A stretch of 64,000 bases of DNA from Flavobacterium sp. GTDB lineage: Bacteria > Bacteroidota > Bacteroidia > Flavobacteriales > Flavobacteriaceae. The DNA lies in contig NZ_JAIXSL010000020.1 of NCBI RefSeq assembly GCF_027484705.1, forward strand, positions 18,172 to 82,171, read 5' to 3'. The first letter of the stretch is position 1. The number at the start of each line of letters is the position of its first letter. A model generated the notes under the pieces. That model was not told the origin of the DNA, made no database searches, and saw nothing but the letters and a program-made list of their open reading frames with translations. Below, piece by piece: positions 1 to 64,000 of the stretch. Position numbers and translations under genes: made by a program.

Positions 1-2
1 TC

Positions 3-632
3 GGGCTCAGTCTGTTTCTCGGAACTTTCATCGTAACAATCATTTACATACTTGCGAACCTGATGTATTTGGCCGTAATCCCTTTTGATGAAATCGCCAC
101 CGCCAAATCCGATCGTGTGGCCGTCGTCGCTTCGCAATATATTTTCGGGAACATCGGAACATTAATCATTGCGGTCATGATCATGATCTCGACCTTCGCG
201 TGCAACAACGGACTCATCATGGCCGGCGCGCGCGTCTATTATACGATGGCCAAAGACGGTTTATTTTTCGAAAAAGCCTCACACTTAAATTCCGCGAGCG
301 TTCCTGCATGGGCGTTGTGGGTTCAGTGTATCTGGGCGTCGGCTTTATGCCTGACCGGAAAATACGGCGATTTGCTTGATTTCGTCATCATCATCGTGCT
401 CATCTTTTACATCCTGACGATTTATGGAATTTTCATCCTGCGCAAAAAAATGCCCGATGCCGAAAGGCCTTACCGCGCTTTTGGTTATCCGATACTTCCC
501 GCTTTGTATATTGTCGTGGCCAGCGCCGTTTCGATTGCGTTGTTGTTTACGAAAACCAGTACCTGCGGTTGGGGCGTATTGATCATGCTCGCCGGAATTC
601 CGGTTTATTATCTGACAAAATCGAAAGAATAA
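3..632 (+). CDS. APC-family amino acid permease, 5'-truncated by window edge
   Basis: Frame is open from base 3 (GLSLFLGTFIVTIIYILANLM...); many TM helices; APC motifs STFACNNGLIMAGARVYYTMAKDGLF and RPYRAFGYP. Confidence 0.9.
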   Translation, partial: GLSLFLGTFIVTIIYILANLMYLAVIPFDEIATAKSDRVAVVASQYIFGNIGTLIIAVMIMISTFACNNGLIMAGARVYYTMAKDGLFFEKASHLNSASVPAWALWVQCIWASALCLTGKYGDLLDFVIIIVLIFYILTIYGIFILRKKMPDAERPYRAFGYPILPALYIVVASAVSIALLFTKTSTCGWGVLIMLAGIPVYYLTKSKE

Positions 633-645
633 AGTTGTTTTTTTA

Positions 646-768
646 GGCGTGACCACAAGGGTCGGGTTTTGCTTCGCCAGTTCGGCTGACGCCTCGGGTC
701 GCACTCGCTTTTTCGCACCGAAAGCCGGCGCAAAAAGAGCTCAGACAAATGCTTCAATCCCTCACGCG
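646..768 (-). repeat. Structured intergenic REP-like element, related to the 788-872 element and inverted relative to it
   Basis: Terminal IR GCGTGA(647-652)/TCACGC(762-767); imperfect internal hairpin 707-740; reverse complement shares GAT[TG]GAAG and CTTTT(T)GCGC[CT]GG with 788-872. Confidence 0.55.
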
Positions 769-787
769 CTTCCCCGTAGACCAAGAC

Positions 788-872
788 CCTAGCCCTGATG
801 GAAGTGGTTATCCTTTTGCGCTGGTGTTCAGCGTAAAAGATAGGAACGCACAGCAGGATCAGCTTCTAAAAA
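788..872 (+). repeat. Flavobacterial structured repeat (Flavo-1-like RNA motif / REP-like), copy 1
   Basis: CCTAGCCCTGAT...ATCCTTTTGCGCTG-GTGTT-CAGCGTAAAAGAT...AGCAGG; homologous copy at 63159-63246 on the opposite strand; Flavo-1 name is from recall, not a search. Confidence 0.7.
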
Positions 873-874
873 CA

Positions 875-906
875 AAAAATCCGCCTCAAGACTGAAGCAG
901 ATTTTC
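875..906 (-). terminator. Intrinsic terminator of gap
   Basis: Hairpin AAAATCTGCTTCA-GTCT-TGAGGCGGATTTT plus U-tract on the minus strand; the plus-strand C/A mismatches become G-U pairs only on the minus strand. Confidence 0.75.
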
Positions 907-928
907 TATTTATAAAAGTTTGTATCTA

Positions 929-2377
929 TTAATAGTAAGTATAGCGTCTTACTTTCGCAATATATTTCGCCAAACGAATCACTTGGTGGCTGTAACCGTA
1001 TTCGTTGTCATACCATATATAAAGCACGATGTTTTTTCCGTCGGCAGACACAATCGTCGCATTGCTGTCGTAGATCGATGGCGCTGAGGTTCCGATGATG
1101 TCCGAAGAAACCAATTCGTTGTTGAGCGAGTATTTGATCTGCTCCACAAGTTCGCCTTCCAAAGCGTATTTTTTCATGATCGCATTGATCTCGGCGATGG
1201 ATGTTTCTTTGCTGACTTCCAAATTCAAAACCACCAAAGAACCATTCGGAACCGGAACACGGATCGCGTTTGAAGTCAATTTTCCGGTCAAGGTAGGCAA
1301 CGCTTTCGCAACGGCAGTTCCGGCACCGGTTTCTGTAATCACCATGTTGAGTCCTGCGGCTCTTCCGCGGCGGTATTTCTTATGCATGTTATCCACAAGA
1401 TTCTGGTCATTCGTATAAGCGTGGATGGTTTCTAAATGCCCTTTGACAACGCCCAAAGTATCTTCAACGGCTTTTAAAATAGGTGTGATGGCGTTGGTCG
1501 TACAGGAAGCCGCAGAGAAAATATTGATCTCATCAGGATTGTATTCATTCTGGTTGACACCATGCACAATGTTCGGAACGCCTTTTCCCGGCGCGGTCAG
1601 CAATACTTTCGAAACGCCTTTGGAAGTCATGTGTCTAGACAAAGCTTCGTAAGTGGTGAAGGCTCCGGTATTGTCAATCACCAAAGCGTCATTGATTCCG
1701 TATTTTGTATAATCGATTTCTTCCGGGCCGTTGGCAGTAATAATATGAACGGTAGTTCCGTTGATGATTAGTGCATTGTTCTCGGCATCAGCAATCACAG
1801 AACCCTGAAAGTCGCCGTGAATCGAATCATAGCGCAACAACGAAGCTCTTTTTTCCAAAGAAACCGCATCGTTTTTATCACGCGTCACAATCGCACGCAG
1901 ACGCAATTGGTTTCCTTTGCCCATTTTCGACATCAGTTCGCGTGCCAGCAAACGACCGATACGACCGAATCCGTAAAGCACTACATCTTTAGGTTGAATG
2001 TCCTGAGTATCTTTGGCGTTTCTTAATTTGTCGATGACGAATGCTCTGGCATTGTCGTATTTGTTGTTTTCTAAATTGAATTCGTAAGTGAGTTTTCCAA
2101 TGTCAAGTTTTGAAGGCGGCAAATCCATCGAAAGGATTGCTTTGGCAATTTCGACCGAATCAAAAATCGAAATCGGTTTGCCCACAAATTCACCTGCATA
2201 TTCGTGAAGGTTGATGATGTCGCTGACATTACGGTTGATCAACTGGTTGCGGAACAAGACCATTTCGATTGATTTGTCATACCATAAATCGCTGATGACT
2301 TTAATAAATTCGACACTGGCACGTCTTCTGTCGACCTGAAAAGAAACCTCTTTTTCGTAAGAATTGATGTTACTCAT
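929..2377 (-). CDS. gap: Glyceraldehyde-3-phosphate dehydrogenase, long form with ~130-aa N-terminal extension
   Basis: YGFGRIGR nucleotide-binding motif, catalytic ASCTTN, RVPVPNGS, WYDNEYGYS. Confidence 0.95.
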   Translation of the reverse strand: MSNINSYEKEVSFQVDRRRASVEFIKVISDLWYDKSIEMVLFRNQLINRNVSDIINLHEYAGEFVGKPISIFDSVEIAKAILSMDLPPSKLDIGKLTYEFNLENNKYDNARAFVIDKLRNAKDTQDIQPKDVVLYGFGRIGRLLARELMSKMGKGNQLRLRAIVTRDKNDAVSLEKRASLLRYDSIHGDFQGSVIADAENNALIINGTTVHIITANGPEEIDYTKYGINDALVIDNTGAFTTYEALSRHMTSKGVSKVLLTAPGKGVPNIVHGVNQNEYNPDEINIFSAASCTTNAITPILKAVEDTLGVVKGHLETIHAYTNDQNLVDNMHKKYRRGRAAGLNMVITETGAGTAVAKALPTLTGKLTSNAIRVPVPNGSLVVLNLEVSKETSIAEINAIMKKYALEGELVEQIKYSLNNELVSSDIIGTSAPSIYDSNATIVSADGKNIVLYIWYDNEYGYSHQVIRLAKYIAKVRRYTYY

Positions 2378-2425
2378 GTTGGATATTATAATTAGTTAGT
2401 GTTGTTTTGTTTTTTCAATTCGGTG

Positions 2426-2433
2426 CAAAAGTA
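2426..2433 (-). promoter_or_regulatory. Bacteroidota -7 promoter element for gap
   Basis: TACTTTTG on the minus strand (TAnnTTTG), ~50 nt before the ATG. Confidence 0.65.
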
Positions 2434-2480
2434 TTGATTTCAAACGTTTTCGTAAAATATTTTTTTAAGTTTTTTGAAAT

Positions 2481-2512
2481 AAAAAAGCCACTTCAAACTT
2501 GAAGTGGCTTTT
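2481..2512 (-). terminator. Intrinsic terminator of htrA
   Basis: AAAAGCCACTTC-AAACTT-GAAGTGGCTTTT perfect stem with minus-strand U-tract. Confidence 0.85.
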
Positions 2513-2536
2513 CCAGAATTAATAACAAACCTAAAA

Positions 2537-3934
2537 TTAAATAATGATTCTGATGCGTTGTCCGATTTTGTTGATCATTTCGATACTCACGCTTTGGTTC
2601 TCGTCTTTTTTCTCCAAGATTCTCGAAGCCGTTTCCACATCCGGAGTTTTGACGTTGTCGATGCTCAGGATAATCGTTCCTTTCAATTCGTCGTAGTACG
2701 GTTTCAAATTGTCATTGTTGATTTCTTTAATGCGTACGCCCGAATCGATGTGGAATTTCTTCTTGTCTGTGGCATCAATATTTTCGAGTTCGATGCCTTT
2801 AAATTCTGTGGTGTAGAATTCATTTTTGGTTAACACCACAGGAACGGTATAAGTTTTTTCGCCTCTGATATAGGAAACCTGTACTTTGTCGTTAGGTCTT
2901 TTCGTATTGATGAAGCCTGATAATTCGGCATAAGTCGTAATCGTTTGATTGTCGAGTTTGACGATAATATCGCCTTTGGTCAATCCTGCTTTTTCCGCAC
3001 CGGAATTTTTGGTCACTTTTTTAACATAGAAACCTTGCGTTTCCTTGATGCCCAATTCTTTCGAAGCGGAACTGTTGAGTTCGCCGCCTTCAACACCTAA
3101 AATACCGCGTTGTACATTACCGAATTCCATGATATCCTCGATGATTTTCCTCGCGATATTCGATGGAACGGCAAATGAATAACCTACATAAGAACCCGTT
3201 TGCGAAGAAATCATAGTGTTGATTCCAATCAGTTCGCCTCTGGTGTTTACTAAAGCACCGCCACTGTTTCCGGGATTTACCGCCGCATCAGTTTGAATGA
3301 AAGACTGAATTCCGTTCGTATCTAAATTTCTCGCTTTCGCAGAAACGATTCCCGCAGTTACGGTTGAAGTCAGGTTATAAGGATTTCCAACGGCCAAAAC
3401 CCATTCGCCTACTTTCGCATTATCTGAATCGGCGAACACGGAATAAGGTAGTTTTTCATCGGCGTTGATTTTCAAGAGTGCGATATCCATTTTGGAATCG
3501 GTTCCGACGAGTTTGGCTTTGTATGTTTTTTTGTTGTTTAAGGTAATTTCGATGTCCGAAGCGTCTTTGACCACGTGGTTGTTCGTGACGATATAACCGT
3601 CTTCAGAAATGATCACACCCGAACCGGTTCCGACTTGCTCTTGTTGCTGGCCGCCGTTGTAGCCATAGAAAAATTCCAGCATCGGATTGGAAACCGTTCT
3701 GTAGGAAACATTTTTTACGTGCACTACAGTATGGATGGTTTTATCAGCGGCTTCGGTAAAATCAAGACCTTCAGGAACCAAACTAACATTTTTGGCGTAA
3801 TTGCTAGGCGCCATCGTCACGATGTTCTTTTGCTTTGAAAAAAATCCGTCATTGTCCATCAACAATTTGTAGCCTGCTAGCGTAGTGGCTCCACTCAATA
3901 AGGCCACTAAGAATAAACTCGAAAATTTTTTCAT
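2537..3934 (-). CDS. htrA: HtrA/DegP periplasmic serine protease with PDZ domains
   Basis: N-terminal signal/anchor; GSGVII, TNNHVV (His), DIALLK (Asp), GNSGGAL (Ser); C-terminal PDZ. Confidence 0.95.
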   Translation of the reverse strand: MKKFSSLFLVALLSGATTLAGYKLLMDNDGFFSKQKNIVTMAPSNYAKNVSLVPEGLDFTEAADKTIHTVVHVKNVSYRTVSNPMLEFFYGYNGGQQQEQVGTGSGVIISEDGYIVTNNHVVKDASDIEITLNNKKTYKAKLVGTDSKMDIALLKINADEKLPYSVFADSDNAKVGEWVLAVGNPYNLTSTVTAGIVSAKARNLDTNGIQSFIQTDAAVNPGNSGGALVNTRGELIGINTMISSQTGSYVGYSFAVPSNIARKIIEDIMEFGNVQRGILGVEGGELNSSASKELGIKETQGFYVKKVTKNSGAEKAGLTKGDIIVKLDNQTITTYAELSGFINTKRPNDKVQVSYIRGEKTYTVPVVLTKNEFYTTEFKGIELENIDATDKKKFHIDSGVRIKEINNDNLKPYYDELKGTIILSIDNVKTPDVETASRILEKKDENQSVSIEMINKIGQRIRIII

Positions 3935-4106
3935 TTTGCTTTAAAAATTTTAGTTAAACGTTTTGTGTTTTTAATTTTCAGACGTAAAATTAGGAAAGTA
4001 AAGTTTTTGAAAAAACAGTTTAACGCCTGTTTAACAAGGATTAACTTTTCATTAGTATCGCTACTTTGCCGCATAAATTGCCGCATTTGTTTTTACATAT
4101 TATTTG

Positions 4107-4114
4107 TACCTTTG
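4107..4114 (+). promoter_or_regulatory. -7 promoter element for dapF operon
   Basis: TACCTTTG, 19 nt upstream of ATG 4134. Confidence 0.65.
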
Positions 4115-4133
4115 GGTTTCATTCAAAAACCGT

Positions 4134-4916
4134 ATGGAAATTACATTCTACAAATACGAAGGCACCGGAAATGATTTTGTGATGATCGACAACCGCGAGC
4201 TTACCTTCCCAAAACACAATACTAAATTGGTGGCGCATTTGTGCGACAGACGTTTCGGGATTGGTGGCGACGGATTGATTCTGCTTGAAAATGATCCTGA
4301 TTCCGATTTCAAAATGGTTTATTACAATTCTGACGGAAACCCAAGTTCGATGTGTGGTAATGGCGGACGTTGCATTGTCGCTTTTGCCCAAAGTCTGGGC
4401 ATCATTAAAAATCAGGCAACTTTTGAAGCGATTGACGGTTTGCACCATGCGAGTACTTTTGACAGCGAAATCGTATCGCTACAAATGGGCGATGTGGATG
4501 CCATCGATATTGAAGAGGATTATGTTTTTCTGAATACCGGATCGCCGCATCATGTAACTTTTGTGGATGATTTGCAACATATGGACGTAAAAAATCAAGG
4601 TGCCAGAATCCGTTACAGCGAATTGTACGGCAAGGCGGGAAGCAATGTCAATTTTGTAAAGCAGATTGATGATGTGACATTTGCCATCCGGACATACGAA
4701 AGAGGCGTCGAAGATGAAACGCTTTCTTGCGGAACTGGCGCCACAGCCGTAGCGATTGCCATGCATGCTTTGGGAAAAACGACATCACATTCAGTAGAAA
4801 TTAATGTCGAAGGAGGTGCTTTGACGGTTTCATTTGATAAAGAAGGAAATCGCTACACGAATGTTTTTCTGAAAGGCCCGGCAACATTTGTATTTAAAGG
4901 AACTATCACATGCTGA
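4134..4916 (+). CDS. dapF: Diaminopimelate epimerase
   Basis: FYKYEGTGNDF, MCGNGGRC, GSPH, ERGVEDETLSCGTG; start moved from 4104 to ATG 4134. Confidence 0.96.
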   Translation: MEITFYKYEGTGNDFVMIDNRELTFPKHNTKLVAHLCDRRFGIGGDGLILLENDPDSDFKMVYYNSDGNPSSMCGNGGRCIVAFAQSLGIIKNQATFEAIDGLHHASTFDSEIVSLQMGDVDAIDIEEDYVFLNTGSPHHVTFVDDLQHMDVKNQGARIRYSELYGKAGSNVNFVKQIDDVTFAIRTYERGVEDETLSCGTGATAVAIAMHALGKTTSHSVEINVEGGALTVSFDKEGNRYTNVFLKGPATFVFKGTITC

Positions 4917-5443
4917 CCTTAAAAGGAGATTCCATTTACCTGCGCGCGCTCGAACCCAATGATCTTGAGTTTCTGTACGCAGTTGAAAACAACGAAGCCA
5001 TTTGGGAAGTCAGCAATACTCAAACACCGTACAGCAGATTTTTGATCAAGCAGTATCTGAAAAATGCGCATCAGGATATTTACGAAGCCAAACAATTGCG
5101 ATTGGCAATTTGCAAAGACAAAAATTTTCCAGCTATCGGACTGATTGATTTATTCGATTTTGACCCGAAAAATAACCGTGCCGGTGTCGGAATTATGATT
5201 CAGAATCAGGAAGATAGAAGTATTGGAATTGGCAAAGAAGCCTTAGGATTACTGATTCAGTACGCTTTCAGAAAGTTAAATTTGCATCAATTGTACGCGA
5301 ATATCGCTACCGAAAACCAACCGAGTTTAAGTCTTTTTACTACTTTTGGTTTTGAAAAAATCGGAACCAAAAAACAATGGAACCTCGTTGATGGCAAATA
5401 CAAAGACGAAGCCATGTTCCAACTCATCAATCATCCACTTTAA
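4910..5443 (+). CDS. GNAT N-acetyltransferase (RimJ/RimL/SpeG-like)
   Basis: IYLRALEPND start, RSIGIGKEA acetyl-CoA loop, N..S..LF...GFEK.G. Confidence 0.88.
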   Translation: MLTLKGDSIYLRALEPNDLEFLYAVENNEAIWEVSNTQTPYSRFLIKQYLKNAHQDIYEAKQLRLAICKDKNFPAIGLIDLFDFDPKNNRAGVGIMIQNQEDRSIGIGKEALGLLIQYAFRKLNLHQLYANIATENQPSLSLFTTFGFEKIGTKKQWNLVDGKYKDEAMFQLINHPL

Positions 5444-5454
5444 ACCATCACATT

Positions 5455-6498
5455 TTGAATTTTAAAAAAATCGCCGCCCTTTTTTCCGTAGTCCTGATCA
5501 CAGGTTTAATGATCTACGGCTATATGCTTTACCGCGACATTTTCTCGAGCAATACCAAATTTACGACGGATGAAGTTTACGTATTGATCCCGACCGATGC
5601 GGATTACGCTACCGTCAAGAAAGTCATCAGCCCTTACATCAAAGATATGGAGCGTTTTGATAAGGTCGCCGAAAAGAAAGAATATCCGCAAAGACTCGAA
5701 AAATCGGGAAGGTTTTTATTGAAGAAAGGCATGAACAGCAACGAGATCATCAATTCGTTGCGCCAGAATGTTCCGGTTAATATCGCATTCAATAATCAGG
5801 AAAGATTGGAGAATTTCGCGGGCCGCATCGGAACGCAGATTGAAGCCGATAGTTTGAGTTTACTTAATGCATTCACCAATCAGAAATTCCTCGATGAAAA
5901 TGGTTTCACCAAACAAAACGTTTTGGCGATGTTTGTCCCGAATTCGTATGAGTTTTTCTGGAATACATCTGCTGAAAAATTCCGCAACAAGATGGCCAAG
6001 GAATACCGAAAATTCTGGACCGACGAGCGTTTGGAAAAAGCAAAGAAACTAAATTTGACCCCGATTCAGGTTTCTATTTTAGCTTCCATCGTGCATAAAG
6101 AAACAGTCAAAAAAGATGAAAGGCCAAAAGTGGCCGGTGTGTATCTCAATCGTTTAGTAAAAGGCATGAAACTCGAAGCCGATCCAACAGTGATTTATGC
6201 GGTGAAACTTCAGTCTAACGATTTCAACCAAATCATCAAGCGCGTTTTGAATAAAGATTTGGCGACCAATTCCCCCTACAATACTTATATGTATGCAGGT
6301 TTGCCACCCGGACCGATTGCAATGCCCGACATTACGGCGCTTGATGCAGTTTTGAATCCTGAAAAGCACGACTACATTTATTTTTGCGCCAGCGTCACGC
6401 GATTTGGCTACCACGAATTTGCAGTAACGCCCGCACAGCATGAAGCCAACCGCCAAAAATACGTCGCCTGGATTTCGAATCAGGGTATAAAACGATAA
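5455..6498 (+). CDS. mltG: Endolytic transglycosylase MltG (YceG-like)
   Basis: N-terminal TM; ILASIVHKET, VAGVYLNRL, LEADPTV, SPYNTY, GLPPGPI; TTG start. Confidence 0.95.
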   Translation: MNFKKIAALFSVVLITGLMIYGYMLYRDIFSSNTKFTTDEVYVLIPTDADYATVKKVISPYIKDMERFDKVAEKKEYPQRLEKSGRFLLKKGMNSNEIINSLRQNVPVNIAFNNQERLENFAGRIGTQIEADSLSLLNAFTNQKFLDENGFTKQNVLAMFVPNSYEFFWNTSAEKFRNKMAKEYRKFWTDERLEKAKKLNLTPIQVSILASIVHKETVKKDERPKVAGVYLNRLVKGMKLEADPTVIYAVKLQSNDFNQIIKRVLNKDLATNSPYNTYMYAGLPPGPIAMPDITALDAVLNPEKHDYIYFCASVTRFGYHEFAVTPAQHEANRQKYVAWISNQGIKR

Positions 6499-6501
6499 AT
6501 T

Positions 6502-7419
6502 TTGAAATCAAACCCATTCGTCATAGCGGTATTTTTGTTCATGGTAGTACCGGCTGTTTTTGGGCAAGGCAAAATCGATTCTTTTCTTAAACCTGTCGAT
6601 ACTCTAAATGTTCCCAGAAGAAATACGCTTGTTGTTTCTGAAGTAGCGCTTTCGGCTGCTGTTATCGTGGGTTTGAATCAGGTTTGGTATGCTGATTATC
6701 CGCGCTCAGATTTTCATCTAATCAATGACAATGCAGAATGGTTGCAGATGGATAAAGCCGGCCATGTGTTTACGTGTTATCATTTCGGAAGTTTTGGGAA
6801 AAGCGCTTTGCAATGGAGTGGCGTCAGCAGGAAAAACCAACTGATTTATGGTTCGACGATCGGATTTGCCTTCATGTCAGCTGTTGAGGTTATGGATGGT
6901 TACTCTTCCAATTGGGGCGCTTCCTTAGGCGATGTCGCTGCGAATGCTGCCGGAACCGCTTTGTTCGTCTCGCAGGAATTGGTTTGGAAAGAACAGCGTA
7001 TTGTTCCGAAGTTTTCTTTTCACACTACACCTTATGCTTCCGCAAGACCGAATGTTTTGGGAAGTTCTTTAAACGAACAGGTTTTGAAAGACTACAACGG
7101 ACAGACTTATTGGCTTTCGGTCAATCTACATTCGTTTTTTAAGCAATCCAAAATCCCGAAGTGGTTTAATGTTGCGGTGGGTTATGGAGCGGAAGGCATG
7201 ATTACCGGAAATGACGAATTGGTCAACACCGTTTTTCTGCCAGAATCGGAAAGATTCAGACAATTTTATTTCAGTTTCGACGCCGATTTGACAAAAATTG
7301 AAACGAAATCCCACGTTTTGAAGACTATTTTTCAACTTTTCAACACCATCAAAATTCCTGCTCCAACGTTTGAAATCAATGGTCGCGGCGGTTCCAGATT
7401 CCATTATTTATACTTTTAG
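6502..7419 (+). CDS. DUF2279/YfiM-like exported or outer-membrane protein
   Basis: Signal peptide; WLQMDKAGH, EVMDG.S..WG.S.GD..AN, LKDYNGQTYWLS motifs; C-terminal Phe. Confidence 0.75.
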   Translation: MKSNPFVIAVFLFMVVPAVFGQGKIDSFLKPVDTLNVPRRNTLVVSEVALSAAVIVGLNQVWYADYPRSDFHLINDNAEWLQMDKAGHVFTCYHFGSFGKSALQWSGVSRKNQLIYGSTIGFAFMSAVEVMDGYSSNWGASLGDVAANAAGTALFVSQELVWKEQRIVPKFSFHTTPYASARPNVLGSSLNEQVLKDYNGQTYWLSVNLHSFFKQSKIPKWFNVAVGYGAEGMITGNDELVNTVFLPESERFRQFYFSFDADLTKIETKSHVLKTIFQLFNTIKIPAPTFEINGRGGSRFHYLYF

Positions 7420-7461
7420 AAAACTTTAACTGATTGATAGTGAATATCTTATTATTTGTTG

Positions 7462-7469
7462 TACATTTG
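7462..7469 (+). promoter_or_regulatory. -7 promoter element
   Basis: TACATTTG upstream of the 7516 CDS. Confidence 0.6.
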
Positions 7470-7515
7470 CCCCGCAGAAATTTCTCGGGTGACAGGTTGA
7501 GAAGAAAATCAATGT

Positions 7516-8151
7516 ATGTTAAAAAAATGGGCATTCTACAGTAGTTTAACTTTAATAATCGCTTATTTAAGTTCAGGTTTCAAACCTACCGATTCTCAAA
7601 ATCAAGATGGGTTGCAACCGATCAATCAGAAAGAAATGTCTTATTTGTTTCCTTCCCAAGATGAGAAGGATTACGCCAACCTCAATGTCCCTTTTACCGG
7701 AAAATTTTTCATAGGTTTCAAAGAAGCGGTCGCTTTTAAGGAATCTCAGGGGAAATACCACAAAGTCAATTCTTTGGGCTACATGGGAAAATACCAATTT
7801 GGAGCGGAAACTTTAGCTTCCATAGGAATTCATGATAGTGTGGCGTTTTTGAACAATCCTAAATTACAGGAAAAAGCTTTCGTAGCGCTTTTGTCTAAAA
7901 ACAAATGGCAACTTCGTGATGAAATTGAAAAATTCTCAGGTGCCATCATTTCAGGCGTTAAAATCACAGAATCCGGAATTTTGGCTGCAGCGCATTTAGG
8001 TGGAGCCGGTTCTGTTAAACGATTTTTGAACAGCAACGGAGCCAAAAAATGCAAAGACGATTATGGCACTTCGGTCAAGAGTTATATGCGGGATTTTGGT
8101 GGTTACGAAACCAGCGGGATTATTGCAGATAACGATCCAAAAGTGAAATAA
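7516..8151 (+). CDS. Exported lysozyme-like / lytic transglycosylase-like protein
   Basis: Signal sequence; FKES (catalytic ES), GKYQF, AAAHLGG resemble SLT motifs I-III. Confidence 0.65.
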   Translation: MLKKWAFYSSLTLIIAYLSSGFKPTDSQNQDGLQPINQKEMSYLFPSQDEKDYANLNVPFTGKFFIGFKEAVAFKESQGKYHKVNSLGYMGKYQFGAETLASIGIHDSVAFLNNPKLQEKAFVALLSKNKWQLRDEIEKFSGAIISGVKITESGILAAAHLGGAGSVKRFLNSNGAKKCKDDYGTSVKSYMRDFGGYETSGIIADNDPKVK

Positions 8152-8174
8152 CAAAAATCAATTTTTGAAAATAT

Positions 8175-8200
8175 AAACCTGTTGAAAGACGGGTTTTTTT
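8175..8200. terminator. Terminator between convergent genes
   Basis: AAACCTGTT-GAAA-GACGGGTTT plus T7. Confidence 0.7.
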
Positions 8201-8204
8201 ATGC

Positions 8205-8924
8205 CTAAAATTTATGGATGATGAAAATCGTCGGACGGTTGTGCAGGTCGATTTTGGTTTTCTTCCAGTCCTGAATCCGCATCGTTTTGATGTATTCAGT
8301 CGGTAAAGTAATATCACAAGCCACACAAAGATGCGTGCTTGGTTGCATAGCCTGAACAATATCTTCGAGTAATTTGTTGTTGCGGTAAGGTGTTTCTATA
8401 AAGATTTGCGTCTGGTTTTTATCCGAAGACAATTTCTCCAAATTTTTCAAAGCGGTTTTTTTTTCGGATTTATCAATCGGGAGATAGCCGTTGAATGCGA
8501 AACTTTGACCGTTCATACCGGAAGCCATCAAAGCGAGTAGGATTGAAGACGGGCCCACTAAAGGAATCACCTGAATGCCTTTTTCATGCGCAATTTTTAC
8601 AATCACAGCGCCAGGATCAGCCACTCCGGGACAACCGGATTCGCTCATGATGCCAATGTTTTTTCCTTCAAGACAAGGCTGAAGCATTGCGTTGTGTTCG
8701 GATACTTGGGTATGTTTGTTTAAAGTGCTTAGGCGCAAAGAAGCCTGTACTTTTTCAGGATGGATGCTTTTGATGAATTTCCTGGCGGTTTTCTCGTTTT
8801 CGACAATGTAGTCGTCGATGAAATCAATAGTGTTTTTAATGGTAATCGGCAAAACCTCCAAAGGATCGTGATCTCCTAAAGTAATCGGGATTAGGTAGAG
8901 TTTTCCTGTAGTCGTCGGTTTCAT
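8205..8924 (-). CDS. Tetrapyrrole-methylase-fold SAM-dependent methyltransferase (RsmI-like)
   Basis: KLYLIP..LG, SESGCPGVADPG, GPSSILLALMASG, FNGYLP, FIETPYRN. Confidence 0.85.
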   Translation of the reverse strand: MKPTTTGKLYLIPITLGDHDPLEVLPITIKNTIDFIDDYIVENEKTARKFIKSIHPEKVQASLRLSTLNKHTQVSEHNAMLQPCLEGKNIGIMSESGCPGVADPGAVIVKIAHEKGIQVIPLVGPSSILLALMASGMNGQSFAFNGYLPIDKSEKKTALKNLEKLSSDKNQTQIFIETPYRNNKLLEDIVQAMQPSTHLCVACDITLPTEYIKTMRIQDWKKTKIDLHNRPTIFIIHKF

Positions 8925-8933
8925 CGAAAAGGA

Positions 8934-9401
8934 TTAAGAGTGTGTTGCGATTAGTTTTTCAGCAATGATGTCACAGGTTTCGTCAAGCATTTTATAGACG
9001 CTGTCAAAGCCGAACTGCGAACCGTAATAAGGATCCGGAACATCTACATTTTCCCCCGGAAAAAGCTCATTGAGAATGAGTTTTACTTTGCTTTTCTGGT
9101 CTTCATTTTTTGCCATCGTGATGACGTCATTATAATTGCTGTTGTCCATCACATAAATGTAGTCATAAGCATCGAAGTCTGAAACGCTGAAATGTTTCCC
9201 GCGTTGATGAGAAATATCCAAACCGTTTTTCTTGGCCACTGCAATCGAACGCTCGTCAGGTTGCTTTCCGACATGCCAATTTCCGGTTCCGGCGGATTCT
9301 ACAACAAATTTGTTCTTAGGAAGTTTAGAAGCCAAAAGTCCTTCTGCCAATGGCGATCGACAGATGTTACCAAGGCAAACCATTAAGATTTTAATCGGCA
9401 T
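8934..9401 (-). CDS. Low-molecular-weight protein-tyrosine phosphatase
   Basis: P-loop CLGNICRS, SAGT, DVPDPYYG. Confidence 0.95.
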   Translation of the reverse strand: MPIKILMVCLGNICRSPLAEGLLASKLPKNKFVVESAGTGNWHVGKQPDERSIAVAKKNGLDISHQRGKHFSVSDFDAYDYIYVMDNSNYNDVITMAKNEDQKSKVKLILNELFPGENVDVPDPYYGSQFGFDSVYKMLDETCDIIAEKLIATHS

Positions 9402-9403
9402 TT

Positions 9404-10831
9404 TTACAAGGATAATTTTTTATGGATGTCCTCCACAAATTTTTTGAATTGTTTGTCCGTAGCCACTAAGTTGTCCACCGTTTTGCAAGCGTGTAAAACC
9501 GTAGCATGGTCGCGATCTCCAATTTGTGAACCGATATTGGCCAAAGAAGCTTTGGTGAATTTCTTAGCAAAGAACATCGCCAATTGTCTCGCTTGAACCA
9601 CGTGTCTTTTTCTGGTTTTTGATTGCAAAACTTCAAGATCCAATTGGAAATAATCGGAAACAGTTTTCTGGATGTATTCGATTGAGATTTCGCGTTTGAC
9701 ATTCTTTACGAATTTCTCAACGACATGTTTGGCCAAATCAATCGTGACTTCTTTTTTGTTGAAAGAGGATTGAGCAATCAATGAAATGATGGCGCCTTCC
9801 AATTCTCTAACATTCGATTTGATATTGCGCGCTACATATTCGATGATTTCTTCAGGCATATCCACGCCGTCGCGATATAGAATGTTTTTTAAGATCGAAA
9901 TTCTTGTTTCATAATCCGGTTGGTGCAATTCTGCGGACAATCCCCATTTGAAACGCGACAACAAACGTTGCTCAATATCCTGCATGTCTACAGGCGCTTT
10001 GTCTGAAGTCAGGATGACCTGTTTGCCGTTTTGGTGCAGGTAATTGAAGATGTGGAAAAACACATCCTGCGTCCCTGATTTTCCGGATAAGAATTGAACA
10101 TCATCAATAATTAAAACGTCAATCAGTTGGTAAAAATGGATGAAGTCGTTTCTGTTGTTTTTCTTAACAGAGTCGATATATTGTTGGGTGAAAATTTCCG
10201 CAGAGATATACAACACGGTTTTTTCAGGGTATTTGTCTTTAATCTCCACGCCGATAGCGTGCGCCAAGTGTGTTTTTCCCAAACCGACACCGCCAAAAAT
10301 AAGCAGCGGATTGAAAGAAGTTCCTCCGGGTTTGTTCGCTACAGCCATACCAGCAGAACGTGCCAAACGGTTGGAGTCACCTTCAAGGAAATTCTCAAAA
10401 CTATAATTCGCGTTTAATTGGGATTCGATTTTTAAATTTCGGATGCCGGGAATGACAAATGGGTTTTTTAATTCAGGGCTCAAATTTTTAAACGGAGCAT
10501 CGACTTCCTGAGGTTTCATAGAACTTCTGTGAGCGCTCGGAAGTTGTTCGGTAAAAGGTTGTTTGTTGCCGTAAGTGTTCTCCATTTTTATTTTGTAGAG
10601 CAATTTGGCATTTTTTCCCAATTCTTTGGTGAGGGCTACTTTTAATAATTTCACGTAATGTTCTTCCAGCCATTCGTAGAAGAATTTGCTAGGAACTTGA
10701 ATGTATAATGCATTATCGGTCAGCTCAACAGACTTAATCGGTTCAAACCAAGTTTTGTAAGCTTGGTCCTGGATATTGTCCTTTATGAAAAGCAGACAAT
10801 TTTCCCATACTGATTGCGCAGTTTTGCTCAT
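9404..10831 (-). CDS. dnaA: Chromosomal replication initiator DnaA
   Basis: Walker A GGVGLGKTH, Walker B LIIDDVQF, RLLSRF.WGL, SNVRELEGA, domain IV GDRDHATVLHA. Confidence 0.98.
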   Translation of the reverse strand: MSKTAQSVWENCLLFIKDNIQDQAYKTWFEPIKSVELTDNALYIQVPSKFFYEWLEEHYVKLLKVALTKELGKNAKLLYKIKMENTYGNKQPFTEQLPSAHRSSMKPQEVDAPFKNLSPELKNPFVIPGIRNLKIESQLNANYSFENFLEGDSNRLARSAGMAVANKPGGTSFNPLLIFGGVGLGKTHLAHAIGVEIKDKYPEKTVLYISAEIFTQQYIDSVKKNNRNDFIHFYQLIDVLIIDDVQFLSGKSGTQDVFFHIFNYLHQNGKQVILTSDKAPVDMQDIEQRLLSRFKWGLSAELHQPDYETRISILKNILYRDGVDMPEEIIEYVARNIKSNVRELEGAIISLIAQSSFNKKEVTIDLAKHVVEKFVKNVKREISIEYIQKTVSDYFQLDLEVLQSKTRKRHVVQARQLAMFFAKKFTKASLANIGSQIGDRDHATVLHACKTVDNLVATDKQFKKFVEDIHKKLSL

Positions 10832-11034
10832 ATTATTTAGTAAATTTGTATTTTTATTAAAGGTTCTCTTACAAAGAAAATCAGTTGATTTTTCCTTACT
10901 TTTTGGGGTAACAAATATGTGAACAAAAATCGTTAAAAAAAAATAAAATTGAGGTTGATTTATTAAAAATATTATTGTAAGACACTCTCTTTTGCCTTCG
11001 AAAGGTAGTGAAAAATACTAAACAAACAGACAAT

Positions 11035-11430
11035 ATGGAGCATCAAATTCAGGTACGCGTTCGTTATTCGGAAACCGATCAGATGGGCGTCGTTTACCAT
11101 GGCAATTACATCCCTTATTTTGAGATTGGTAGGGTAGAATGGCTCAGAGACAAAGGCGTTTCTTACAAAAGTCTTGAAGAAAGTGGTATTGCGCTTCCGA
11201 TTGTTTCGATGACTTTAAATTATAAAAAACCAGCGCGTTATGATGATCTGCTGACCGTGAAAACGATCTTCAAAAAACACAGTTCGGTGAAGATTGAATT
11301 CGACTGTGAAATCTGGAGCGAGCAAAATGAGTTATTAACAACAGCCTACTTTATTTTGGTGTTCGTCGACATGAAAACCGGGCGGCCGATTACACCTCCG
11401 GATTACATCAAAAAAGTGATGAATTTGTAA
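11035..11430 (+). CDS. Acyl-CoA thioesterase (YbgC/4HBT family)
   Basis: VRVRYSETDQMGVVYHGNY, PARYDD; ATG 11035 preferred over GTG 11008. Confidence 0.92.
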   Translation: MEHQIQVRVRYSETDQMGVVYHGNYIPYFEIGRVEWLRDKGVSYKSLEESGIALPIVSMTLNYKKPARYDDLLTVKTIFKKHSSVKIEFDCEIWSEQNELLTTAYFILVFVDMKTGRPITPPDYIKKVMNL

Positions 11431-12042
11431 TTATTCCTTCAAACGGATGCTGATTTCAAACATATTTTGAAAAGTCTCCAAAACAGCTTTAGCATTTTTC
11501 TTTCTCGTGGCGATTTCAATCTCGCAATCGTTTTCCATTTTTTGGGCAACCATTGCGAGGTTTTTCTCTTTGATGACGCGCATCACTTTGTTCATATTCT
11601 TGTAGTCGAAAGCAATCAGGTAATGAATATCAATCGTTTTTTCTACAATCGATGAAGCTTCAAGTGCCATTTGTGCCGCAGTTTTATAGGCTGAAATCAA
11701 TCCGCCTACACCCAATTTAGTGCCACCAAAAAATCGCACCACAACGATAAGGATATTGGTCAGTTCGTGTGACTGGATTTGTCCGTAAATCGGCATTCCT
11801 GCAGTATTACTGGGTTCGCCATCATCGTTAGCGCGAAAGGTTATTTTTTCGGTTCCGATCTGATAAGCATAACAAAAATGAACCGCGTTGAAGTGTTTCT
11901 TGCGCAAAGGTTCGATCAAAGGTTTGACTTGTTCCTCAGAATCTAACGGAAAAGCATAACCGAAAAACTTGCTGTTTTTTTCTTTGAACAGAATTTCTTC
12001 AGAAGGGAAAGCGATCGTCTTGTACGTGTCTTTGACTTCCAA
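11431..12042 (-). CDS. yigZ: IMPACT/YigZ family protein
   Basis: EKNSKFFG, H.C.AY, DDGEPSNTAGMPI, VVRFFGGTKLGVGGL. Confidence 0.92.
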   Translation of the reverse strand: MEVKDTYKTIAFPSEEILFKEKNSKFFGYAFPLDSEEQVKPLIEPLRKKHFNAVHFCYAYQIGTEKITFRANDDGEPSNTAGMPIYGQIQSHELTNILIVVVRFFGGTKLGVGGLISAYKTAAQMALEASSIVEKTIDIHYLIAFDYKNMNKVMRVIKEKNLAMVAQKMENDCEIEIATRKKNAKAVLETFQNMFEISIRLKE

Positions 12043-12048
12043 AAGCGG

Positions 12049-12651
12049 TTAGAGTATCTTTTTCTCAAACAAATCCACGACATCTTCCTGACCGACTTGC
12101 AGGTTCCAGACCTGAATGCCCAAAGCGGCGGCGGCATCGGTATTTTCTTTTTTGTCGTCTACAAACAAAGTGCGTTTCGGTGACAAGTCATGTTTTTTAA
12201 GGATGTAATTGAAGATTTCCGGATCGGGTTTGCGCATGCCCATCTCAAAAGAATAATAGACTTTTTCGAAGCATTGGTAAAAATCGCTGAAAAATGACAT
12301 GCCCGCCATATGTTCGAAACGGCTGATATGAATGGCATCAGTGTTGGTCAGCAAAAACAAGCGGTATTTTTGGGAAAGCATCTGGAGAAACTCCAAACGG
12401 TATAAAGGAAATTCGCCGATTACGGAATTCCAGGCTTTACGGATATCGAGCAAATCAGCATTCGGGATGTATTTCTGAAAACCTTCAATGAACTGCAATT
12501 CGGTGATTTTGCCTCTTTCGAACAAATCATTCATGTTCAACAAATCTTCATTTGGCCCGTCTAAACCTAGTTTTTTAAACTCTAAAATGGAAGTTTCTTT
12601 TTCAAGGTTGACAAAAATATCGCCAAAATCAAATATAATTGTGTTAATCAT
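12049..12651 (-). CDS. HAD-superfamily phosphatase
   Basis: IIFDFGDI motif I, LLTNT, MRKPDPEIF, FVDD. Confidence 0.92.
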   Translation of the reverse strand: MINTIIFDFGDIFVNLEKETSILEFKKLGLDGPNEDLLNMNDLFERGKITELQFIEGFQKYIPNADLLDIRKAWNSVIGEFPLYRLEFLQMLSQKYRLFLLTNTDAIHISRFEHMAGMSFFSDFYQCFEKVYYSFEMGMRKPDPEIFNYILKKHDLSPKRTLFVDDKKENTDAAAALGIQVWNLQVGQEDVVDLFEKKIL

Positions 12652-13672
12652 GGTTTCTAAAAATTAAAAGTTCATCATCAATAATCGATTTTCTGAGGAT
12701 TGCTTTCGCCTCCAAATGAGGTGCTTTGATGCCATTTTCAATGAAAACAGTCCCTCTAAAAACCCGCGCTTCATCCCAAAGATTCTCGTCAATGAAAGTC
12801 TGTAAAGTTCGCCTTCCACCTTCAATAATAACCGACTGAATTTCATGCTGAAATAAAAAATCAGCAATCTGTTTCCCTATGTTTTTGGTGTAATCAATCT
12901 CGTTGGCAGTAAGCACAAAGGTTTTCGATGTATTTTCAAAGATATAATTTTCTTTTGAAATTCGATGGTGTTGGTCTAAAACAATTTTAACAGGATTCCG
13001 TCCCGTCCAATCTCGAACGTCGAGCCTTGGATTGTCATCAATCACCGTCTGTGTGCCCACTAAAATCGCCTGTTCTTCACTGCGCCACTGGTGCACGAGC
13101 TGTCTTGAAAAAGCGTTGGAAATCCAAAAAGGTTTTCGGGCTCCGGCTTCAACAGCTTTTCGAAATTCGGCTGTGGGTGCGATAAATCCGTCTTGGCTTT
13201 CGGCCCATTTCAATATAATATAAGGTCTTTTTTTGTTGTGGAAAGTAAAAAAACGGCGGTTCAATTCGATGCATTCCTGTTCCAAAACGCCCACAATAAC
13301 TTCTTGACCCGAATCGATAATTTTCCTAATTCCGGCTCCTGAAACTTTGCTATTCGTATCGGTCGTGCCCACGATAACAGTCGGAATTTGATGCTTGATA
13401 ATCAAGTCGCAGCAAGGCGGTGTTTTTCCGAAATGGCTGCAAGGTTCGAGGCTCACATACAAAGTGGATTGACGTAACAATGTTTTATCTTTTACAGCGT
13501 TGATCGCATTCACTTCCGCGTGTGGGCCACCGTAAGCGGAAGTATACCCTTCGCCAATAATTTTGCCATCGTAAACAATTACAGCGCCGACTGACGGGTT
13601 TGGCATCGCTGCAGGCAATCCGTTTTTTGCCAGTTCGAGGCAGCGTTTCATGTATTTTTGATGTATCTTCAC
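12644..13672 (-). CDS. ribD: Bifunctional riboflavin deaminase/reductase RibD
   Basis: PNPSVGAVIV, HAE, LEPCSHFGKTPPC, ILKWAES.DG, IIEGG; start GTG 13672 (alternative ATG 13651). Confidence 0.95.
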   Translation of the reverse strand: MKIHQKYMKRCLELAKNGLPAAMPNPSVGAVIVYDGKIIGEGYTSAYGGPHAEVNAINAVKDKTLLRQSTLYVSLEPCSHFGKTPPCCDLIIKHQIPTVIVGTTDTNSKVSGAGIRKIIDSGQEVIVGVLEQECIELNRRFFTFHNKKRPYIILKWAESQDGFIAPTAEFRKAVEAGARKPFWISNAFSRQLVHQWRSEEQAILVGTQTVIDDNPRLDVRDWTGRNPVKIVLDQHHRISKENYIFENTSKTFVLTANEIDYTKNIGKQIADFLFQHEIQSVIIEGGRRTLQTFIDENLWDEARVFRGTVFIENGIKAPHLEAKAILRKSIIDDELLIFRNHD

Positions 13673-13699
13673 GGCACAAAAATAAGACTTTACTTTTAC

Positions 13700-14185
13700 A
13701 TGGGAACGATGATCATCAGACCGATTCAGCAACACGATAATGCGCAAATAGCAACTGTAATCCGAAAGGTTTTAACCGATTTGAATGTGCCGAAAGTCGG
13801 AACTGCTTATGCCGATCCGCAACTCGACTTCATGTTTGAAACATACAACCAACCGCGGGCTGTTTATTACGTTATTGATCATGAAGGTGAAATCGTCGGA
13901 GGCTGTGGCATCAGTCAACTGGTAAATGAAGCGGCAAGCACATGCGAACTGCAGAAAATGTATTTTCTTCCCGAAGCCAGAGGTTTGGGTTTGGGCATTC
14001 AAATGATTCAAAAATGCCTCGAAAGCGCTAAGAATTTCGGATTTGAAAAATGTTATCTCGAAACCATGCCGTATATGGAAGCCGCGCAGCAACTCTACAA
14101 AAAAGTCGGTTTTGACTATATTTGTGCGCCGATGGGAAATACAGGACACGTTTCCTGCCCAGTCTGGATGTTGAAGGATTTATAA
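13700..14185 (+). CDS. GNAT N-acetyltransferase
   Basis: IIRPI, IVGGCGI, CELQKMYF, ARGLGLG, CYLET...M..A..LY.K.GF; start ATG 13700 or 13709. Confidence 0.9.
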   Translation: MGTMIIRPIQQHDNAQIATVIRKVLTDLNVPKVGTAYADPQLDFMFETYNQPRAVYYVIDHEGEIVGGCGISQLVNEAASTCELQKMYFLPEARGLGLGIQMIQKCLESAKNFGFEKCYLETMPYMEAAQQLYKKVGFDYICAPMGNTGHVSCPVWMLKDL

Positions 14186-14193
14186 AAGCGCCG

Positions 14194-15048
14194 ATGCAAA
14201 TCAAAAATTACAGAGCTTATTTTATCGAAACCCTAACGCCGATCTACGATGCGATGGAAACGGAAAGTTTTTTCTATTTAATTCTGGAAGAACGCAATCG
14301 CATGAAAAGAATCGATCTTGCGTTGCAGCCTGAAGCTACTTTTACCGAGCAAGAAATCATCAATTGGAATGCTATTCTGGAACAACTTCAACAGCAAATT
14401 CCGATACAATATATATTAGGTAAAACGGTTTTCTACGGATTGGATTTTGAAGTTGATGAAAATGTACTCATTCCGCGACCCGAAACCGAAGAACTTGTCG
14501 AGTGGATTTTGTCAGATTGTAAGGCTCAAAAACTGGAAGATTTTAAGATTCTCGACATCGGAACAGGTAGTGGATGTATTGCGATTTCATTGGCCAAAAA
14601 TTTACCACAAGCCGAAGTTTCAGCTATCGATGTTTCTGAAAGTGCATTAAATATTGCTACTAAAAATGCTACTTTGAATCAAGTCGAAGTAAAATTTATC
14701 CGTAAAAATATTTTAGAAACGGAAGATTTGAATACAAAATTTGATATTATCGTTTCGAATCCACCCTATGTTCGCAACCTTGAAAAAGCCGAAATCAAAA
14801 AGAATGTTTTAGAATACGAACCGCATTTAGCATTGTTCGTTGAAGATCACGATGCCTTGCTGTTTTACAGGAAAATTGCCGCTTTGGCCCAAAAAAATCT
14901 CAAAGAAAATGGGCAACTCTATTTTGAAATCAATCAATATTTAGGAAGCGAAATGATGGCTTTATTGCAGTCAATGGGTTTTGCTGATATTGAATTACGT
15001 AAAGATATTTATGGCAACGACCGCATGATGCGTGCCGTCAAAAAGTAA
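14194..15048 (+). CDS. prmC: Release factor glutamine methyltransferase PrmC (HemK)
   Basis: PIQYILG, VLIPRPETEELV, LDIGTGSGCIA, NPPY, YEPHLALF. Confidence 0.96.
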   Translation: MQIKNYRAYFIETLTPIYDAMETESFFYLILEERNRMKRIDLALQPEATFTEQEIINWNAILEQLQQQIPIQYILGKTVFYGLDFEVDENVLIPRPETEELVEWILSDCKAQKLEDFKILDIGTGSGCIAISLAKNLPQAEVSAIDVSESALNIATKNATLNQVEVKFIRKNILETEDLNTKFDIIVSNPPYVRNLEKAEIKKNVLEYEPHLALFVEDHDALLFYRKIAALAQKNLKENGQLYFEINQYLGSEMMALLQSMGFADIELRKDIYGNDRMMRAVKK

Positions 15049-16290
15049 TTATTCGTAACGTAAAGCTTCAATCGGATCGAGTTTCGAAGCTTTCAAAGCA
15101 GGATAAGAGCCCGAAACAATCGCCACAATAAAAGTAGTCACGAAAGCCGAAACAATCGCGGCCCAAGGCGTTACAAAATCGAAAGTCAGAAGCGACGCGA
15201 TGCCGTAACCAGCTGAAATTCCCAGAATAATTCCGAAAATCCCGCCCATTTGCCCGATTACTAAAGTCTCGATAAAAAATTGGGTGGCAATCGTACTTCG
15301 TTTGGCGCCTAAAGCCTTTCTGACCCCAATTTCGCGGGTGCGTTCGGTGACCGAAACGAGCATGATGTTCATCAAAGCAATCGAAGATCCGAAAATCGTA
15401 ATGATTCCGATGACCCAAGCCGAAAGTCCGAGATATTGCGTGATGCTCAGAATTTTATTGATGAGGTCGTCGCTTCTTGAAATGCCGAAATTGTCGTCTT
15501 TGATCGGAGTCAATTTTCGAACCCTTCGCATCGTAATGTTGGCATCGTCCACGGCTTGGTCGAGCAGTTCTTTTTTGTCGACCATGACGCTGATCGTATA
15601 ATTGATGTTGGGTGCGGTGAATAAAGACCGCGCAATCTGAATCGGAATCATCACGCGCAAATCCTGGCTGTTGCCAAAGGTCGAACCTTTTTCTTTCAAG
15701 ACGCCGATGACTTTGAATTTGGCGCCGCGGATTGAAATGACCTTATCGATCGGGTTGACATCTTTGAACAAATCCTTTTCAAAATCCGAACCGACCACAC
15801 AGCAATATGTATTGTTGGAAATGTCGAATCCTGTAAAATTCCTTCCTTGGGTGGTTTCGAGTCCGGAATTCACCAGAAAATAATCGTCGACGCCCATCAC
15901 GGTAATTTCGGGATCGGTTTTTTTGTTCTCGAATTTGACTTCCGCCGTGCTAACCGCCGTAAATGAAAGCGAAGTATGTGTTAAAGGGAAATTGTATTTT
16001 TGTTTGAACGCCACCGCTTCAGGATAAGAAATAATCGGATTGATGATCTCGCGTTCGTTACCACCTCGGTTCCGGGTTTCAAAAGCATATTGGTTGATGT
16101 TGAAGGTGTTCGATCCCATTGATGCAAAATCACTCGAAAGCGTGTTCTCCAGCGCGGCTACAACCGTCAGGATGCAGACCAAAGCGGTGATTCCGATGGC
16201 GATAATCAGTACCGTGAGAATGGTTCGCAACAGCTGCGTTCTGATCGACCCTAAGGCAATCCGGATGTTTTCCTTGAATAATTTTAGCAT
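15049..16290 (-). CDS. MacB/FtsX-family ABC transporter permease
   Basis: LRTILTVLIIAIG, periplasmic MacB domain, VSVTERTREIGVRKALGA, KASKLDPIEALRYE; no ATPase gene adjacent. Confidence 0.92.
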   Translation of the reverse strand: MLKLFKENIRIALGSIRTQLLRTILTVLIIAIGITALVCILTVVAALENTLSSDFASMGSNTFNINQYAFETRNRGGNEREIINPIISYPEAVAFKQKYNFPLTHTSLSFTAVSTAEVKFENKKTDPEITVMGVDDYFLVNSGLETTQGRNFTGFDISNNTYCCVVGSDFEKDLFKDVNPIDKVISIRGAKFKVIGVLKEKGSTFGNSQDLRVMIPIQIARSLFTAPNINYTISVMVDKKELLDQAVDDANITMRRVRKLTPIKDDNFGISRSDDLINKILSITQYLGLSAWVIGIITIFGSSIALMNIMLVSVTERTREIGVRKALGAKRSTIATQFFIETLVIGQMGGIFGIILGISAGYGIASLLTFDFVTPWAAIVSAFVTTFIVAIVSGSYPALKASKLDPIEALRYE

Positions 16291-16436
16291 GATGCGAGTT
16301 TGTCACGAAATTACAATTTTTGTTACAAGTTTGCTTTTGGCGCGGATTATTTATTTTAAAATATGATATTTGCAAAGCGATTGCGAGCTGACTGTTTTCG
16401 GCAATCCAAAGATCTCAAAATCCAACAATCAAAATA

Positions 16437-17807
16437 ATGGCTCAGAAACCAAGCATACCTAAAGGAACCCGCGATTTTTCACCGATGGAAGTGTCCAAAA
16501 GGAACTATATTTTTTCGATCATCAAACGCAATTTCGAACAGTACGGTTACCAACCGATTGAAACGCCGTCGTTTGAAAATTCGGAAACGCTGATGGGAAA
16601 ATATGGCGAGGAAGGCGACCGTTTGATTTTTAAGATTTTGAATTCGGGTGATTATCTTGACAAGGTTTCCACAGAGGAATTACAAGAAATTAATTACAAA
16701 AAGCTCACCGGAAAAATTTCCGAAAAAGCGCTGCGTTACGACCTAACTGTTCCATTCGCTCGCTATGTAGTGCAACACCAACATGAAATTGATTTCCCTT
16801 TCAAAAGATATCAAATCCAGCCGGTTTGGCGCGCCGATCGTCCGCAGAAAGGCAGGTTCAGAGAGTTTTATCAGTGCGATGCCGATGTTGTGGGTTCCAC
16901 TTCACTTTGGCAGGAAGTCGAGCTTGTGCAGTTGTACGATGCCGTTTTTTCAGATTTAGGTTTGAAAGGCGTGACTATCAAAATCAACAACCGGAAAATA
17001 TTGTCCGGAATTGCTGAAGTCATCGGAGCCAAAGACAAACTCATCGATTTCACTGTGGCGTTGGACAAACTCGACAAGATAGGCGAGGACGGCGTCAAAA
17101 AGGAAATGGTCGAAAAAGGCATTTCGGAAAGCGCAATCGAAAAAGTACAGCCGTTGTTCCATTTCACAGGAAGCATCGACGAGAAAATACAAAAACTATC
17201 TACTTTATTGGCTACTTCAGCTGAAGGGATGAAAGGCGTGGAAGAACTTCAGTTCATTTGCGACAACCTCACCAAATTAGGACTGCGCGAATCTGTTTTA
17301 GATTTGGATGTGACTTTAGCGCGCGGCCTGAATTATTACACCGGAGCCATTTTTGAAGTCGCGCCACCAAAATCCGTTGCGATGGGTTCTATCGGTGGCG
17401 GCGGAAGATATGATGATCTGACCGGCATTTTCGGGTTGAAAGATATGAGCGGTGTCGGGATTTCTTTTGGTTTGGATCGGATTTATCTTGTGCTTGAAGA
17501 ACTCAACTTATTTCCTGAAACCGTGACGACTTCGACCAAAGCTTTGTTTATCAATTATGGTGAAAAGGAAGCGTTCTATGCGATGCAGGCGATTCAGAAA
17601 CTTAGGCTTGATGCGATTAAAGTGGAACTCTATCCAGACGCGATTAAAGTTGGAAAACAATTTGCTTATGCCGATAAAAGACAAATCCAATATGCTGTGA
17701 TTGTCGGCGAAACCGAAATGCAAGAACAAAAATTCGGATTGAAAAACCTGCAAACCGGCGAACAGACTTTACTTTCTTTTGAGGAATTGAAAGAACAGTT
17801 GGCTTAA
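16437..17807 (+). CDS. hisS: Histidine--tRNA ligase
   Basis: [52 protein letters not shown]. Confidence 0.98.
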
Positions 17808-17833
17808 TCATCAAAAAAAATAGACTTTAAATT

Positions 17834-17875
17834 ACGAATGCACGAACGGAAACTTAATTCAATTCGTGCATTTGT
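17834..17875. repeat. Intergenic palindrome
   Basis: AATGCACGAA(17837-17846)/TTCGTGCATT(17863-17872) perfect 10-bp IR, extendable by 3 bp. Confidence 0.6.
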
Positions 17876-17887
17876 TCGTTTTACTCC

Positions 17888-17924
17888 AAAAAAAAAGCTT
17901 CCCATTCTGAGAACGAGAAGCTTT
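17888..17924 (-). terminator. Terminator of adhesin gene 1 (possibly bidirectional with hisS)
   Basis: AAAGCTTC...GAAGCTTT stem with A9 on the plus strand. Confidence 0.7.
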
Positions 17925-17951
17925 AACCTTAATTTGGGGAAAAAAGGGGAA

Positions 17952-20900
17952 TTATTCAATAATTATTTTCTTGCTCAAATCGCCTTTGGTGGTGACCACT
18001 TTCACGATATAAGCGCCTGTACTGACATTGACGACAGGAATTTTAATTTTTGTCTGGTCTGCATTCTTAACATCCCATGATTTGATTGATTGGCCTAACA
18101 TGTTGTAAAGCTCCACAGTTTTGATTGTGGCATCTGACATGGTGTTGCTGATGTTGATCATATCATCAGTGTTTGTATACGATACGATTACTTCTTTGCC
18201 TAGTTCAAAATCATTCGTTCCTAAAGCTGAATTGGTGAAACGAAGTGAGAATCTGGTATCATAAGTTCCTACCGGCAAATTGATTTCAAAATTATTGCTA
18301 CGGATATCATGGTACTCATCGGTCACATTATCATGGATGTAGATATTTTGATTCGCATCAAGGTTTTCTGTGTCATCCAAAGTGAATTTTACGTTTCCTT
18401 CTGCACCATTTTTCACGCTCAAAGGCAATATTTTGCTGTCGCTGAAGGCATCTACACCTTGAATCACGAGGTTTTGTCCCGGAATCGCAAAGTAGAAATC
18501 ATTCGGCTGGATATCAAGTTGCGGTGCATCATAACCTGAATCGAAACCTTCTGTCGCGAATTCGTTCATGAATCCCAGGAGAATCTGACGGTGGGCACCA
18601 TTCACGGCATCGAACCCTAAACGAATTTTAGAGAAATTGGTGTTGTTCTCGGCGATTCGGTCTTCGTGGTTGTCAAAACGGCTGTCAACGATTGATGCTG
18701 TTGCGTTGTTTTGTCTGAACATCACATTAGATGTTGGGTCAGTTTCTTTAATGAAAGCTCTTTGGCTGTTATCGAAAGTGATGTTTCCGCCACTTCCGCT
18801 TCCGTATACCAAGAATCCTTGTCCTACAGGGATGAATCTGGCTGGGATTCTTGAACTCGATCCTGCACCGCTAATACCAGCAGGTGCTACCGGAGGCGTT
18901 CCACCTACAAGATTTCTTGCTGCGTAACCACCCTGATATTCTACCAGATTGTGCGAAGTGTTCGTGTTGTAATGCTCCCAGAAATATATGGCTCCTGTAG
19001 TTGAAGCGGTATTGGCCGCAATAAACGCATCAGCATCGATAGCAGAAGCATAAGGGTTTCCACACAAGTTCAAATTACCTCCGGCAATCGGTACGGTGAT
19101 CGTTCCGTTGTTTGGTTTTCCTACAAAGGTGTAATTCTGATTGGCTGTAGCTGCGCTGCTTCCTTTCATCGTAAATCCTTGTGCAGGATTTAAACTTCCG
19201 TTTTGTCCTACAGCGGCCCAGTTCGCATATTGAGGCGTCAGGTTCTGGAATTTGAAAATCCAGTAGCTGCTCAACGTAATCGGAGAAGTTGCGGCACCAT
19301 TGTATCCAGAAGTCCAAGTGATGTTCTGGATGTTGTTCGGATCGGTTCCGTCACGCAACACGCCGTTTACAGTAAAGGCATTGTTATTCGTTGTCGCGCT
19401 CAATCCGCCCACAGGTGATGACCAGTAGTTGTAATTGAACTTATTCGATTGACCTTGTTGGTCTCTTTCTATTGAACCGGCACTCGTCGCATCGAGTTCA
19501 CTGTTGGTCGACTGCACCAATTGTGATTTTCCTTGCAAGTCGATTTTACCATCGAGTTTCAAATACCAGTCATTTTGGATTTTAGTATCGTTATTCATCG
19601 TGATGGTTACACCCGGATCTACGAACATTGCCAAATCGGTGGAGTTTGCAGTTTCGGTAATATTGTGTTTCACCTGAATGATGGAATAATCATAATCTGT
19701 AACATCCAATCCTCGGATATCTTTAGTAGCATCGTTAACAGCTGTAGCGAATGTTCCTGTAGTTTTCGTCACGAAAGGCATTGGCGCTTCCTGTACTTTG
19801 ATCACTTTGTGGTTGTAGATTTTCATTCCGGTACCAGTATCGATACCTGAAGTGATTAAATTATCTACGATATCATCTTTGTACGCATCCATTCTGTAAT
19901 ATCTTAATATGTTGCTGTAAGCCAAACTTCCTATGTCTTTAGGCACTATGGCACCTCTGACTTCAGTTCCGTTGTTTTGAATTTCCTGATATACCATGCG
20001 TTGGAATTGGGAATCCGTCAACGCGGTATTGAATACTCTAAGCTCATCAATTTTACCTTTGAAGTAAGTGTTGGCCGCACTAGGGTTTTTACCCAAAGTC
20101 AATACGCTGGAAGCGATACTTCCTGTGGCTGCACCAGAATTGACCATCACACCGTTAAGGTATAGTTTTACAGTGGCTCCGTTGTAAACTGCACCGACAT
20201 GATACCATTGTGAGGTATTGAGTGCTGTAGTGGTGTAAGCGACAGTCGTTCCGTTGACAATAGCTTCTAAGTTCCTGCTGCTGTTGATGCGCAATTGGAA
20301 GTTAGGGGTTCCAGCAATAACTCCTGTGGCAGAAAATGCACTATTAAGGTCGATCCAAGCCATCATCGAAGTATTGGTCAATACGCCAAGCGCTGTAGCA
20401 TCCTGTCCGTAATCGTTTCTACCGTCGAAGTCTAAGAACAGTTTTCTGTTGAGATCTCTTGGAGAGCCTAGTGCTGCTGTATTGGTATCGAAAGCGTCGA
20501 TGATTCCGTCTTTATCGGTATCGGTTGCGCCGTCAATTTTACCATCGTTATTGGCATCGAGTGAAGCATATAAAGAGCCTGCAATATCGGTGATACCATC
20601 ATTATTGGAATCAACCTGTAAATAATCAGGGTTGCCGATACCGTCGGTATTTTGAGTGTAAGGTCTTACGGCTGTTCCGAATCCGCTTAAAGTATCGTAA
20701 ATATCCAAGATACCGTCACGATCCGTATCCACGCCATCGCCTTTACCATCGCCGTTAATATCACCGTCGCCCATGTTGGCAATCGCTTCATCTACGTCGA
20801 ATAAGCTGTCATTATCACTATCCAAATCGATAGCATCTCTTGCGCCGTCACCGTCAGTATCTGGAACTGAGTTGTTGACTCCTGTGTATATTGGGTCGAT

Positions 20901-23900
20901 GACGTCATTCATTCCGTTCAGGTTGGCATCTGTCCAAGTTCCGCTGAGGCTCATTTTAGAAGTTCCGCCACTGTATTGTTTGAAACCGCCTTCTTCGATA
21001 TCGGCAATGCCGTCATTGTCTGAATCAAGGTCGAACAAGTTGGCTACACCATCGGCATCCCAATCGCAATAGGTTTGCGTGATTAAGATATCGTCCATAG
21101 CAAAGTCATTTCCACCACCACCTGGGGCGTTGTTTCTAATTTTTACCATGAAATCGGTGACGTTTCCAAGATTTACAGTAGTAGAATAATTCAACCAGTT
21201 GGATAATGATGGTCCACAAGTATTGTCAAGCGGATCCGTTGCAGAACATCTTCCGATATCGCCGGTGTTGTATGAAGTATATAAAGTCGCCCCAGTAATA
21301 TCTCTAAATTCAATGGTAATGTTTGGTTTAATGGTTCCGCCAAGATTACCTTGTCGCATGATATTCATGACCCAAAATCCGAATGAGATTGGCGCATTAG
21401 GCAATACACCGTTTATTAATACTTGGTAGAAATAGGTTCCGGCAGTATTATCGGCGTTGTAAATGGCCATCCTACCGTTGGTGTCAGCAGGCGTATGGTC
21501 TAACTGATCAGTCCATGCCAAACTTTGGTGCACACTCTCTGGGTAGGCTGCATTTGAATTGTGGGAAATATAATAATTTACACAATATTCACCATCATCC
21601 AGACGAATGGAACCATTGCTACCACAATTATTCGCATTTCCGGCAATTCCGTCTTCATAACAAGAAGTAGTAGAAGCTCCAGGAATGTTGATGTTGATCA
21701 AACCTCTTGTTTTTCCTGAACCAAAGGTTTCATTCAAAAACGTTTGGGTAATGGCACTTGCAAAAGGAGAAGCGACACAGCTTGATTGCTCTAAAGTATC
21801 TACGATTCCGTCGTTGTCATCATCGAGGTCAAAGTTATCCGTTACGCTATCGCCGTCTGTATCTACGTAGGTTCTTACACCAGTGGCAGTGATTGAGAAA
21901 TTAAATGGATTCTCATCGATATCGTTGTTGGCAATAGATATTGTAGCAGTCTTAACGCCTAACACAGTAGGGTTGAAAGAGATTTGCAATATTGTTGACG
22001 CTCCGGAAGCAACAGAAGCGGCCGGCGCTCCGGTTATTGTAAAGTCACTAGCATTGGCTCCAGCAATAGTAATGGCGCCAATAACCAAAGGACCTGTACC
22101 AGAATTCGTGATGACATAATTCGCCAATACGTTTCCGTTTTCAATAGAAACGGTTCCAAAATCAGTCCAGTCGTCTTGAGAAGGAGAACTGTCGCCATCT
22201 ACGATATTGGTATATAAACCTGAAACCGCTATTTCACTTGTTGAGGTTGCGCTTATACCAAATATATATGGGTTTTCATTACTATCATTGTTAGGGATAT
22301 TGATGGTCGCAGTTCTTACACCAACCACTGTAGGTGCGAAGGTTACTACAAAAGTACTTGTGGTTGTTCCGGCTACGATGGCACTTGGAGCCGTTGAGAT
22401 GCTAAAATCTCCAGGATTTGCTCCTGTTATTGTAATTGCTCCAATGTTTAAGTTCATCGTGCCCGTATTTCTGATCGTGAAGGTTCTTGTAATGGCAACA
22501 TTACTAAAGTCCGTCCAGTCAGAGGTGTTTGGTGACATGTCACCAGTAGCGATTGAAGAACCGTTTCCTTGAATGTCAATTTCTTGAGCTACTCCTGTTC
22601 CTTGCAAGGTAAAATCGTAAGGGTTTTCGTTAGCATCATTATTTACAATTGACATGATGGCACTTCTTGTTCCAACAGCCGCTGGCGCAAATCGAACCAC
22701 AAATGTTGTGCTGCTGTACCCTGCCACTGATGCACTAGGAGGTGTTGTGATTGAGAAATCTCCTGGGTTTGTTCCGCTAAAGGTAATTGCTCCGATTGTC
22801 AGTGCTGTGGCACCTGTATTGAAAATCGTAAATGTTCTTGAGGTAGCGGTCGTACTGAAGTCTGTCCAGTCTGCCGTTGTTGGAGAGTTATCACCATCGA
22901 CAATAGAAACACCATTTCCTTGAATGTCTATTTCGTTATTGATTGCCGTTCCACGGATGGAGAAATCATAAGGATTTTCATCGGAATCATTATTTACAAT
23001 TGAAATTGTTGCGTTACTAGTTCCAATTCCAATTGGGGTATACAATACTGTAAAAGTGCTACTAGATCCTGCGATGATAATAGCCGCTGGAGGAGAAGAG
23101 ATACTAAAGTCGGCCGCATTTGCGCCTGAAAAGGTAATCGCTCCAATGGTCAGTGGCGAAGTTCCTGTATTTCTAATGGTGAATGTTCTTGTTGTAGTTA
23201 CGTTACTAAAGTCAGTCCAGTCTGCTGTAGTAGGAGTAGTGTCACCATCTACAATTGAGGTGGCATTCCCTAGAACGTCCATTTCTTGAGCAGTTCCAGT
23301 TCCTTGTAATGTATAATTGAATGGGTTTTCTGTTAAGTCATTATTTGCAATATTGATCATTGCCGTTCTCACACCCACTGCTGTAGGGTCGAATGTAACT
23401 ACAAGAGTAGTGCTTGCTCCTGATGCAACAGTGGCACTTGGCGGCGTTGTTACTGTAAAGTCACCCGGATTTGTACCTGAGAAGGTAATTGCTCCAATGG
23501 TTAAAGTGGCTACACCAGTATTGTTGATTGTAAAAGTTCTGGTGATACTTCCCGTATTAATATCTGTTGTTCCGAAGTCCGTCCAATCTGCTACAGTTGG
23601 CGTAATATCACCATCTACAATATCAACGGCATTTCCTAGAACGCTTATTTCTGGTTCGGTTCCTGTTCCTTGCAGCGTAAAATCATACGGATTTTCATTA
23701 CTATCATTGTTGACAATAGACATCGATGCTGATCTCACTCCTCCTGCACCAGGAACAAAAGTGACCACAAATGTTGTACTTCCGTATCCTGCCACCGTTG
23801 CAGCTGGTGGCGTAGTTACAGAAAAGTCTGTTGGATTTGCCCCGCTGAAAGAAATGGCACCGATGGTCAAACTAACCGCACCCGTATTTTGAATGGTGAA

Positions 23901-26246
23901 CGTTCTCGTCAGTGATCCGGAAACGGCTACCGTTGTTCCGAAGTCTGTCCAATCTGCCGCAGTAGGGGTAACGTCTCCATCAACGATAGAGGTACTATTT
24001 CCTTGAATGTTTATTTCCTGAGCTAAGCCTGTTCCTTGGATAGAAAAATCATATGGATTTTCATCAAGGTCATTGTTTGCTATAGAAATGGATGCCGTAC
24101 GAACTCCAACTGCTGATGGTGTAAAAGTAACTACAAAAGTAGTACTCGAACTAGCGCCAACGGTTGCGCTTGGTGCTGTGGTTACGGAAAAGTCAGCTGC
24201 ATTTGCACCAGATATGGAGATTGCTCCAACACCTAAGGTACTTGAACCTGAATTTCGGATTGTAAAAGTTCTTGTTGATGCTGTTCCAAAATCTGTCCAA
24301 TCAGCTGCTGAAGGCGTGATGTCTCCATCAACGATTGAAGTGGCATTTCCTTGTACATCTATTTCGTTAATAAAAATGGTTGCCGTAACGGCTACTCTTG
24401 GAGCAGAATTACACGTACCATTAAATGACTGTACATAGTAAGTAGTGGTCGAAAAAAGAACTGGAGTTGTAAAACTGTTTCCCGTTCCTAATGATCCTCC
24501 ACCAGTTGCGTTTGCATACCAAGATATGGTACCTGAAGAAGCTGTTGCAGCTAAGGTAACCGATCCTGATCCAATTCTTGAAGCAGGGGTCGTACTTGTT
24601 ATAGTTGGTGAACTTAATATAGTAAGTGTTTTTGTTGAAGTTACCAAGCTGCAAACAAGACTGTAAGCTGTAAGCGTAAGAGTAACACTTCCTGCTGCGA
24701 TATCTGCAGCGCTTGGAGTATAAGTACAAGTGCTTAATGAATTAGGATTTGCAAAAGTTCCTGTGCCACTACTAGTCCATGTAACACTCGAGTGATTTGA
24801 AGCGCCTGACCCGAAAGTGATGTTTACCGCTCCATCGCTAGAACAAGTTGTAATATTAGAACCCGCGACAGCTGTCGGTTTTTCGTAAACAGTTAGAAAC
24901 TTGGAGGAAATTACAACACCGCATGGTGCATTTCCTGTTGCGTTTAATGTTATCGTTACCGTTCCTCCCGCTATATCCGAAGCACTTGGTGTATAGGTGC
25001 AAAGTGTCAATGAATCTGCGTTTGTAAAGGTTCCAGTCCCACTTGATGTCCATAAAACGGAAGTATAGTTGGTGGCGCTTGCACCAGAAGTAATGTTGAA
25101 CGATGTCGATGTTGAGCAACCCGAAATATTGCTTCCAGCAACAGCTGTAGCCGAATCAGCTATATTTACGGACGTTGTATTAAAACTACTGATGACAGTA
25201 CTACAACCGGCACCTGACGAAAGGTTTGTAATCGTAACAGTAGTAGTCCCTATATTCAACAAAGGCGTTGTAATAGTACCTGTACCCGGACTTCCTGCCG
25301 TGAATGTCATCGTAGCAGTATTTCCCGTGGCTGAAGTTGCTCCGGATAAATTATAAGTTACTGTATAAGTTCCTGAAGGTAATGTTGTTGATCTTAACGT
25401 AACGGTTGCAGCCGAAGCATTACAAAATGGTCCGTTATTGGTTGCCGCTACTGTAAGGGCGTATGTAGGACATGTCCAGGATACAATGACCTGACCATCG
25501 GCTCCGTTTCCACCTATAGTATTGGCAGAGCCTGAGGAGTTTTTATCTCCTGCGCCACCACCACCACCACCAGGTGTAGCCGTGTTGTCTGATCCGTTAT
25601 TAGTATTCGACCCTCCATTTGCACCTGCACCTGCGCCAGTAGGTACTGGAGTAGGAGCATTAATACCCGTAGTGTTGTTCCAAGGATTTGGACCTGACAA
25701 ACCATTGCTTAAGGTTCCAGCAGAAGTTGCTCCGGGTCCACCATGTCCTGTATTTGCATCTCGTCCATAACCACCGGTTCCTCCATTGTATTTGGTTGTA
25801 CCGATACTGGCAGAGCCTAAACCACCGGTACCACCGATACCACCGATACCGCTTACTGGAGGATTACCACCGTTTCCACCTTTGGCCATTACTGTGCCTG
25901 CGGTACTGAACCATGAATCTCCTCCGTTTCCACCGATACCACCTGCAACGGCCGTTCCACCAGTACCAATTGTAACGGTATGGGTTCCGGGTGCTATTGC
26001 GAGTGCTGGATTGGTACTATAAGCACCACCACCACCACCACCGGCACCATCGGATGTTGTTGAATTTCCTCCACCAGCACCACCAGCACCCCAAGCCTGA
26101 ACCTGAACTGTTGTAACCCCAGCAGGAGCAACAAATACTCCTGAAGATGTAAAGGTTTGTGTGGTCTGTGAATAACCTAATGTTACTAATAGCAAAAAGC
26201 CTATTAGTATAATTTTTTTCCTGTTTAATAATGTAATTGTTTTCAT
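17952..26246 (-). CDS. Giant T9SS-secreted adhesin-like protein 1 (2764 aa): Gly-rich N-domain, Ig-like repeats, 7 choice-of-anchor-D-like repeats, DxDxDG Ca-binding repeats, lectin-like domain, LamG-like domain, type A CTD
   Basis: Signal peptide from ATG 26246 (MKTITLLN...GYSQ); 7 repeats EI.V.GN...DGD..P...DWTDF...ENPY.F...GTG; LamG FDGRNDY/WYHV/GKIDELR; CTD ELYNMLGQ...STGAYIVKV...KKIIIE. Confidence 0.9.
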   Translation of the reverse strand: MKTITLLNRKKIILIGFLLLVTLGYSQTTQTFTSSGVFVAPAGVTTVQVQAWGAGGAGGGNSTTSDGAGGGGGGAYSTNPALAIAPGTHTVTIGTGGTAVAGGIGGNGGDSWFSTAGTVMAKGGNGGNPPVSGIGGIGGTGGLGSASIGTTKYNGGTGGYGRDANTGHGGPGATSAGTLSNGLSGPNPWNNTTGINAPTPVPTGAGAGANGGSNTNNGSDNTATPGGGGGGAGDKNSSGSANTIGGNGADGQVIVSWTCPTYALTVAATNNGPFCNASAATVTLRSTTLPSGTYTVTYNLSGATSATGNTATMTFTAGSPGTGTITTPLLNIGTTTVTITNLSSGAGCSTVISSFNTTSVNIADSATAVAGSNISGCSTSTSFNITSGASATNYTSVLWTSSGTGTFTNADSLTLCTYTPSASDIAGGTVTITLNATGNAPCGVVISSKFLTVYEKPTAVAGSNITTCSSDGAVNITFGSGASNHSSVTWTSSGTGTFANPNSLSTCTYTPSAADIAAGSVTLTLTAYSLVCSLVTSTKTLTILSSPTITSTTPASRIGSGSVTLAATASSGTISWYANATGGGSLGTGNSFTTPVLFSTTTYYVQSFNGTCNSAPRVAVTATIFINEIDVQGNATSIVDGDITPSAADWTDFGTASTRTFTIRNSGSSTLGVGAISISGANAADFSVTTAPSATVGASSSTTFVVTFTPSAVGVRTASISIANNDLDENPYDFSIQGTGLAQEINIQGNSTSIVDGDVTPTAADWTDFGTTVAVSGSLTRTFTIQNTGAVSLTIGAISFSGANPTDFSVTTPPAATVAGYGSTTFVVTFVPGAGGVRSASMSIVNNDSNENPYDFTLQGTGTEPEISVLGNAVDIVDGDITPTVADWTDFGTTDINTGSITRTFTINNTGVATLTIGAITFSGTNPGDFTVTTPPSATVASGASTTLVVTFDPTAVGVRTAMINIANNDLTENPFNYTLQGTGTAQEMDVLGNATSIVDGDTTPTTADWTDFSNVTTTRTFTIRNTGTSPLTIGAITFSGANAADFSISSPPAAIIIAGSSSTFTVLYTPIGIGTSNATISIVNNDSDENPYDFSIRGTAINNEIDIQGNGVSIVDGDNSPTTADWTDFSTTATSRTFTIFNTGATALTIGAITFSGTNPGDFSITTPPSASVAGYSSTTFVVRFAPAAVGTRSAIMSIVNNDANENPYDFTLQGTGVAQEIDIQGNGSSIATGDMSPNTSDWTDFSNVAITRTFTIRNTGTMNLNIGAITITGANPGDFSISTAPSAIVAGTTTSTFVVTFAPTVVGVRTATINIPNNDSNENPYIFGISATSTSEIAVSGLYTNIVDGDSSPSQDDWTDFGTVSIENGNVLANYVITNSGTGPLVIGAITIAGANASDFTITGAPAASVASGASTILQISFNPTVLGVKTATISIANNDIDENPFNFSITATGVRTYVDTDGDSVTDNFDLDDDNDGIVDTLEQSSCVASPFASAITQTFLNETFGSGKTRGLININIPGASTTSCYEDGIAGNANNCGSNGSIRLDDGEYCVNYYISHNSNAAYPESVHQSLAWTDQLDHTPADTNGRMAIYNADNTAGTYFYQVLINGVLPNAPISFGFWVMNIMRQGNLGGTIKPNITIEFRDITGATLYTSYNTGDIGRCSATDPLDNTCGPSLSNWLNYSTTVNLGNVTDFMVKIRNNAPGGGGNDFAMDDILITQTYCDWDADGVANLFDLDSDNDGIADIEEGGFKQYSGGTSKMSLSGTWTDANLNGMNDVIDPIYTGVNNSVPDTDGDGARDAIDLDSDNDSLFDVDEAIANMGDGDINGDGKGDGVDTDRDGILDIYDTLSGFGTAVRPYTQNTDGIGNPDYLQVDSNNDGITDIAGSLYASLDANNDGKIDGATDTDKDGIIDAFDTNTAALGSPRDLNRKLFLDFDGRNDYGQDATALGVLTNTSMMAWIDLNSAFSATGVIAGTPNFQLRINSSRNLEAIVNGTTVAYTTTALNTSQWYHVGAVYNGATVKLYLNGVMVNSGAATGSIASSVLTLGKNPSAANTYFKGKIDELRVFNTALTDSQFQRMVYQEIQNNGTEVRGAIVPKDIGSLAYSNILRYYRMDAYKDDIVDNLITSGIDTGTGMKIYNHKVIKVQEAPMPFVTKTTGTFATAVNDATKDIRGLDVTDYDYSIIQVKHNITETANSTDLAMFVDPGVTITMNNDTKIQNDWYLKLDGKIDLQGKSQLVQSTNSELDATSAGSIERDQQGQSNKFNYNYWSSPVGGLSATTNNNAFTVNGVLRDGTDPNNIQNITWTSGYNGAATSPITLSSYWIFKFQNLTPQYANWAAVGQNGSLNPAQGFTMKGSSAATANQNYTFVGKPNNGTITVPIAGGNLNLCGNPYASAIDADAFIAANTASTTGAIYFWEHYNTNTSHNLVEYQGGYAARNLVGGTPPVAPAGISGAGSSSRIPARFIPVGQGFLVYGSGSGGNITFDNSQRAFIKETDPTSNVMFRQNNATASIVDSRFDNHEDRIAENNTNFSKIRLGFDAVNGAHRQILLGFMNEFATEGFDSGYDAPQLDIQPNDFYFAIPGQNLVIQGVDAFSDSKILPLSVKNGAEGNVKFTLDDTENLDANQNIYIHDNVTDEYHDIRSNNFEINLPVGTYDTRFSLRFTNSALGTNDFELGKEVIVSYTNTDDMINISNTMSDATIKTVELYNMLGQSIKSWDVKNADQTKIKIPVVNVSTGAYIVKVVTTKGDLSKKIIIE

Positions 26247-26299
26247 AACTTCTTTTCCCCCGAAAGCGGTTTTAGTTAATATGTAATCATTTAACAAAC

Positions 26300-26371
26300 C
26301 AAAAGTAGTCAGTGAAATTTAATTTACAAAATTTTTTATCGACAAAATACACAAAACATCGATGAAATGCA
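26300..26371 (-). promoter_or_regulatory. Promoter of adhesin gene 1 with upstream direct repeats
   Basis: -7 TACTTTTG (26307-26300), 19 nt, -33 TTTG (26330-26327), 7 nt, then 14-mers TGTATTTTGTCGAT (26351-26338) and TGCATTTCATCGAT (26371-26358). Confidence 0.8.
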
Positions 26372-26423
26372 TGTTTTTTAATAAAAAATAATATTTATCT
26401 TACGATAATTAATATTTTTTAAA

Positions 26424-26452
26424 ATAAAAAAGCTCCTCATAACGAGGAGCTT
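26424..26452 (-). terminator. Terminator of adhesin gene 2
   Basis: AAGCTCCTC-ATAAC-GAGGAGCTT perfect stem plus A-tract. Confidence 0.85.
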
Positions 26453-26477
26453 GAACCTTGATTTGGGGAAAAAAGGG

Positions 26478-29400
26478 TTATTTGATGATTATCTTTTTAC
26501 TTAAATCACCTTTTGTGGTGTGTACCTTTACAATGTATGCTCCGGTACTAATGTTAGTTACTGGAATTTTAACTTTACTTTGATCGTTTTCACTGACATT
26601 CCAAGATCTTATGGATTGACCTAATATATTGTAGAGTTCAACAGATTTGATAGTTTCATTCATCAAATTATTATTGATATTAATCATCGCGTCATTACTC
26701 GTAAATGAAATAACGACTTCCTGACTTAAATCGAAATCATTGATGTCAAGCGCTGTGTTAGAAAAACGTAACGAGAAACGCGTGTCATAAATTCCGACAG
26801 GAAGGTTGATTTCAAAATTGCCGCTTCGGATATCATGATACTGTTCAGTAACACTGTCATAGATGTAGATGTTCTGGCTGGCGTCAAAATTTTCCGTGGC
26901 GTCTAGCGTGAATTGTACAGTACCTTCCATACCATTCTTAAGACTTAACGGCAGCACTTTATGAGCATCATATGCGCCGACACCTTGAATTACTAAATTT
27001 TGTCCCGGAATCGCAAAGTATAGATCATTGGGTTGTGTGTCAAGTTGTGAAGCATCATAACCGATGTCAAAAGCATCTGTAGCAAATTCGTTCATGAAAC
27101 CTAACAGAATCTGACGGTGGTAATTATTCACAGAATTGAAACCGATCCTGATCTTAGAGAAACTCTGGGTTTCGACCATGCGGTCTTCATGATTGTCAAA
27201 TTGTTTGTCGATGATGGACAAGTCCTGATTGCTTTGTCTGAACATCACATTTGAGGTCGGATCATTTTCTTTCACAAAACTTCTTTGGTTGTTGTTGAAA
27301 GTGATGGTGCCGCCTGTCCCGCTTCCGTAGACTAGGAAACCTTGCCCTACAGGAATATACCTGCTCGGTATTCTAGTGCTTCCGCCCGAAGTGCTGACTC
27401 CAGTTGGAGAAACCGGAGGTGTTCCGCCCACAAGATTTCTCGCGGCATAACCACCCTGATAATCTAAAAGATTGTGCGAAGTGTTGGTGCCGAAATGTTC
27501 CCAGAAATATAATGTTCCCGTAATCGAAGCGCTGTTGGCCATGATAAACGCATCAGCATCAAGCGCTGAAGGATAAGGATTTCCGCAAAGATTTAAATTG
27601 CCTCCAGCTATTGTAGTAGTAATTGTACCGTTGTTTGGTTTGCCAACAAAGGTATAATTCTGCGAAGCTGATCCAGATCCCGTACCTTTCATCGTAAATC
27701 CTTGCGCCGCTTGTAAAGTACCGGTATCTCCAACGGCTGACCAGTTTGAATAAACCGGAGTCAGGTTCTGGAATTTAAAAATCCAATAGCTGCTGAGTGT
27801 AATTGGTGAAGTAGGAGCGCCATTATAACCTGCTGACCAAGTAATATTCTGTGGGTTGTTCGGATCAGTTCCGTCACGTAATACGCTGCCAATGGTGAAA
27901 GCATTGTTGTTCGATGTCGCATTGATAGCACCTACAGGCGAAGACCAATAGTTGTAGTTGAACTTATTCGATTGCCCTTGCTGGTCTCTTTCGATGGATC
28001 CTGCGCTGGTGACATCCAGATCGCTGTTGGCAGTCTGAATCAATTGTGATCTTCCCTGAAGGTCGATTTTTCCATCGAGTTTTAAATACCAGTCATTTTG
28101 GATTTTGGTATTGTTGTTCATCGTAACGGTAACACTCGGATCTACAAACATCGCCAGATCGGTTGCGTTGGCGGTTTCCGTGATATTGTGTTTCACCTGA
28201 ACGATAGAATAATCGTAATCGGTCGCATCGAGTCCGCGAATGTCTTTACTCGGATCGTTTATTGCCGTAGCAAAAGTTCCGGTAGTGCGGGTTACGAAAG
28301 GCATTGGCGCTTCCTGTACTTTGATTACTTTGTGGTTGTATATTTTCATTCCGGTTCCGGCGTCAATAGCAGCCGTTGTAAAATCATCAATGATGTCATC
28401 TTTGTAAGCGTCCATTTTGTAATATCTCAGCAAGTTCGCATAAGGCAAAGATTGAATGTCTTTAGGAACAATCGCACCTCGGACTTGACCTGCTGTATTT
28501 TGAATTTCCTGATAAACCATGCGTTGCACTTGAGCATCCGTCAAGGCTGTATTGAAGATTCTCACTTCATCGATTTTACCTTTGAAGTATTTAGTATTGG
28601 AACTCGGGTCTTTTCCTAAAGTCAATAAAGACGCATCAGCTGCAATATTTCCTGTAGCAGGCGTACTGATAACTTGCACGCCGTTCAAATATAATTTTAA
28701 GAAACCACCGCCATAAACCGCGGCTACATGATACCAACGTGAGGCATTTAAATCGAAATTGTATTTTAGAATGGTGGAGTTGACCACTGCTTCCAATCGG
28801 GCACCACTAGTGATACGCATCTGGAATTTATCCTGTCCGACGACAACACCATCAGAAGAGAAAGCACTATTCAAATCGATCCAGGCCATTAACGTCGCTT
28901 CAGGCAAACCACCTAGAACACCGGTTCCTTGACCGTAATCGTTTCTTCCGTCGAAATCTAAAAACAGTTTTCTGTTGAGGTTTCTTGGAGAACCTACCGC
29001 TGCGGTATTGGTGTCGAAAGCATCGAGAATTCCATCGCGGTCAATATCCGTCGAGCCGTCAATTTTTCCGTCGTTGTTGGTGTCTAAACTGCCATACAAA
29101 CCGGTTTGGATGTCATTGATTCCGTCAGCATTCGAATCTAATTGTAAGTAATCGGGTACGCCGTTAGTATTCGTGTCCTGTGCATAAGCTCTGGCCACGG
29201 TTCCGTAGGCTGCTGAATTGTCGTAAAGATTTAAGATTCCGTCACGATCGGTATCACTGCCATCGCCTTTTCCGTCGCCGTTGATGTCTCCATCGCCGTT
29301 GGCAAGCCCAGCTTCATCGACATCAAATAAAGAGTCATTGTCGCTGTCTAAATCCAGATAGTTGGGAATTCCGTCGCCATCAGTATCCGGGATAGCGTAA

Positions 29401-32400
29401 GTTCCGGCTGAAATTAAGGTGTCTATGTAATCGTTCATACCATTGGCATTGGTGTCTCTCCAGTTTGCCGCGTTGGTTTTATCAAAAGTCGAAGTGTTGT
29501 TGCTGTAGTTTTTGAAACCGGCTTCTTCGATATCCGCCACGCCATCGTTGTCGTCATCAAGGTCAATGATGTTGGCCATACCATCGCTGTCTGTATCTAC
29601 ACAAGCCTGGTTGATGGTGATTTGAACATCATCTATAAAGTTTCCGATGGACGCACTTCCTGATGCCGTATATCCAGCCTGAAAAGCCAGTACGATTTGA
29701 GTTTGCCCCGCAGGAATGATATAGGTTCCTGAGTACAATCCCCATGCACCCGTACCGTCAACCATAGTAGCAATCGGCGTATTGGTTTGCGCATCGGCTA
29801 AAGTGGTTCCGAATCTTACGAAAGCCTGATCGACACCGGATCTTCCCCGGTGCTTAATAGACCAGGTGATGGTTCCTGAAGCGCCATTCAAACAAAATGT
29901 TTGGTATAAAGTACCGGCAACATTCGCGTTCAATTCCGCAAATTGATTTCCTTGTGCTGCGTCGACTCCGTTGAATCCTGTACTCCAGATTTCAATCAGG
30001 TTTTCAGGGGAACTCTGCCATCCTGTTACATTGGCAGCGGGCATGATGCTGTATGTTGTTGCCCCTAATATAGGGCTGGTCACTTCAAAACTTCCGTTGG
30101 TGAATGGGTCGGTCAAACAAGTTCCGCACTCGATCACATCCGTGATTCCGTCGTTGTCATCATCGCTGTCCGTTCCGTTGTTCACGCCGTCTCCATCGCT
30201 ATCGATATTGACACCGGTCGCAATGATGCTGAAATCATAGGGATTTTCATCGCTGTCATTATTTGCAATGTTCAATGTGGCTACACGGACACCTACGCCA
30301 AGTGGAGAAAACGTTACCGTGAAAGTCGTTGAGCCGTAAGCTGGAATGGTTGAAACAGGCAAAGTGGTCACTGCAAATTCAGTGGCGTTCGGCCCAGAGA
30401 AACCAATACTTCCTATGGCCAACGGAACATTTCCGGAGTTTTGGATGGTGTATGTTCTTGTAAAAGTGACGTTGCTGAAATCAGTCCAGTCGGCTGTGGT
30501 TGGTGAGTTGTCGCCATCGGTAATGGTTACGGCATTTCCCAGAACCGTTATTTCCTGAGCGATTCCGGTTCCTTGAATGGAGAAATCGTATGGGTTTTCA
30601 TTGTTGTCGTCATTATCAATAGAAATTGTTGAGGTTCTCGTTCCTCCCGCTGTTGGGTTGAAAGCTATCGTAAATGTGGTAGAACCACCGGCAGCTACAG
30701 TAGCCGAAGGAGCGCTTGTAACGCTAAAGTCTGAGGCATTGGCACCAGAAATCATTACTGTTCCCAAATTTAATACGGCTACTCCAGTATTTCGGATCGT
30801 GAAAGTTTTTGTGGTCAAGGCTGAACCAAAATCGGTCCAGTCGGTTGTTGATGGCGTAGTATCACCATCAGCAATTGAAGTCGCATTGCCCTGAATATCA
30901 ATTTCAGGATTGTTTACAGTAGCTACCACTGGCGTTCTTGGTGTCGAAGAGCAACCGCTCAAAGTCATGGCTGAAGCATAGTAAGTAGTAGTTACTCCAA
31001 TTGATGGTGTTGTCCAGCTGTTTCCGCTTCCTATTGGCCCGCCACCGCTTAGTGTGGTATACCAGAAAACCCCGCCTGATGAACAGGTTGCACCTAACAC
31101 CACTGTTCCCGTATTAATTCTTGAACCCGGCGTTGAACCGGTTATTGTCGGTAAGGCATTTACTGTCATCGTTAATGCATTCGATGTAGCAGGTGAAGCA
31201 ATGACACAAGTAGCATTGGAAGTCATTACACATGTAATCACATCGCCGTTGGCCAAAGCTGAAGTGGCAAAAGTAGTACTGTTGGTTCCTACACTCACAC
31301 CATTTTTCTTCCATTGATAGGAAGGTGTTGTTCCACCATTGGTTGGCGTTGCCGTAAAAGTTTCTGTATTGCCCGCGCAGGTTGTTGTAGCGGTAGCAAC
31401 GATGCTTACACTTGCTGTAACATTTGGCGTGATGGTTAGTGTTTTGGTTGAAAAGATGGTTCCGCAAGGCGCATTTCCGGTTACGTTTAACCTTAAAGTT
31501 ACGCTACCGGAAGCAATATCCAATGTGCTAGGAGTATAAGTGCACAAGGTTAATGAACTAGGATTAGTAAATATTCCCGTGCCACTTGAAGCCCATGAAA
31601 AAGACGTGTAACCGCTTGCGCTGGCACCAGCAGTTATGTTTACTGCGCCGCTATTGGCACAAGTAGTTACATTCGTTCCGGCGATAGATGTTGGTGCTGT
31701 AATTAAAGTGGCCACAACTGCCGTTCTGCTAGCGGTTGTGCAACCATTATTGGTAGCATCGACATAATATGTTGTTGTTGAAGTTATACTTGGAGCGAAA
31801 GAAGTTCCGGTTCCAATACTTGCCCCGCCTGTCGCAGCAGCATACCAGTTGATGGTTCCGGCACTTGCCGTAGCGCCTAAAGTTGCCGTTCCGGCACCAC
31901 ATATTGTTGCAGGACTGGTAGTGGTGATGGTTGGCGTAGGGTTATAAGTTCCTGTTAAAGGCGAACTGACATTATATACTCTGCAACTGCCTCCACTGTT
32001 ATAAGCATATATTCTATAGTAAATATTGCTGCAAGTCGCTCCGATATTATCTGCAAACGTAGTTGTCGATTGACCGCTATTTATTGCAGCAACTGTCCAC
32101 GCTCCGACGGATTGTCCTACCGCCAATGAAGCCATGTTGGTTGGATTGGTTGTGGCGGGAACAGAAGCAGCGATAGCTCTTAAAATAACATAGCCACTAG
32201 AAACGCATTGCGTAAATGATCCGTTTATTGTAGTTCCGGAATTACTCAAAACCAATGAAGTGGGTTGACTTGGAGGCGCAGTCGGACTTATAGTACTTGC
32301 CGGAGAAAGGATAGAACCTCCTGTATTGGCTACATATAAATATTGACCTGTGTTTCCAATAGTACCTGAATTGCTAAACGATCCGGTAGATCTTAAGCTG

Positions 32401-32972
32401 TTACAATTGGAGCCCACGCCACCAACAATTGAATTGTTATTGGTAATACTTCCGGCAACAACAGCACCGGTTATGGTTAGGGTTGCGTTATTAGTTAGAC
32501 TACTGGAAAGGGTGGTAGTACCTCCCAGAGTAATGCTTGAATTGGCGGTAATGCTACCGGCATTGAGCGTTCCATTGTTTACAAAAGGGCAGTTAATATT
32601 GGTACTACTGCCAAGAGTTATAGTTCCTGTGAGCGCATTGGTAAAATTGCATCCGCTATTAAAATTTAAATTGTTGACGTTCTGAAATGTTCCGTTATTA
32701 ATGATGGTCCAGTTGCCATTGTAATTTGGAGCAGCAGAAGGATTGTACGTAACACCGGTGCCGATGCATAGTGTATTCCCGTTGAAATTATTCAACCTAC
32801 CTGTAAAAGTTCCAGTTCCAGTGATACAAATGGTTGTGCCCGCAGTAACGCTGTAGGTTAAATTGTTTGGTACTGTGATGTTCAAAGTGCATCCTGTACA
32901 TTGGCCGTAAACGTCTTTGCAATTTATCATCAGTAATGCAATGACCGTAAATTTAAGTAGTAAGTTTTTCAT
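26478..32972 (-). CDS. Giant T9SS-secreted adhesin-like protein 2 (2164 aa): Asn/Thr-rich N-region, FN3/Ig-like domains, 2 choice-of-anchor-D-like repeats, DxDxDG repeats, CBM-like domain, LamG-like domain, type A CTD
   Basis: Signal peptide MKNLLLKF...VYGQ; C-terminal ~1000 aa colinear with protein 1; CTD ELYNILGQ...STGAYIVKV...KKIIIK. Confidence 0.9.
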   Translation of the reverse strand: MKNLLLKFTVIALLMINCKDVYGQCTGCTLNITVPNNLTYSVTAGTTICITGTGTFTGRLNNFNGNTLCIGTGVTYNPSAAPNYNGNWTIINNGTFQNVNNLNFNSGCNFTNALTGTITLGSSTNINCPFVNNGTLNAGSITANSSITLGGTTTLSSSLTNNATLTITGAVVAGSITNNNSIVGGVGSNCNSLRSTGSFSNSGTIGNTGQYLYVANTGGSILSPASTISPTAPPSQPTSLVLSNSGTTINGSFTQCVSSGYVILRAIAASVPATTNPTNMASLAVGQSVGAWTVAAINSGQSTTTFADNIGATCSNIYYRIYAYNSGGSCRVYNVSSPLTGTYNPTPTITTTSPATICGAGTATLGATASAGTINWYAAATGGASIGTGTSFAPSITSTTTYYVDATNNGCTTASRTAVVATLITAPTSIAGTNVTTCANSGAVNITAGASASGYTSFSWASSGTGIFTNPSSLTLCTYTPSTLDIASGSVTLRLNVTGNAPCGTIFSTKTLTITPNVTASVSIVATATTTCAGNTETFTATPTNGGTTPSYQWKKNGVSVGTNSTTFATSALANGDVITCVMTSNATCVIASPATSNALTMTVNALPTITGSTPGSRINTGTVVLGATCSSGGVFWYTTLSGGGPIGSGNSWTTPSIGVTTTYYASAMTLSGCSSTPRTPVVATVNNPEIDIQGNATSIADGDTTPSTTDWTDFGSALTTKTFTIRNTGVAVLNLGTVMISGANASDFSVTSAPSATVAAGGSTTFTIAFNPTAGGTRTSTISIDNDDNNENPYDFSIQGTGIAQEITVLGNAVTITDGDNSPTTADWTDFSNVTFTRTYTIQNSGNVPLAIGSIGFSGPNATEFAVTTLPVSTIPAYGSTTFTVTFSPLGVGVRVATLNIANNDSDENPYDFSIIATGVNIDSDGDGVNNGTDSDDDNDGITDVIECGTCLTDPFTNGSFEVTSPILGATTYSIMPAANVTGWQSSPENLIEIWSTGFNGVDAAQGNQFAELNANVAGTLYQTFCLNGASGTITWSIKHRGRSGVDQAFVRFGTTLADAQTNTPIATMVDGTGAWGLYSGTYIIPAGQTQIVLAFQAGYTASGSASIGNFIDDVQITINQACVDTDSDGMANIIDLDDDNDGVADIEEAGFKNYSNNTSTFDKTNAANWRDTNANGMNDYIDTLISAGTYAIPDTDGDGIPNYLDLDSDNDSLFDVDEAGLANGDGDINGDGKGDGSDTDRDGILNLYDNSAAYGTVARAYAQDTNTNGVPDYLQLDSNADGINDIQTGLYGSLDTNNDGKIDGSTDIDRDGILDAFDTNTAAVGSPRNLNRKLFLDFDGRNDYGQGTGVLGGLPEATLMAWIDLNSAFSSDGVVVGQDKFQMRITSGARLEAVVNSTILKYNFDLNASRWYHVAAVYGGGFLKLYLNGVQVISTPATGNIAADASLLTLGKDPSSNTKYFKGKIDEVRIFNTALTDAQVQRMVYQEIQNTAGQVRGAIVPKDIQSLPYANLLRYYKMDAYKDDIIDDFTTAAIDAGTGMKIYNHKVIKVQEAPMPFVTRTTGTFATAINDPSKDIRGLDATDYDYSIVQVKHNITETANATDLAMFVDPSVTVTMNNNTKIQNDWYLKLDGKIDLQGRSQLIQTANSDLDVTSAGSIERDQQGQSNKFNYNYWSSPVGAINATSNNNAFTIGSVLRDGTDPNNPQNITWSAGYNGAPTSPITLSSYWIFKFQNLTPVYSNWSAVGDTGTLQAAQGFTMKGTGSGSASQNYTFVGKPNNGTITTTIAGGNLNLCGNPYPSALDADAFIMANSASITGTLYFWEHFGTNTSHNLLDYQGGYAARNLVGGTPPVSPTGVSTSGGSTRIPSRYIPVGQGFLVYGSGTGGTITFNNNQRSFVKENDPTSNVMFRQSNQDLSIIDKQFDNHEDRMVETQSFSKIRIGFNSVNNYHRQILLGFMNEFATDAFDIGYDASQLDTQPNDLYFAIPGQNLVIQGVGAYDAHKVLPLSLKNGMEGTVQFTLDATENFDASQNIYIYDSVTEQYHDIRSGNFEINLPVGIYDTRFSLRFSNTALDINDFDLSQEVVISFTSNDAMININNNLMNETIKSVELYNILGQSIRSWNVSENDQSKVKIPVTNISTGAYIVKVHTTKGDLSKKIIIK

Positions 32973-33021
32973 AATCTTTTTCCCCCGAAAAAATTGTTAG
33001 TGATATAAATATTTAACGAGC

Positions 33022-33093
33022 CAAAAGTATCTTAAGGGATTTGAATTACAAAATTTTTAATCGATTAAATACATAAAAAATCGATAAAATGCA
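33022..33093 (-). promoter_or_regulatory. Promoter of adhesin gene 2 with upstream direct repeats
   Basis: -7 TACTTTTG (33029-33022), 19 nt, -33 TTTG (33052-33049), 7 nt, then TGTATTTAATCGAT (33073-33060) and TGCATTTTATCGAT (33093-33080). Confidence 0.8.
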
Positions 33094-33386
33094 TTTATTT
33101 GAATATTAAGTAAGGTAAATATTACAAATATAATTTTTTATTTGAGATTTCTTTCTTGATTTTAGCACCGGATTGGTTTTTCAAAACTTCAATTTTGAAG
33201 ATTCTAACAGAATGTAAGTATTGTAGAAAGTAAAATTCACAAAGTAAAAATGAAAATAAAGAGGCTTCATTTAAAAACATCAATGGACTAATGTTTTATC
33301 ACCAAAAAAATCAGCATAAATAGCAAATGAAAAAGACATAAAAATAAAAAAAGCCCTAAGTACAAATACTTAAGACTTCATTTTTG

Positions 33387-33460
33387 TAGCGAGGACGGGA
33401 GTTGAACCCGTGACCTCAGGGTTATGAATCCTGCGCTCTAACCAACTGAGCTACCTCGCC
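33387..33460 (-). tRNA. tRNA-Met (CAT), probably elongator
   Basis: GGCGAGG acceptor/CCTCGCT-A; D-arm TAGCTCAGTTGGTTAGAGC; anticodon loop TTCATAA; T-loop GGTTCAACTCC; G2-C71, C3-G70, A73 with no C1-A72 mismatch; CCA not encoded. Confidence 0.95.
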
Positions 33461-33494
33461 AGATTTCGGTAAATGCAATACCGCAATGCGGGTG

Positions 33495-33525
33495 CAAATA
33501 TAAAACTTAAATCATAGGTTGCAAA
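33495..33525 (-). promoter_or_regulatory. Promoter of tRNA-Met
   Basis: -33 TTTG (33525-33522), 19 nt, -7 TATATTTG (33502-33495). Confidence 0.75.
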
Positions 33526-33610
33526 TTTATAATGAGAAAAAAATTATTTAAAAAAATGCTTTTTTATTGTGCTATTATTATATATATTTCCCAAAAATTA
33601 GTACCCAACA

Positions 33611-34003
33611 ATGGAATTAAAATCACGCTACGAACTCGAATTTCCCATCAACTCATCGCCTCAGTTGTTATATCAGTATATATCAACGCCTTCGGGGCTG
33701 CAGGAGTGGTTCGCGGACAATGTAAATTCGAGAGGCGAATACTTTACTTTCATATGGGATGACTCTGAAGAAAACGCCCGTTTGTCCTCAAAAAAAACCG
33801 GAGAGAAGATTAAATTCCGTTGGATTGACGAAAATAAAAAAGACACAGATTATTTTTTTGAATTGCGAATCCTAGAAGACGAAATCACTAAAGACGTATC
33901 CTTAATGATTGTCGATTTTGCCAAAGAAGACGAACTTGATGAGGCTAAATTATTATGGGAGAATCAGATATCAGACCTTAAACATGTTATCGGTTCGGTA
34001 TAA
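33611..34003 (+). CDS. START-like/SRPBCC domain protein
   Basis: YELEFPI..SP.LLY.YISTPSGLQEWFADNV motif typical of Bacteroidota START-like proteins. Confidence 0.8.
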   Translation: MELKSRYELEFPINSSPQLLYQYISTPSGLQEWFADNVNSRGEYFTFIWDDSEENARLSSKKTGEKIKFRWIDENKKDTDYFFELRILEDEITKDVSLMIVDFAKEDELDEAKLLWENQISDLKHVIGSV

Positions 34004-34055
34004 TATTTACTGAGAATACACTTATATTTGCCCTAATATTAATTAGGGTTTTTTT

Positions 34056-34892
34056 ATGGTCAATTACAACGGAATGCTCGTTTCTTCTGAAGAACAATCG
34101 TGGTCTAACAATCGGAGTTTTCTCTACGGAGACGGTGTTTTCGAAACCTTAAAAATAAGAAACCAAAAGATTCTTTTTCTTGAAGACCATTATTTCCGAT
34201 TAATGGCGAGCATGCGAATCGTGCGCATGGAAATTCCAATGAACTTTACGATGGAGTTTTTTGAAGAACAAATTTTAAGCACCGCAAAAGCCAATCAATG
34301 TGCTGATTCCGCTAGAGTTCGTATTACGATTTACAGAAATGAAGGCGGTTACTATTTGCCCGAAACTAATCTTGTTAGCTATATCATCCAGTCAAATCCA
34401 TTAGAAAATTTAGATTATTCTTTCGATGCGATTCCTTATGAAGTCGATTTGTATAAGGATTTTCACGTTTCGAAGCAATTGCTGTCGACGATCAAAACGA
34501 CCAATAAGATGGTTCATATTACAGGAAGCATCTTTGCGAAAGAAAATGGTTTGCAGAATTGCCTGCTGTTAAATGATGAGAAAAATGTCGTGGAAGCCTT
34601 GCAGGGAAACCTGTTCATGTTAATGGATAACAAACTGATTACGCCACCAATTTCCGACGGTTGTTTGAATGGCATCATGCGAAAAAAGGTCATTGCGTTA
34701 TCAAAATCAATGGAAAATATAGAAATTCTAGAAGTTTCGATTTCGCCGTTCGACCTTCAAAAAGCCGATGAACTCTTCATGACTAATGTCGTCAAAGGCA
34801 TCCAATCCATTACAAAATACAGGAAAAAGGAATACGGAACAGATTTAGCGCAGCAACTATCCGAGAAACTCAACGAATCAATCCGGAATTAA
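34056..34892 (+). CDS. PLP-dependent class IV aminotransferase / aminodeoxychorismate lyase-like
   Basis: RSFLYGDGVFET, HYFRL, IKT (PLP Lys), E....NLF, GCLNGIMR, DELFMTN; promoter TATATTTG 34023-34030. Confidence 0.9.
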   Translation: MVNYNGMLVSSEEQSWSNNRSFLYGDGVFETLKIRNQKILFLEDHYFRLMASMRIVRMEIPMNFTMEFFEEQILSTAKANQCADSARVRITIYRNEGGYYLPETNLVSYIIQSNPLENLDYSFDAIPYEVDLYKDFHVSKQLLSTIKTTNKMVHITGSIFAKENGLQNCLLLNDEKNVVEALQGNLFMLMDNKLITPPISDGCLNGIMRKKVIALSKSMENIEILEVSISPFDLQKADELFMTNVVKGIQSITKYRKKEYGTDLAQQLSEKLNESIRN

Positions 34893-35449
34893 TTCAACAA
34901 AGGATTTTCAGGCGCATTCGACCAAATAATGTAATCGCCGCCAAGTTCTAAGATTTTTTCTTTCCAAAAATCAGTCGTTGATTTGCCGATAATTTTGTTC
35001 TCATAAAGATTTTCAGCCAGAATCCAGGAATTCGATTTCATTTCATTCTCCAATTGCTGGGCTTCCCAACCGGTATATCCTAAGAAGAAACGGATATTAT
35101 CCTTTTTGACCTGTCCGGTGTTGATGAGGTTTTTGGTCAATTCGAAATCTCCACCCCAAAAAATACCGTTCGAAATTTCGACGCTATTGGTAATCAAATG
35201 CGGTATGTTGTGAATGAAATAAAGGTTGTCTTGTTCTACTGGCCCGCCATTGTATATTTTAAAGTTGGCTTCTACATCGGGAACCAAATCGTTGATAGTG
35301 TATTTTAAAGGCTTGTTGATAATGAATCCGACAGAACCTTCGTCATTGTGATCGGCTAATAATATCACGGAGCGATTGAAAGATAAATCTCCAATTATAG
35401 AAGGCTCAGCAATCAGCAAATGTCCTTTTTTTAATTTTTCTGATATCAT
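34889..35449 (-). CDS. YqgE/AlgH family protein (DUF179)
   Basis: LLIAEP, FNRSVILL, GFIINKP, GGPV, RFFLGYTGW...QLE.E. Confidence 0.93.
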   Translation of the reverse strand: MISEKLKKGHLLIAEPSIIGDLSFNRSVILLADHNDEGSVGFIINKPLKYTINDLVPDVEANFKIYNGGPVEQDNLYFIHNIPHLITNSVEISNGIFWGGDFELTKNLINTGQVKKDNIRFFLGYTGWEAQQLENEMKSNSWILAENLYENKIIGKSTTDFWKEKILELGGDYIIWSNAPENPLLN

Positions 35450-35520
35450 TAGAATCGCAATTTTGATTAAATTTAGTAATAAAATTTTTAAATAAACAAA
35501 TATATTTCGCTTTAAGTAAA

Positions 35521-35547
35521 AAAAAAGTCCCCAAAAAGGAGACTTTT
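35521..35547 (-). terminator. Terminator of hup
   Basis: AAAAGTCCCC-AAAAA-GGAGACTTTT hairpin with A-tract. Confidence 0.7.
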
Positions 35548-35570
35548 AATTTATATTTTATAAACTTTTA

Positions 35571-35843
35571 TTAGTTTACTGAACCTTCTAAATCTGCACC
35601 AGCTTTGAATTTAACTACATTCTTAGCAGCAATTTTGATTGTTTTTCCAGTTTGTGGATTTCTTCCGTCTCTAGCAGCTCTTTTAGATACTGACCATGAT
35701 CCGAAACCTACTAAAGATACTCTTCCACCTTTTTTCAAAGTACCACCTACATTACCTAAAAATGATTCTAAAGCTAATTTAGCAGCTGCTTTTGTGATTC
35801 CTGCGTCAGCAGCAATAGCATCGATTAATTCTGATTTGTTCAT
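35571..35843 (-). CDS. hup: DNA-binding protein HU (90 aa)
   Basis: MNKSELIDAIA, VSLVGFGSW, RDGRNPQTG, VKFKAG; start ATG 35843; promoter TAAATTTG 35895-35888. Confidence 0.97.
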   Translation of the reverse strand: MNKSELIDAIAADAGITKAAAKLALESFLGNVGGTLKKGGRVSLVGFGSWSVSKRAARDGRNPQTGKTIKIAAKNVVKFKAGADLEGSVN

Positions 35844-36020
35844 AATAATAGTTATTAATTGTTGGTTAAACATTATGTTAATTGAAACAAATTTAAAAGG
35901 AATTCCTTACTGCGCAAGACATTTGCCGTGTTTTTCACCGATTTGTTGATAAGTCGATTGTTTTGTTGATAAAGGAAGTTGTTTTTGTCGGTTTTATTCT
36001 CACTCCAATGGCGGCGCAAC

Positions 36021-36968
36021 TTAACAAGCGTAAGCATTTTCTGAAAACGTCATTCCGTTAAGTAATTCTGCCGTGGTCATTTTTTTCTTTCCGGGAAATT
36101 GTAAAGCCATGATTTGGACATATCCGTCAACCACCGCAATTTTTATTTCTTTTTTGGTAGTTGTTATTTTTCCAATTGGTCCATCATGTTTTTCTGGAAT
36201 GAATTCGGCTTCATAAATCTTAATATTCCATTCTAGATCGCCATCTTTAAAATAGCACCAGGCCGCAGGATAAGGCGAAAGGCCTCGAATGAGATTGTGA
36301 ATTTCATTTCCGGTTTTATTACAATCGATTTTACAGTTTTCCTTATTGAGTTTGTAGGCGGTTTTCAAATCTTCAGATTCCATTTGAATTTTGGTCTCCA
36401 AATTTCCGTTTTCAATTAACGCCAAAGTTTTAACAACTGTTTGACTTCCGAGTGCCATCAAACGGTCGTGTAATTGTCCGGCATTTTCATTTTCAGCAAT
36501 CGCAATCTCGGCATTCAGAATCATCGCGCCTGTGTCAATTTTATCATCAATAAAAAAAGTAGTCACACCAGTTTTAGTTTCCCCATTAATAATCGCCCAG
36601 TTGATTGGAGCCGCACCGCGATAATCGGGCAGGAGCGAAGCATGAAGATTAAACGTTCCGTACTTCGGCATTTCCCAAACGACTTTTGGCAACATTCTGA
36701 AAGCGACAACTACTTGAAGATTGGCATTCAAAGCTTTCAATTCCGCTAAAAAAGTTTCATCTTTTAGATTGGTTGGTTGCAATAAAGTAAGGTTGTGTTC
36801 AAGCGCATATTCTTTGACCGCCGAATATTTTATTTTTTGTCCGCGACCTGCCGGTTTGTCTGCAGCTGTAATCACACCGACTACATTATAATTGTTTTTC
36901 AATATCGAATCCAGAATGCCGACGGCGAATTCGGGCGTTCCCATAAAGATTATTCTCAATGCTTCCAT
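36021..36968 (-). CDS. fmt: Methionyl-tRNA formyltransferase
   Basis: IIFMGTPEFA, DKPAGRG, NLHASLLPDYRGAAPI, DTG, RGLSPYP. Confidence 0.97.
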   Translation of the reverse strand: MEALRIIFMGTPEFAVGILDSILKNNYNVVGVITAADKPAGRGQKIKYSAVKEYALEHNLTLLQPTNLKDETFLAELKALNANLQVVVAFRMLPKVVWEMPKYGTFNLHASLLPDYRGAAPINWAIINGETKTGVTTFFIDDKIDTGAMILNAEIAIAENENAGQLHDRLMALGSQTVVKTLALIENGNLETKIQMESEDLKTAYKLNKENCKIDCNKTGNEIHNLIRGLSPYPAAWCYFKDGDLEWNIKIYEAEFIPEKHDGPIGKITTTKKEIKIAVVDGYVQIMALQFPGKKKMTTAELLNGMTFSENAYAC

Positions 36969-38863
36969 TATTTTCTTAAAGTGTATTGGTTGTTGGGTTT
37001 GAGAATGATGATCTCGTTTTCCAGCAACATTTGAAGCGCAAAGATAATGTCCTTTGAGGCAAACGGCACTACTTTTTCAATTTCCCTCGAATTTAAATCT
37101 GCAGTTTTTAAAACCTCAAGAATTTCTTTAACCACCAAATGAATGTCGGTTTTGGTTTTATTTTTCGAAATGCAATACGAGCAAATGCCACAAGGTTTTG
37201 AATCTTTTTCGCCAAAATATTCCAGCAACAATTGGCTTTTGCAGGTGTTTTTGTCATTCACATAATGCAAAACCGATTGCAACTGATCGACTTTCAGCTG
37301 GTTCTGATGTTCGAGATATTTCGCAATGCGGTTGATGGTTTTCTCGTCTTCGCGGACTTCATTAAAAATCAGAACCGCATCATTATTTTTTGAAGTGTAA
37401 GCAATGATTTCCTTTTCTTGTAATTTCTTCAAAACCTGACTCACTTCCGCTTCACTATGATTTGATTTTTTCGCAATTAAGGCCATATTGAAAGCCGTCG
37501 GCATGTCGTAAATTCCGGGATAAGTTCTGAGAATCGTTAGAATGATTTCTTCATCGTTCGGATTCAAACTTGTATAACGGATGACTTCTTTCGACGGAAT
37601 CAGGAATTGCATCGTGATCTTTTCCGAGAATTCCTGCGATAAAGTCACAATACCTTGCCGGTCTAAAAACTGCATCGCATTGTACGCTCTCAAAGTCGGA
37701 AATCCGTATTTCGAGCAAAAGGTGTTGAGGTTGAATGAAAAGACTTCGTTGATGCCTTCGCCATAAGCAATGCGGAAATAGTTGCAAAGTTTCACATACA
37801 CTTCGAGCAAGAATTTCCTGTCGGGCAAAACATGAATCGATTGGTCTTTCGCCTGAAAAATATCCGACGGACTACTCAATAATACCGCAAAAGCTTTCTC
37901 GCCATTTCTTCCGGCGCGACCGGCTTCCTGATAATAATTTTCGAGATTTTCGGGAAGCTGCATGTGAATGACGGTTTTGACATTCGCTTTATCGATGCCC
38001 ATTCCGAACGCATTCGTAGCGACGATTACCTGCACTTCTTCGTTCATCCAGAGTTGCATATTTTTGTCTTTCTCTTTCGAAGTCAAACCGCCGTGGTAAA
38101 AAGTAGCTTTAAACCCTAAAGTCTGCAATTGCTGTGAAACATCCAGACAAGATTTGCGGTTGCGTACATATATAATGGAAGGCTCGGGATTTTTACGAAG
38201 AATCTGCTCGGCGCGGAACAATTTATCTTCGACTTCAAAAACCATATAAGCAATGTTTTCGCGTGCAAATGATTTTCTGAAAACGGCAGGATGTTCCAAA
38301 CCCAATTGGGTGATGATATCGGCTTCAACCCTTGGCGTGGCTGATGCGGTCAAAGCCACAAAAGGCACTTTTGGGAAATGGGTTTTGAGCTGTGAAATTT
38401 TGAGATAAGACGGTCGAAAGTCATGCCCCCATTGCGACACACAATGCGCTTCGTCAATCGCGATAAGATTTATAGGCAGGTTTTTGATGCGTTCCAGAAT
38501 CCAGTCTGATTGCAAACGTTCGGGTGAAAGGTAAAGAAATTTGTAATTTCCGAACTGGCAGTTGTCAAGCAAGTCGATCATTTCTTCGGTTCCGATACCG
38601 CCGGTCAGGGCAATGGCTTTGATGTCGAGTTTCTGAAGGTTGGCGACTTGGTCTTTCATCAAGGCCACGAGTGGAGAAATAATCAATCCCATTCCCGGAT
38701 TCATCAGTGCCGGAATCTGAAAACAAACCGACTTTCCGCCGCCGGTGGGCATCAGTGCAAAAGTATCTTTTCGCTCAAGAATCGAAGTGATGATGGCTTC
38801 CTGAGGCGCTCTAAAGGTTTCGTGTTTCCAATATTTTTGGAGGATTTGTATGGCTTCCGACAT
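36968..38863 (-). CDS. recQ: RecQ-family ATP-dependent DNA helicase
   Basis: MPTGGGKS, DEAHCVSQWGHDFRP, ALTASA, ATNAFGMGID, QEAGRAGR, C-terminal CGICSYC Zn site. Confidence 0.95.
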   Translation of the reverse strand: MSEAIQILQKYWKHETFRAPQEAIITSILERKDTFALMPTGGGKSVCFQIPALMNPGMGLIISPLVALMKDQVANLQKLDIKAIALTGGIGTEEMIDLLDNCQFGNYKFLYLSPERLQSDWILERIKNLPINLIAIDEAHCVSQWGHDFRPSYLKISQLKTHFPKVPFVALTASATPRVEADIITQLGLEHPAVFRKSFARENIAYMVFEVEDKLFRAEQILRKNPEPSIIYVRNRKSCLDVSQQLQTLGFKATFYHGGLTSKEKDKNMQLWMNEEVQVIVATNAFGMGIDKANVKTVIHMQLPENLENYYQEAGRAGRNGEKAFAVLLSSPSDIFQAKDQSIHVLPDRKFLLEVYVKLCNYFRIAYGEGINEVFSFNLNTFCSKYGFPTLRAYNAMQFLDRQGIVTLSQEFSEKITMQFLIPSKEVIRYTSLNPNDEEIILTILRTYPGIYDMPTAFNMALIAKKSNHSEAEVSQVLKKLQEKEIIAYTSKNNDAVLIFNEVREDEKTINRIAKYLEHQNQLKVDQLQSVLHYVNDKNTCKSQLLLEYFGEKDSKPCGICSYCISKNKTKTDIHLVVKEILEVLKTADLNSREIEKVVPFASKDIIFALQMLLENEIIILKPNNQYTLRK

Positions 38864-38943
38864 TCGCTATAGGTATAAAATTAGACACGTACACAAATTT
38901 ACATAAAATTTGATACCGCTCGGAAAATCGAATGTGGGAATAA

Positions 38944-39480
38944 TTAATGAAGCGATTGCAGGATGAAATCGATTCGTTCGGACACACTCGCTTTCGGAAC
39001 TTCAATGAGTTCATAGCCGTAATTGACGTAAGTTTCCGTCAAATGTTCGAAGATCAGTTTGGCCTGTTCGTAGTTCTCGTAACGCTCGTCATCGCTGATA
39101 TAGATTTCTTCCCAAGGTGGCAGAATGAAAATTTTGGAGTATAGGTGTTCCTTGCAGGCGGCGTCAAAAAAAGAAGGATAACTGTCGCCAATATAGTGCA
39201 TATACGCCAAAACATCAGGAATGCCGCGGTCTAAGAATACGAAATCATGTGGTTCGTTGAGCGCGTTTTGGTATTGTTTTTTGCGGCCTTCAAGTAGCAG
39301 TTCGCTGAAGAGCAAAGGCTTTTCGAGGAAGAGTTGTTCGATGCCCTGCTTTTTGGCTTCCATCGTAACTTCGCGCGAAATCTCGGGATAACAACAATAT
39401 CCTTTTTGCATCAAACCATCAATGATGGTGGTTTTTCCGGTTCCCGGTCCGCCGATAATTACAATAATTTCTTTTGCCAT
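38944..39480 (-). CDS. P-loop AAA_28/NadR-like ATPase
   Basis: IIGGPGTGKTT, FLDRGIPD, Y..D.ERYE; start ATG 39480. Confidence 0.8.
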   Translation of the reverse strand: MAKEIIVIIGGPGTGKTTIIDGLMQKGYCCYPEISREVTMEAKKQGIEQLFLEKPLLFSELLLEGRKKQYQNALNEPHDFVFLDRGIPDVLAYMHYIGDSYPSFFDAACKEHLYSKIFILPPWEEIYISDDERYENYEQAKLIFEHLTETYVNYGYELIEVPKASVSERIDFILQSLH

Positions 39481-39631
39481 TTTTGAGCAATAAGCCGCAA
39501 ACTTACTCAATCTAATCGGGATTTAAAAAATTGAATCGCGTTAAAAAAAAACTAAATCGCAAAATCCTAAAACCGATAACTCAAAATCCGAAACCAATAC
39601 TGTATATTTGCTCTTATTTTTAAAACGAAGC

Positions 39632-39919
39632 ATGGACAAGAATACGGAAGAGTTTTATGAAAGACTGAAAGCAGAATTAGACATCAACAATCCTGTTTGG
39701 CCCGCAGAGTATTTATTCAAATTTATCGTACCTACTGATGATGGCAAAGTAAAAAAGGTAGAAGATGCTTTCGATTGTATGGGCGCCGTCATCAAAACCA
39801 CCAAATCCAAAACCGGTAAATTCACGAGTATTTCCGTTGATGTATTGATGAAAAATGCTCAGGAAATTGTCGATAAATATTTAGAAGTATCCACCATAGA
39901 AGGAATCATTTCCTTATAA
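39632..39919 (+). CDS. DUF493 (YbeD-like) family protein
   Basis: WP..YLFKFIVP, SKTGKFTSIS, IEGIISL; promoter TATATTTG 39603-39610. Confidence 0.85.
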   Translation: MDKNTEEFYERLKAELDINNPVWPAEYLFKFIVPTDDGKVKKVEDAFDCMGAVIKTTKSKTGKFTSISVDVLMKNAQEIVDKYLEVSTIEGIISL

Positions 39920-39922
39920 ATT

Positions 39923-40642
39923 ATGAATTCAAAATACATCAAAGAAAACGCGAATGATGTGGTGCACCATCTGGAATACAACTCAGAAAGAAGGCATCTG
40001 ATCATTCCCGAATACGGCCGTCACCTGCAAAAACTGATCGATCAGGCTACGGTCATTCCGGATCGTGACGAACGCAATAAAGTAGCGAAATATATCATTC
40101 AGGTCATGGGAAGTCTGAACCCGCATTTGCGCGATGTGCCTGATTTTCAACACAAATTGTGGGACCAGATTTTCATCATGTCAGATTTCAGACTCGATGT
40201 AGATTCGCCTTACCCGATTCCGTCAAGAGAGGTTTTGGTATTGAAGCCGGATCCGCTGAGTTATCCGCAGAACTTTCCGAAGTACCGTTTTTATGGCAAC
40301 AATATCAAATATATGATTGATGTCGCCAACCAATGGGAAGAAGGTGAACTCAAAGGCGCATTGATCAAAGTGATTGCCAACCACATGAAAAAATCATACC
40401 TGAGCTGGAATAAAGATACCGTGACTGACGCCGTTATTTTTGAGCATCTTTTCGAATTGTCTGACGGAAAAATCAATCTGATCCAAAGCTCGGAAGAATT
40501 ATTAAATACGACCGATCTGATGCGCACCAACAAACGCGTCTCGAACAAAATCATGCCGGCCGGACAACCTAAAATCCAGAACAATAAAAACAAAACCGGA
40601 AAGCCTAAGCCTTTTCAGAAGAAAAATAATAATCCGAAGTAA
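39923..40642 (+). CDS. DUF4290 domain protein
   Basis: LEYNSER..LIIPEYGRHLQK, KLWDQIFIMSDF.LDVDSPYP, YRFYG. Confidence 0.85.
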   Translation: MNSKYIKENANDVVHHLEYNSERRHLIIPEYGRHLQKLIDQATVIPDRDERNKVAKYIIQVMGSLNPHLRDVPDFQHKLWDQIFIMSDFRLDVDSPYPIPSREVLVLKPDPLSYPQNFPKYRFYGNNIKYMIDVANQWEEGELKGALIKVIANHMKKSYLSWNKDTVTDAVIFEHLFELSDGKINLIQSSEELLNTTDLMRTNKRVSNKIMPAGQPKIQNNKNKTGKPKPFQKKNNNPK

Positions 40643-40704
40643 AGGTGCTAAGGTGCAGCGTTACGCTCGGAAACCTTAAATCCTCAGAACCTTAGAACCT
40701 CAAG
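40642..40704. repeat. Octamer-repeat palindrome before murA
   Basis: Left arm (AAGGTGCT)(AAGGTGCA); right arm (ACCTTAAA)(TCCTCAGA)(ACCTTAGA)(ACCTCAAG); arms complementary; inner AGCG-TTA-CGCT. Confidence 0.6.
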
Positions 40705-40706
40705 AA

Positions 40707-42014
40707 ATGGGAACTTTTAAAATTGAAGGAGGCATCCGCCTTAAAGGAGAAGTCAAGCCACAAGGCGCGAAAAACGAAGCATTACAGATTTTGTGTGCAG
40801 TGTTATTAACGCCCGAAAAAGTAACAATCAATAATATTCCGGACATCATCGATGTCAATAAACTCATCACCTTATTAGGAAATCTGGGCGTCAAAATCCA
40901 GAGAAATGGCGAAGGCTCGATTACGTTCCAGTCGGATGAAGTGAATGTTGGTTATCTAGAAACCGAAGCGTTCAAAAAAGAAGGCGGTTCGCTCAGAGGT
41001 TCGATTATGATTGTCGGCCCTTTATTGGCGCGTTACGGAAAAGGATACATTCCAAAACCGGGCGGTGACAAAATCGGAAGACGCCGTCTCGATACGCACT
41101 TTGAAGGATTCATCAATCTCGGCGCCAAATTCCGCTACAATCGTGAAGACCACTTTTATGGTGTAGAAGCGCCAGACGGACTTACCGGAACCGACATGCT
41201 TTTGGACGAAGCTTCCGTGACCGGAACTGCGAACATTGTGATGGCGGCGGTTTTGGCTAAAGGAACAACGACCGTTTACAATGCGGCCTGCGAACCTTAT
41301 TTGCAGCAGTTGTGTAAAATGCTCAATTCGATGGGCGCCAATATCAAAGGGGTAGGTTCTAACTTGTTGACGATTGAAGGCGTTGAATCTTTGGGCGGTT
41401 GCTCACACAGAATCCTTCCCGATATGATTGAAATCGGCAGCTGGATTGGTCTGGCGGCGATGACAAGAAGTGAAATTACGATTAAAGATGTGAGTTGGGA
41501 CAACCTTGGTGTGATTCCGAATACGTTCAGAAAATTAGGGATTACCATTGAAAGAAAAGGCGACGATATCTATATTCCAACACATGAGAATTACCAGATC
41601 AAAACCGATATTGATGGCTCGATTCTGACGATAGCCGATGCGCCGTGGCCGGGATTTACGCCGGATTTGTTGAGTATTGTTCTTGTAGTCGCAACACAAG
41701 CCAATGGCGATGTTTTGATCCACCAGAAAATGTTCGAAAGCCGTTTGTTCTTCGTCGATAAACTCATTGATATGGGTGCAAAAATCATGCTTTGCGATCC
41801 GCACCGCGCGGTGGTTATGGGCCATGATTTCAAGTCGCAACTCAAAGCTACTACGATGTCGTCACCTGATATCCGTGCCGGAATTTCGTTATTGATTGCT
41901 GCATTATCGGCAAAAGGAACAAGCACCATTCAAAATATAGAACAGATTGACCGCGGTTACGAACGCATCGATGAAAGGTTGCGTGCGTTGGGAGCCAATA
42001 TCGTCCGCGTATAA
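40707..42014 (+). CDS. murA: UDP-N-acetylglucosamine 1-carboxyvinyltransferase
   Basis: GAKNEAL, LRGSI, PGGDKIGRR (Asp at the Cys115 position), SVTGTANI, PWPGFTPD, DIRAG, IDRGYE. Confidence 0.97.
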   Translation: MGTFKIEGGIRLKGEVKPQGAKNEALQILCAVLLTPEKVTINNIPDIIDVNKLITLLGNLGVKIQRNGEGSITFQSDEVNVGYLETEAFKKEGGSLRGSIMIVGPLLARYGKGYIPKPGGDKIGRRRLDTHFEGFINLGAKFRYNREDHFYGVEAPDGLTGTDMLLDEASVTGTANIVMAAVLAKGTTTVYNAACEPYLQQLCKMLNSMGANIKGVGSNLLTIEGVESLGGCSHRILPDMIEIGSWIGLAAMTRSEITIKDVSWDNLGVIPNTFRKLGITIERKGDDIYIPTHENYQIKTDIDGSILTIADAPWPGFTPDLLSIVLVVATQANGDVLIHQKMFESRLFFVDKLIDMGAKIMLCDPHRAVVMGHDFKSQLKATTMSSPDIRAGISLLIAALSAKGTSTIQNIEQIDRGYERIDERLRALGANIVRV

Positions 42015-42032
42015 TTTCAGAAATTACGCATT

Positions 42033-42395
42033 ATGGAACATAAAGCCAAATCAATCCGTCCATTTATCGGATCAGAAAACTACGAAGTTTCGCGCAGTTT
42101 TTATCGCGATTTAGGTTTTACGGAGCATGTCTTATCGCACAATATGTCTTATTTTGAGACTGACGGTTTTGGGTTTTATTTGCAGGACGCTTACGTAAAA
42201 GACTGGATTGATAACACGATGGTTTTTATGGAAGTGGAAGATGTACACCGTTTTTACAAGGAACTTTTAGCTTTAAACTTAACATCCGAATACGAAACCG
42301 CAAAACTCATTCCTGTAAAAGAACTCGAATGGGGCAGGGAATGTTTTGTGATTGACCCGAGCGGAATTCTATGGCATTTCGGAGAATTCTATTAA
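42033..42395 (+). CDS. VOC/glyoxalase family protein
   Basis: IRPFI...YEVSRSFYRDLGF, WG.ECFVIDPSGILWHF. Confidence 0.85.
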   Translation: MEHKAKSIRPFIGSENYEVSRSFYRDLGFTEHVLSHNMSYFETDGFGFYLQDAYVKDWIDNTMVFMEVEDVHRFYKELLALNLTSEYETAKLIPVKELEWGRECFVIDPSGILWHFGEFY

Positions 42396-42441
42396 GTAAA
42401 TTTCAAATAATTTTCGCATTTGCGGATATAAAAATAAACCA

Positions 42442-43314
42442 ATGACCAACGAACAAACGGCTGTCAAAGCGACTTACTTCAGCATCATTGGAAACACTTG
42501 TCTGGCGATCATTAAAGGATTGGCTGGATTTTTCGGCAATTCCTATGCGTTGATTGCCGATGCGATTGAATCGACTACTGATATTTTCTCGTCTTTTTTG
42601 GTTTTGTTCGGCATCAAATATTCGAACAAACCGGCTGACGAAAATCACCCTTATGGTCATGGCCGCGCTGAACCTTTAATCACGTTTTTAGTCGTTGGAT
42701 TTCTGATCACTTCAGCCACCATCATCGCTTATGAAAGTATCAGCAACATTCAAACGCCGCACGAACTTCCCAAAAAATGGACATTGATTGTATTAGCGGT
42801 CATCATTTTATGGAAAGAATATTCGTTCCGACTGGTGATGCGAAGAAGCAAAGAATCAAACAGTTCTTCGTTGCGCGCCGATGCCTGGCACCACAGAAGC
42901 GACGCGATTACTTCGGTGGCTGCGTTTATCGGAATTTCAATCGCTTTGATTCTCGGGAAAGGGTACGAATCTGCTGACGACTGGGCGGCACTTTTCGCCT
43001 CAGGATTTATCATCTACAACAGCTATTTGATTTTCAGACCCGCTTTAGGCGAAATCATGGACGAACATTTATACGACGATTTGATTGATGAAATCCGCAA
43101 AGTTTCTCATGAAGTGGAAGGCGTTATAGAAACCGAAAAGTGTTTTATCCGTAAAGCCGGAATGAAATACCACGTCGATTTACATGCCGTCGTTGATGCG
43201 AATATCTCCGTCAAAGCCGGACACGACATCGCCCATTTGCTTACCGATACGCTTCGGAAAGAAATTCCGGAACTGGGACATGTGCTCATTCATATTGAGC
43301 CTAACGATTATTGA
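42442..43314 (+). CDS. Cation diffusion facilitator transporter
   Basis: SYALIADAIES, PADENHPYGHGRAE, LRADAWHHRSD, GHDIAH, VLIHIEP. Confidence 0.93.
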   Translation: MTNEQTAVKATYFSIIGNTCLAIIKGLAGFFGNSYALIADAIESTTDIFSSFLVLFGIKYSNKPADENHPYGHGRAEPLITFLVVGFLITSATIIAYESISNIQTPHELPKKWTLIVLAVIILWKEYSFRLVMRRSKESNSSSLRADAWHHRSDAITSVAAFIGISIALILGKGYESADDWAALFASGFIIYNSYLIFRPALGEIMDEHLYDDLIDEIRKVSHEVEGVIETEKCFIRKAGMKYHVDLHAVVDANISVKAGHDIAHLLTDTLRKEIPELGHVLIHIEPNDY

Positions 43315-43316
43315 TT

Positions 43317-45788
43317 TTATTGAAAGGCATTCAGGATTTTCAAACCGAAAACTACACCGTCTAGCTGATGCCCGCTTTGATACGAATGGATATAATCGAT
43401 TCTGAAAACCTTTAATTTTCCAAAACCAATATGATCCAGACCGACCGTATATTCGTGATACGGACTTCTTTCGGGAATGGTCAGATTGTGATAGCCCAAA
43501 ACCAAAGTCGAATGCAGTTTGTTGAGCAACGGGATTTTGTTCATGATAAATCCGTTGTCGTCGTGTTCGGCATGAATCTCAAGATAAGCATCATTGGTGC
43601 TCGCACTATAATAAGGTAACAAATTGAATACATTCAGATAACGGTCATTTGTTCCGACATAAGTCTGGTTGCCGTTGAAATGTTTGTAATCTACGAACGA
43701 GATTTCTTTGGCGTTGAAAAATTTCCCTGCTTTCACATTCATTTCCAGATTTCCTTTGTTGCCAAGTGTTACGTCATAAGTAATTCGGGAATGCATATGG
43801 TCAAAATTGTAGTGGTTTTCATTGCCACCGAATCCTTTTTCATAACCTAAATAAACGACGGGAAATTGGTCGTCTTCGAGATTGAATTTGCCGTCCGGAC
43901 GCGTCCAGTAACGTTGTCCGAAATTAATTCTTGCCGTTAATGACGCATTGATTAGATTGTGTTTGGTAATCACAGGTGTCATCTCGTCGTCTGGTAACAA
44001 AGGATTGTTTGAAGTGAATTCCTTATTTTTTTTGATGATTACGTGATCGGTTGTGTTGAAAACGGGTTTTCTTTCGGAATATACCAGCTCGGCATTTAAA
44101 GTCAATCCGTTGAAGACTTCCCTTTCAAAACAGGCGTTGATGAAATGGCGCTCGTACAACTTCATGTAATTGTCTTTAAAAAATAACGTGCTGACCGTAT
44201 TAATGAGTTTGCTAATCGGATTGCTGTAGTTGAACTGCGCGAGTTGACTTCCCGCAGCAAATCGTAATTCGCTTTGGTTCTGGTTGTTGAATTTGTTGAC
44301 GTAATTGATATAACTTCTAAATTTCTCTTCCGATAATCCGTAATCAAAAACGGCTTCGAGTATCGAATAGGTTCTGGTGTCGTTGTCTCTTTTGGTGAAA
44401 CCTATACCGGTATTGAAATCCCAGCCCTGAACGGTATTATAGCTGATGCCTTTGATCAGTCCGCCGTAATCTAACGACCATTTTTTAAACGAATTTTTAT
44501 ATTGGTAACCTAAAATCAGGTCTGAAACTCCAAGTTTGTTGTGCTTGGCATCAATAGAATCGAGGTAAGGTTTTGATTTCTTTTTGGTTTGCAACAAATC
44601 TTTCTTGAGATAATCCGCGCTTTCTTCTTCCGTTAAAGGCACAGGACGCGATTGGTTCCAGAACGCATCGTCCTTTTTGTTGGCGTCTTTTTCAAAACTC
44701 AGCACTTCATGGGTAAAGGTTCTCTTGCCGAAGCGTTCCTGGAATTCATAATTCGAATACACATAAGTAAAACGCCCTGAGATATTGATGCCCAACATGC
44801 CGGCAATGAAATCCAGCGTTTGCGTATTCTTAATCCAGATTTTTTGCTCGTTGCTGTAACTGAAATTCTGTTTCAAAGTCAGCGAATTCATGGCAGGCAT
44901 TTGAATCTGGTCGCCCTGAACGGTAAGATCAATCGCATAAATCGCCCAACTATCTTCTACTATATATAGGTAGCCTTGCATGACAGGTTCGCTGGTTCGC
45001 TTTGGCGTGACTTTGATTTTATTGATCTGGATGTTGTTTTCATTAAAGAAAGTGCCTTCGAGTTTGTACTTATAATAGTTGAAGGCGTTGTCGGCAATAG
45101 GCGAAACTACATTGGTCTGGAAAGCAAGGTAGTTGTCATAGAAGTCGAAATTGGCGGAAGCAGCGTTGTTGAAGCTATAACCGTTATCCTTGCCGCTGAC
45201 TTTGGAGGCCAAAATAACTTCCTTTAATTTATCGGGTTTTTCACAGGTGATTTTGGAAACGGTTTCCGATAGATACAAAATGCCACTTCGGGTGGAATCT
45301 AAAATTTCATCAAAATTGTCAAACTTCTGACCGAGGATTTTCTTCGGAGCATCTTTAATCCTGAAAATACCGCGCGAATAGAAATCGGCTTTATAATGAT
45401 TTGTTGGTCCTGAATTTTCTTTTTTATGGGCGATGGCGTTTCTGATGACTTCGTTCGCGGGGTTATTTTTTCGGTCGATCACCACGTCGTTGAGGATGAT
45501 GTTTTCTTCAAGCATCTGAATGTCGCGGATTTTGAGCGATTTTTCGGAAACGAACTTTACTTTTTGGCTTTTGTAACCGAGATATTGAAATACTAATACG
45601 TAGATTCCTGGTTTCATTTCTAAATAATATTCGCCCTGATCGTTGGTGGTCGTTCCGATGGAAGTATTTTCGATATGGATCGAAACAGCAGCCAACGGAT
45701 TTCCGTTTTCGTCAGTGACTTTTCCTTTAATCTGGGCAAGGCTTATGAATGAAACGAAGAGCAAGGCTAGGGCGAATAGATTTTTCAT
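43317..45788 (-). CDS. Outer-membrane protein with carboxypeptidase-regulatory-like N-domain and DUF5686-like barrel
   Basis: Signal peptide; IKGKVTD..G.PL..VSI, GTTTN..G.Y, FQYLGY; long beta-rich C-terminus. Confidence 0.8.
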   Translation of the reverse strand: MKNLFALALLFVSFISLAQIKGKVTDENGNPLAAVSIHIENTSIGTTTNDQGEYYLEMKPGIYVLVFQYLGYKSQKVKFVSEKSLKIRDIQMLEENIILNDVVIDRKNNPANEVIRNAIAHKKENSGPTNHYKADFYSRGIFRIKDAPKKILGQKFDNFDEILDSTRSGILYLSETVSKITCEKPDKLKEVILASKVSGKDNGYSFNNAASANFDFYDNYLAFQTNVVSPIADNAFNYYKYKLEGTFFNENNIQINKIKVTPKRTSEPVMQGYLYIVEDSWAIYAIDLTVQGDQIQMPAMNSLTLKQNFSYSNEQKIWIKNTQTLDFIAGMLGINISGRFTYVYSNYEFQERFGKRTFTHEVLSFEKDANKKDDAFWNQSRPVPLTEEESADYLKKDLLQTKKKSKPYLDSIDAKHNKLGVSDLILGYQYKNSFKKWSLDYGGLIKGISYNTVQGWDFNTGIGFTKRDNDTRTYSILEAVFDYGLSEEKFRSYINYVNKFNNQNQSELRFAAGSQLAQFNYSNPISKLINTVSTLFFKDNYMKLYERHFINACFEREVFNGLTLNAELVYSERKPVFNTTDHVIIKKNKEFTSNNPLLPDDEMTPVITKHNLINASLTARINFGQRYWTRPDGKFNLEDDQFPVVYLGYEKGFGGNENHYNFDHMHSRITYDVTLGNKGNLEMNVKAGKFFNAKEISFVDYKHFNGNQTYVGTNDRYLNVFNLLPYYSASTNDAYLEIHAEHDDNGFIMNKIPLLNKLHSTLVLGYHNLTIPERSPYHEYTVGLDHIGFGKLKVFRIDYIHSYQSGHQLDGVVFGLKILNAFQ

Positions 45789-45809
45789 AAACTTTCTATT
45801 ATGAACGGA

Positions 45810-46232
45810 TTATTTTATAAAAGATTGAAGCGCCAGTTGATAGCTGTCGAGGCCAAAACCGATGATAATTCCTTTGGCATGAGCGGAAATAAAGGAATGA
45901 TGCCTGAAGTCTTCACGGGCGAAGGTATTTGAAATGTGCACTTCAATGACAGGTGTTGTGATGGCTTTGACGGCATCTCCGATTCCGATGGAAGTATGCG
46001 TGTAAGCCGCAGCATTCAGTATAATACCATCATAGGTAAAACCGACTTCCTGGATTTTATTTATGAGTTCCCCTTCAATATTACTTTGAAAGCAGGAAAG
46101 GCTGATGTCAGGGAATTTGTTTTGAAGGTTTGTAAAATAACCATCAAAAGATTGGTTCCCGTATATGGCAGGTTCTCGTTGCCCGATGAGGTTGATATTA
46201 GGGCCGTTGATGATGATGATTCTCATTGTCAT
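45810..46232 (-). CDS. aroQ: Type II 3-dehydroquinate dehydratase
   Basis: INGPNINLIGQREP..YG, QSN.EG.LI, NAAAYTHTS, EVHISN..ARE.FRH.S. Confidence 0.96.
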   Translation of the reverse strand: MTMRIIIINGPNINLIGQREPAIYGNQSFDGYFTNLQNKFPDISLSCFQSNIEGELINKIQEVGFTYDGIILNAAAYTHTSIGIGDAVKAITTPVIEVHISNTFAREDFRHHSFISAHAKGIIIGFGLDSYQLALQSFIK

Positions 46233-46954
46233 TTTTTTATGTATACAAATTAAGCAAAAATAAACTGAGTGTTTGATTTCAGTTAGATTTAATTTTAGGT
46301 TGCGAACTAATGAGGTATGACTCCAAATATTACGTGCGCAGATAGATTATTAACTAGTATATTTTTTACAAAAGTGTCCACAATGTTTGTCATCATTACT
46401 AAAGGTTTGCTTTTTAAAAGCGTTTTGTATCAGGATATGCATAATCAAAATGATAAATTGACAAATTATTGCTACCAGTTTGTTCTTTTCTTTAAAGAAT
46501 TTTAATGTTTTTCATACTTTTTATAGATTATTCCGTTTCTGGATTGTTCCTATTTAACAAGATAATAGCTATTATAAACTATGAAAAAAGAAGGTTATCA
46601 ACAAATAAACATTATTGTGTTAATAAAAAAGTTAACAACTCAAGAACTTCTAAAAATGCAATTTCATGGGATTACTTTAGCTGACATTATAAAAATAAAA
46701 CAATGATGTCAAAGAATTTACATGTTATCTATTTAAATATAAATTATTAATAATCAATTGTTTAGTGGTTTTTTAAATTAATCTATTTTAACGTTGATTA
46801 TTCTTTAACACGCAAACTTTATGGCTTTTAAAGAATTCATAATTAGGGCAGTAGGGTAGTAGCTAATGATGTTTATCAAAAAAAAAACACCAAAAATTTT
46901 TTTTTTAACAATTTATCCTATCTTTGCGTCATTAATTTTAAACAAAACAATAAC

Positions 46955-47557
46955 ATGAAAAAAATTATTTTATCAACTGTAGCGATTTTGGCATTTGGTT
47001 TTGCTAACGCTCAAGACAAAGGTGGTTCAGGAGAAGGTTTCTCTAAAGGAGATGTTTTCTTATCTGGTCAAGTAGGATTTGGTTCTTCTAAATACACTGC
47101 AGCAGGTAACTACAAAGAAGATTCTTTCACATTTTCTCCAAGTGTTGGATATTTTGTAACTGAGAACATCGCTTTAGGATTGGGTTTGACAATTTCTAAC
47201 TCAAGCACACAGGCTACTGAAGCTGCTGACAAATCTAAAGTAAACACTACAGGATTTGATGTAATGGGTAGATACTACTTCACACCATCTAACCAATTTT
47301 CAGTTTATGGTCAATTAGGTGTTGGTTACCAATCAACTAAATATGATGCTGCTGACGTAAAAGTTAATGGATTCGGAGTAAATGTTGGTCCTGGTGTTAG
47401 CTACTTCATCTCTAAAAACTTCGCTATGGAAGCAGGTTGGGGAGTATTGAGCTATGCTACTGCTAAAGCTGATTCTACAGGTGCTGAAAGCTCTACAGAT
47501 TTCGGTTTGAATGTAAACCTTAATGACATTAATTTCGGATTAGTTTACAAATTCTAA
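46955..47557 (+). CDS. Outer-membrane beta-barrel protein (8-strand porin-like) 1
   Basis: Signal MKKIILSTVAILAFGFANAQ; alternating aromatic beta strands; terminal VYKF; promoter TATCTTTG 46919-46926. Confidence 0.85.
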   Translation: MKKIILSTVAILAFGFANAQDKGGSGEGFSKGDVFLSGQVGFGSSKYTAAGNYKEDSFTFSPSVGYFVTENIALGLGLTISNSSTQATEAADKSKVNTTGFDVMGRYYFTPSNQFSVYGQLGVGYQSTKYDAADVKVNGFGVNVGPGVSYFISKNFAMEAGWGVLSYATAKADSTGAESSTDFGLNVNLNDINFGLVYKF

Positions 47558-47575
47558 TTAGAATTCTTTCATAAT

Positions 47576-47605
47576 AAAACCACGCCATTGGCGTGGTTTT
47601 TTATT
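47576..47605 (+). terminator. Terminator after OMP 1
   Basis: AAAACCACGCC-ATT-GGCGTGGTTTT plus T-tract. Confidence 0.85.
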
Positions 47606-47682
47606 TTATATCAAATTGAACTGACTTGCATTGGACGGAGTTTGTTATATATTTGTCCTGAACTAAATTAAAATTTAATAAC

Positions 47683-48177
47683 ATGAAAAAAATTATTTTA
47701 TCAGCATTAGCGGTTTTAGTATTCGGTTATGCTAACGCACAAGATGGCATGTCTTTTGGCGTTAAAGGTGGTTTGGATTTGGTTGGACTGAAAGCCGATG
47801 GCTATTCGGAGAGTTTAACTGGTTTCTTTGCTGGCGGTTTTGTAGAATTTGGTATCGCAGACCAATTTACATTGCAACCCGGACTTAATTATCATACAGC
47901 TTCAAAAACTGTAGATGAAGCCAAGATAAAGGCGAATTTTCTAAGTATTCCAGTACTTGTAAAATATGAAATAGCGGAAAAATTCAATGTAATGGCTGGT
48001 CCGTCATTGTATTATAGTTTAGAATCTGATGATAATGACAAAACAAGATTTAATTTTGATGTTGGTGCTTCCTATGACATTACAGAAAATTTCTTTGCTG
48101 AGCCAAGATATTCAGTGGGAGCTACAGGAGATGTTAAAGTAAGCCACTTTTTACTAGCAGTTGGATATAAATTCTAA
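47683..48177 (+). CDS. Outer-membrane beta-barrel protein (porin family) 2
   Basis: Signal MKKIILSALAVLVFGYANAQ; FGVKGG, GF.AG.FVE, LSIPVL.KY; terminal GYKF; promoter TATATTTG 47648-47655. Confidence 0.85.
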   Translation: MKKIILSALAVLVFGYANAQDGMSFGVKGGLDLVGLKADGYSESLTGFFAGGFVEFGIADQFTLQPGLNYHTASKTVDEAKIKANFLSIPVLVKYEIAEKFNVMAGPSLYYSLESDDNDKTRFNFDVGASYDITENFFAEPRYSVGATGDVKVSHFLLAVGYKF

Positions 48178-48198
48178 TATTGTTTACCATGCAATCTT

Positions 48199-48223
48199 AA
48201 CCTCTCATTCGGGAGGTTTTTTT
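48199..48223 (+). terminator. Terminator after OMP 2
   Basis: AACCTCTC-ATTC-GGGAGGTT plus T-tract. Confidence 0.8.
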
Positions 48224-48251
48224 ATGCGCTAAATTGTCTTTACTTTGCAGC

Positions 48252-49148
48252 ATGAACTGGAAAACCTATATCAAAAGTTACCAATCGTATTTGAGAATAG
48301 AACGTGGTCTGTCTAAAAATACGATAGAGAATTATACTTTCGACATAGTGCGGCTTTGCGATTATTTAGACCACAATGCTATTGATATATCACCTGTCAA
48401 AATTTCCGAAGAAATAGTACAACAGTTTATTTATCATATTGCAAAGGAAGTAAATCCGCGTTCACAGGCAAGAATTATTTCGGGCCTCAAAAGTTTTTTT
48501 TCATATCTAATTTTTGAAGATTATCGCAACGACAATCCATTAGAGTTGATCGAAGCGCCAAGAATAGGTCGTAAACTACCCGATACTTTATCGCTTATTG
48601 AAATTGATCAATTAATCGCTGCTATTGATTTGTCTTCTAATGAAGGCGAACGAAACAGAACTATTCTTGAAACCTTATATAGTTGCGGGCTTCGTGTTTC
48701 TGAATTGATTACCCTCAAAATTTCCGATCTTTTTTTCGATGAAGGTTTTATTAAGATTACAGGAAAAGGGAACAAACAGCGTTTTGTTCCGATTAGTGCG
48801 TTTACCCAGAAATATATTGAGTTGTATAAGAATGAAGTGCGTAATAAACTCCCGATTCAAAAAGGATTTGAGGATACTTTATTCCTAAATCGCAGAGGGA
48901 AACAATTAACTAGAGCGATGATTTTTACCATTATAAAAGATTTAGCCGTCAAAATTAATTTAAAAAAAACTATAAGCCCACATACGCTCAGGCATTCATT
49001 TGCTTCACATTTGCTCGAAAACGGAGCTGATTTAAGATCTATTCAATTGATGTTAGGGCACGAATCGATTACGACTACCGAAATTTATGTGCATCTTGAC
49101 CGCAAACATCTAACCCAAGTCGTTAATAATTTTCATCCTAGAAAATAA
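48252..49148 (+). CDS. xerD: Site-specific tyrosine recombinase XerD
   Basis: ERGLSKNTIENY, RNRTILETLYSCGLRVSEL, GKGNKQRFVP, SPHTLRHSFASHLLENGADLR.IQ.MLGH..I.TTEIY; 298 aa from ATG 48252. Confidence 0.9.
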   Translation: MNWKTYIKSYQSYLRIERGLSKNTIENYTFDIVRLCDYLDHNAIDISPVKISEEIVQQFIYHIAKEVNPRSQARIISGLKSFFSYLIFEDYRNDNPLELIEAPRIGRKLPDTLSLIEIDQLIAAIDLSSNEGERNRTILETLYSCGLRVSELITLKISDLFFDEGFIKITGKGNKQRFVPISAFTQKYIELYKNEVRNKLPIQKGFEDTLFLNRRGKQLTRAMIFTIIKDLAVKINLKKTISPHTLRHSFASHLLENGADLRSIQLMLGHESITTTEIYVHLDRKHLTQVVNNFHPRK

Positions 49149-49295
49149 TTAAAATCTTACAAAAAATGTTAAAAAATGTATTTTATCCGATTAAAATGCA
49201 TTTTATCGATTTATTTTATTTATGTTTGACGTCGTTATGGAAAATCAGCTGTAACGATTTATACAATTTGTCCCAAACTAATTTGTATTCAAACT

Positions 49296-50813
49296 ATGGA
49301 AACCTACAATTACTCGGATTTAAAAATTCTAGAAGAAAAGAATAGTCTTTATAAGAAACTATTATTCCAATCGCCAGACTTAATTTTTCAGTTTTCGATA
49401 GCTAAAGACGGAAAGCTTACCTTTCCATTCTTGAGCAAATCGGTGATTACGCATTTTGATTTGCATCACGGAGAAAAAAACAAAGACGCATACACGGTTT
49501 TAAAAAGCAAAATCCATCATGATGATTTTCCGCAGTTTTTGAAATCAGTGCTCGAAGCCAAATCCAAACTCAAAGACTGGAAACACGAATTCCGCGCGAT
49601 GTTACCCCAGAAAGGAATGCGATGGTATAGCGGTTACGCAAGTCTGGAAAAAACCGAAGACGGAACGGTTCATTTTTTTGGAAAAATTACCGATGTTACC
49701 CACTTTAAGCAGCAGGAACTTCAATTAAAATTATCGGAAGAGCGGTATCTTTTTGCGCTTGAAGCTTCTTCGGAAGGCATCTGGGATTTAGACGTCGCTT
49801 CCAACAAGGTTTTCTATTCTTCACAATCCATGAAAATGCTCGAATTTGATGCGCATGATACCATTGAATCGATTAATTTATGGGACGACCGCGTGCATCC
49901 ACAAGATAAAAATCGTTATCTGACTGATATCCAGTTGCACATTGACAATGTCACACCGTATTATGAAAATGCCCAACGTGTACTTACGAAATCCGGAGAA
50001 TACAAATGGATTTTGAGCCGTGGAAAAATTATAGAACGAGATGAAAATAATAATCCACTGAGAATCATCGGAACGCACACTGATATTTCAGCCCAAAAAG
50101 AAAAAGAGGAAGATATGATCAGAACGCTCGGAATTATCGGAGAACAAAACAGCCGATTGTTGAATTTCGCACATATTGTTTCCCACAACCTTCGTTCACA
50201 TTCTGGAAATATCCAGATGCTGCTCAACATTATTGCAGAAGAAACCGATGAGGATTTTATCAAAGAAAGTTTCAATCACCTGCGTACTTCGTCTAAATCT
50301 TTGTCACAAACGATAGAACATCTCAAAGAATTGGTCGAAATTCAATCAGATTTGGTACAGAAAAAGGAAAATCTAAACCTTAGCAATTATCTCGGAAAAA
50401 CCCTAGATATTCTGGCTGAGGAGATTAAAAGCAATAAAGTTATCATTCAAAATAAAGTGTGCGAAAAAGAAACAATTGTATTCAATCCTGCTTATTTGGA
50501 GAGTATTCTTCTTAACTTTACGTCCAATGCGATTCGTTATGCGCATCCAGATAGGACACCAACCATTAGCTATTCCTTGACTTCGAATAAATATCATAAA
50601 ATTCTTGAAATTGAGGATAACGGTTTGGGGATTAATTTAGAAAAACACGGTAAAAAATTATTTGGAATGTATAAGACGTTTCACAAGCATAAAGATTCCA
50701 GAGGTATCGGTTTGTTTATCACAAAAAACCAGATTGAAGCTATGGGCGGGAAAGTAGATGTTAGCAGCCAAGTCGGAATAGGTACTACTTTTAAAATATA
50801 TTTCAATGAGTAA
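49296..50813 (+). CDS. Cytoplasmic PAS-domain sensor histidine kinase
   Basis: Two PAS/PAC regions (EGIWD, VHPQD, WILSRG); H-box SHNLRS; N-box SNAIRY; DNGLGI; GIGLFI; no TM segment. Confidence 0.92.
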   Translation: METYNYSDLKILEEKNSLYKKLLFQSPDLIFQFSIAKDGKLTFPFLSKSVITHFDLHHGEKNKDAYTVLKSKIHHDDFPQFLKSVLEAKSKLKDWKHEFRAMLPQKGMRWYSGYASLEKTEDGTVHFFGKITDVTHFKQQELQLKLSEERYLFALEASSEGIWDLDVASNKVFYSSQSMKMLEFDAHDTIESINLWDDRVHPQDKNRYLTDIQLHIDNVTPYYENAQRVLTKSGEYKWILSRGKIIERDENNNPLRIIGTHTDISAQKEKEEDMIRTLGIIGEQNSRLLNFAHIVSHNLRSHSGNIQMLLNIIAEETDEDFIKESFNHLRTSSKSLSQTIEHLKELVEIQSDLVQKKENLNLSNYLGKTLDILAEEIKSNKVIIQNKVCEKETIVFNPAYLESILLNFTSNAIRYAHPDRTPTISYSLTSNKYHKILEIEDNGLGINLEKHGKKLFGMYKTFHKHKDSRGIGLFITKNQIEAMGGKVDVSSQVGIGTTFKIYFNE

Positions 50814-51204
50814 GTTTAATGATGTATTTGTAATTGATGATGATAAAGTCTTCCATTTTATCATTAAGAAATTATTTTCCAAAAATAATATTGACATTAA
50901 TCCTTCTTTTTATCTCAACGGATTGGAAGCTATAGAAAAGATCAGAGAGAAAATTGATATGGGCGTAACGATGCCCGATTTGATTCTCTTAGACATCAAT
51001 ATGCCGATCATGGACGGTTGGCAATTCCTCGATGAATTCAGAAAAACAAGAACGACTACTACTACCAATGGGCAAACGATCATTTATTTGGTGAGCTCTT
51101 CGGACAGCATATCCGACATCAATAAAGCAAAGGAATACCAAGATCAGGTGAAAGATTATTTTTTCAAACCCATGTCCCTAGAGGATTTGAGAAAGATATT
51201 CTAA
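50806..51204 (+). CDS. Single-domain (CheY-like) response regulator
   Basis: VIDDD, ILLDINMP.MDGW.FL, VSSS, FFKP; overlaps the kinase stop. Confidence 0.93.
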   Translation: MSKFNDVFVIDDDKVFHFIIKKLFSKNNIDINPSFYLNGLEAIEKIREKIDMGVTMPDLILLDINMPIMDGWQFLDEFRKTRTTTTTNGQTIIYLVSSSDSISDINKAKEYQDQVKDYFFKPMSLEDLRKIF

Positions 51205-51206
51205 AT

Positions 51207-51237
51207 AAAAAAGCACTTCAATCGAAGTGCTTTTTTT
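51207..51237. terminator. Bidirectional terminator (response regulator / rny)
   Basis: AAAAAAGCACTTC-AATC-GAAGTGCTTTTTTT. Confidence 0.9.
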
Positions 51238-51254
51238 ATAGTTCTAATCGAGAA

Positions 51255-52817
51255 TTATTTTGCGATATTGACAGCTCTGGTTTCCCTGATTACTGTCACT
51301 TTTACTTGTCCCGGATAAGTCATCTCGGTTTGAATTTTCTGTGAAATTTCAAATGAAAGCTGTGCTGCATTATCATCAGACACTTTTTCACTTTCGACAA
51401 TCACACGCAATTCTCTACCGGCCTGGATCGCATAGGCATTTTTCACACCGCTGAATCCGAAAGCCACTTCTTCCAAATCTTTCAAACGCTGGATGTAAGA
51501 ATCCAAAACCTGACGACGCGCGCCCGGTCTTGCACCTGAAATCGCATCACAAACCTGAACGATTGGCGACAACAATGACTTCATTTCAATCTCATCGTGG
51601 TGCGCTCCGATCGCGTTGCAAACTTCTTCTTTCTCACCGTATTTCTCGGCCCATTGCATCCCCAATAAAGCGTGTGGTAAATCACTTTCGGTATCGGGCA
51701 CTTTTCCGATATCGTGTAACAATCCGGCTCTTTTTGCGAGTTTTACATTCAATCCTAATTCTGCGGCCATAATTCCGCAAAGCTTAGAAACTTCACGCGA
51801 GTGTTGCAATAAATTTTGTCCGTAGGATGAACGGTATTTCATTCGGCCTACGACTTTAATCAATTCAGGATGCAACGCATGAATTCCTAAATCAATAACC
51901 GTACGTTTTCCTACTTCAATAATTTCATCATCGATTTGTTTAGCAGTTTTGGCTACGACTTCTTCGATACGCGCCGGGTGAATACGTCCGTCGGTCACCA
52001 ACTTGTGTAATGACAAACGCGCGATTTCTCGACGTACTGGATCAAAACAAGAAAGGATAATCGCTTCCGGAGTATCGTCTACAATGATTTCCACACCGGT
52101 GGCGGCTTCTAAAGCGCGGATATTTCTACCTTCACGGCCAATAATTCTACCTTTCACATCATCAGATTCGATGTTGAACACGGAAACGCAATTTTCAACG
52201 GCTTCCTCAGTTCCGATTCTTTGAATCGTATTAATGATGATTTTCTTGGCTTCTTGTTGTGCGGTGAGTTTTGCTTCTTCAATCGTGTCCTGAATTTGCG
52301 CCATCGCTTTGGTTTTCGCTTCAGCTTTCAAGCCTTCCATCAACTGTTCTTTGGCATCTTCAGCCGACAAACCTGAAATCACTTCCAATTGGTTGAGCTG
52401 GCTTTTGTGCATGCGATCAACCTCTTGTTGTTTCTTTTCTAAAACCTCAATTTTCGTTTGGTATTCGTTGGTTTTGGCTTCGTAATCGTCGTTGATTTTT
52501 TTGGCTTTGGCCAATTCGTTAGAAACTAAGGATTCTTTATCGCGGACTCTTTTTTCGACTTCCGCCATTTTTTTATCTCTGGAAAGAATGACTTGTTCGT
52601 GCTCTGCCTTAAGTTCGATGAATTTTTCTTTGGCCTGAAGCATCTTGTCTTTTTTGATGTTCTCAGCCTCGATGTTCGCGTCTTTCAAAATGGAAGCGGC
52701 TTCCTTTTTCGAGTTCTTGATCAGGTTCGATACGTTTTTCTTTTCGATGATTTTTGATATTCCGAAACCACCTGCAATTCCGACTATCCCGGAAATTAGT
52801 ATTGTTAAAATGTCCAT
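51255..52817 (-). CDS. rny: Ribonuclease Y
   Basis: N-terminal TM, coiled coil, KH ([16 protein letters not shown]), HD ([12 protein letters not shown]); start ATG 52817. Confidence 0.96.
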
Positions 52818-52844
52818 GTTTGTTAAATTAATTATATAAAAAAA

Positions 52845-52998
52845 GCCTACATTAGGTTGAATGTATAAACTCGAAAAGACAAGTTTTGAGCTCACTCGTT
52901 GTTCAAGCTTCCGTACTGAAACGGCTTGCTATAGTAACGATGATTTGCTCATTCTAATTTGTTAGTGTTGAGTTTACCAAATAGTAACTAATGTAGGC
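52845..52998 (-). ncRNA. ssrS: 6S RNA (Flavobacteria type)
   Basis: Closing stem GCCTACATTAG(52845-55)/CTAATGTAGGC(52988-98); central bubble; inner stem TAAACTC(52866-72)/GAGTTTA(52970-76); position between zapA and rny is the known 6S context. Confidence 0.8.
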
Positions 52999-53026
52999 AG
53001 TATTTTAGTCTATGTTTAAGAACGTA

Positions 53027-53320
53027 TTATTTATCGAGATAGCTGATCAGCAGGTTGTTGATTTTTTTGATTCGTTCCATGGTTTCTTTGCCATCAATCG
53101 AATTATCAATTTGCTTTTGTTCCAGCTGCGAGGCAAACTGTAAGGCGCACATCGCCAATACATCCTGTTTGTCCCGAACGGCATAATTTTCTTCAAATTG
53201 CTTGATCATCAAATCAATCTTTTTCGAAGCACTTCGCAATCCTTCTTCCTGCGATAGTTCTACCGTTAGCGGATAGACCCTGTCGGCGATTGATAATTTA
53301 ATCTTAAGCTTATCGTCCAT
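53027..53320 (-). CDS. zapA: Cell division protein ZapA
   Basis: IKLSIADRVYPL, EE.LR.A...I, D.QDVLAMCAL. Confidence 0.92.
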   Translation of the reverse strand: MDDKLKIKLSIADRVYPLTVELSQEEGLRSASKKIDLMIKQFEENYAVRDKQDVLAMCALQFASQLEQKQIDNSIDGKETMERIKKINNLLISYLDK

Positions 53321-53328
53321 ATGTTTTA

Positions 53329-53619
53329 CTAATCAGATAGCTGTGCTATACAGTAATCAATTTCACGAATCAATGAATTTATTTTTAGCTTGGTATCTCT
53401 TTTGTTTTCTTCGCTGCCCAATAATGAATTGGTAATTTTTAATGATTCGTACTGCTTTTTCAAAACATCCATGTCTTTGGATTGTTGTTGAATAACCGTT
53501 GTAGCTTTTTGCAACTCTTCCTTTAACTGGGCTGAAGTTTGCTCTAATTGGTCTATTTTGTTAAATAGTTTTTGGAGCCTACTTTCAAGAGTATCAATAA
53601 TTTCTACAATTTCACTCAT
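53329..53619 (-). CDS. Coiled-coil protein (ZapB-like) upstream of zapA
   Basis: 96 aa of heptad repeats; KLKINSLIREIDYCIAQL; promoter TAACTTTG 53656-53649. Confidence 0.7.
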   Translation of the reverse strand: MSEIVEIIDTLESRLQKLFNKIDQLEQTSAQLKEELQKATTVIQQQSKDMDVLKKQYESLKITNSLLGSEENKRDTKLKINSLIREIDYCIAQLSD

Positions 53620-53812
53620 TATAAATACTGGTTCATTACTAATCTCAACAAAGTTAACATTCCAAACGAATTAAACCAATACTTTTTCTAAAATTTTCCC
53701 GCATCGGAATTTATCCGATTCAAACATTTGAAAAATAAACAGTTATAGGATTTTGTAAAAAAATGACACGACTTATTTCGATTTTTTTTACCTTAGCCAA
53801 AAGCTTTATACG

Positions 53813-55504
53813 ATGAAATTTTTATTTGCACTTTTGATTTTTTACACGCCGATTTTCTCTCAAAACAATTACCCAAAAGATTACTTCCGACCGCCATTGG
53901 ATATTCCGATGCAACTCGCGGGCAATTTCGGCGAATTACGACCCAATCATTTTCACGCAGGATTCGATTTCCGAACCCAACAGAAAGAAGGACTGATCGT
54001 TCACGCTGTGGGCGACGGTTATGTTTCGAGGATTAAGATCTCGACTTTCGGTTACGGGAAAGCTATTTACATCACACATCCTAATGGTTACACTTCGGTT
54101 TACGGACACCTTCAAAAAGGGTACGGCAAAATCGAGGAGTTCATCAAAACCGAACATTACAAACAACAATCCTACGAAATCGAGTTTTTTCCCAATCCCG
54201 AAGATTTGCCCGTAAAAAAAGGCGATACGATTGCCATTTCCGGAAATACCGGAGGTTCTGAAGGGCCACATTTGCATTTCGAATTCCGCGATACGCAGAC
54301 GGAAAAAATCATCAATCCGATGTTTTTCGGTTTCGATGCGTTGATGACCGATACCAAAAAGCCGGCAATTTCAAGCTTACTTGTTTATCCAATCGGCGAC
54401 AACAGTATTGCTAATGAATCCAAAAGACCGATTATGGTCAACTTGGCTTTGCAGGCGGATGGCAATTATATTGCAGAAAAAGTAGCGGCGATGGGCAATA
54501 TCGGTTTTGGGATCATTTGCGGCGATTTCGACAATGTTTCCTACAACAATAATGGCGTTTTCGGTGTGCAGACTTCTGTGAACGGCAGCCCGAATTTCAG
54601 CTATGAATTCAATACGTTAGCGTTTGATGAAGGCCGATACGTGAATGCTTTGATCGATTTCCCCAGATACAAAACTACACACCAGCGCGTCCAGAAATTG
54701 TTCATGCGCAATCCATACAATCTTAGCATTATCCGCACCGACAATCGCAACGGAATTTTGGAAGTGCTTCCGAATTTTTCGCAGATTTACAAAATTGAAG
54801 TCGCAGATTTTTACGGCAACAAGACTTCAATTTTAATTCCGATTGAATACCAGCAGCAAACCGCATTGATTTCGGAACAAACTGTTAAAACAAACTATCT
54901 TTTAAAAGCCAATACAGATAACAACTACGAAAAAGAAAATATGAGTGTCTTTTTCCCAGCGCGTACTTTTTATGAAGATTTCTATATCAACTTTGATGTG
55001 AAAGACAAAATCATGACGGTGCACAATGATCTGGTTCCGGTGCACAGCAATTTCAAAGTTACTATTACAGATTCGACGGTAGTTAATAAAGAAAAGACAT
55101 TCATCGCCTCGCTCGAAGGAAAAAGAAAAATATACAACAGCACCAAACTTACCGGCAACACTTTTACGGCTTACACCAAAAATCTCGGACAGTTTGCATT
55201 GGCCTTGGATACGATTGCACCTAAAATTTCGATAGCAAAATCGATTGAGGGGAAATCTATCGATAAGGAAAAAAACATCAGTTTCAGAATCAGTGACGAT
55301 TTGTCCGGCATCAAATCTTACAATGGTTTCATCAATGAAAAATGGGTGTTGTTTGAATATGACAATAAATCCGCTAGGCTAACTTATCCAATTAATGAGA
55401 CCGAATTGCTCGAAGGGAAAAATGAATTAAAATTGATAGTTTCCGATAATCTTGGAAATTCTGCTATCTTTGAAACATCATTTTTTAGAAGTCAAAAAAA
55501 ATAA
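53813..55504 (+). CDS. M23 family metallopeptidase, exported
   Basis: Signal peptide; HFHAGFDF (HxxxD), YGHL, GNTGGSEGPHLHFE. Confidence 0.92.
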   Translation: MKFLFALLIFYTPIFSQNNYPKDYFRPPLDIPMQLAGNFGELRPNHFHAGFDFRTQQKEGLIVHAVGDGYVSRIKISTFGYGKAIYITHPNGYTSVYGHLQKGYGKIEEFIKTEHYKQQSYEIEFFPNPEDLPVKKGDTIAISGNTGGSEGPHLHFEFRDTQTEKIINPMFFGFDALMTDTKKPAISSLLVYPIGDNSIANESKRPIMVNLALQADGNYIAEKVAAMGNIGFGIICGDFDNVSYNNNGVFGVQTSVNGSPNFSYEFNTLAFDEGRYVNALIDFPRYKTTHQRVQKLFMRNPYNLSIIRTDNRNGILEVLPNFSQIYKIEVADFYGNKTSILIPIEYQQQTALISEQTVKTNYLLKANTDNNYEKENMSVFFPARTFYEDFYINFDVKDKIMTVHNDLVPVHSNFKVTITDSTVVNKEKTFIASLEGKRKIYNSTKLTGNTFTAYTKNLGQFALALDTIAPKISIAKSIEGKSIDKEKNISFRISDDLSGIKSYNGFINEKWVLFEYDNKSARLTYPINETELLEGKNELKLIVSDNLGNSAIFETSFFRSQKK

Positions 55505-55515
55505 AATCGAAGCTA

Positions 55516-57996
55516 TTGAAAACGAATGCATTTCAACTTTCCATCCTTTTTTTCTTTATAGGATTGGTCAGTTTTGCCCAGACCGCAAGAGTTAAAGGAA
55601 TCATACTCGACGAAAATAACAAACCTGTCGAAGAAGTCAATGTGGTTGCAAACGATAAAAGTACCAAAACTAACGAGAATGGTTTTTACCAAATTACCGT
55701 CCCTGCGAACCAAAAAGTTCAGATTGTTTTCACCCATACCTCGCTCAAAAAAAATACGGTAACCGTTGAACTGAAGCCTAATGAAGATTATGAATTTAAT
55801 CTCGTCATGAATGATAAAGCGGAAGGTTTGGGTGAAGTCATCGTGATTGCCAACAACCGAAAACGCGTGCAAGGCGTTACTACCATTGAGCCCGCGGTCA
55901 TCAGAAAAATACCTGGAGCCAATGCGGGCGTTGAGAACATTTTGAAATCATTACCGGGAGTCAGTTCCAACAACGAATTGAGCACGCAGTATGCGGTTCG
56001 CGGCGGGAATTATGATGAAAATCTTGTGTATGTCAACGAAATAGAAATCTATCGTCCGTTCCTAATTCGTTCCGGGCAACAGGAAGGATTGAGTTTTACT
56101 AACACAGATATGGTGCAAAACATCGATTTCTCTGCTGGTGGATTTCAAGCCAAATTCGGCGACAAATTATCTTCAGTGCTTGATATTACTTACAGAAGAC
56201 CTACAAAATTCGGAGCTTCCATGGATGCGAGTTTTCTTGGCGGCGCGGTTTCAGTGGAAGCCGTTTCCAAAAATCAAAAATGGGCTGCTATTACCGGAGT
56301 GCGTTATCGCGACAACAGCCTTTTGGTCAACAGTCAGGAAACCCAGACCAATTTCAAACCGACTTTTGCCGATGTGCAGACCAACGTGACATACAATCCC
56401 AATACGAAATGGCAGTTCAGCTTTTTGGGTAATATTTCGCAGAACAAATACAATTACCAGCCATTGACGCGCCAGACGAATTTCGGAACCATTTCGGAAC
56501 CGATTGCTTTGCAGGTTTTTTATCAAGGCCAGGAAAAAGACCGTTACGACACGTTTTTCGGAGCGCTGAAAACGACCTATAAAGTCAATGACAATTTTAC
56601 TTTGAAGTTTATAGGATCTGCTTACCACACTTTAGAACAGGAATATTTCGACATTTTCGCGCAGTATGCTTTGGGTGAAGTCGATGGCAATATCGGTTCG
56701 GAAACTTTTGGCGACGTTACTTACAGCCGAGCTATCGGAACGCAATTGAACCACGCGAGAAATGACCTTGACGCGCTGATTGTCAACGCAGAAGTCAAAG
56801 GTTTTCATGACATCAAAAAGCATCAGGTAGAATGGGGTTTCAAATACACACGCGAAGACATTCGCGACCGTATCGTAGAGTGGGAAGTGATTGATTCTGC
56901 GGGATTTTCGTTGAATCCGCCAAGATTACCTTCAGGGCTTGAATTGCCCACCAATGACCAACCCTACAACGCCTACACCGGGCCTCTAGTTCCTTACCAA
57001 AATGTACGCGCCAAGAATTTTGTTACGATTGACAGGTTATCGGGTTACGGACAATGGAGTTTAAAAGACAAATTAGGATCTAGTGACGTTTGGTATAATG
57101 CCGGTGTAAGGTTTCATCAATGGCAGGTTTCGGGCGACAACATCAATGGCGACAGTCAGATCGTTTTTAGTCCGCGGGCGCAGTTTGCCATTAAACCCGA
57201 TTGGGAAAAAGATGTCGTTTTCAGGGTTTCTGGAGGTTATTATTACCAACCGCCTTTTTATCGGGAACTCAGGGATAAGACAGGCACAGTGCAGCCGAAT
57301 GTCAAAGCGCAATCTGCCTTGCATCTGGTGTTGAGCAGCGATTACAGTTTCAAAATGTGGGACAGACCGTTCAAAATGGTAGCCGAAGCTTATTACAAAT
57401 CACTGACTGATGTCAATCCGTACACTTTAGAAAATGTCCGTATTCGCTATGCCGCAAACAACAACGCCACGGCTTTCGCACAAGGTCTTGATTTAAGGCT
57501 GAATGGTGAATTCGTTCCCGGAACAGAATCCTGGTTCAGTTTCAGTTATTTGAAAACCAAAGAAAATATTGATAACAAAGGCGATATCGCAAGACCAACG
57601 GACCAACGTTTTAAGTTCGCGATTTTGTTCCAGGATTATATGCCGAACATTCCGAGTGTGAAGATTTACCTCAATTTGGTTTACAATACCGGATTGCCTG
57701 GCGGTTCGCCATCCTACGCAGATCCTTATGTGTATCAGTCAAGACTGCGTGATTACCGACGTGTAGACACTGGGTTTTCTTATGTGTTTACTGAAAAAAA
57801 TGCCTCCAGACGCGAAGGGCACTGGCTTAGGAAATTCAAAGATTTTTCTTTAGGTTTTGAAATCTTCAACATGTTCAACAATCAGAATGCCATCACCAAT
57901 ACTTGGGTCAGAGATGTCTATACCAAGAACCAATACGGAATTCCAAATTATTTGACCACGCGCGTTTTCAATCTCAAACTATCGATAAGATTGTAG
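55516..57996 (+). CDS. TonB-dependent receptor-like outer-membrane protein
   Basis: Signal peptide, carboxypeptidase-regulatory N-domain, plug (VRGGNYDENLVYVN), barrel ending FNLKLSIRL; TTG start. Confidence 0.88.
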   Translation: MKTNAFQLSILFFFIGLVSFAQTARVKGIILDENNKPVEEVNVVANDKSTKTNENGFYQITVPANQKVQIVFTHTSLKKNTVTVELKPNEDYEFNLVMNDKAEGLGEVIVIANNRKRVQGVTTIEPAVIRKIPGANAGVENILKSLPGVSSNNELSTQYAVRGGNYDENLVYVNEIEIYRPFLIRSGQQEGLSFTNTDMVQNIDFSAGGFQAKFGDKLSSVLDITYRRPTKFGASMDASFLGGAVSVEAVSKNQKWAAITGVRYRDNSLLVNSQETQTNFKPTFADVQTNVTYNPNTKWQFSFLGNISQNKYNYQPLTRQTNFGTISEPIALQVFYQGQEKDRYDTFFGALKTTYKVNDNFTLKFIGSAYHTLEQEYFDIFAQYALGEVDGNIGSETFGDVTYSRAIGTQLNHARNDLDALIVNAEVKGFHDIKKHQVEWGFKYTREDIRDRIVEWEVIDSAGFSLNPPRLPSGLELPTNDQPYNAYTGPLVPYQNVRAKNFVTIDRLSGYGQWSLKDKLGSSDVWYNAGVRFHQWQVSGDNINGDSQIVFSPRAQFAIKPDWEKDVVFRVSGGYYYQPPFYRELRDKTGTVQPNVKAQSALHLVLSSDYSFKMWDRPFKMVAEAYYKSLTDVNPYTLENVRIRYAANNNATAFAQGLDLRLNGEFVPGTESWFSFSYLKTKENIDNKGDIARPTDQRFKFAILFQDYMPNIPSVKIYLNLVYNTGLPGGSPSYADPYVYQSRLRDYRRVDTGFSYVFTEKNASRREGHWLRKFKDFSLGFEIFNMFNNQNAITNTWVRDVYTKNQYGIPNYLTTRVFNLKLSIRL

Positions 57997-58033
57997 TATT
58001 AATTTGTTATTTTTGATCATTAAATCATACCAC

Positions 58034-58759
58034 ATGAAAGGTCTCTTAAAAATAGTTTCTTGTAGCGTTTTTGTACTGCTTATTGGCTGTAAGAAGGAAA
58101 CGGAAATGCCTAAAGTGATTTATGAAAATCCGTCTAAAACAGCCGCGCAACCCAAAGCCGATACGACTAAAATTGAAGTAGCCGATTTGCCGGTGCAAAT
58201 GCAAGGAACCAATGTTTTGCTTTTTCCAGTAGGCGATCTGAATGTCAGCGAACGCAATTCGAAAGGCGCTTACGATGCTTCTTCCAATGTCAACAAACAA
58301 AGTTTTAAGATTTCGAATTACAGCGAAAACGAGATTACGGGTTATTTGCGTAACATCAAATTCCAACAAATCGGAACCGATTCGATTACTGCGCTAACCG
58401 ACAAACCGGTTTTGATTCAATCGGTCACTTATCTCAAAACCATTGCCGACAAAACCAAACAACAGGTTTTGGTTTACATGCTCGCCGATATGGACACCAA
58501 CAAAGACAACGTTTTAGATACCAATGATATTCAGTCCTTGTATTTGAGCGATATTTCCGGAACGCGTTTCACAAAAATGTCCGCGGATTTTCAGGAAGTT
58601 GTAGACTGGAACGTGATTGATTCTAAAAGCAGGTTGTATTTCAGAACGATTGAAGATGCCAATAAAAATGGCGCTTTCGATAAGAATGATGTCATACATT
58701 ACCATTTCATCGATTTGGCTTCGAAAGACTGGAAAGTGTCGGATTACCAATTGAATTAA
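58034..58759 (+). CDS. Lipoprotein of unknown function with EF-hand-like loops
   Basis: Lipobox LIGC followed by KKETE; DTNKDNVLD and DANKNGAFD loops; promoter TATTTTTG 58008-58015. Confidence 0.75.
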   Translation: MKGLLKIVSCSVFVLLIGCKKETEMPKVIYENPSKTAAQPKADTTKIEVADLPVQMQGTNVLLFPVGDLNVSERNSKGAYDASSNVNKQSFKISNYSENEITGYLRNIKFQQIGTDSITALTDKPVLIQSVTYLKTIADKTKQQVLVYMLADMDTNKDNVLDTNDIQSLYLSDISGTRFTKMSADFQEVVDWNVIDSKSRLYFRTIEDANKNGAFDKNDVIHYHFIDLASKDWKVSDYQLN

Positions 58760-58823
58760 AGAAAATACCAATATTCACAAAGCCGCAGAGAACCTCACTT
58801 TGTGGTTTTTTTGTGGAAATATT

Positions 58824-59525
58824 TTAGATCAGGATATCGCTTTCCAGATCTGATTTTTCAATTTCGAAATTAAATCCGAGTCTTTTTACCAATTCGATCA
58901 CAAGATTTTTGTACCAGTTTTCGGATTTGGGATGAATGTAGATTTTTTCAATCAGTTGGTTGATGTCGATGTCGATCTTGAGTCCGTTGTCAATCTTCAT
59001 TTGATGCGCTGTCACATCCGAAATGATGCGGATTTCACGTTCGTACTGGAAACTTTTTCGTTTGAACAGAAACGGGAAGAAGTCATTTTCAAACGGAATG
59101 TATTCTTTCTTATAATCGATGTAATTGACTTCACCGATATGCTGCGCATAAGTCGTTTCTATTGATAGCGCTTGCTGCAAACGCCCGACGGTAGATTGGA
59201 TCGCTAGGCCTTCGCTTTTCTGCGTAAAAATCTGCCACATCGCAAACGATTCGTATTCGTTGATGTGCCAGCTGCTGATCACTACATTTTCGCGGTGCGT
59301 TTTGTAATAATCTAAAAAGTCAGGATTGTTGATCGATAATTTTTTGATTTCCTCAAAAGTCGGTTCGCTGAAAGTGCCTTCGTATTGGTCTTCGAACTTG
59401 TCGGAACGCGACATGAAGAGTTTTCGGTACAACAGCAAATCGACAAATTTCGACAAGTCTAAGTATTTCCAGACAATGGTGTCGGGATCGGTAGGTAACT
59501 TAATATTGCTGTCGTCGATATACAT
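58824..59525 (-). CDS. DUF2971-like protein
   Basis: WKY...KF, L.MS....EDQYEG, ISSW, ES.AMW..F, V.Y, KR.SFQYEREIR. Confidence 0.65.
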   Translation of the reverse strand: MYIDDSNIKLPTDPDTIVWKYLDLSKFVDLLLYRKLFMSRSDKFEDQYEGTFSEPTFEEIKKLSINNPDFLDYYKTHRENVVISSWHINEYESFAMWQIFTQKSEGLAIQSTVGRLQQALSIETTYAQHIGEVNYIDYKKEYIPFENDFFPFLFKRKSFQYEREIRIISDVTAHQMKIDNGLKIDIDINQLIEKIYIHPKSENWYKNLVIELVKRLGFNFEIEKSDLESDILI

Positions 59526-59582
59526 ATTCCAATATTGAGTTTATAGAAGTTCACGCGAATTAATCTGTGGCAATCGGTGTTA

Positions 59583-61412
59583 TCAATTTTCAAAAGATTG
59601 CATCGTCACCAATTTTTTATAAGTTCCGTTCACGGCCATCAATTGCTCGTGGTTGCCTTGTTCTACAATGACGCCTTTTTGCATCACGACAATGACATCG
59701 GCTTTTTGAATGGTTGACAAACGGTGCGCAATCACAATCGATGTTCTGTTTTGCATCATATTTTCCAAAGCCACTTGCACCAGTTTTTCACTTTCGGTAT
59801 CGAGCGCAGAAGTTGCTTCGTCGAGAATCATGATCGGAGGATTTTTCAACACCGCACGCGCAATGCTCAAACGTTGTTTCTGCCCGCCTGAGAGTTTGTT
59901 GCCGCTGTCGCCGATATTGGTGTAAATACCGTTCGGCAAATCTTTGACGAATTCGTAAGCGTTCGCAATTTTGAGTGCTTCCATGATTTCTTCGTCAGTC
60001 GCGTCGAGTTTTCCCAAAGCGATATTGGCTTTGATCGTGTCGTTGAAAAGGATGCTGTCCTGTGTGACCAATCCCATCAATGCACGCAACGAATGTAAAT
60101 TCATGTCTTTGATATCGGTACCATCAATCGAAATACTTCCTGCATTTACATCGTAAAAACGCGTGAGCAGATTCGCAATCGTACTTTTTCCGCTACCCGA
60201 TTGGCCGACCAAAGCGACGGTTTGTCCTTTTTTGATGTCGAGCGAAAAATCTTTTAAAACGAGTTCTTCTTCATATTTGAACTGTACGTTTTTAAGTTCA
60301 ATTTTTTCATTGAAATGCTCTTGATGAACCGCGCCGGGTTTGCTAGTAATCGGATTGTGCTGTTCAAGGATTTCGAGTACGCGTTCGGCTGCAGCATTTC
60401 CGCGCTTGACATTATAAGAAGCCTTCGAAATTGATTTTGCGGGCGTCAGGATATTGTAAGCCAATCCCATATAAGTGATGAAAGCTGCGCCTTTGAGCGT
60501 ATGTTCGATCAAAACCATGTGACCGCCATACCAGAGCAAAATCGCAATGACCATGATGCCTAAAAATTCGCTCATCGGAGAAGCGAGGTTTTGTCGGTTA
60601 CCAATACTATTGGACAATCTGAAAAAACGGGAGGTCGAATCCTGGAATACTTTATTGAAATACCCTTCAGCGTTGTAGCCTTTCACGACCTTCAATCCGC
60701 CTAGCGTTTCTTCAATCGTCGAAAGAAAAACGCCTTGTTCTTGTTGGGCGCGTGTCGATTTTTTCTTTAACTGTTTTCCAATCAGTGAAATGATGTAACC
60801 CGAAACCGGAATGAAAACAAACACGAAAACCGTCAGTTTCACACTGATCGAAAACATCGCAATAATCGTAAAAATAATCGTCAGCGGTTCTTTGACAATG
60901 AGTTCCAGAATCGATAACATCGAAGTCTGCACTTCGCTGACATCGCCGGCAATCCTTGAAATGGTGTCGCCTTTGCGTTTTTCCGAGAAGAAAGCCAGTG
61001 GCAACTCAATGGTTTTTTTATACATCGCGTCGCGCATATCGCGCAGGATTCCGTTGCGCAGGAATGTGATGAAGAACATCGCCATATAATCGCAAAGGTT
61101 TTTGAGCATGAAGATCGTGATGATTCCCGCCACGAGTATCGACAAGGTCGTGCCGATGCCATATTGCTCGGTGGTCATCGTCAGATAATAATTCAACGAA
61201 TCGCCCAAATATTGCTTCAATCCGTAGATGCCATGGAATTGCGGCATCGTATAATTCTTATTCGCCTGTCCGAACAAAACATCCATCATCGGCATCAGCG
61301 CCAGAAACGAAAGCGTCCCGAAAAAAGCATACAATACGTTGAACAGGATGTTCAGGTAAGCATACTTCTTATAAGGCAGAATAAAAGGGATGATCTTCCG
61401 GAAATTGTTCAT
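59583..61412 (-). CDS. ABC exporter, fused TMD-NBD (MsbA-like)
   Basis: Six TM helices; Walker A GQSGSGKST, LSGGQKQR, ILDEATSALD, IAHRLST. Confidence 0.93.
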   Translation of the reverse strand: MNNFRKIIPFILPYKKYAYLNILFNVLYAFFGTLSFLALMPMMDVLFGQANKNYTMPQFHGIYGLKQYLGDSLNYYLTMTTEQYGIGTTLSILVAGIITIFMLKNLCDYMAMFFITFLRNGILRDMRDAMYKKTIELPLAFFSEKRKGDTISRIAGDVSEVQTSMLSILELIVKEPLTIIFTIIAMFSISVKLTVFVFVFIPVSGYIISLIGKQLKKKSTRAQQEQGVFLSTIEETLGGLKVVKGYNAEGYFNKVFQDSTSRFFRLSNSIGNRQNLASPMSEFLGIMVIAILLWYGGHMVLIEHTLKGAAFITYMGLAYNILTPAKSISKASYNVKRGNAAAERVLEILEQHNPITSKPGAVHQEHFNEKIELKNVQFKYEEELVLKDFSLDIKKGQTVALVGQSGSGKSTIANLLTRFYDVNAGSISIDGTDIKDMNLHSLRALMGLVTQDSILFNDTIKANIALGKLDATDEEIMEALKIANAYEFVKDLPNGIYTNIGDSGNKLSGGQKQRLSIARAVLKNPPIMILDEATSALDTESEKLVQVALENMMQNRTSIVIAHRLSTIQKADVIVVMQKGVIVEQGNHEQLMAVNGTYKKLVTMQSFEN

Positions 61413-63139
61413 TAAATGATGTTTAGGTCCGTTAGGATGTTCTTGATTTTTTCATCTAAAACAGCTTCGGTTGCAGATGCATTCACTACATTGTCCAACG
61501 GCGCATTCACGCTGACATAGAATTTGATCTTAGGTTCCGTACCACTTGGGCGCGCAGCGATTTTAGCGCCATCTTCGGTGTAATAAATCAATACATCTGA
61601 TTTCGGAACTTTTAAAGCTTCTTCTTCGCCAGTAAGTAAATTCTTCGCAATCGATTTTTTATAATCTTCAAGCATCACGACGCGTTGGCCATTGATTTCC
61701 TTCACAGGATTCTCGCGCATATCGACCATCATCTGATTGATTTCACGCAAACCGTCAATGCCTTTTTTGGTCAATGAAACCAAATATTCTTTGTAGAATC
61801 CGTGGTCTACATATAGATTCAGCAATTCTTTATAAACGGAACTTCCGGCAGCTTTAGCTTGAGAAGCGATTTCACACATCAACAATGTTGCGGCCACGGC
61901 ATCTTTGTCACGCACGGCGTCACCGACCATGAACCCAAAACTTTCTTCGCCACCGCCAATAAACTGAAGGTTCGGAAAATCTTTAATGAACTTCGCAATC
62001 CATTTGAAACCGGTGAGTCCGACTTTACATTCCACGCCATAAGCTTCCGCGAGTTCGAGCATCATCGGTGTCGACACAATTGTCGATCCTATAAATTGTT
62101 TTCCATCGATTTTGCCTTGGCGTTTCCATTGTTCCAACAAGAAAGCAGTCATCAGCACCATCGTCTGGTTTCCGTTGAGCAGGATCATTTTGCCTTCATT
62201 GTTTCTTACCGCGACGCCCAAACGGTCGCAATCGGGATCGGTTCCTACTACAATATCGGCATTGAGTTTATCGGCCAAAGCCAAAGCCATTGTCAACGCT
62301 TCCGGTTCTTCAGGGTTCGGAGACTTCACAGTTGGAAAATCACCATTAGGTTCGGCTTGTTCGGGAACGATGTTGACGTTCGTATAACCCGCTTTCGCTA
62401 AAGTCTGCGGAATCGCTTTAATGGATGTTCCGTGCAGCGAAGTAAACACGATATTCAGATTCGATTTCGCTTCGGCCGGTGTGTTAAAACTTGCATTCGC
62501 AATTGAAGAATTCACAAAAGCCTCATCAATCGCAGTATCTATATATTCGATCAAATCAGGATTCGACTGGAATTTAATTTCATCATAACGCAACGCCTCA
62601 ATCACTTTAATAATCTCGCCATCCTGCGGCGGAACCAATTGCCCACCATCTTCCCAATACACTTTATAACCGTTGTATTCGGGCGGATTGTGAGAAGCCG
62701 TCAACACGATTCCGGCCTGACAACCTAAATATTTGAGCGCGAAACTCAATTCCGGTGTCGGGCGCATGTCTGAAAACAAATAAACTTTAATGCCGTTCGC
62801 AGAAAATACATCAGCGACTACTTTCGCAAGCGTGTTGCTGTTGTGGCGGCAGTCGTAGGCAATCGCTACTTTGAGTTGTTTGTCAGGAAACACCTGCTGC
62901 ATGTAATTCGAAAGTCCTTGAGTGTTTTTTCCGAGCGTATATTTGTTGATGCGGTTCGTGCCGACACCCATGACGCCGCGCATACCCCCGGTTCCGAATT
63001 CTAAATTTTTATAAAAACTTTCCTCCAGATCTTTCGGAGAAGAAGTCATCATGTCTTTAATCGCGGCTTGTGTTTCGCTATCAAAAGTCGGTGTGAGCCA
63101 TTCGTTGGCGGTGTCGAGTATGTTTTGTGGGATATTCAT
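61412..63139 (-). CDS. pgm: Phosphoglucomutase/phosphomannomutase
   Basis: LEFGTGGMRG, TASHNP (phospho-Ser), DPDCDR, GGEES, RPSGTEPKIKFY. Confidence 0.93.
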   Translation of the reverse strand: MNIPQNILDTANEWLTPTFDSETQAAIKDMMTSSPKDLEESFYKNLEFGTGGMRGVMGVGTNRINKYTLGKNTQGLSNYMQQVFPDKQLKVAIAYDCRHNSNTLAKVVADVFSANGIKVYLFSDMRPTPELSFALKYLGCQAGIVLTASHNPPEYNGYKVYWEDGGQLVPPQDGEIIKVIEALRYDEIKFQSNPDLIEYIDTAIDEAFVNSSIANASFNTPAEAKSNLNIVFTSLHGTSIKAIPQTLAKAGYTNVNIVPEQAEPNGDFPTVKSPNPEEPEALTMALALADKLNADIVVGTDPDCDRLGVAVRNNEGKMILLNGNQTMVLMTAFLLEQWKRQGKIDGKQFIGSTIVSTPMMLELAEAYGVECKVGLTGFKWIAKFIKDFPNLQFIGGGEESFGFMVGDAVRDKDAVAATLLMCEIASQAKAAGSSVYKELLNLYVDHGFYKEYLVSLTKKGIDGLREINQMMVDMRENPVKEINGQRVVMLEDYKKSIAKNLLTGEEEALKVPKSDVLIYYTEDGAKIAARPSGTEPKIKFYVSVNAPLDNVVNASATEAVLDEKIKNILTDLNII

Positions 63140-63158
63140 GCTATGCTTTTAATTTTAA

Positions 63159-63246
63159 TTTTTTAGGAGCCGGGAACCTGCTATACGTTACAATCTTTTA
63201 TGCCGAACACCGGCACAAAAGGATTTTCTCTACTATCAGGGCTAGG
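63159..63246 (-). repeat. Flavo-1-like structured repeat, copy 2
   Basis: Reverse complement CCTAGCCCTGAT...ATCCTTTTGTGCCG-GTGTT-CGGCATAAAAGAT...AGCAGGTTCCCGGCTCCTAAAAA aligns with 788-872. Confidence 0.75.
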
Positions 63247-63287
63247 GCTTTTTCCGTAATATTTGATTTTTTGTTTTTTTTGTTAAA

Positions 63288-63347
63288 CCTGCTATACCTG
63301 AAGCCCACTGGGCTTCCTCCTCTTAATGTCAAATTATCAGGGCTAGG
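63288..63347 (-). repeat. Variant copy 3 of the same repeat: same ends, different core
   Basis: Plus strand CCTGCTATAC...TATCAGGGCTAGG identical to the ends of copy 2; core replaced by hairpin GAAGCCCA-C-TGGGCTTC. Confidence 0.65.
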
Positions 63348-63368
63348 CTATTGTTTTACTATTGATGT

Positions 63369-63869
63369 TTATTTTTTATAGCCGATTTTAATTCTTTCAG
63401 CATTACTTTTTGTCGAATGGTCTTTATCGACCAAATAATTCAACGCTTTGTAAATATCGGGAAATTGGCTTTCTATTTCTTCAATTCTTGTTTTTAATTC
63501 GCTGTAACTTAATGTAAACTGCCGCATCGTCACAAAAGCCCTGATAATTGAAATGTTGATTGCAATGGCCTTCTCGCTATTTAATACACTTGAAAGCATA
63601 GCAATGCCTTGTCCGGTAAAAGCGAAAGGAAGGTATTTTGAATGTTGTCCGCGACCATTTTTTAAGGTTACAATTTGTGATCTTAAAGCATTTAACTCAA
63701 CCTCGGTAAGTTCGAACATAAAATCTTCAGGAAACCGATTGCTGTTTCTTCTTACGGCTTGTTTTAAAACTCTGGTTTCAACGCTATACAACAGGGCCAA
63801 ATCAAAATCAAGCATGACTTTGAAACCACGTATTTCAAATATTTTGTTTTGTATAACTTCTAATTCCAT
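63369..63869 (-). CDS. ORF6N (KilA-N-like) DNA-binding domain protein
   Basis: I..IRG.KVMLD.DLA.LY.VET..L.QAV.RN..RFPEDFMF.LT, PFAFT.QG.AMLSSVL.S..AI..NI.I.RAFV. Confidence 0.9.
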   Translation of the reverse strand: MELEVIQNKIFEIRGFKVMLDFDLALLYSVETRVLKQAVRRNSNRFPEDFMFELTEVELNALRSQIVTLKNGRGQHSKYLPFAFTGQGIAMLSSVLNSEKAIAINISIIRAFVTMRQFTLSYSELKTRIEEIESQFPDIYKALNYLVDKDHSTKSNAERIKIGYKK

Positions 63870-63904
63870 TGTTTTAAAAATTGAGGCCTCATGGATGAAC
63901 CCAA

Positions 63905-64000
63905 TTATTTTTTAAAATTCACTTCTTCTGAAATCTTATACCGTTCTTCATTGTTTTTCGTCCTCAAGATAATCTCGCCCAGAAATCCCGCTAAGAAAAA
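63905..64000 (-). CDS. 3' end of a probable GT2 glycosyltransferase with C-terminal TM (truncated by window)
   Basis: FFLAGFLGEIILRTKNNEERYKISEEVNFKK* resembles the C-terminus of ArnC/DPM-like GT2 enzymes. Confidence 0.6.
   Translation of the reverse strand, partial: FFLAGFLGEIILRTKNNEERYKISEEVNFKK

What the first reader, a model, noticed from the sequence alone, without database searches (positions are those of the whole stretch)
17936..32987. Both giant adhesin CDSs are bracketed at start and stop codon by complementary G4-A6 / T6-C4 elements
Gene 2 mRNA reads ...UUUCGGGGGAAAAAAG-AUU-AUG before the start (32987-32976) and UAA-CCCUUUUUUCCCC after the stop (26477-26465). This is a perfect 11-bp complement spanning 6.5 kb. 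Gene 1 repeats the pattern: GGGGGAAAAGAAG-UU-AUG (26261-26249) and UAA-UU-CCCCUUUUUUCCCC (17949-17936), giving 10 bp with one G-U pair. Both halves are kept at the same positions although the N-terminal coding regions are unrelated and the rest of the UTRs has drifted. G-runs are atypical of the A-rich Bacteroidota initiation region. Inference 1: a long-range 5'-3' UTR helix closes over the whole ORF and hides the initiation region once the full-length mRNA is made, or creates a dsRNA processing site, limiting output of a huge secreted protein. Inference 2 (weaker): DNA inverted repeats that could invert or excise the CDS relative to its promoter.
Basis: partly seen in the sequence, partly recalled or inferred. 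Interest (0 to 1): 0.75.

Follow-up and report, generated by a model that had tools for sequence, protein, structure and literature searches.

The report
Adhesin mRNA ends that can pair
Two neighbouring giant secreted-adhesin genes of a freshwater Flavobacterium each carry a G-rich patch just before the start codon and a matching C/U-rich patch just after the stop codon, and relatives show that this gene family has more than once evolved matching mRNA ends, which points to control by 5'-3' end pairing, so far without any experimental proof.

Summary
Gene 2 has G5A5, not A6. Its helix is 11 bp including one G·U; gene 1's is 10 bp including one G·U.

Raw duplex energy is ordinary for this genome. 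With position restricted (25 nt before ATG against 25 nt after stop), the two genes rank 3rd and 4th of 1358 ORFs. Both motifs are otherwise almost absent from gene ends.

The clade that holds the window genes has 16 rows in the tree. All 11 members with both ends readable (window plus seven other assemblies) keep both halves. The G-run always starts 12-16 nt before the ATG and is the only such site in the 7-8 kb mRNA. A→G changes keep pairing as G·U. One nested lineage lost the G-run and has a degraded C-loop.

The 3' element is older. It is a small hairpin with a CCCC loop that occurs in sister lineages without any 5' partner.

A sister clade has different, co-evolving helices of about 20 bp. 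They join the predicted first mRNA nucleotide to the first bases after the stop codon.

[quoted passage not shown] DNA inversion is not supported. There are no transcript data for this MAG.

The parts
26478..32972 (-). Gene 2. Secreted protein of 2164 aa with a T9SS C-terminal sorting domain, Ig-like domains and a LamG-like domain.
   Evidence: ORF and translation. Pfam hits Por_Secre_tail, Laminin_G_3 and Ig_7.
17952..26246 (-). Gene 1. Tandem paralogue of 2764 aa. Its C-terminal 1054 aa are 72% identical to gene 2.
32976..32993 (-). Gene 2 5' element, UUUUUU-C-GGGGG-AAAAA-G. The arm GGGGGAAAAAG (32986-32976) ends 3 nt before the ATG. It can also form a weak local hairpin with a G-rich loop.
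   Evidence: Sequence. Duplex of 11 bp, -17.3 kcal/mol. Local fold -3.3 kcal/mol, z -1.5.
26456..26477 (-). Gene 2 3' element, CCC-UUUUUU-CCCC-AAAUCAAGG, starting at the first base after the stop codon. The arm CUUUUUUCCCC is 26475-26465.
   Evidence: Sequence. Local fold only -1.0 kcal/mol. CCC-T(5-6)-CCCC-AAA is kept in all 14 rows of the clade shown.
26252..26266 (-). Gene 1 5' element, CUUU-C-GGGGG-AAAA-G. The arm GGGGAAAAGA is 26260-26251. The G-run starts 15 nt before the ATG.
   Evidence: Sequence. Duplex of 10 bp including one G·U.
17927..17949 (-). Gene 1 3' element, CCCC-UUUUUU-CCCC-AAAUUAAGG, starting 2 nt after the stop codon. The arm UUUUUUCCCC is 17945-17936.
   Evidence: Sequence. 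Local fold -1.9 kcal/mol.
33017..33029 (-). Gene 2 predicted sigma-A -7 box TACTTTTG (33029-33022) and predicted transcription start near 33017. This gives a leader of about 45 nt.
   Evidence: Sequence, motif marked. The -7 box occupies -12 to -5 in Flavobacterium (PMC9723704). The start site is inferred, not measured.
26295..26307 (-). Gene 1 predicted -7 box TACTTTTG (26307-26300) and predicted start near 26295. This gives a leader of about 49 nt.
   Evidence: Sequence. Inferred as for gene 2.
33060..33093 (-). Gene 2 promoter-upstream direct repeats, TGCATTTTATCGAT and TGTATTTAATCGAT, 20 bp apart. Probably a transcription-factor site.
   Evidence: The same module is found in 57 places in related loci.
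26338..26371 (-). Gene 1 promoter-upstream direct repeats, TGCATTTCATCGAT and TGTATTTTGTCGAT.
26426..26452 (-). Gene 2 intrinsic terminator, AAGCTCCTC-gtta-tGAGGAGCTT followed by a T-run. It lies downstream of the 3' element, so the element is part of the transcript.
   Evidence: Sequence. Kept in the cofold. The stem differs from gene 1's by paired changes.
17888..17923 (-). Gene 1 intrinsic terminator, followed by T9.
   Evidence: Sequence, cofold.

Best explanation

The 3' arm (C)UUUUUUCCCC starts 0-5 nt after the stop codon and lies upstream of the terminator. The 5' arm GGGG(G)A4-5G lies 3-15 nt before the AUG. They can form a 10-11 bp helix. This most likely happens within one molecule, once the 6.5-8.3 kb transcript is complete.

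Both arms lie where an initiating or a terminating ribosome would sit. The helix should therefore compete with ribosome loading and form best on mRNAs that are not being translated. The expected effect is to lower or cap initiation, and possibly to mark the mRNA for a double-strand-specific nuclease.

What is shown:
- the sequences, their positions, their rarity in the genome and their conservation;
- the energetic feasibility of the helix;
- that the family repeatedly shows 5'-3' complementarity.

What is inferred:
- that the helix forms in cells;
- that it forms in cis;
- that its effect is repression rather than stabilisation.

Likely history: an old 3' hairpin (U-run stem, CCCC loop) was already present. 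In the window's clade the leader gained a near reverse-complement of it, and the hairpin's own 3' half-stem then decayed.
For: 1. Position-restricted rarity. The genes rank 3rd and 4th of 1358 ORFs, and both motifs are otherwise essentially absent from gene ends.

2. Conservation. The clade has 16 rows in the tree (99% support). All 11 members with both ends readable (window plus seven other assemblies) carry both the G-run and T5-6CCCC. CCC-T(5-6)-CCCC-AAA is kept in all 14 rows shown, while the flanking UTR sequence varies.

3. Unique partner. G4+A3+ occurs once in each clade member's 7-8.4 kb mRNA, always starting at -12 to -16. The only near-variants are single GGGGCAAA sites inside each of the two window CDSs.

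4. Substitution pattern. The six positions after the G-run are always purines in the printed sequences. A→G changes keep pairing with the U-run as G·U. Over all ungapped helices in the family there are 246 Watson-Crick pairs, 10 G·U, 0 A·C and 4 other.

5. Linked decay.
- L007, nested in the clade, has a replaced leader without a G-run, and its CCCC has become CC.
- L013 has GGG with CC.
- L014 has GGG with CCCC.

6. Energetics. The heterodimer gains about 11 kcal/mol over the separately folded leader and 3' UTR and leaves the terminator intact. The competing local hairpins are only -1 to -3.3 kcal/mol with non-significant z-scores.

7. Family context. A sister clade has helices of about 20 bp between the predicted +1 nucleotide (GUCAAA...) and the first bases after the stop codon.
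- Their z-scores are -3 to -9, while other family members lie between -2 and +2.
- The arms co-evolved. Cognate pairings give -17.8 and -16.4 kcal/mol; swapped pairings give -8.7 and -9.1.
- This is a second, independent sequence solution to the same geometry.

8. Precedent. In icaR a C-rich UCCCCUG motif in the 3' UTR pairs with the ribosome-binding region of the same mRNA, blocks initiation and creates an RNase III site (PMC3868564). Distant pyrimidine-rich 8-mers pair with the ribosome-binding site in vivo in B. subtilis (PMC12697547).
Against: - No compensatory Watson-Crick change exists within the window's clade. G4:C4 never varies, and a pair that never varies is silent on the structure.
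- The 5' A-run varies from 3 to 7 nt while the 3' U-run stays at 5-6 nt.
- The 3' element occurs as a well-formed local hairpin with covarying stems, with no G-run in the leader, in sister and basal lineages. Stem variants are CTTTCTT/AAGAAAG, CTTTTTT/AAAAAAG and CTTTTTG/CAAAAAG. The lineages are L009-L012, L036, L051-L053, L070, L081/82, L084, L095 and L098. It therefore has, or once had, a function that needs no 5' partner.
- Both arms are low-complexity sequence. Dinucleotide-preserving shuffles of the 3' UTR pair almost as well (z -1.7 and -0.9). Raw duplex energy is ordinary in wide windows.
- Ten or eleven base pairs across 6.5-8.3 kb is short. It is also shorter than a typical RNase III substrate.
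- The transcription start and 3' end are predicted, not measured. No RNA-seq exists for this MAG.
- Flavobacteria do not use Shine-Dalgarno pairing (PMC9723704), so what the G-run does for initiation is unknown.
Confidence: 0.5

Rival explanations
1. The two elements work independently and their complementarity is a by-product. The 3' element would be the old small hairpin with a CCCC loop. It might act as an exonuclease barrier, a protein-binding site or an aid to termination. The purine-rich G5A5 tract would be a leader feature of this clade that affects initiation directly.
For: - The CCCC-loop hairpin has covarying stems and exists in many lineages without a 5' G-run.
- There is no compensatory change between the arms within the clade.
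- Both arms are low-complexity, and shuffle z-scores are weak.
- The lengths of the 5' U-run and A-run rise and fall together across orthologues, from C-U3...A3-G to U6...A7 in the sequences printed. This fits a local 5' hairpin.
Against: - In the window's clade the local hairpins are marginal, at -1 to -3.3 kcal/mol with non-significant z-scores. L006 and L008 have no 3' half-stem at all, yet T5-6CCCC is still kept.
- The G-run is the only one in each 7-8 kb mRNA and sits at a fixed distance from the AUG.
- G-runs near starts are almost absent elsewhere in the genome, at 3 of 1358 genes.
- A conserved 5' island that happens to be the near reverse-complement of the conserved 3' island should arise by chance at roughly 1 in 1000. 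This is my own estimate from island lengths and base composition.
- L007 and L013 show linked decay of both elements.
Confidence: 0.3
2. The pairing is real but does not occur within one mRNA. One version is that a stable 3' UTR fragment (C-loop element plus terminator) acts in trans on the leaders of both paralogues. The other is that, in read-through transcripts of the tandem pair, gene 2's 3' arm pairs with gene 1's leader only about 215 nt downstream and silences or processes the read-through copy.
For: - The 252-nt read-through stretch folds so that gene 2's 3' arm pairs with gene 1's G-run.
- The arms are interchangeable between the paralogues.
- In the sister clade the 3' arm is nearly invariant across species while the paired length of the 5' arms varies from 10 to 17 bp, as for an sRNA seed.
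- 3' UTR-derived sRNAs are an established class. This is general knowledge, and an example surfaced.
Against: - The L004, L005, L006 and L008 loci show only one family gene, yet keep both arms. The read-through version therefore cannot be the general reason.
- No processing site or internal promoter can be seen from sequence.
- There are no RNA data.
Confidence: 0.15
3. The elements are DNA inverted repeats used by a site-specific recombinase to invert the coding sequence relative to its promoter, giving phase variation.
For: Short inverted repeats do flank each CDS. Invertible regions are common in Bacteroidota (general knowledge).
Against: - All 57 promoter modules in 115 loci face the start of the gene; 55 are followed by an intact long ORF, one copy is frameshifted and one is cut by a contig end. 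No copy is inverted.
- No recombinase gene lies among the neighbours, which are hisS, a MacB/FtsX permease, a START-like protein, an aminotransferase, AlgH-like, a formyltransferase, RecQ and a methyltransferase.
- Arm mismatches are G·U-type only, with 10 G·U against 0 A·C. This matters for RNA but not for DNA.
- The repeats are only 10-11 bp and are imperfect.
Confidence: 0.02

Closest known systems
icaR mRNA 5'-3' UTR pairing in Staphylococcus aureus (PMC3868564)
   Same: A C-rich motif in the 3' UTR (UCCCCUG there, UUUUUUCCCC here) is complementary to a G-rich stretch in the ribosome-binding region of the same mRNA. The gene concerns surface adhesion or biofilm. The proposed outcome is a block to initiation and a double-stranded nuclease site.
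   Different: - icaR is a short mRNA with a long 3' UTR (the paper selected it among 3' UTRs over 100 nt). Here the ORF is 6.5-8.3 kb and the arm starts 0-5 nt after the stop codon.
- The icaR target is a true Shine-Dalgarno sequence, which Flavobacteria do not use.
- The icaR interaction is demonstrated by gel shift, toeprinting, RNase III assays and mutants. Here there is only comparative sequence evidence.
hbs mRNA 5'/3' UTR interaction in Bacillus subtilis (PMC5737220)
   Same: Pairing between the two ends of one bacterial mRNA influences ribonuclease access and couples stability to translation.
   Different: - The closest parallel to hbs is the sister clade, where the helix starts at the predicted +1 nucleotide.
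- In the window genes the predicted 5' end (GUUAAAU...) is not complementary to the 3' UTR, and the arm sits next to the AUG.
- No nuclease data exist here.
Long-range pairing of anti-SD-like pyrimidine-rich sequences with the ribosome-binding site (B. subtilis reporter screen, PMC12697547)
   Same: A distant pyrimidine-rich octamer pairs with a purine-rich initiation region, lowers translation and promotes decay.
   Different: In that work such sequences are deleterious and depleted from genes. Here the pyrimidine element is conserved at a fixed place, which implies it is used. The distance here is also about ten times larger.
Cyclization sequences of flavivirus genomes (general knowledge, not checked here)
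   Same: Complementary sequences of roughly 10-20 nt near the start of the ORF and in the 3' UTR bring the two ends of a long RNA together. The paired sequences differ between lineages while complementarity is kept.
   Different: That is a eukaryotic viral RNA, where cyclization serves replication. There is no relationship by descent. It is an analogy of architecture only.

Membership tests
icaR-type 5'-3' UTR pairing within one mRNA | Complementary sequences in the 3' UTR and in the initiation region of the same transcript. | tested here: met
   10-11 bp helices of about -16 to -17 kcal/mol. The arms lie 3-15 nt before the AUG and 0-5 nt after the stop, upstream of the terminator.
icaR-type 5'-3' UTR pairing within one mRNA | The complementarity is kept by evolution (covariation). 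| tested here: inconclusive
   Within the window's clade both arms are conserved, and the only changes seen are ones that keep a G·U pair. True co-evolution of arms is seen only in the sister clade.
icaR-type 5'-3' UTR pairing within one mRNA | The 3' motif mimics the anti-Shine-Dalgarno sequence and masks a functional Shine-Dalgarno sequence. | tested here: inconclusive
   The 3' arm is C-rich and the 5' arm G-rich. However, Flavobacterium translation does not rely on Shine-Dalgarno pairing (PMC9723704).
icaR-type 5'-3' UTR pairing within one mRNA | Physical interaction, a block to initiation and RNase III cleavage are demonstrated. | not testable with these tools
   No RNA runs exist for this genome. 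Metatranscriptome contigs of a relative show transcription only.
hbs-type pairing of the 5' terminus | The helix includes the first nucleotides of the transcript. | tested here: not met
   The predicted +1 region GTTAAAT has no complement in the 3' UTR of the window genes. The feature is met in the sister clade, where GTCAAA at the predicted +1 pairs with TTTGAC.
Invertible DNA segment (phase variation) | Both orientations are found, and a recombinase is present. | tested here: not met
   All 57 promoter modules face the start of the gene; 55 are followed by an intact long ORF, one copy is frameshifted and one is cut by a contig end. No recombinase lies among 8 neighbouring proteins.
Any curated Rfam family | A match reaching the family's gathering score. 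| tested here: not met
   Only a tRNA reaches threshold in window 17000-34000. The Phe_leader hit scores 27 bits against a threshold of 55. On the sister-clade locus, rteR and rnk hits are far below threshold.
3' UTR-derived small RNA | A stable RNA fragment consisting of the 3' UTR seed plus the terminator. | not testable with these tools
   The architecture (conserved seed directly upstream of an intrinsic terminator) is compatible. There are no transcript-end data.
T9SS-secreted adhesin-like cargo (the coding genes) | An N-terminal signal peptide and a C-terminal Por_Secre_tail sorting domain. | tested here: met
   Pfam PF18962 covers residues 2096-2163 of gene 2 and 2694-2763 of gene 1. 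The N-termini look like signal peptides.

The most novel reading that the evidence does not exclude
Giant T9SS adhesin genes of Flavobacterium may use end-to-end pairing of their mRNAs as a general device, invented at least twice in one family.

In one clade the first nucleotides of the transcript pair over about 20 bp with the bases right after the stop codon. In the window's clade the ribosome-loading site pairs with a C-loop element after the stop.

The secretion signal of these proteins is at the extreme C-terminus. A 5' end whose fate depends on the 3' UTR could therefore work as a check that the transcript is full-length. It could also act as a limiter that closes each mRNA once it is complete. 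A further version is that the conserved 3' UTRs are released as small RNAs that regulate the whole paralogue set.
Probability: 0.2. Interest if true: 0.85.

Novelty: new variant of a known kind. Interest (0 to 1): 0.62.

Why it matters
Pairing between the 5' and 3' UTRs of a bacterial mRNA is known from only a handful of studied cases, such as icaR and hbs, and all are in Firmicutes. I found no report of it in Bacteroidota, where translation initiation and RNA decay are poorly understood and Shine-Dalgarno pairing is not used.

Here a whole family of very long, secreted adhesin genes shows matching ends in two different sequence versions. One version has clear co-evolution of the arms.

If the pairing is real, it gives three things:
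- a natural, easily mutated system to study how the ends of 6-12 kb bacterial mRNAs communicate;
- a way to ask how expression of costly giant surface proteins is capped or quality-controlled;
- a test of whether 3' UTRs in this phylum are regulatory.

If it is not real for the window genes, the conserved CCCC-loop hairpin after the stop codon and the sister clade's +1-to-stop helices still need an explanation.

Tried and rejected
- Wide-window duplex energy and longest-complement scans (120 x 40 nt) do not single out the window genes. Dinucleotide shuffles of the 3' UTR are a poor null here because they keep the T- and C-runs.
- The third genomic copy of the 3' motif (contig C4, about 22530) is not at the end of a long ORF. 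It follows a terminator and was set aside.
- A loose search for the promoter repeats in the whole genome gave mostly noise. A stricter pattern found the full module only at the two window genes, plus one partial look-alike on C17.
- RNAalifold on concatenated 5' and 3' arms of 18 sister-clade genes recovered only the invariant 6-7 bp core, because MAFFT mis-handled the indels. An 8-sequence alignment was too small for pair counts. I used RNAduplex z-scores and an arm-swap test instead.
- Rfam gave no family for either kind of element.
- RNA runs: none for the window or for a group B locus. Metatranscriptome contigs for a group C relative show transcription but say nothing about the ends.
- The metagenome scan added no further members of the window's clade.
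- An antisense promoter as the source of the sister clade's 3' arm was rejected by eye. No TAnnTTTG lies at the right distance on the opposite strand in the sequences printed.
- Slipped-strand phase variation at G5 was rejected because the run is too short (general knowledge). A G-quadruplex was rejected because there is only one G-run.

Full report
**What is in the window**

The window lies in a 3.35 Mb, 40.7% G+C freshwater MAG. Its relatives are Flavobacterium species.

Two tandem genes lie on the - strand. Gene 2 is 26478-32972 (2164 aa) and gene 1 is 17952-26246 (2764 aa). Both encode giant secreted proteins with Ig-like repeats, a LamG-like domain and a T9SS C-terminal sorting domain.

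They are paralogues. The C-terminal 1054 aa are 72% identical. The aligned 5' flank and 3' end have a mean column identity of 82-83%.

**Check of the observation**

- Gene 2 reads UUUUUU-C-GGGGG-AAAAA-G-AUU-AUG. This is five A, not six. After the stop it reads UAA-CCC-UUUUUU-CCCC-AAAU.
- Gene 1 reads CUUU-C-GGGGG-AAAA-GAAG-UU-AUG, and after the stop UAA-UU-CCCC-UUUUUU-CCCC-AAAUUAAGG.

The best duplexes are 11 bp for gene 2 (ten Watson-Crick pairs plus one G·U, -17.3 kcal/mol) and 10 bp for gene 1 (one G·U, -16.0 kcal/mol). Each 3' element lies upstream of a clear intrinsic terminator, so it is part of the mRNA.

**Is it more than chance?**

It depends on the null model.

In a wide search (120 nt upstream x 40 nt downstream) of 1358 ORFs of the same genome, 20% reach -17 kcal/mol and 6% share a 9-mer. 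Dinucleotide shuffles, which keep the homopolymer runs, give z of only -1.7 and -0.9. Raw energy therefore proves nothing.

If the claim is taken literally (25 nt before the ATG against 25 nt after the stop), the two genes rank 3rd and 4th of 1358. The two better-scoring ORFs have G+C-rich upstream stretches that look like coding sequence, so their starts are probably miscalled.

A G4+A3+ tract within 30 nt of a start occurs in 3 of 1358 genes, and two of those are these genes. T4+C4+ within 30 nt after a stop occurs only in these two. CCC+T5-7CCCC occurs three times in the genome, and the third copy is not at the end of a long ORF.

Because the genes are paralogues, this is one event within this genome.

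**Relatives**

Scans of species-representative genomes and of metagenomes gave 114 loci and 130 family genes.

Nearly all share one promoter layout:
- two TGCATTTCATCGAT-like direct repeats about 20 bp apart;
- a TTTG at about -33;
- a TAnnTTTG -7 box;
- exactly four further bases, and then YGT(C/T)AAA.

In Flavobacterium psychrophilum the -7 box lies at -12 to -5 (PMC9723704). The G of GT(C/T)AAA is therefore the predicted +1. For the window genes this gives leaders of about 45 and 49 nt.

**The window's clade**

A protein tree puts the window genes in a 16-row clade with 99% support.

- All 11 members with both ends readable carry both the G-run and T5-6CCCC.
- CCC-T(5-6)-CCCC-AAA is kept in all 14 rows shown, while the flanking UTR sequence varies.
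- The G-run starts at -12 to -16 in every case. It is the only G4+A3+ site in each 7-8.4 kb mRNA.
- The six positions after the G-run are always purines in the printed sequences, so A→G changes still pair with the U-run as G·U. Over all ungapped helices in the family there are 246 Watson-Crick pairs, 10 G·U, no A·C and 4 other.

Two lineages show linked decay.
- L007, nested inside the clade, has a replaced leader without a G-run, and its CCCC has become CC.
- L013 has GGG with CC, while its neighbour L014 has GGG with CCCC.

There is no true compensatory Watson-Crick change in this clade.

**The 3' element is older than the 5' element**

In sister and basal lineages the same place holds a neat small hairpin with a CCCC loop and covarying stems:
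- CTTTCTT/AAGAAAG
- CTTTTTT/AAAAAAG
- CTTTTTG/CAAAAAG
- CCTTTT/AAAAGG
- GATTT/AAATC

Those leaders have no G-run. It shows that the hairpin has, or once had, a function of its own.

In the window's clade the 3' half of that stem has decayed. L006 and L008 have none, and the window genes fold to only -1 to -1.9 kcal/mol. Yet T5-6CCCC stays fixed.

The 5' element (C-U3-6-C-G5-A3-7-G) is nearly the reverse complement of the old hairpin, and it too can fold only weakly (-1.5 to -3.3 kcal/mol). The simplest reading is that the leader gained a partner for an existing 3' element, and that the constraint then shifted from local to long-range pairing. A loop-loop contact (G5 loop with C4 loop) that extends into the full duplex is compatible with both structures.

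Cofolding of leader and 3' UTR gains about 11 kcal/mol and keeps the terminator intact.

**A second solution in a sister clade**

A 31-row sister clade lacks the C-loop/G-run pair. Instead it has TTTGAC-containing 3' arms that pair with the predicted first nucleotides of the mRNA (GUCAAA...).

- In group B (5 assemblies) the helix runs for about 20 bp. It joins +1 to about +22 with the first 23 or so bases after the stop codon.
- In group C (9 assemblies) the core is 10-17 bp, with further pairs beyond it.
- Their z-scores are -3 to -9. All other family members, including the window genes, lie between about -2 and +2.
- The arms co-evolved. B 5' arms with B 3' arms give -17.8 kcal/mol and C with C -16.4, but B with C gives only -8.7 and -9.1.
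- Further paired changes can be read from the printed sequences. L091 has an extra A in one arm matched by an extra U in the other. An A-U pair in L020 corresponds to a G-C pair in L016.
- Other subgroups (D to H) keep only the 6-7 bp core. Many more distant paralogues have nothing.

GUCAAA at +1 is itself older than its 3' partner.

About 45 of 119 distinct genes therefore have matching ends, reached by two different routes. This raises the prior that the weaker, low-complexity match in the window genes is functional. It does not prove it.

**DNA inversion**

All 57 promoter modules face the start of the gene. Of these, 55 are followed by an intact long ORF, one copy is frameshifted and one is cut by a contig end. 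The neighbouring genes are housekeeping genes with no recombinase. The G·U-only mismatch pattern points to RNA on the sense strand. I consider this reading very unlikely.

**Mechanism**

I commit to RNA pairing between the 3' arm and the initiation region (confidence 0.5).

Both arms lie inside the space that an initiating or a terminating ribosome covers. The helix should therefore compete with translation, and should cap or lower initiation once the long transcript is finished. Nuclease attack on the duplex is a possible second effect.

The closest known case is icaR of S. aureus (PMC3868564). The sister-clade helices resemble hbs of B. subtilis in involving the 5' end (PMC5737220). PMC12697547 shows that distant pyrimidine-rich octamers do reach the ribosome-binding site in vivo.

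The following remain inferred: the transcript ends, formation of the helix in cells, cis versus trans action, and the sign of the effect. Trans action by a 3' UTR fragment is one alternative. Another is pairing in gene 2 to gene 1 read-through RNA, which folds the same way. Loci that show only one family gene also keep both arms, so read-through cannot be the general reason.

**Limits**

- No RNA data exist for this MAG.
- Metatranscriptome contigs only show that a group C relative is transcribed.
- No Rfam family matches.
- Gene starts in relatives were called by first ATG plus a signal-peptide-like N-terminus, and promoters by motif.

Noticed in passing
window 33060-33093 and 26338-26371 (- strand); the same module in L001-L114: Two direct repeats of about 14 bp (TGCATTTCATCGAT-like), 20 bp apart, lie upstream of the -33/-7 promoter elements. 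The module is conserved at 57 sites across the adhesin family. In the window's own genome the full module occurs only at these two genes. It is probably the binding site of a dedicated transcription factor.
   Followed up: partly
L016, L019, L020, L042, L078 (group B); L022, L023, L025, L032, L043, L045, L046, L064, L088 (group C): Helices of about 20 bp join the predicted +1 nucleotide (GUCAAA...) to the first bases after the stop codon. The arms co-evolve between the groups. Cognate pairings give about -17 kcal/mol against about -9 kcal/mol when the arms are swapped.
   Followed up: yes
L021-L025, L031, L032, L043, L045, L046, L087, L088, L092, L096: first 56 nt after the stop: The group C 3' UTR (GGTTTTGATAATTGATTTTTGACACCGAAAAGCCCCTCGACGTGAGGGGCTTTTC) is as conserved between species (88%) as the last 150 nt of the coding sequence (86%). 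It is a candidate 3' UTR-derived small RNA.
   Followed up: partly
L020:4412-4477 and equivalent leaders in L016, L019, L024, L026, L042: The group B and D leaders contain a local hairpin (AAATGAAG...CTTCATTT). Its 5' half is the same stretch that can pair with the 3' UTR. In L020 the 3' UTR repeats the hairpin's descending strand (CTTCATTT). This looks like two alternative pairings, that is, a switch.
   Followed up: no
L009-L012, L036, L051, L052, L070, L081/82, L084, L095, L098: 0-30 nt after the stop: A small hairpin with an invariant CCCC loop and covarying U/A-rich stems lies directly after the stop codon, in lineages that have no G-run in the leader. Its partner or function is unknown.
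   Followed up: partly
window 26229-26480 (- strand): A read-through transcript from gene 2 into gene 1 would fold so that gene 2's 3' arm pairs with gene 1's G-run about 215 nt downstream.
   Followed up: partly
window 33387-33460 (- strand): A tRNA gene (Rfam, 70.7 bits) lies about 300 nt upstream of the gene 2 promoter module.
   Followed up: no
genome contig C4, about 22530-22542 (- strand), outside the window: This is the only other copy of the CCCC-T5-CCCC motif in the genome. It lies just after a terminator-like hairpin and not at the end of a long ORF.
   Followed up: partly
L066, L034, L017: The family genes in these assemblies are split by frameshifts or stop codons. They may be pseudogenes or assembly errors in long-read MAGs. 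The promoter and both UTR elements are still present.
   Followed up: no
L013, L015, L033 (record titles): Contigs carrying typical Flavobacterium family genes are filed under MAGs named Sphingobacterium thalpophilum, Bifidobacterium breve and Rhizobium sp. These are probably binning or labelling errors in those records.
   Followed up: no
window 17888-17923: Gene 1's terminator lies between the convergent gene 1 and hisS (16437-17807, + strand), and may serve both.
   Followed up: no
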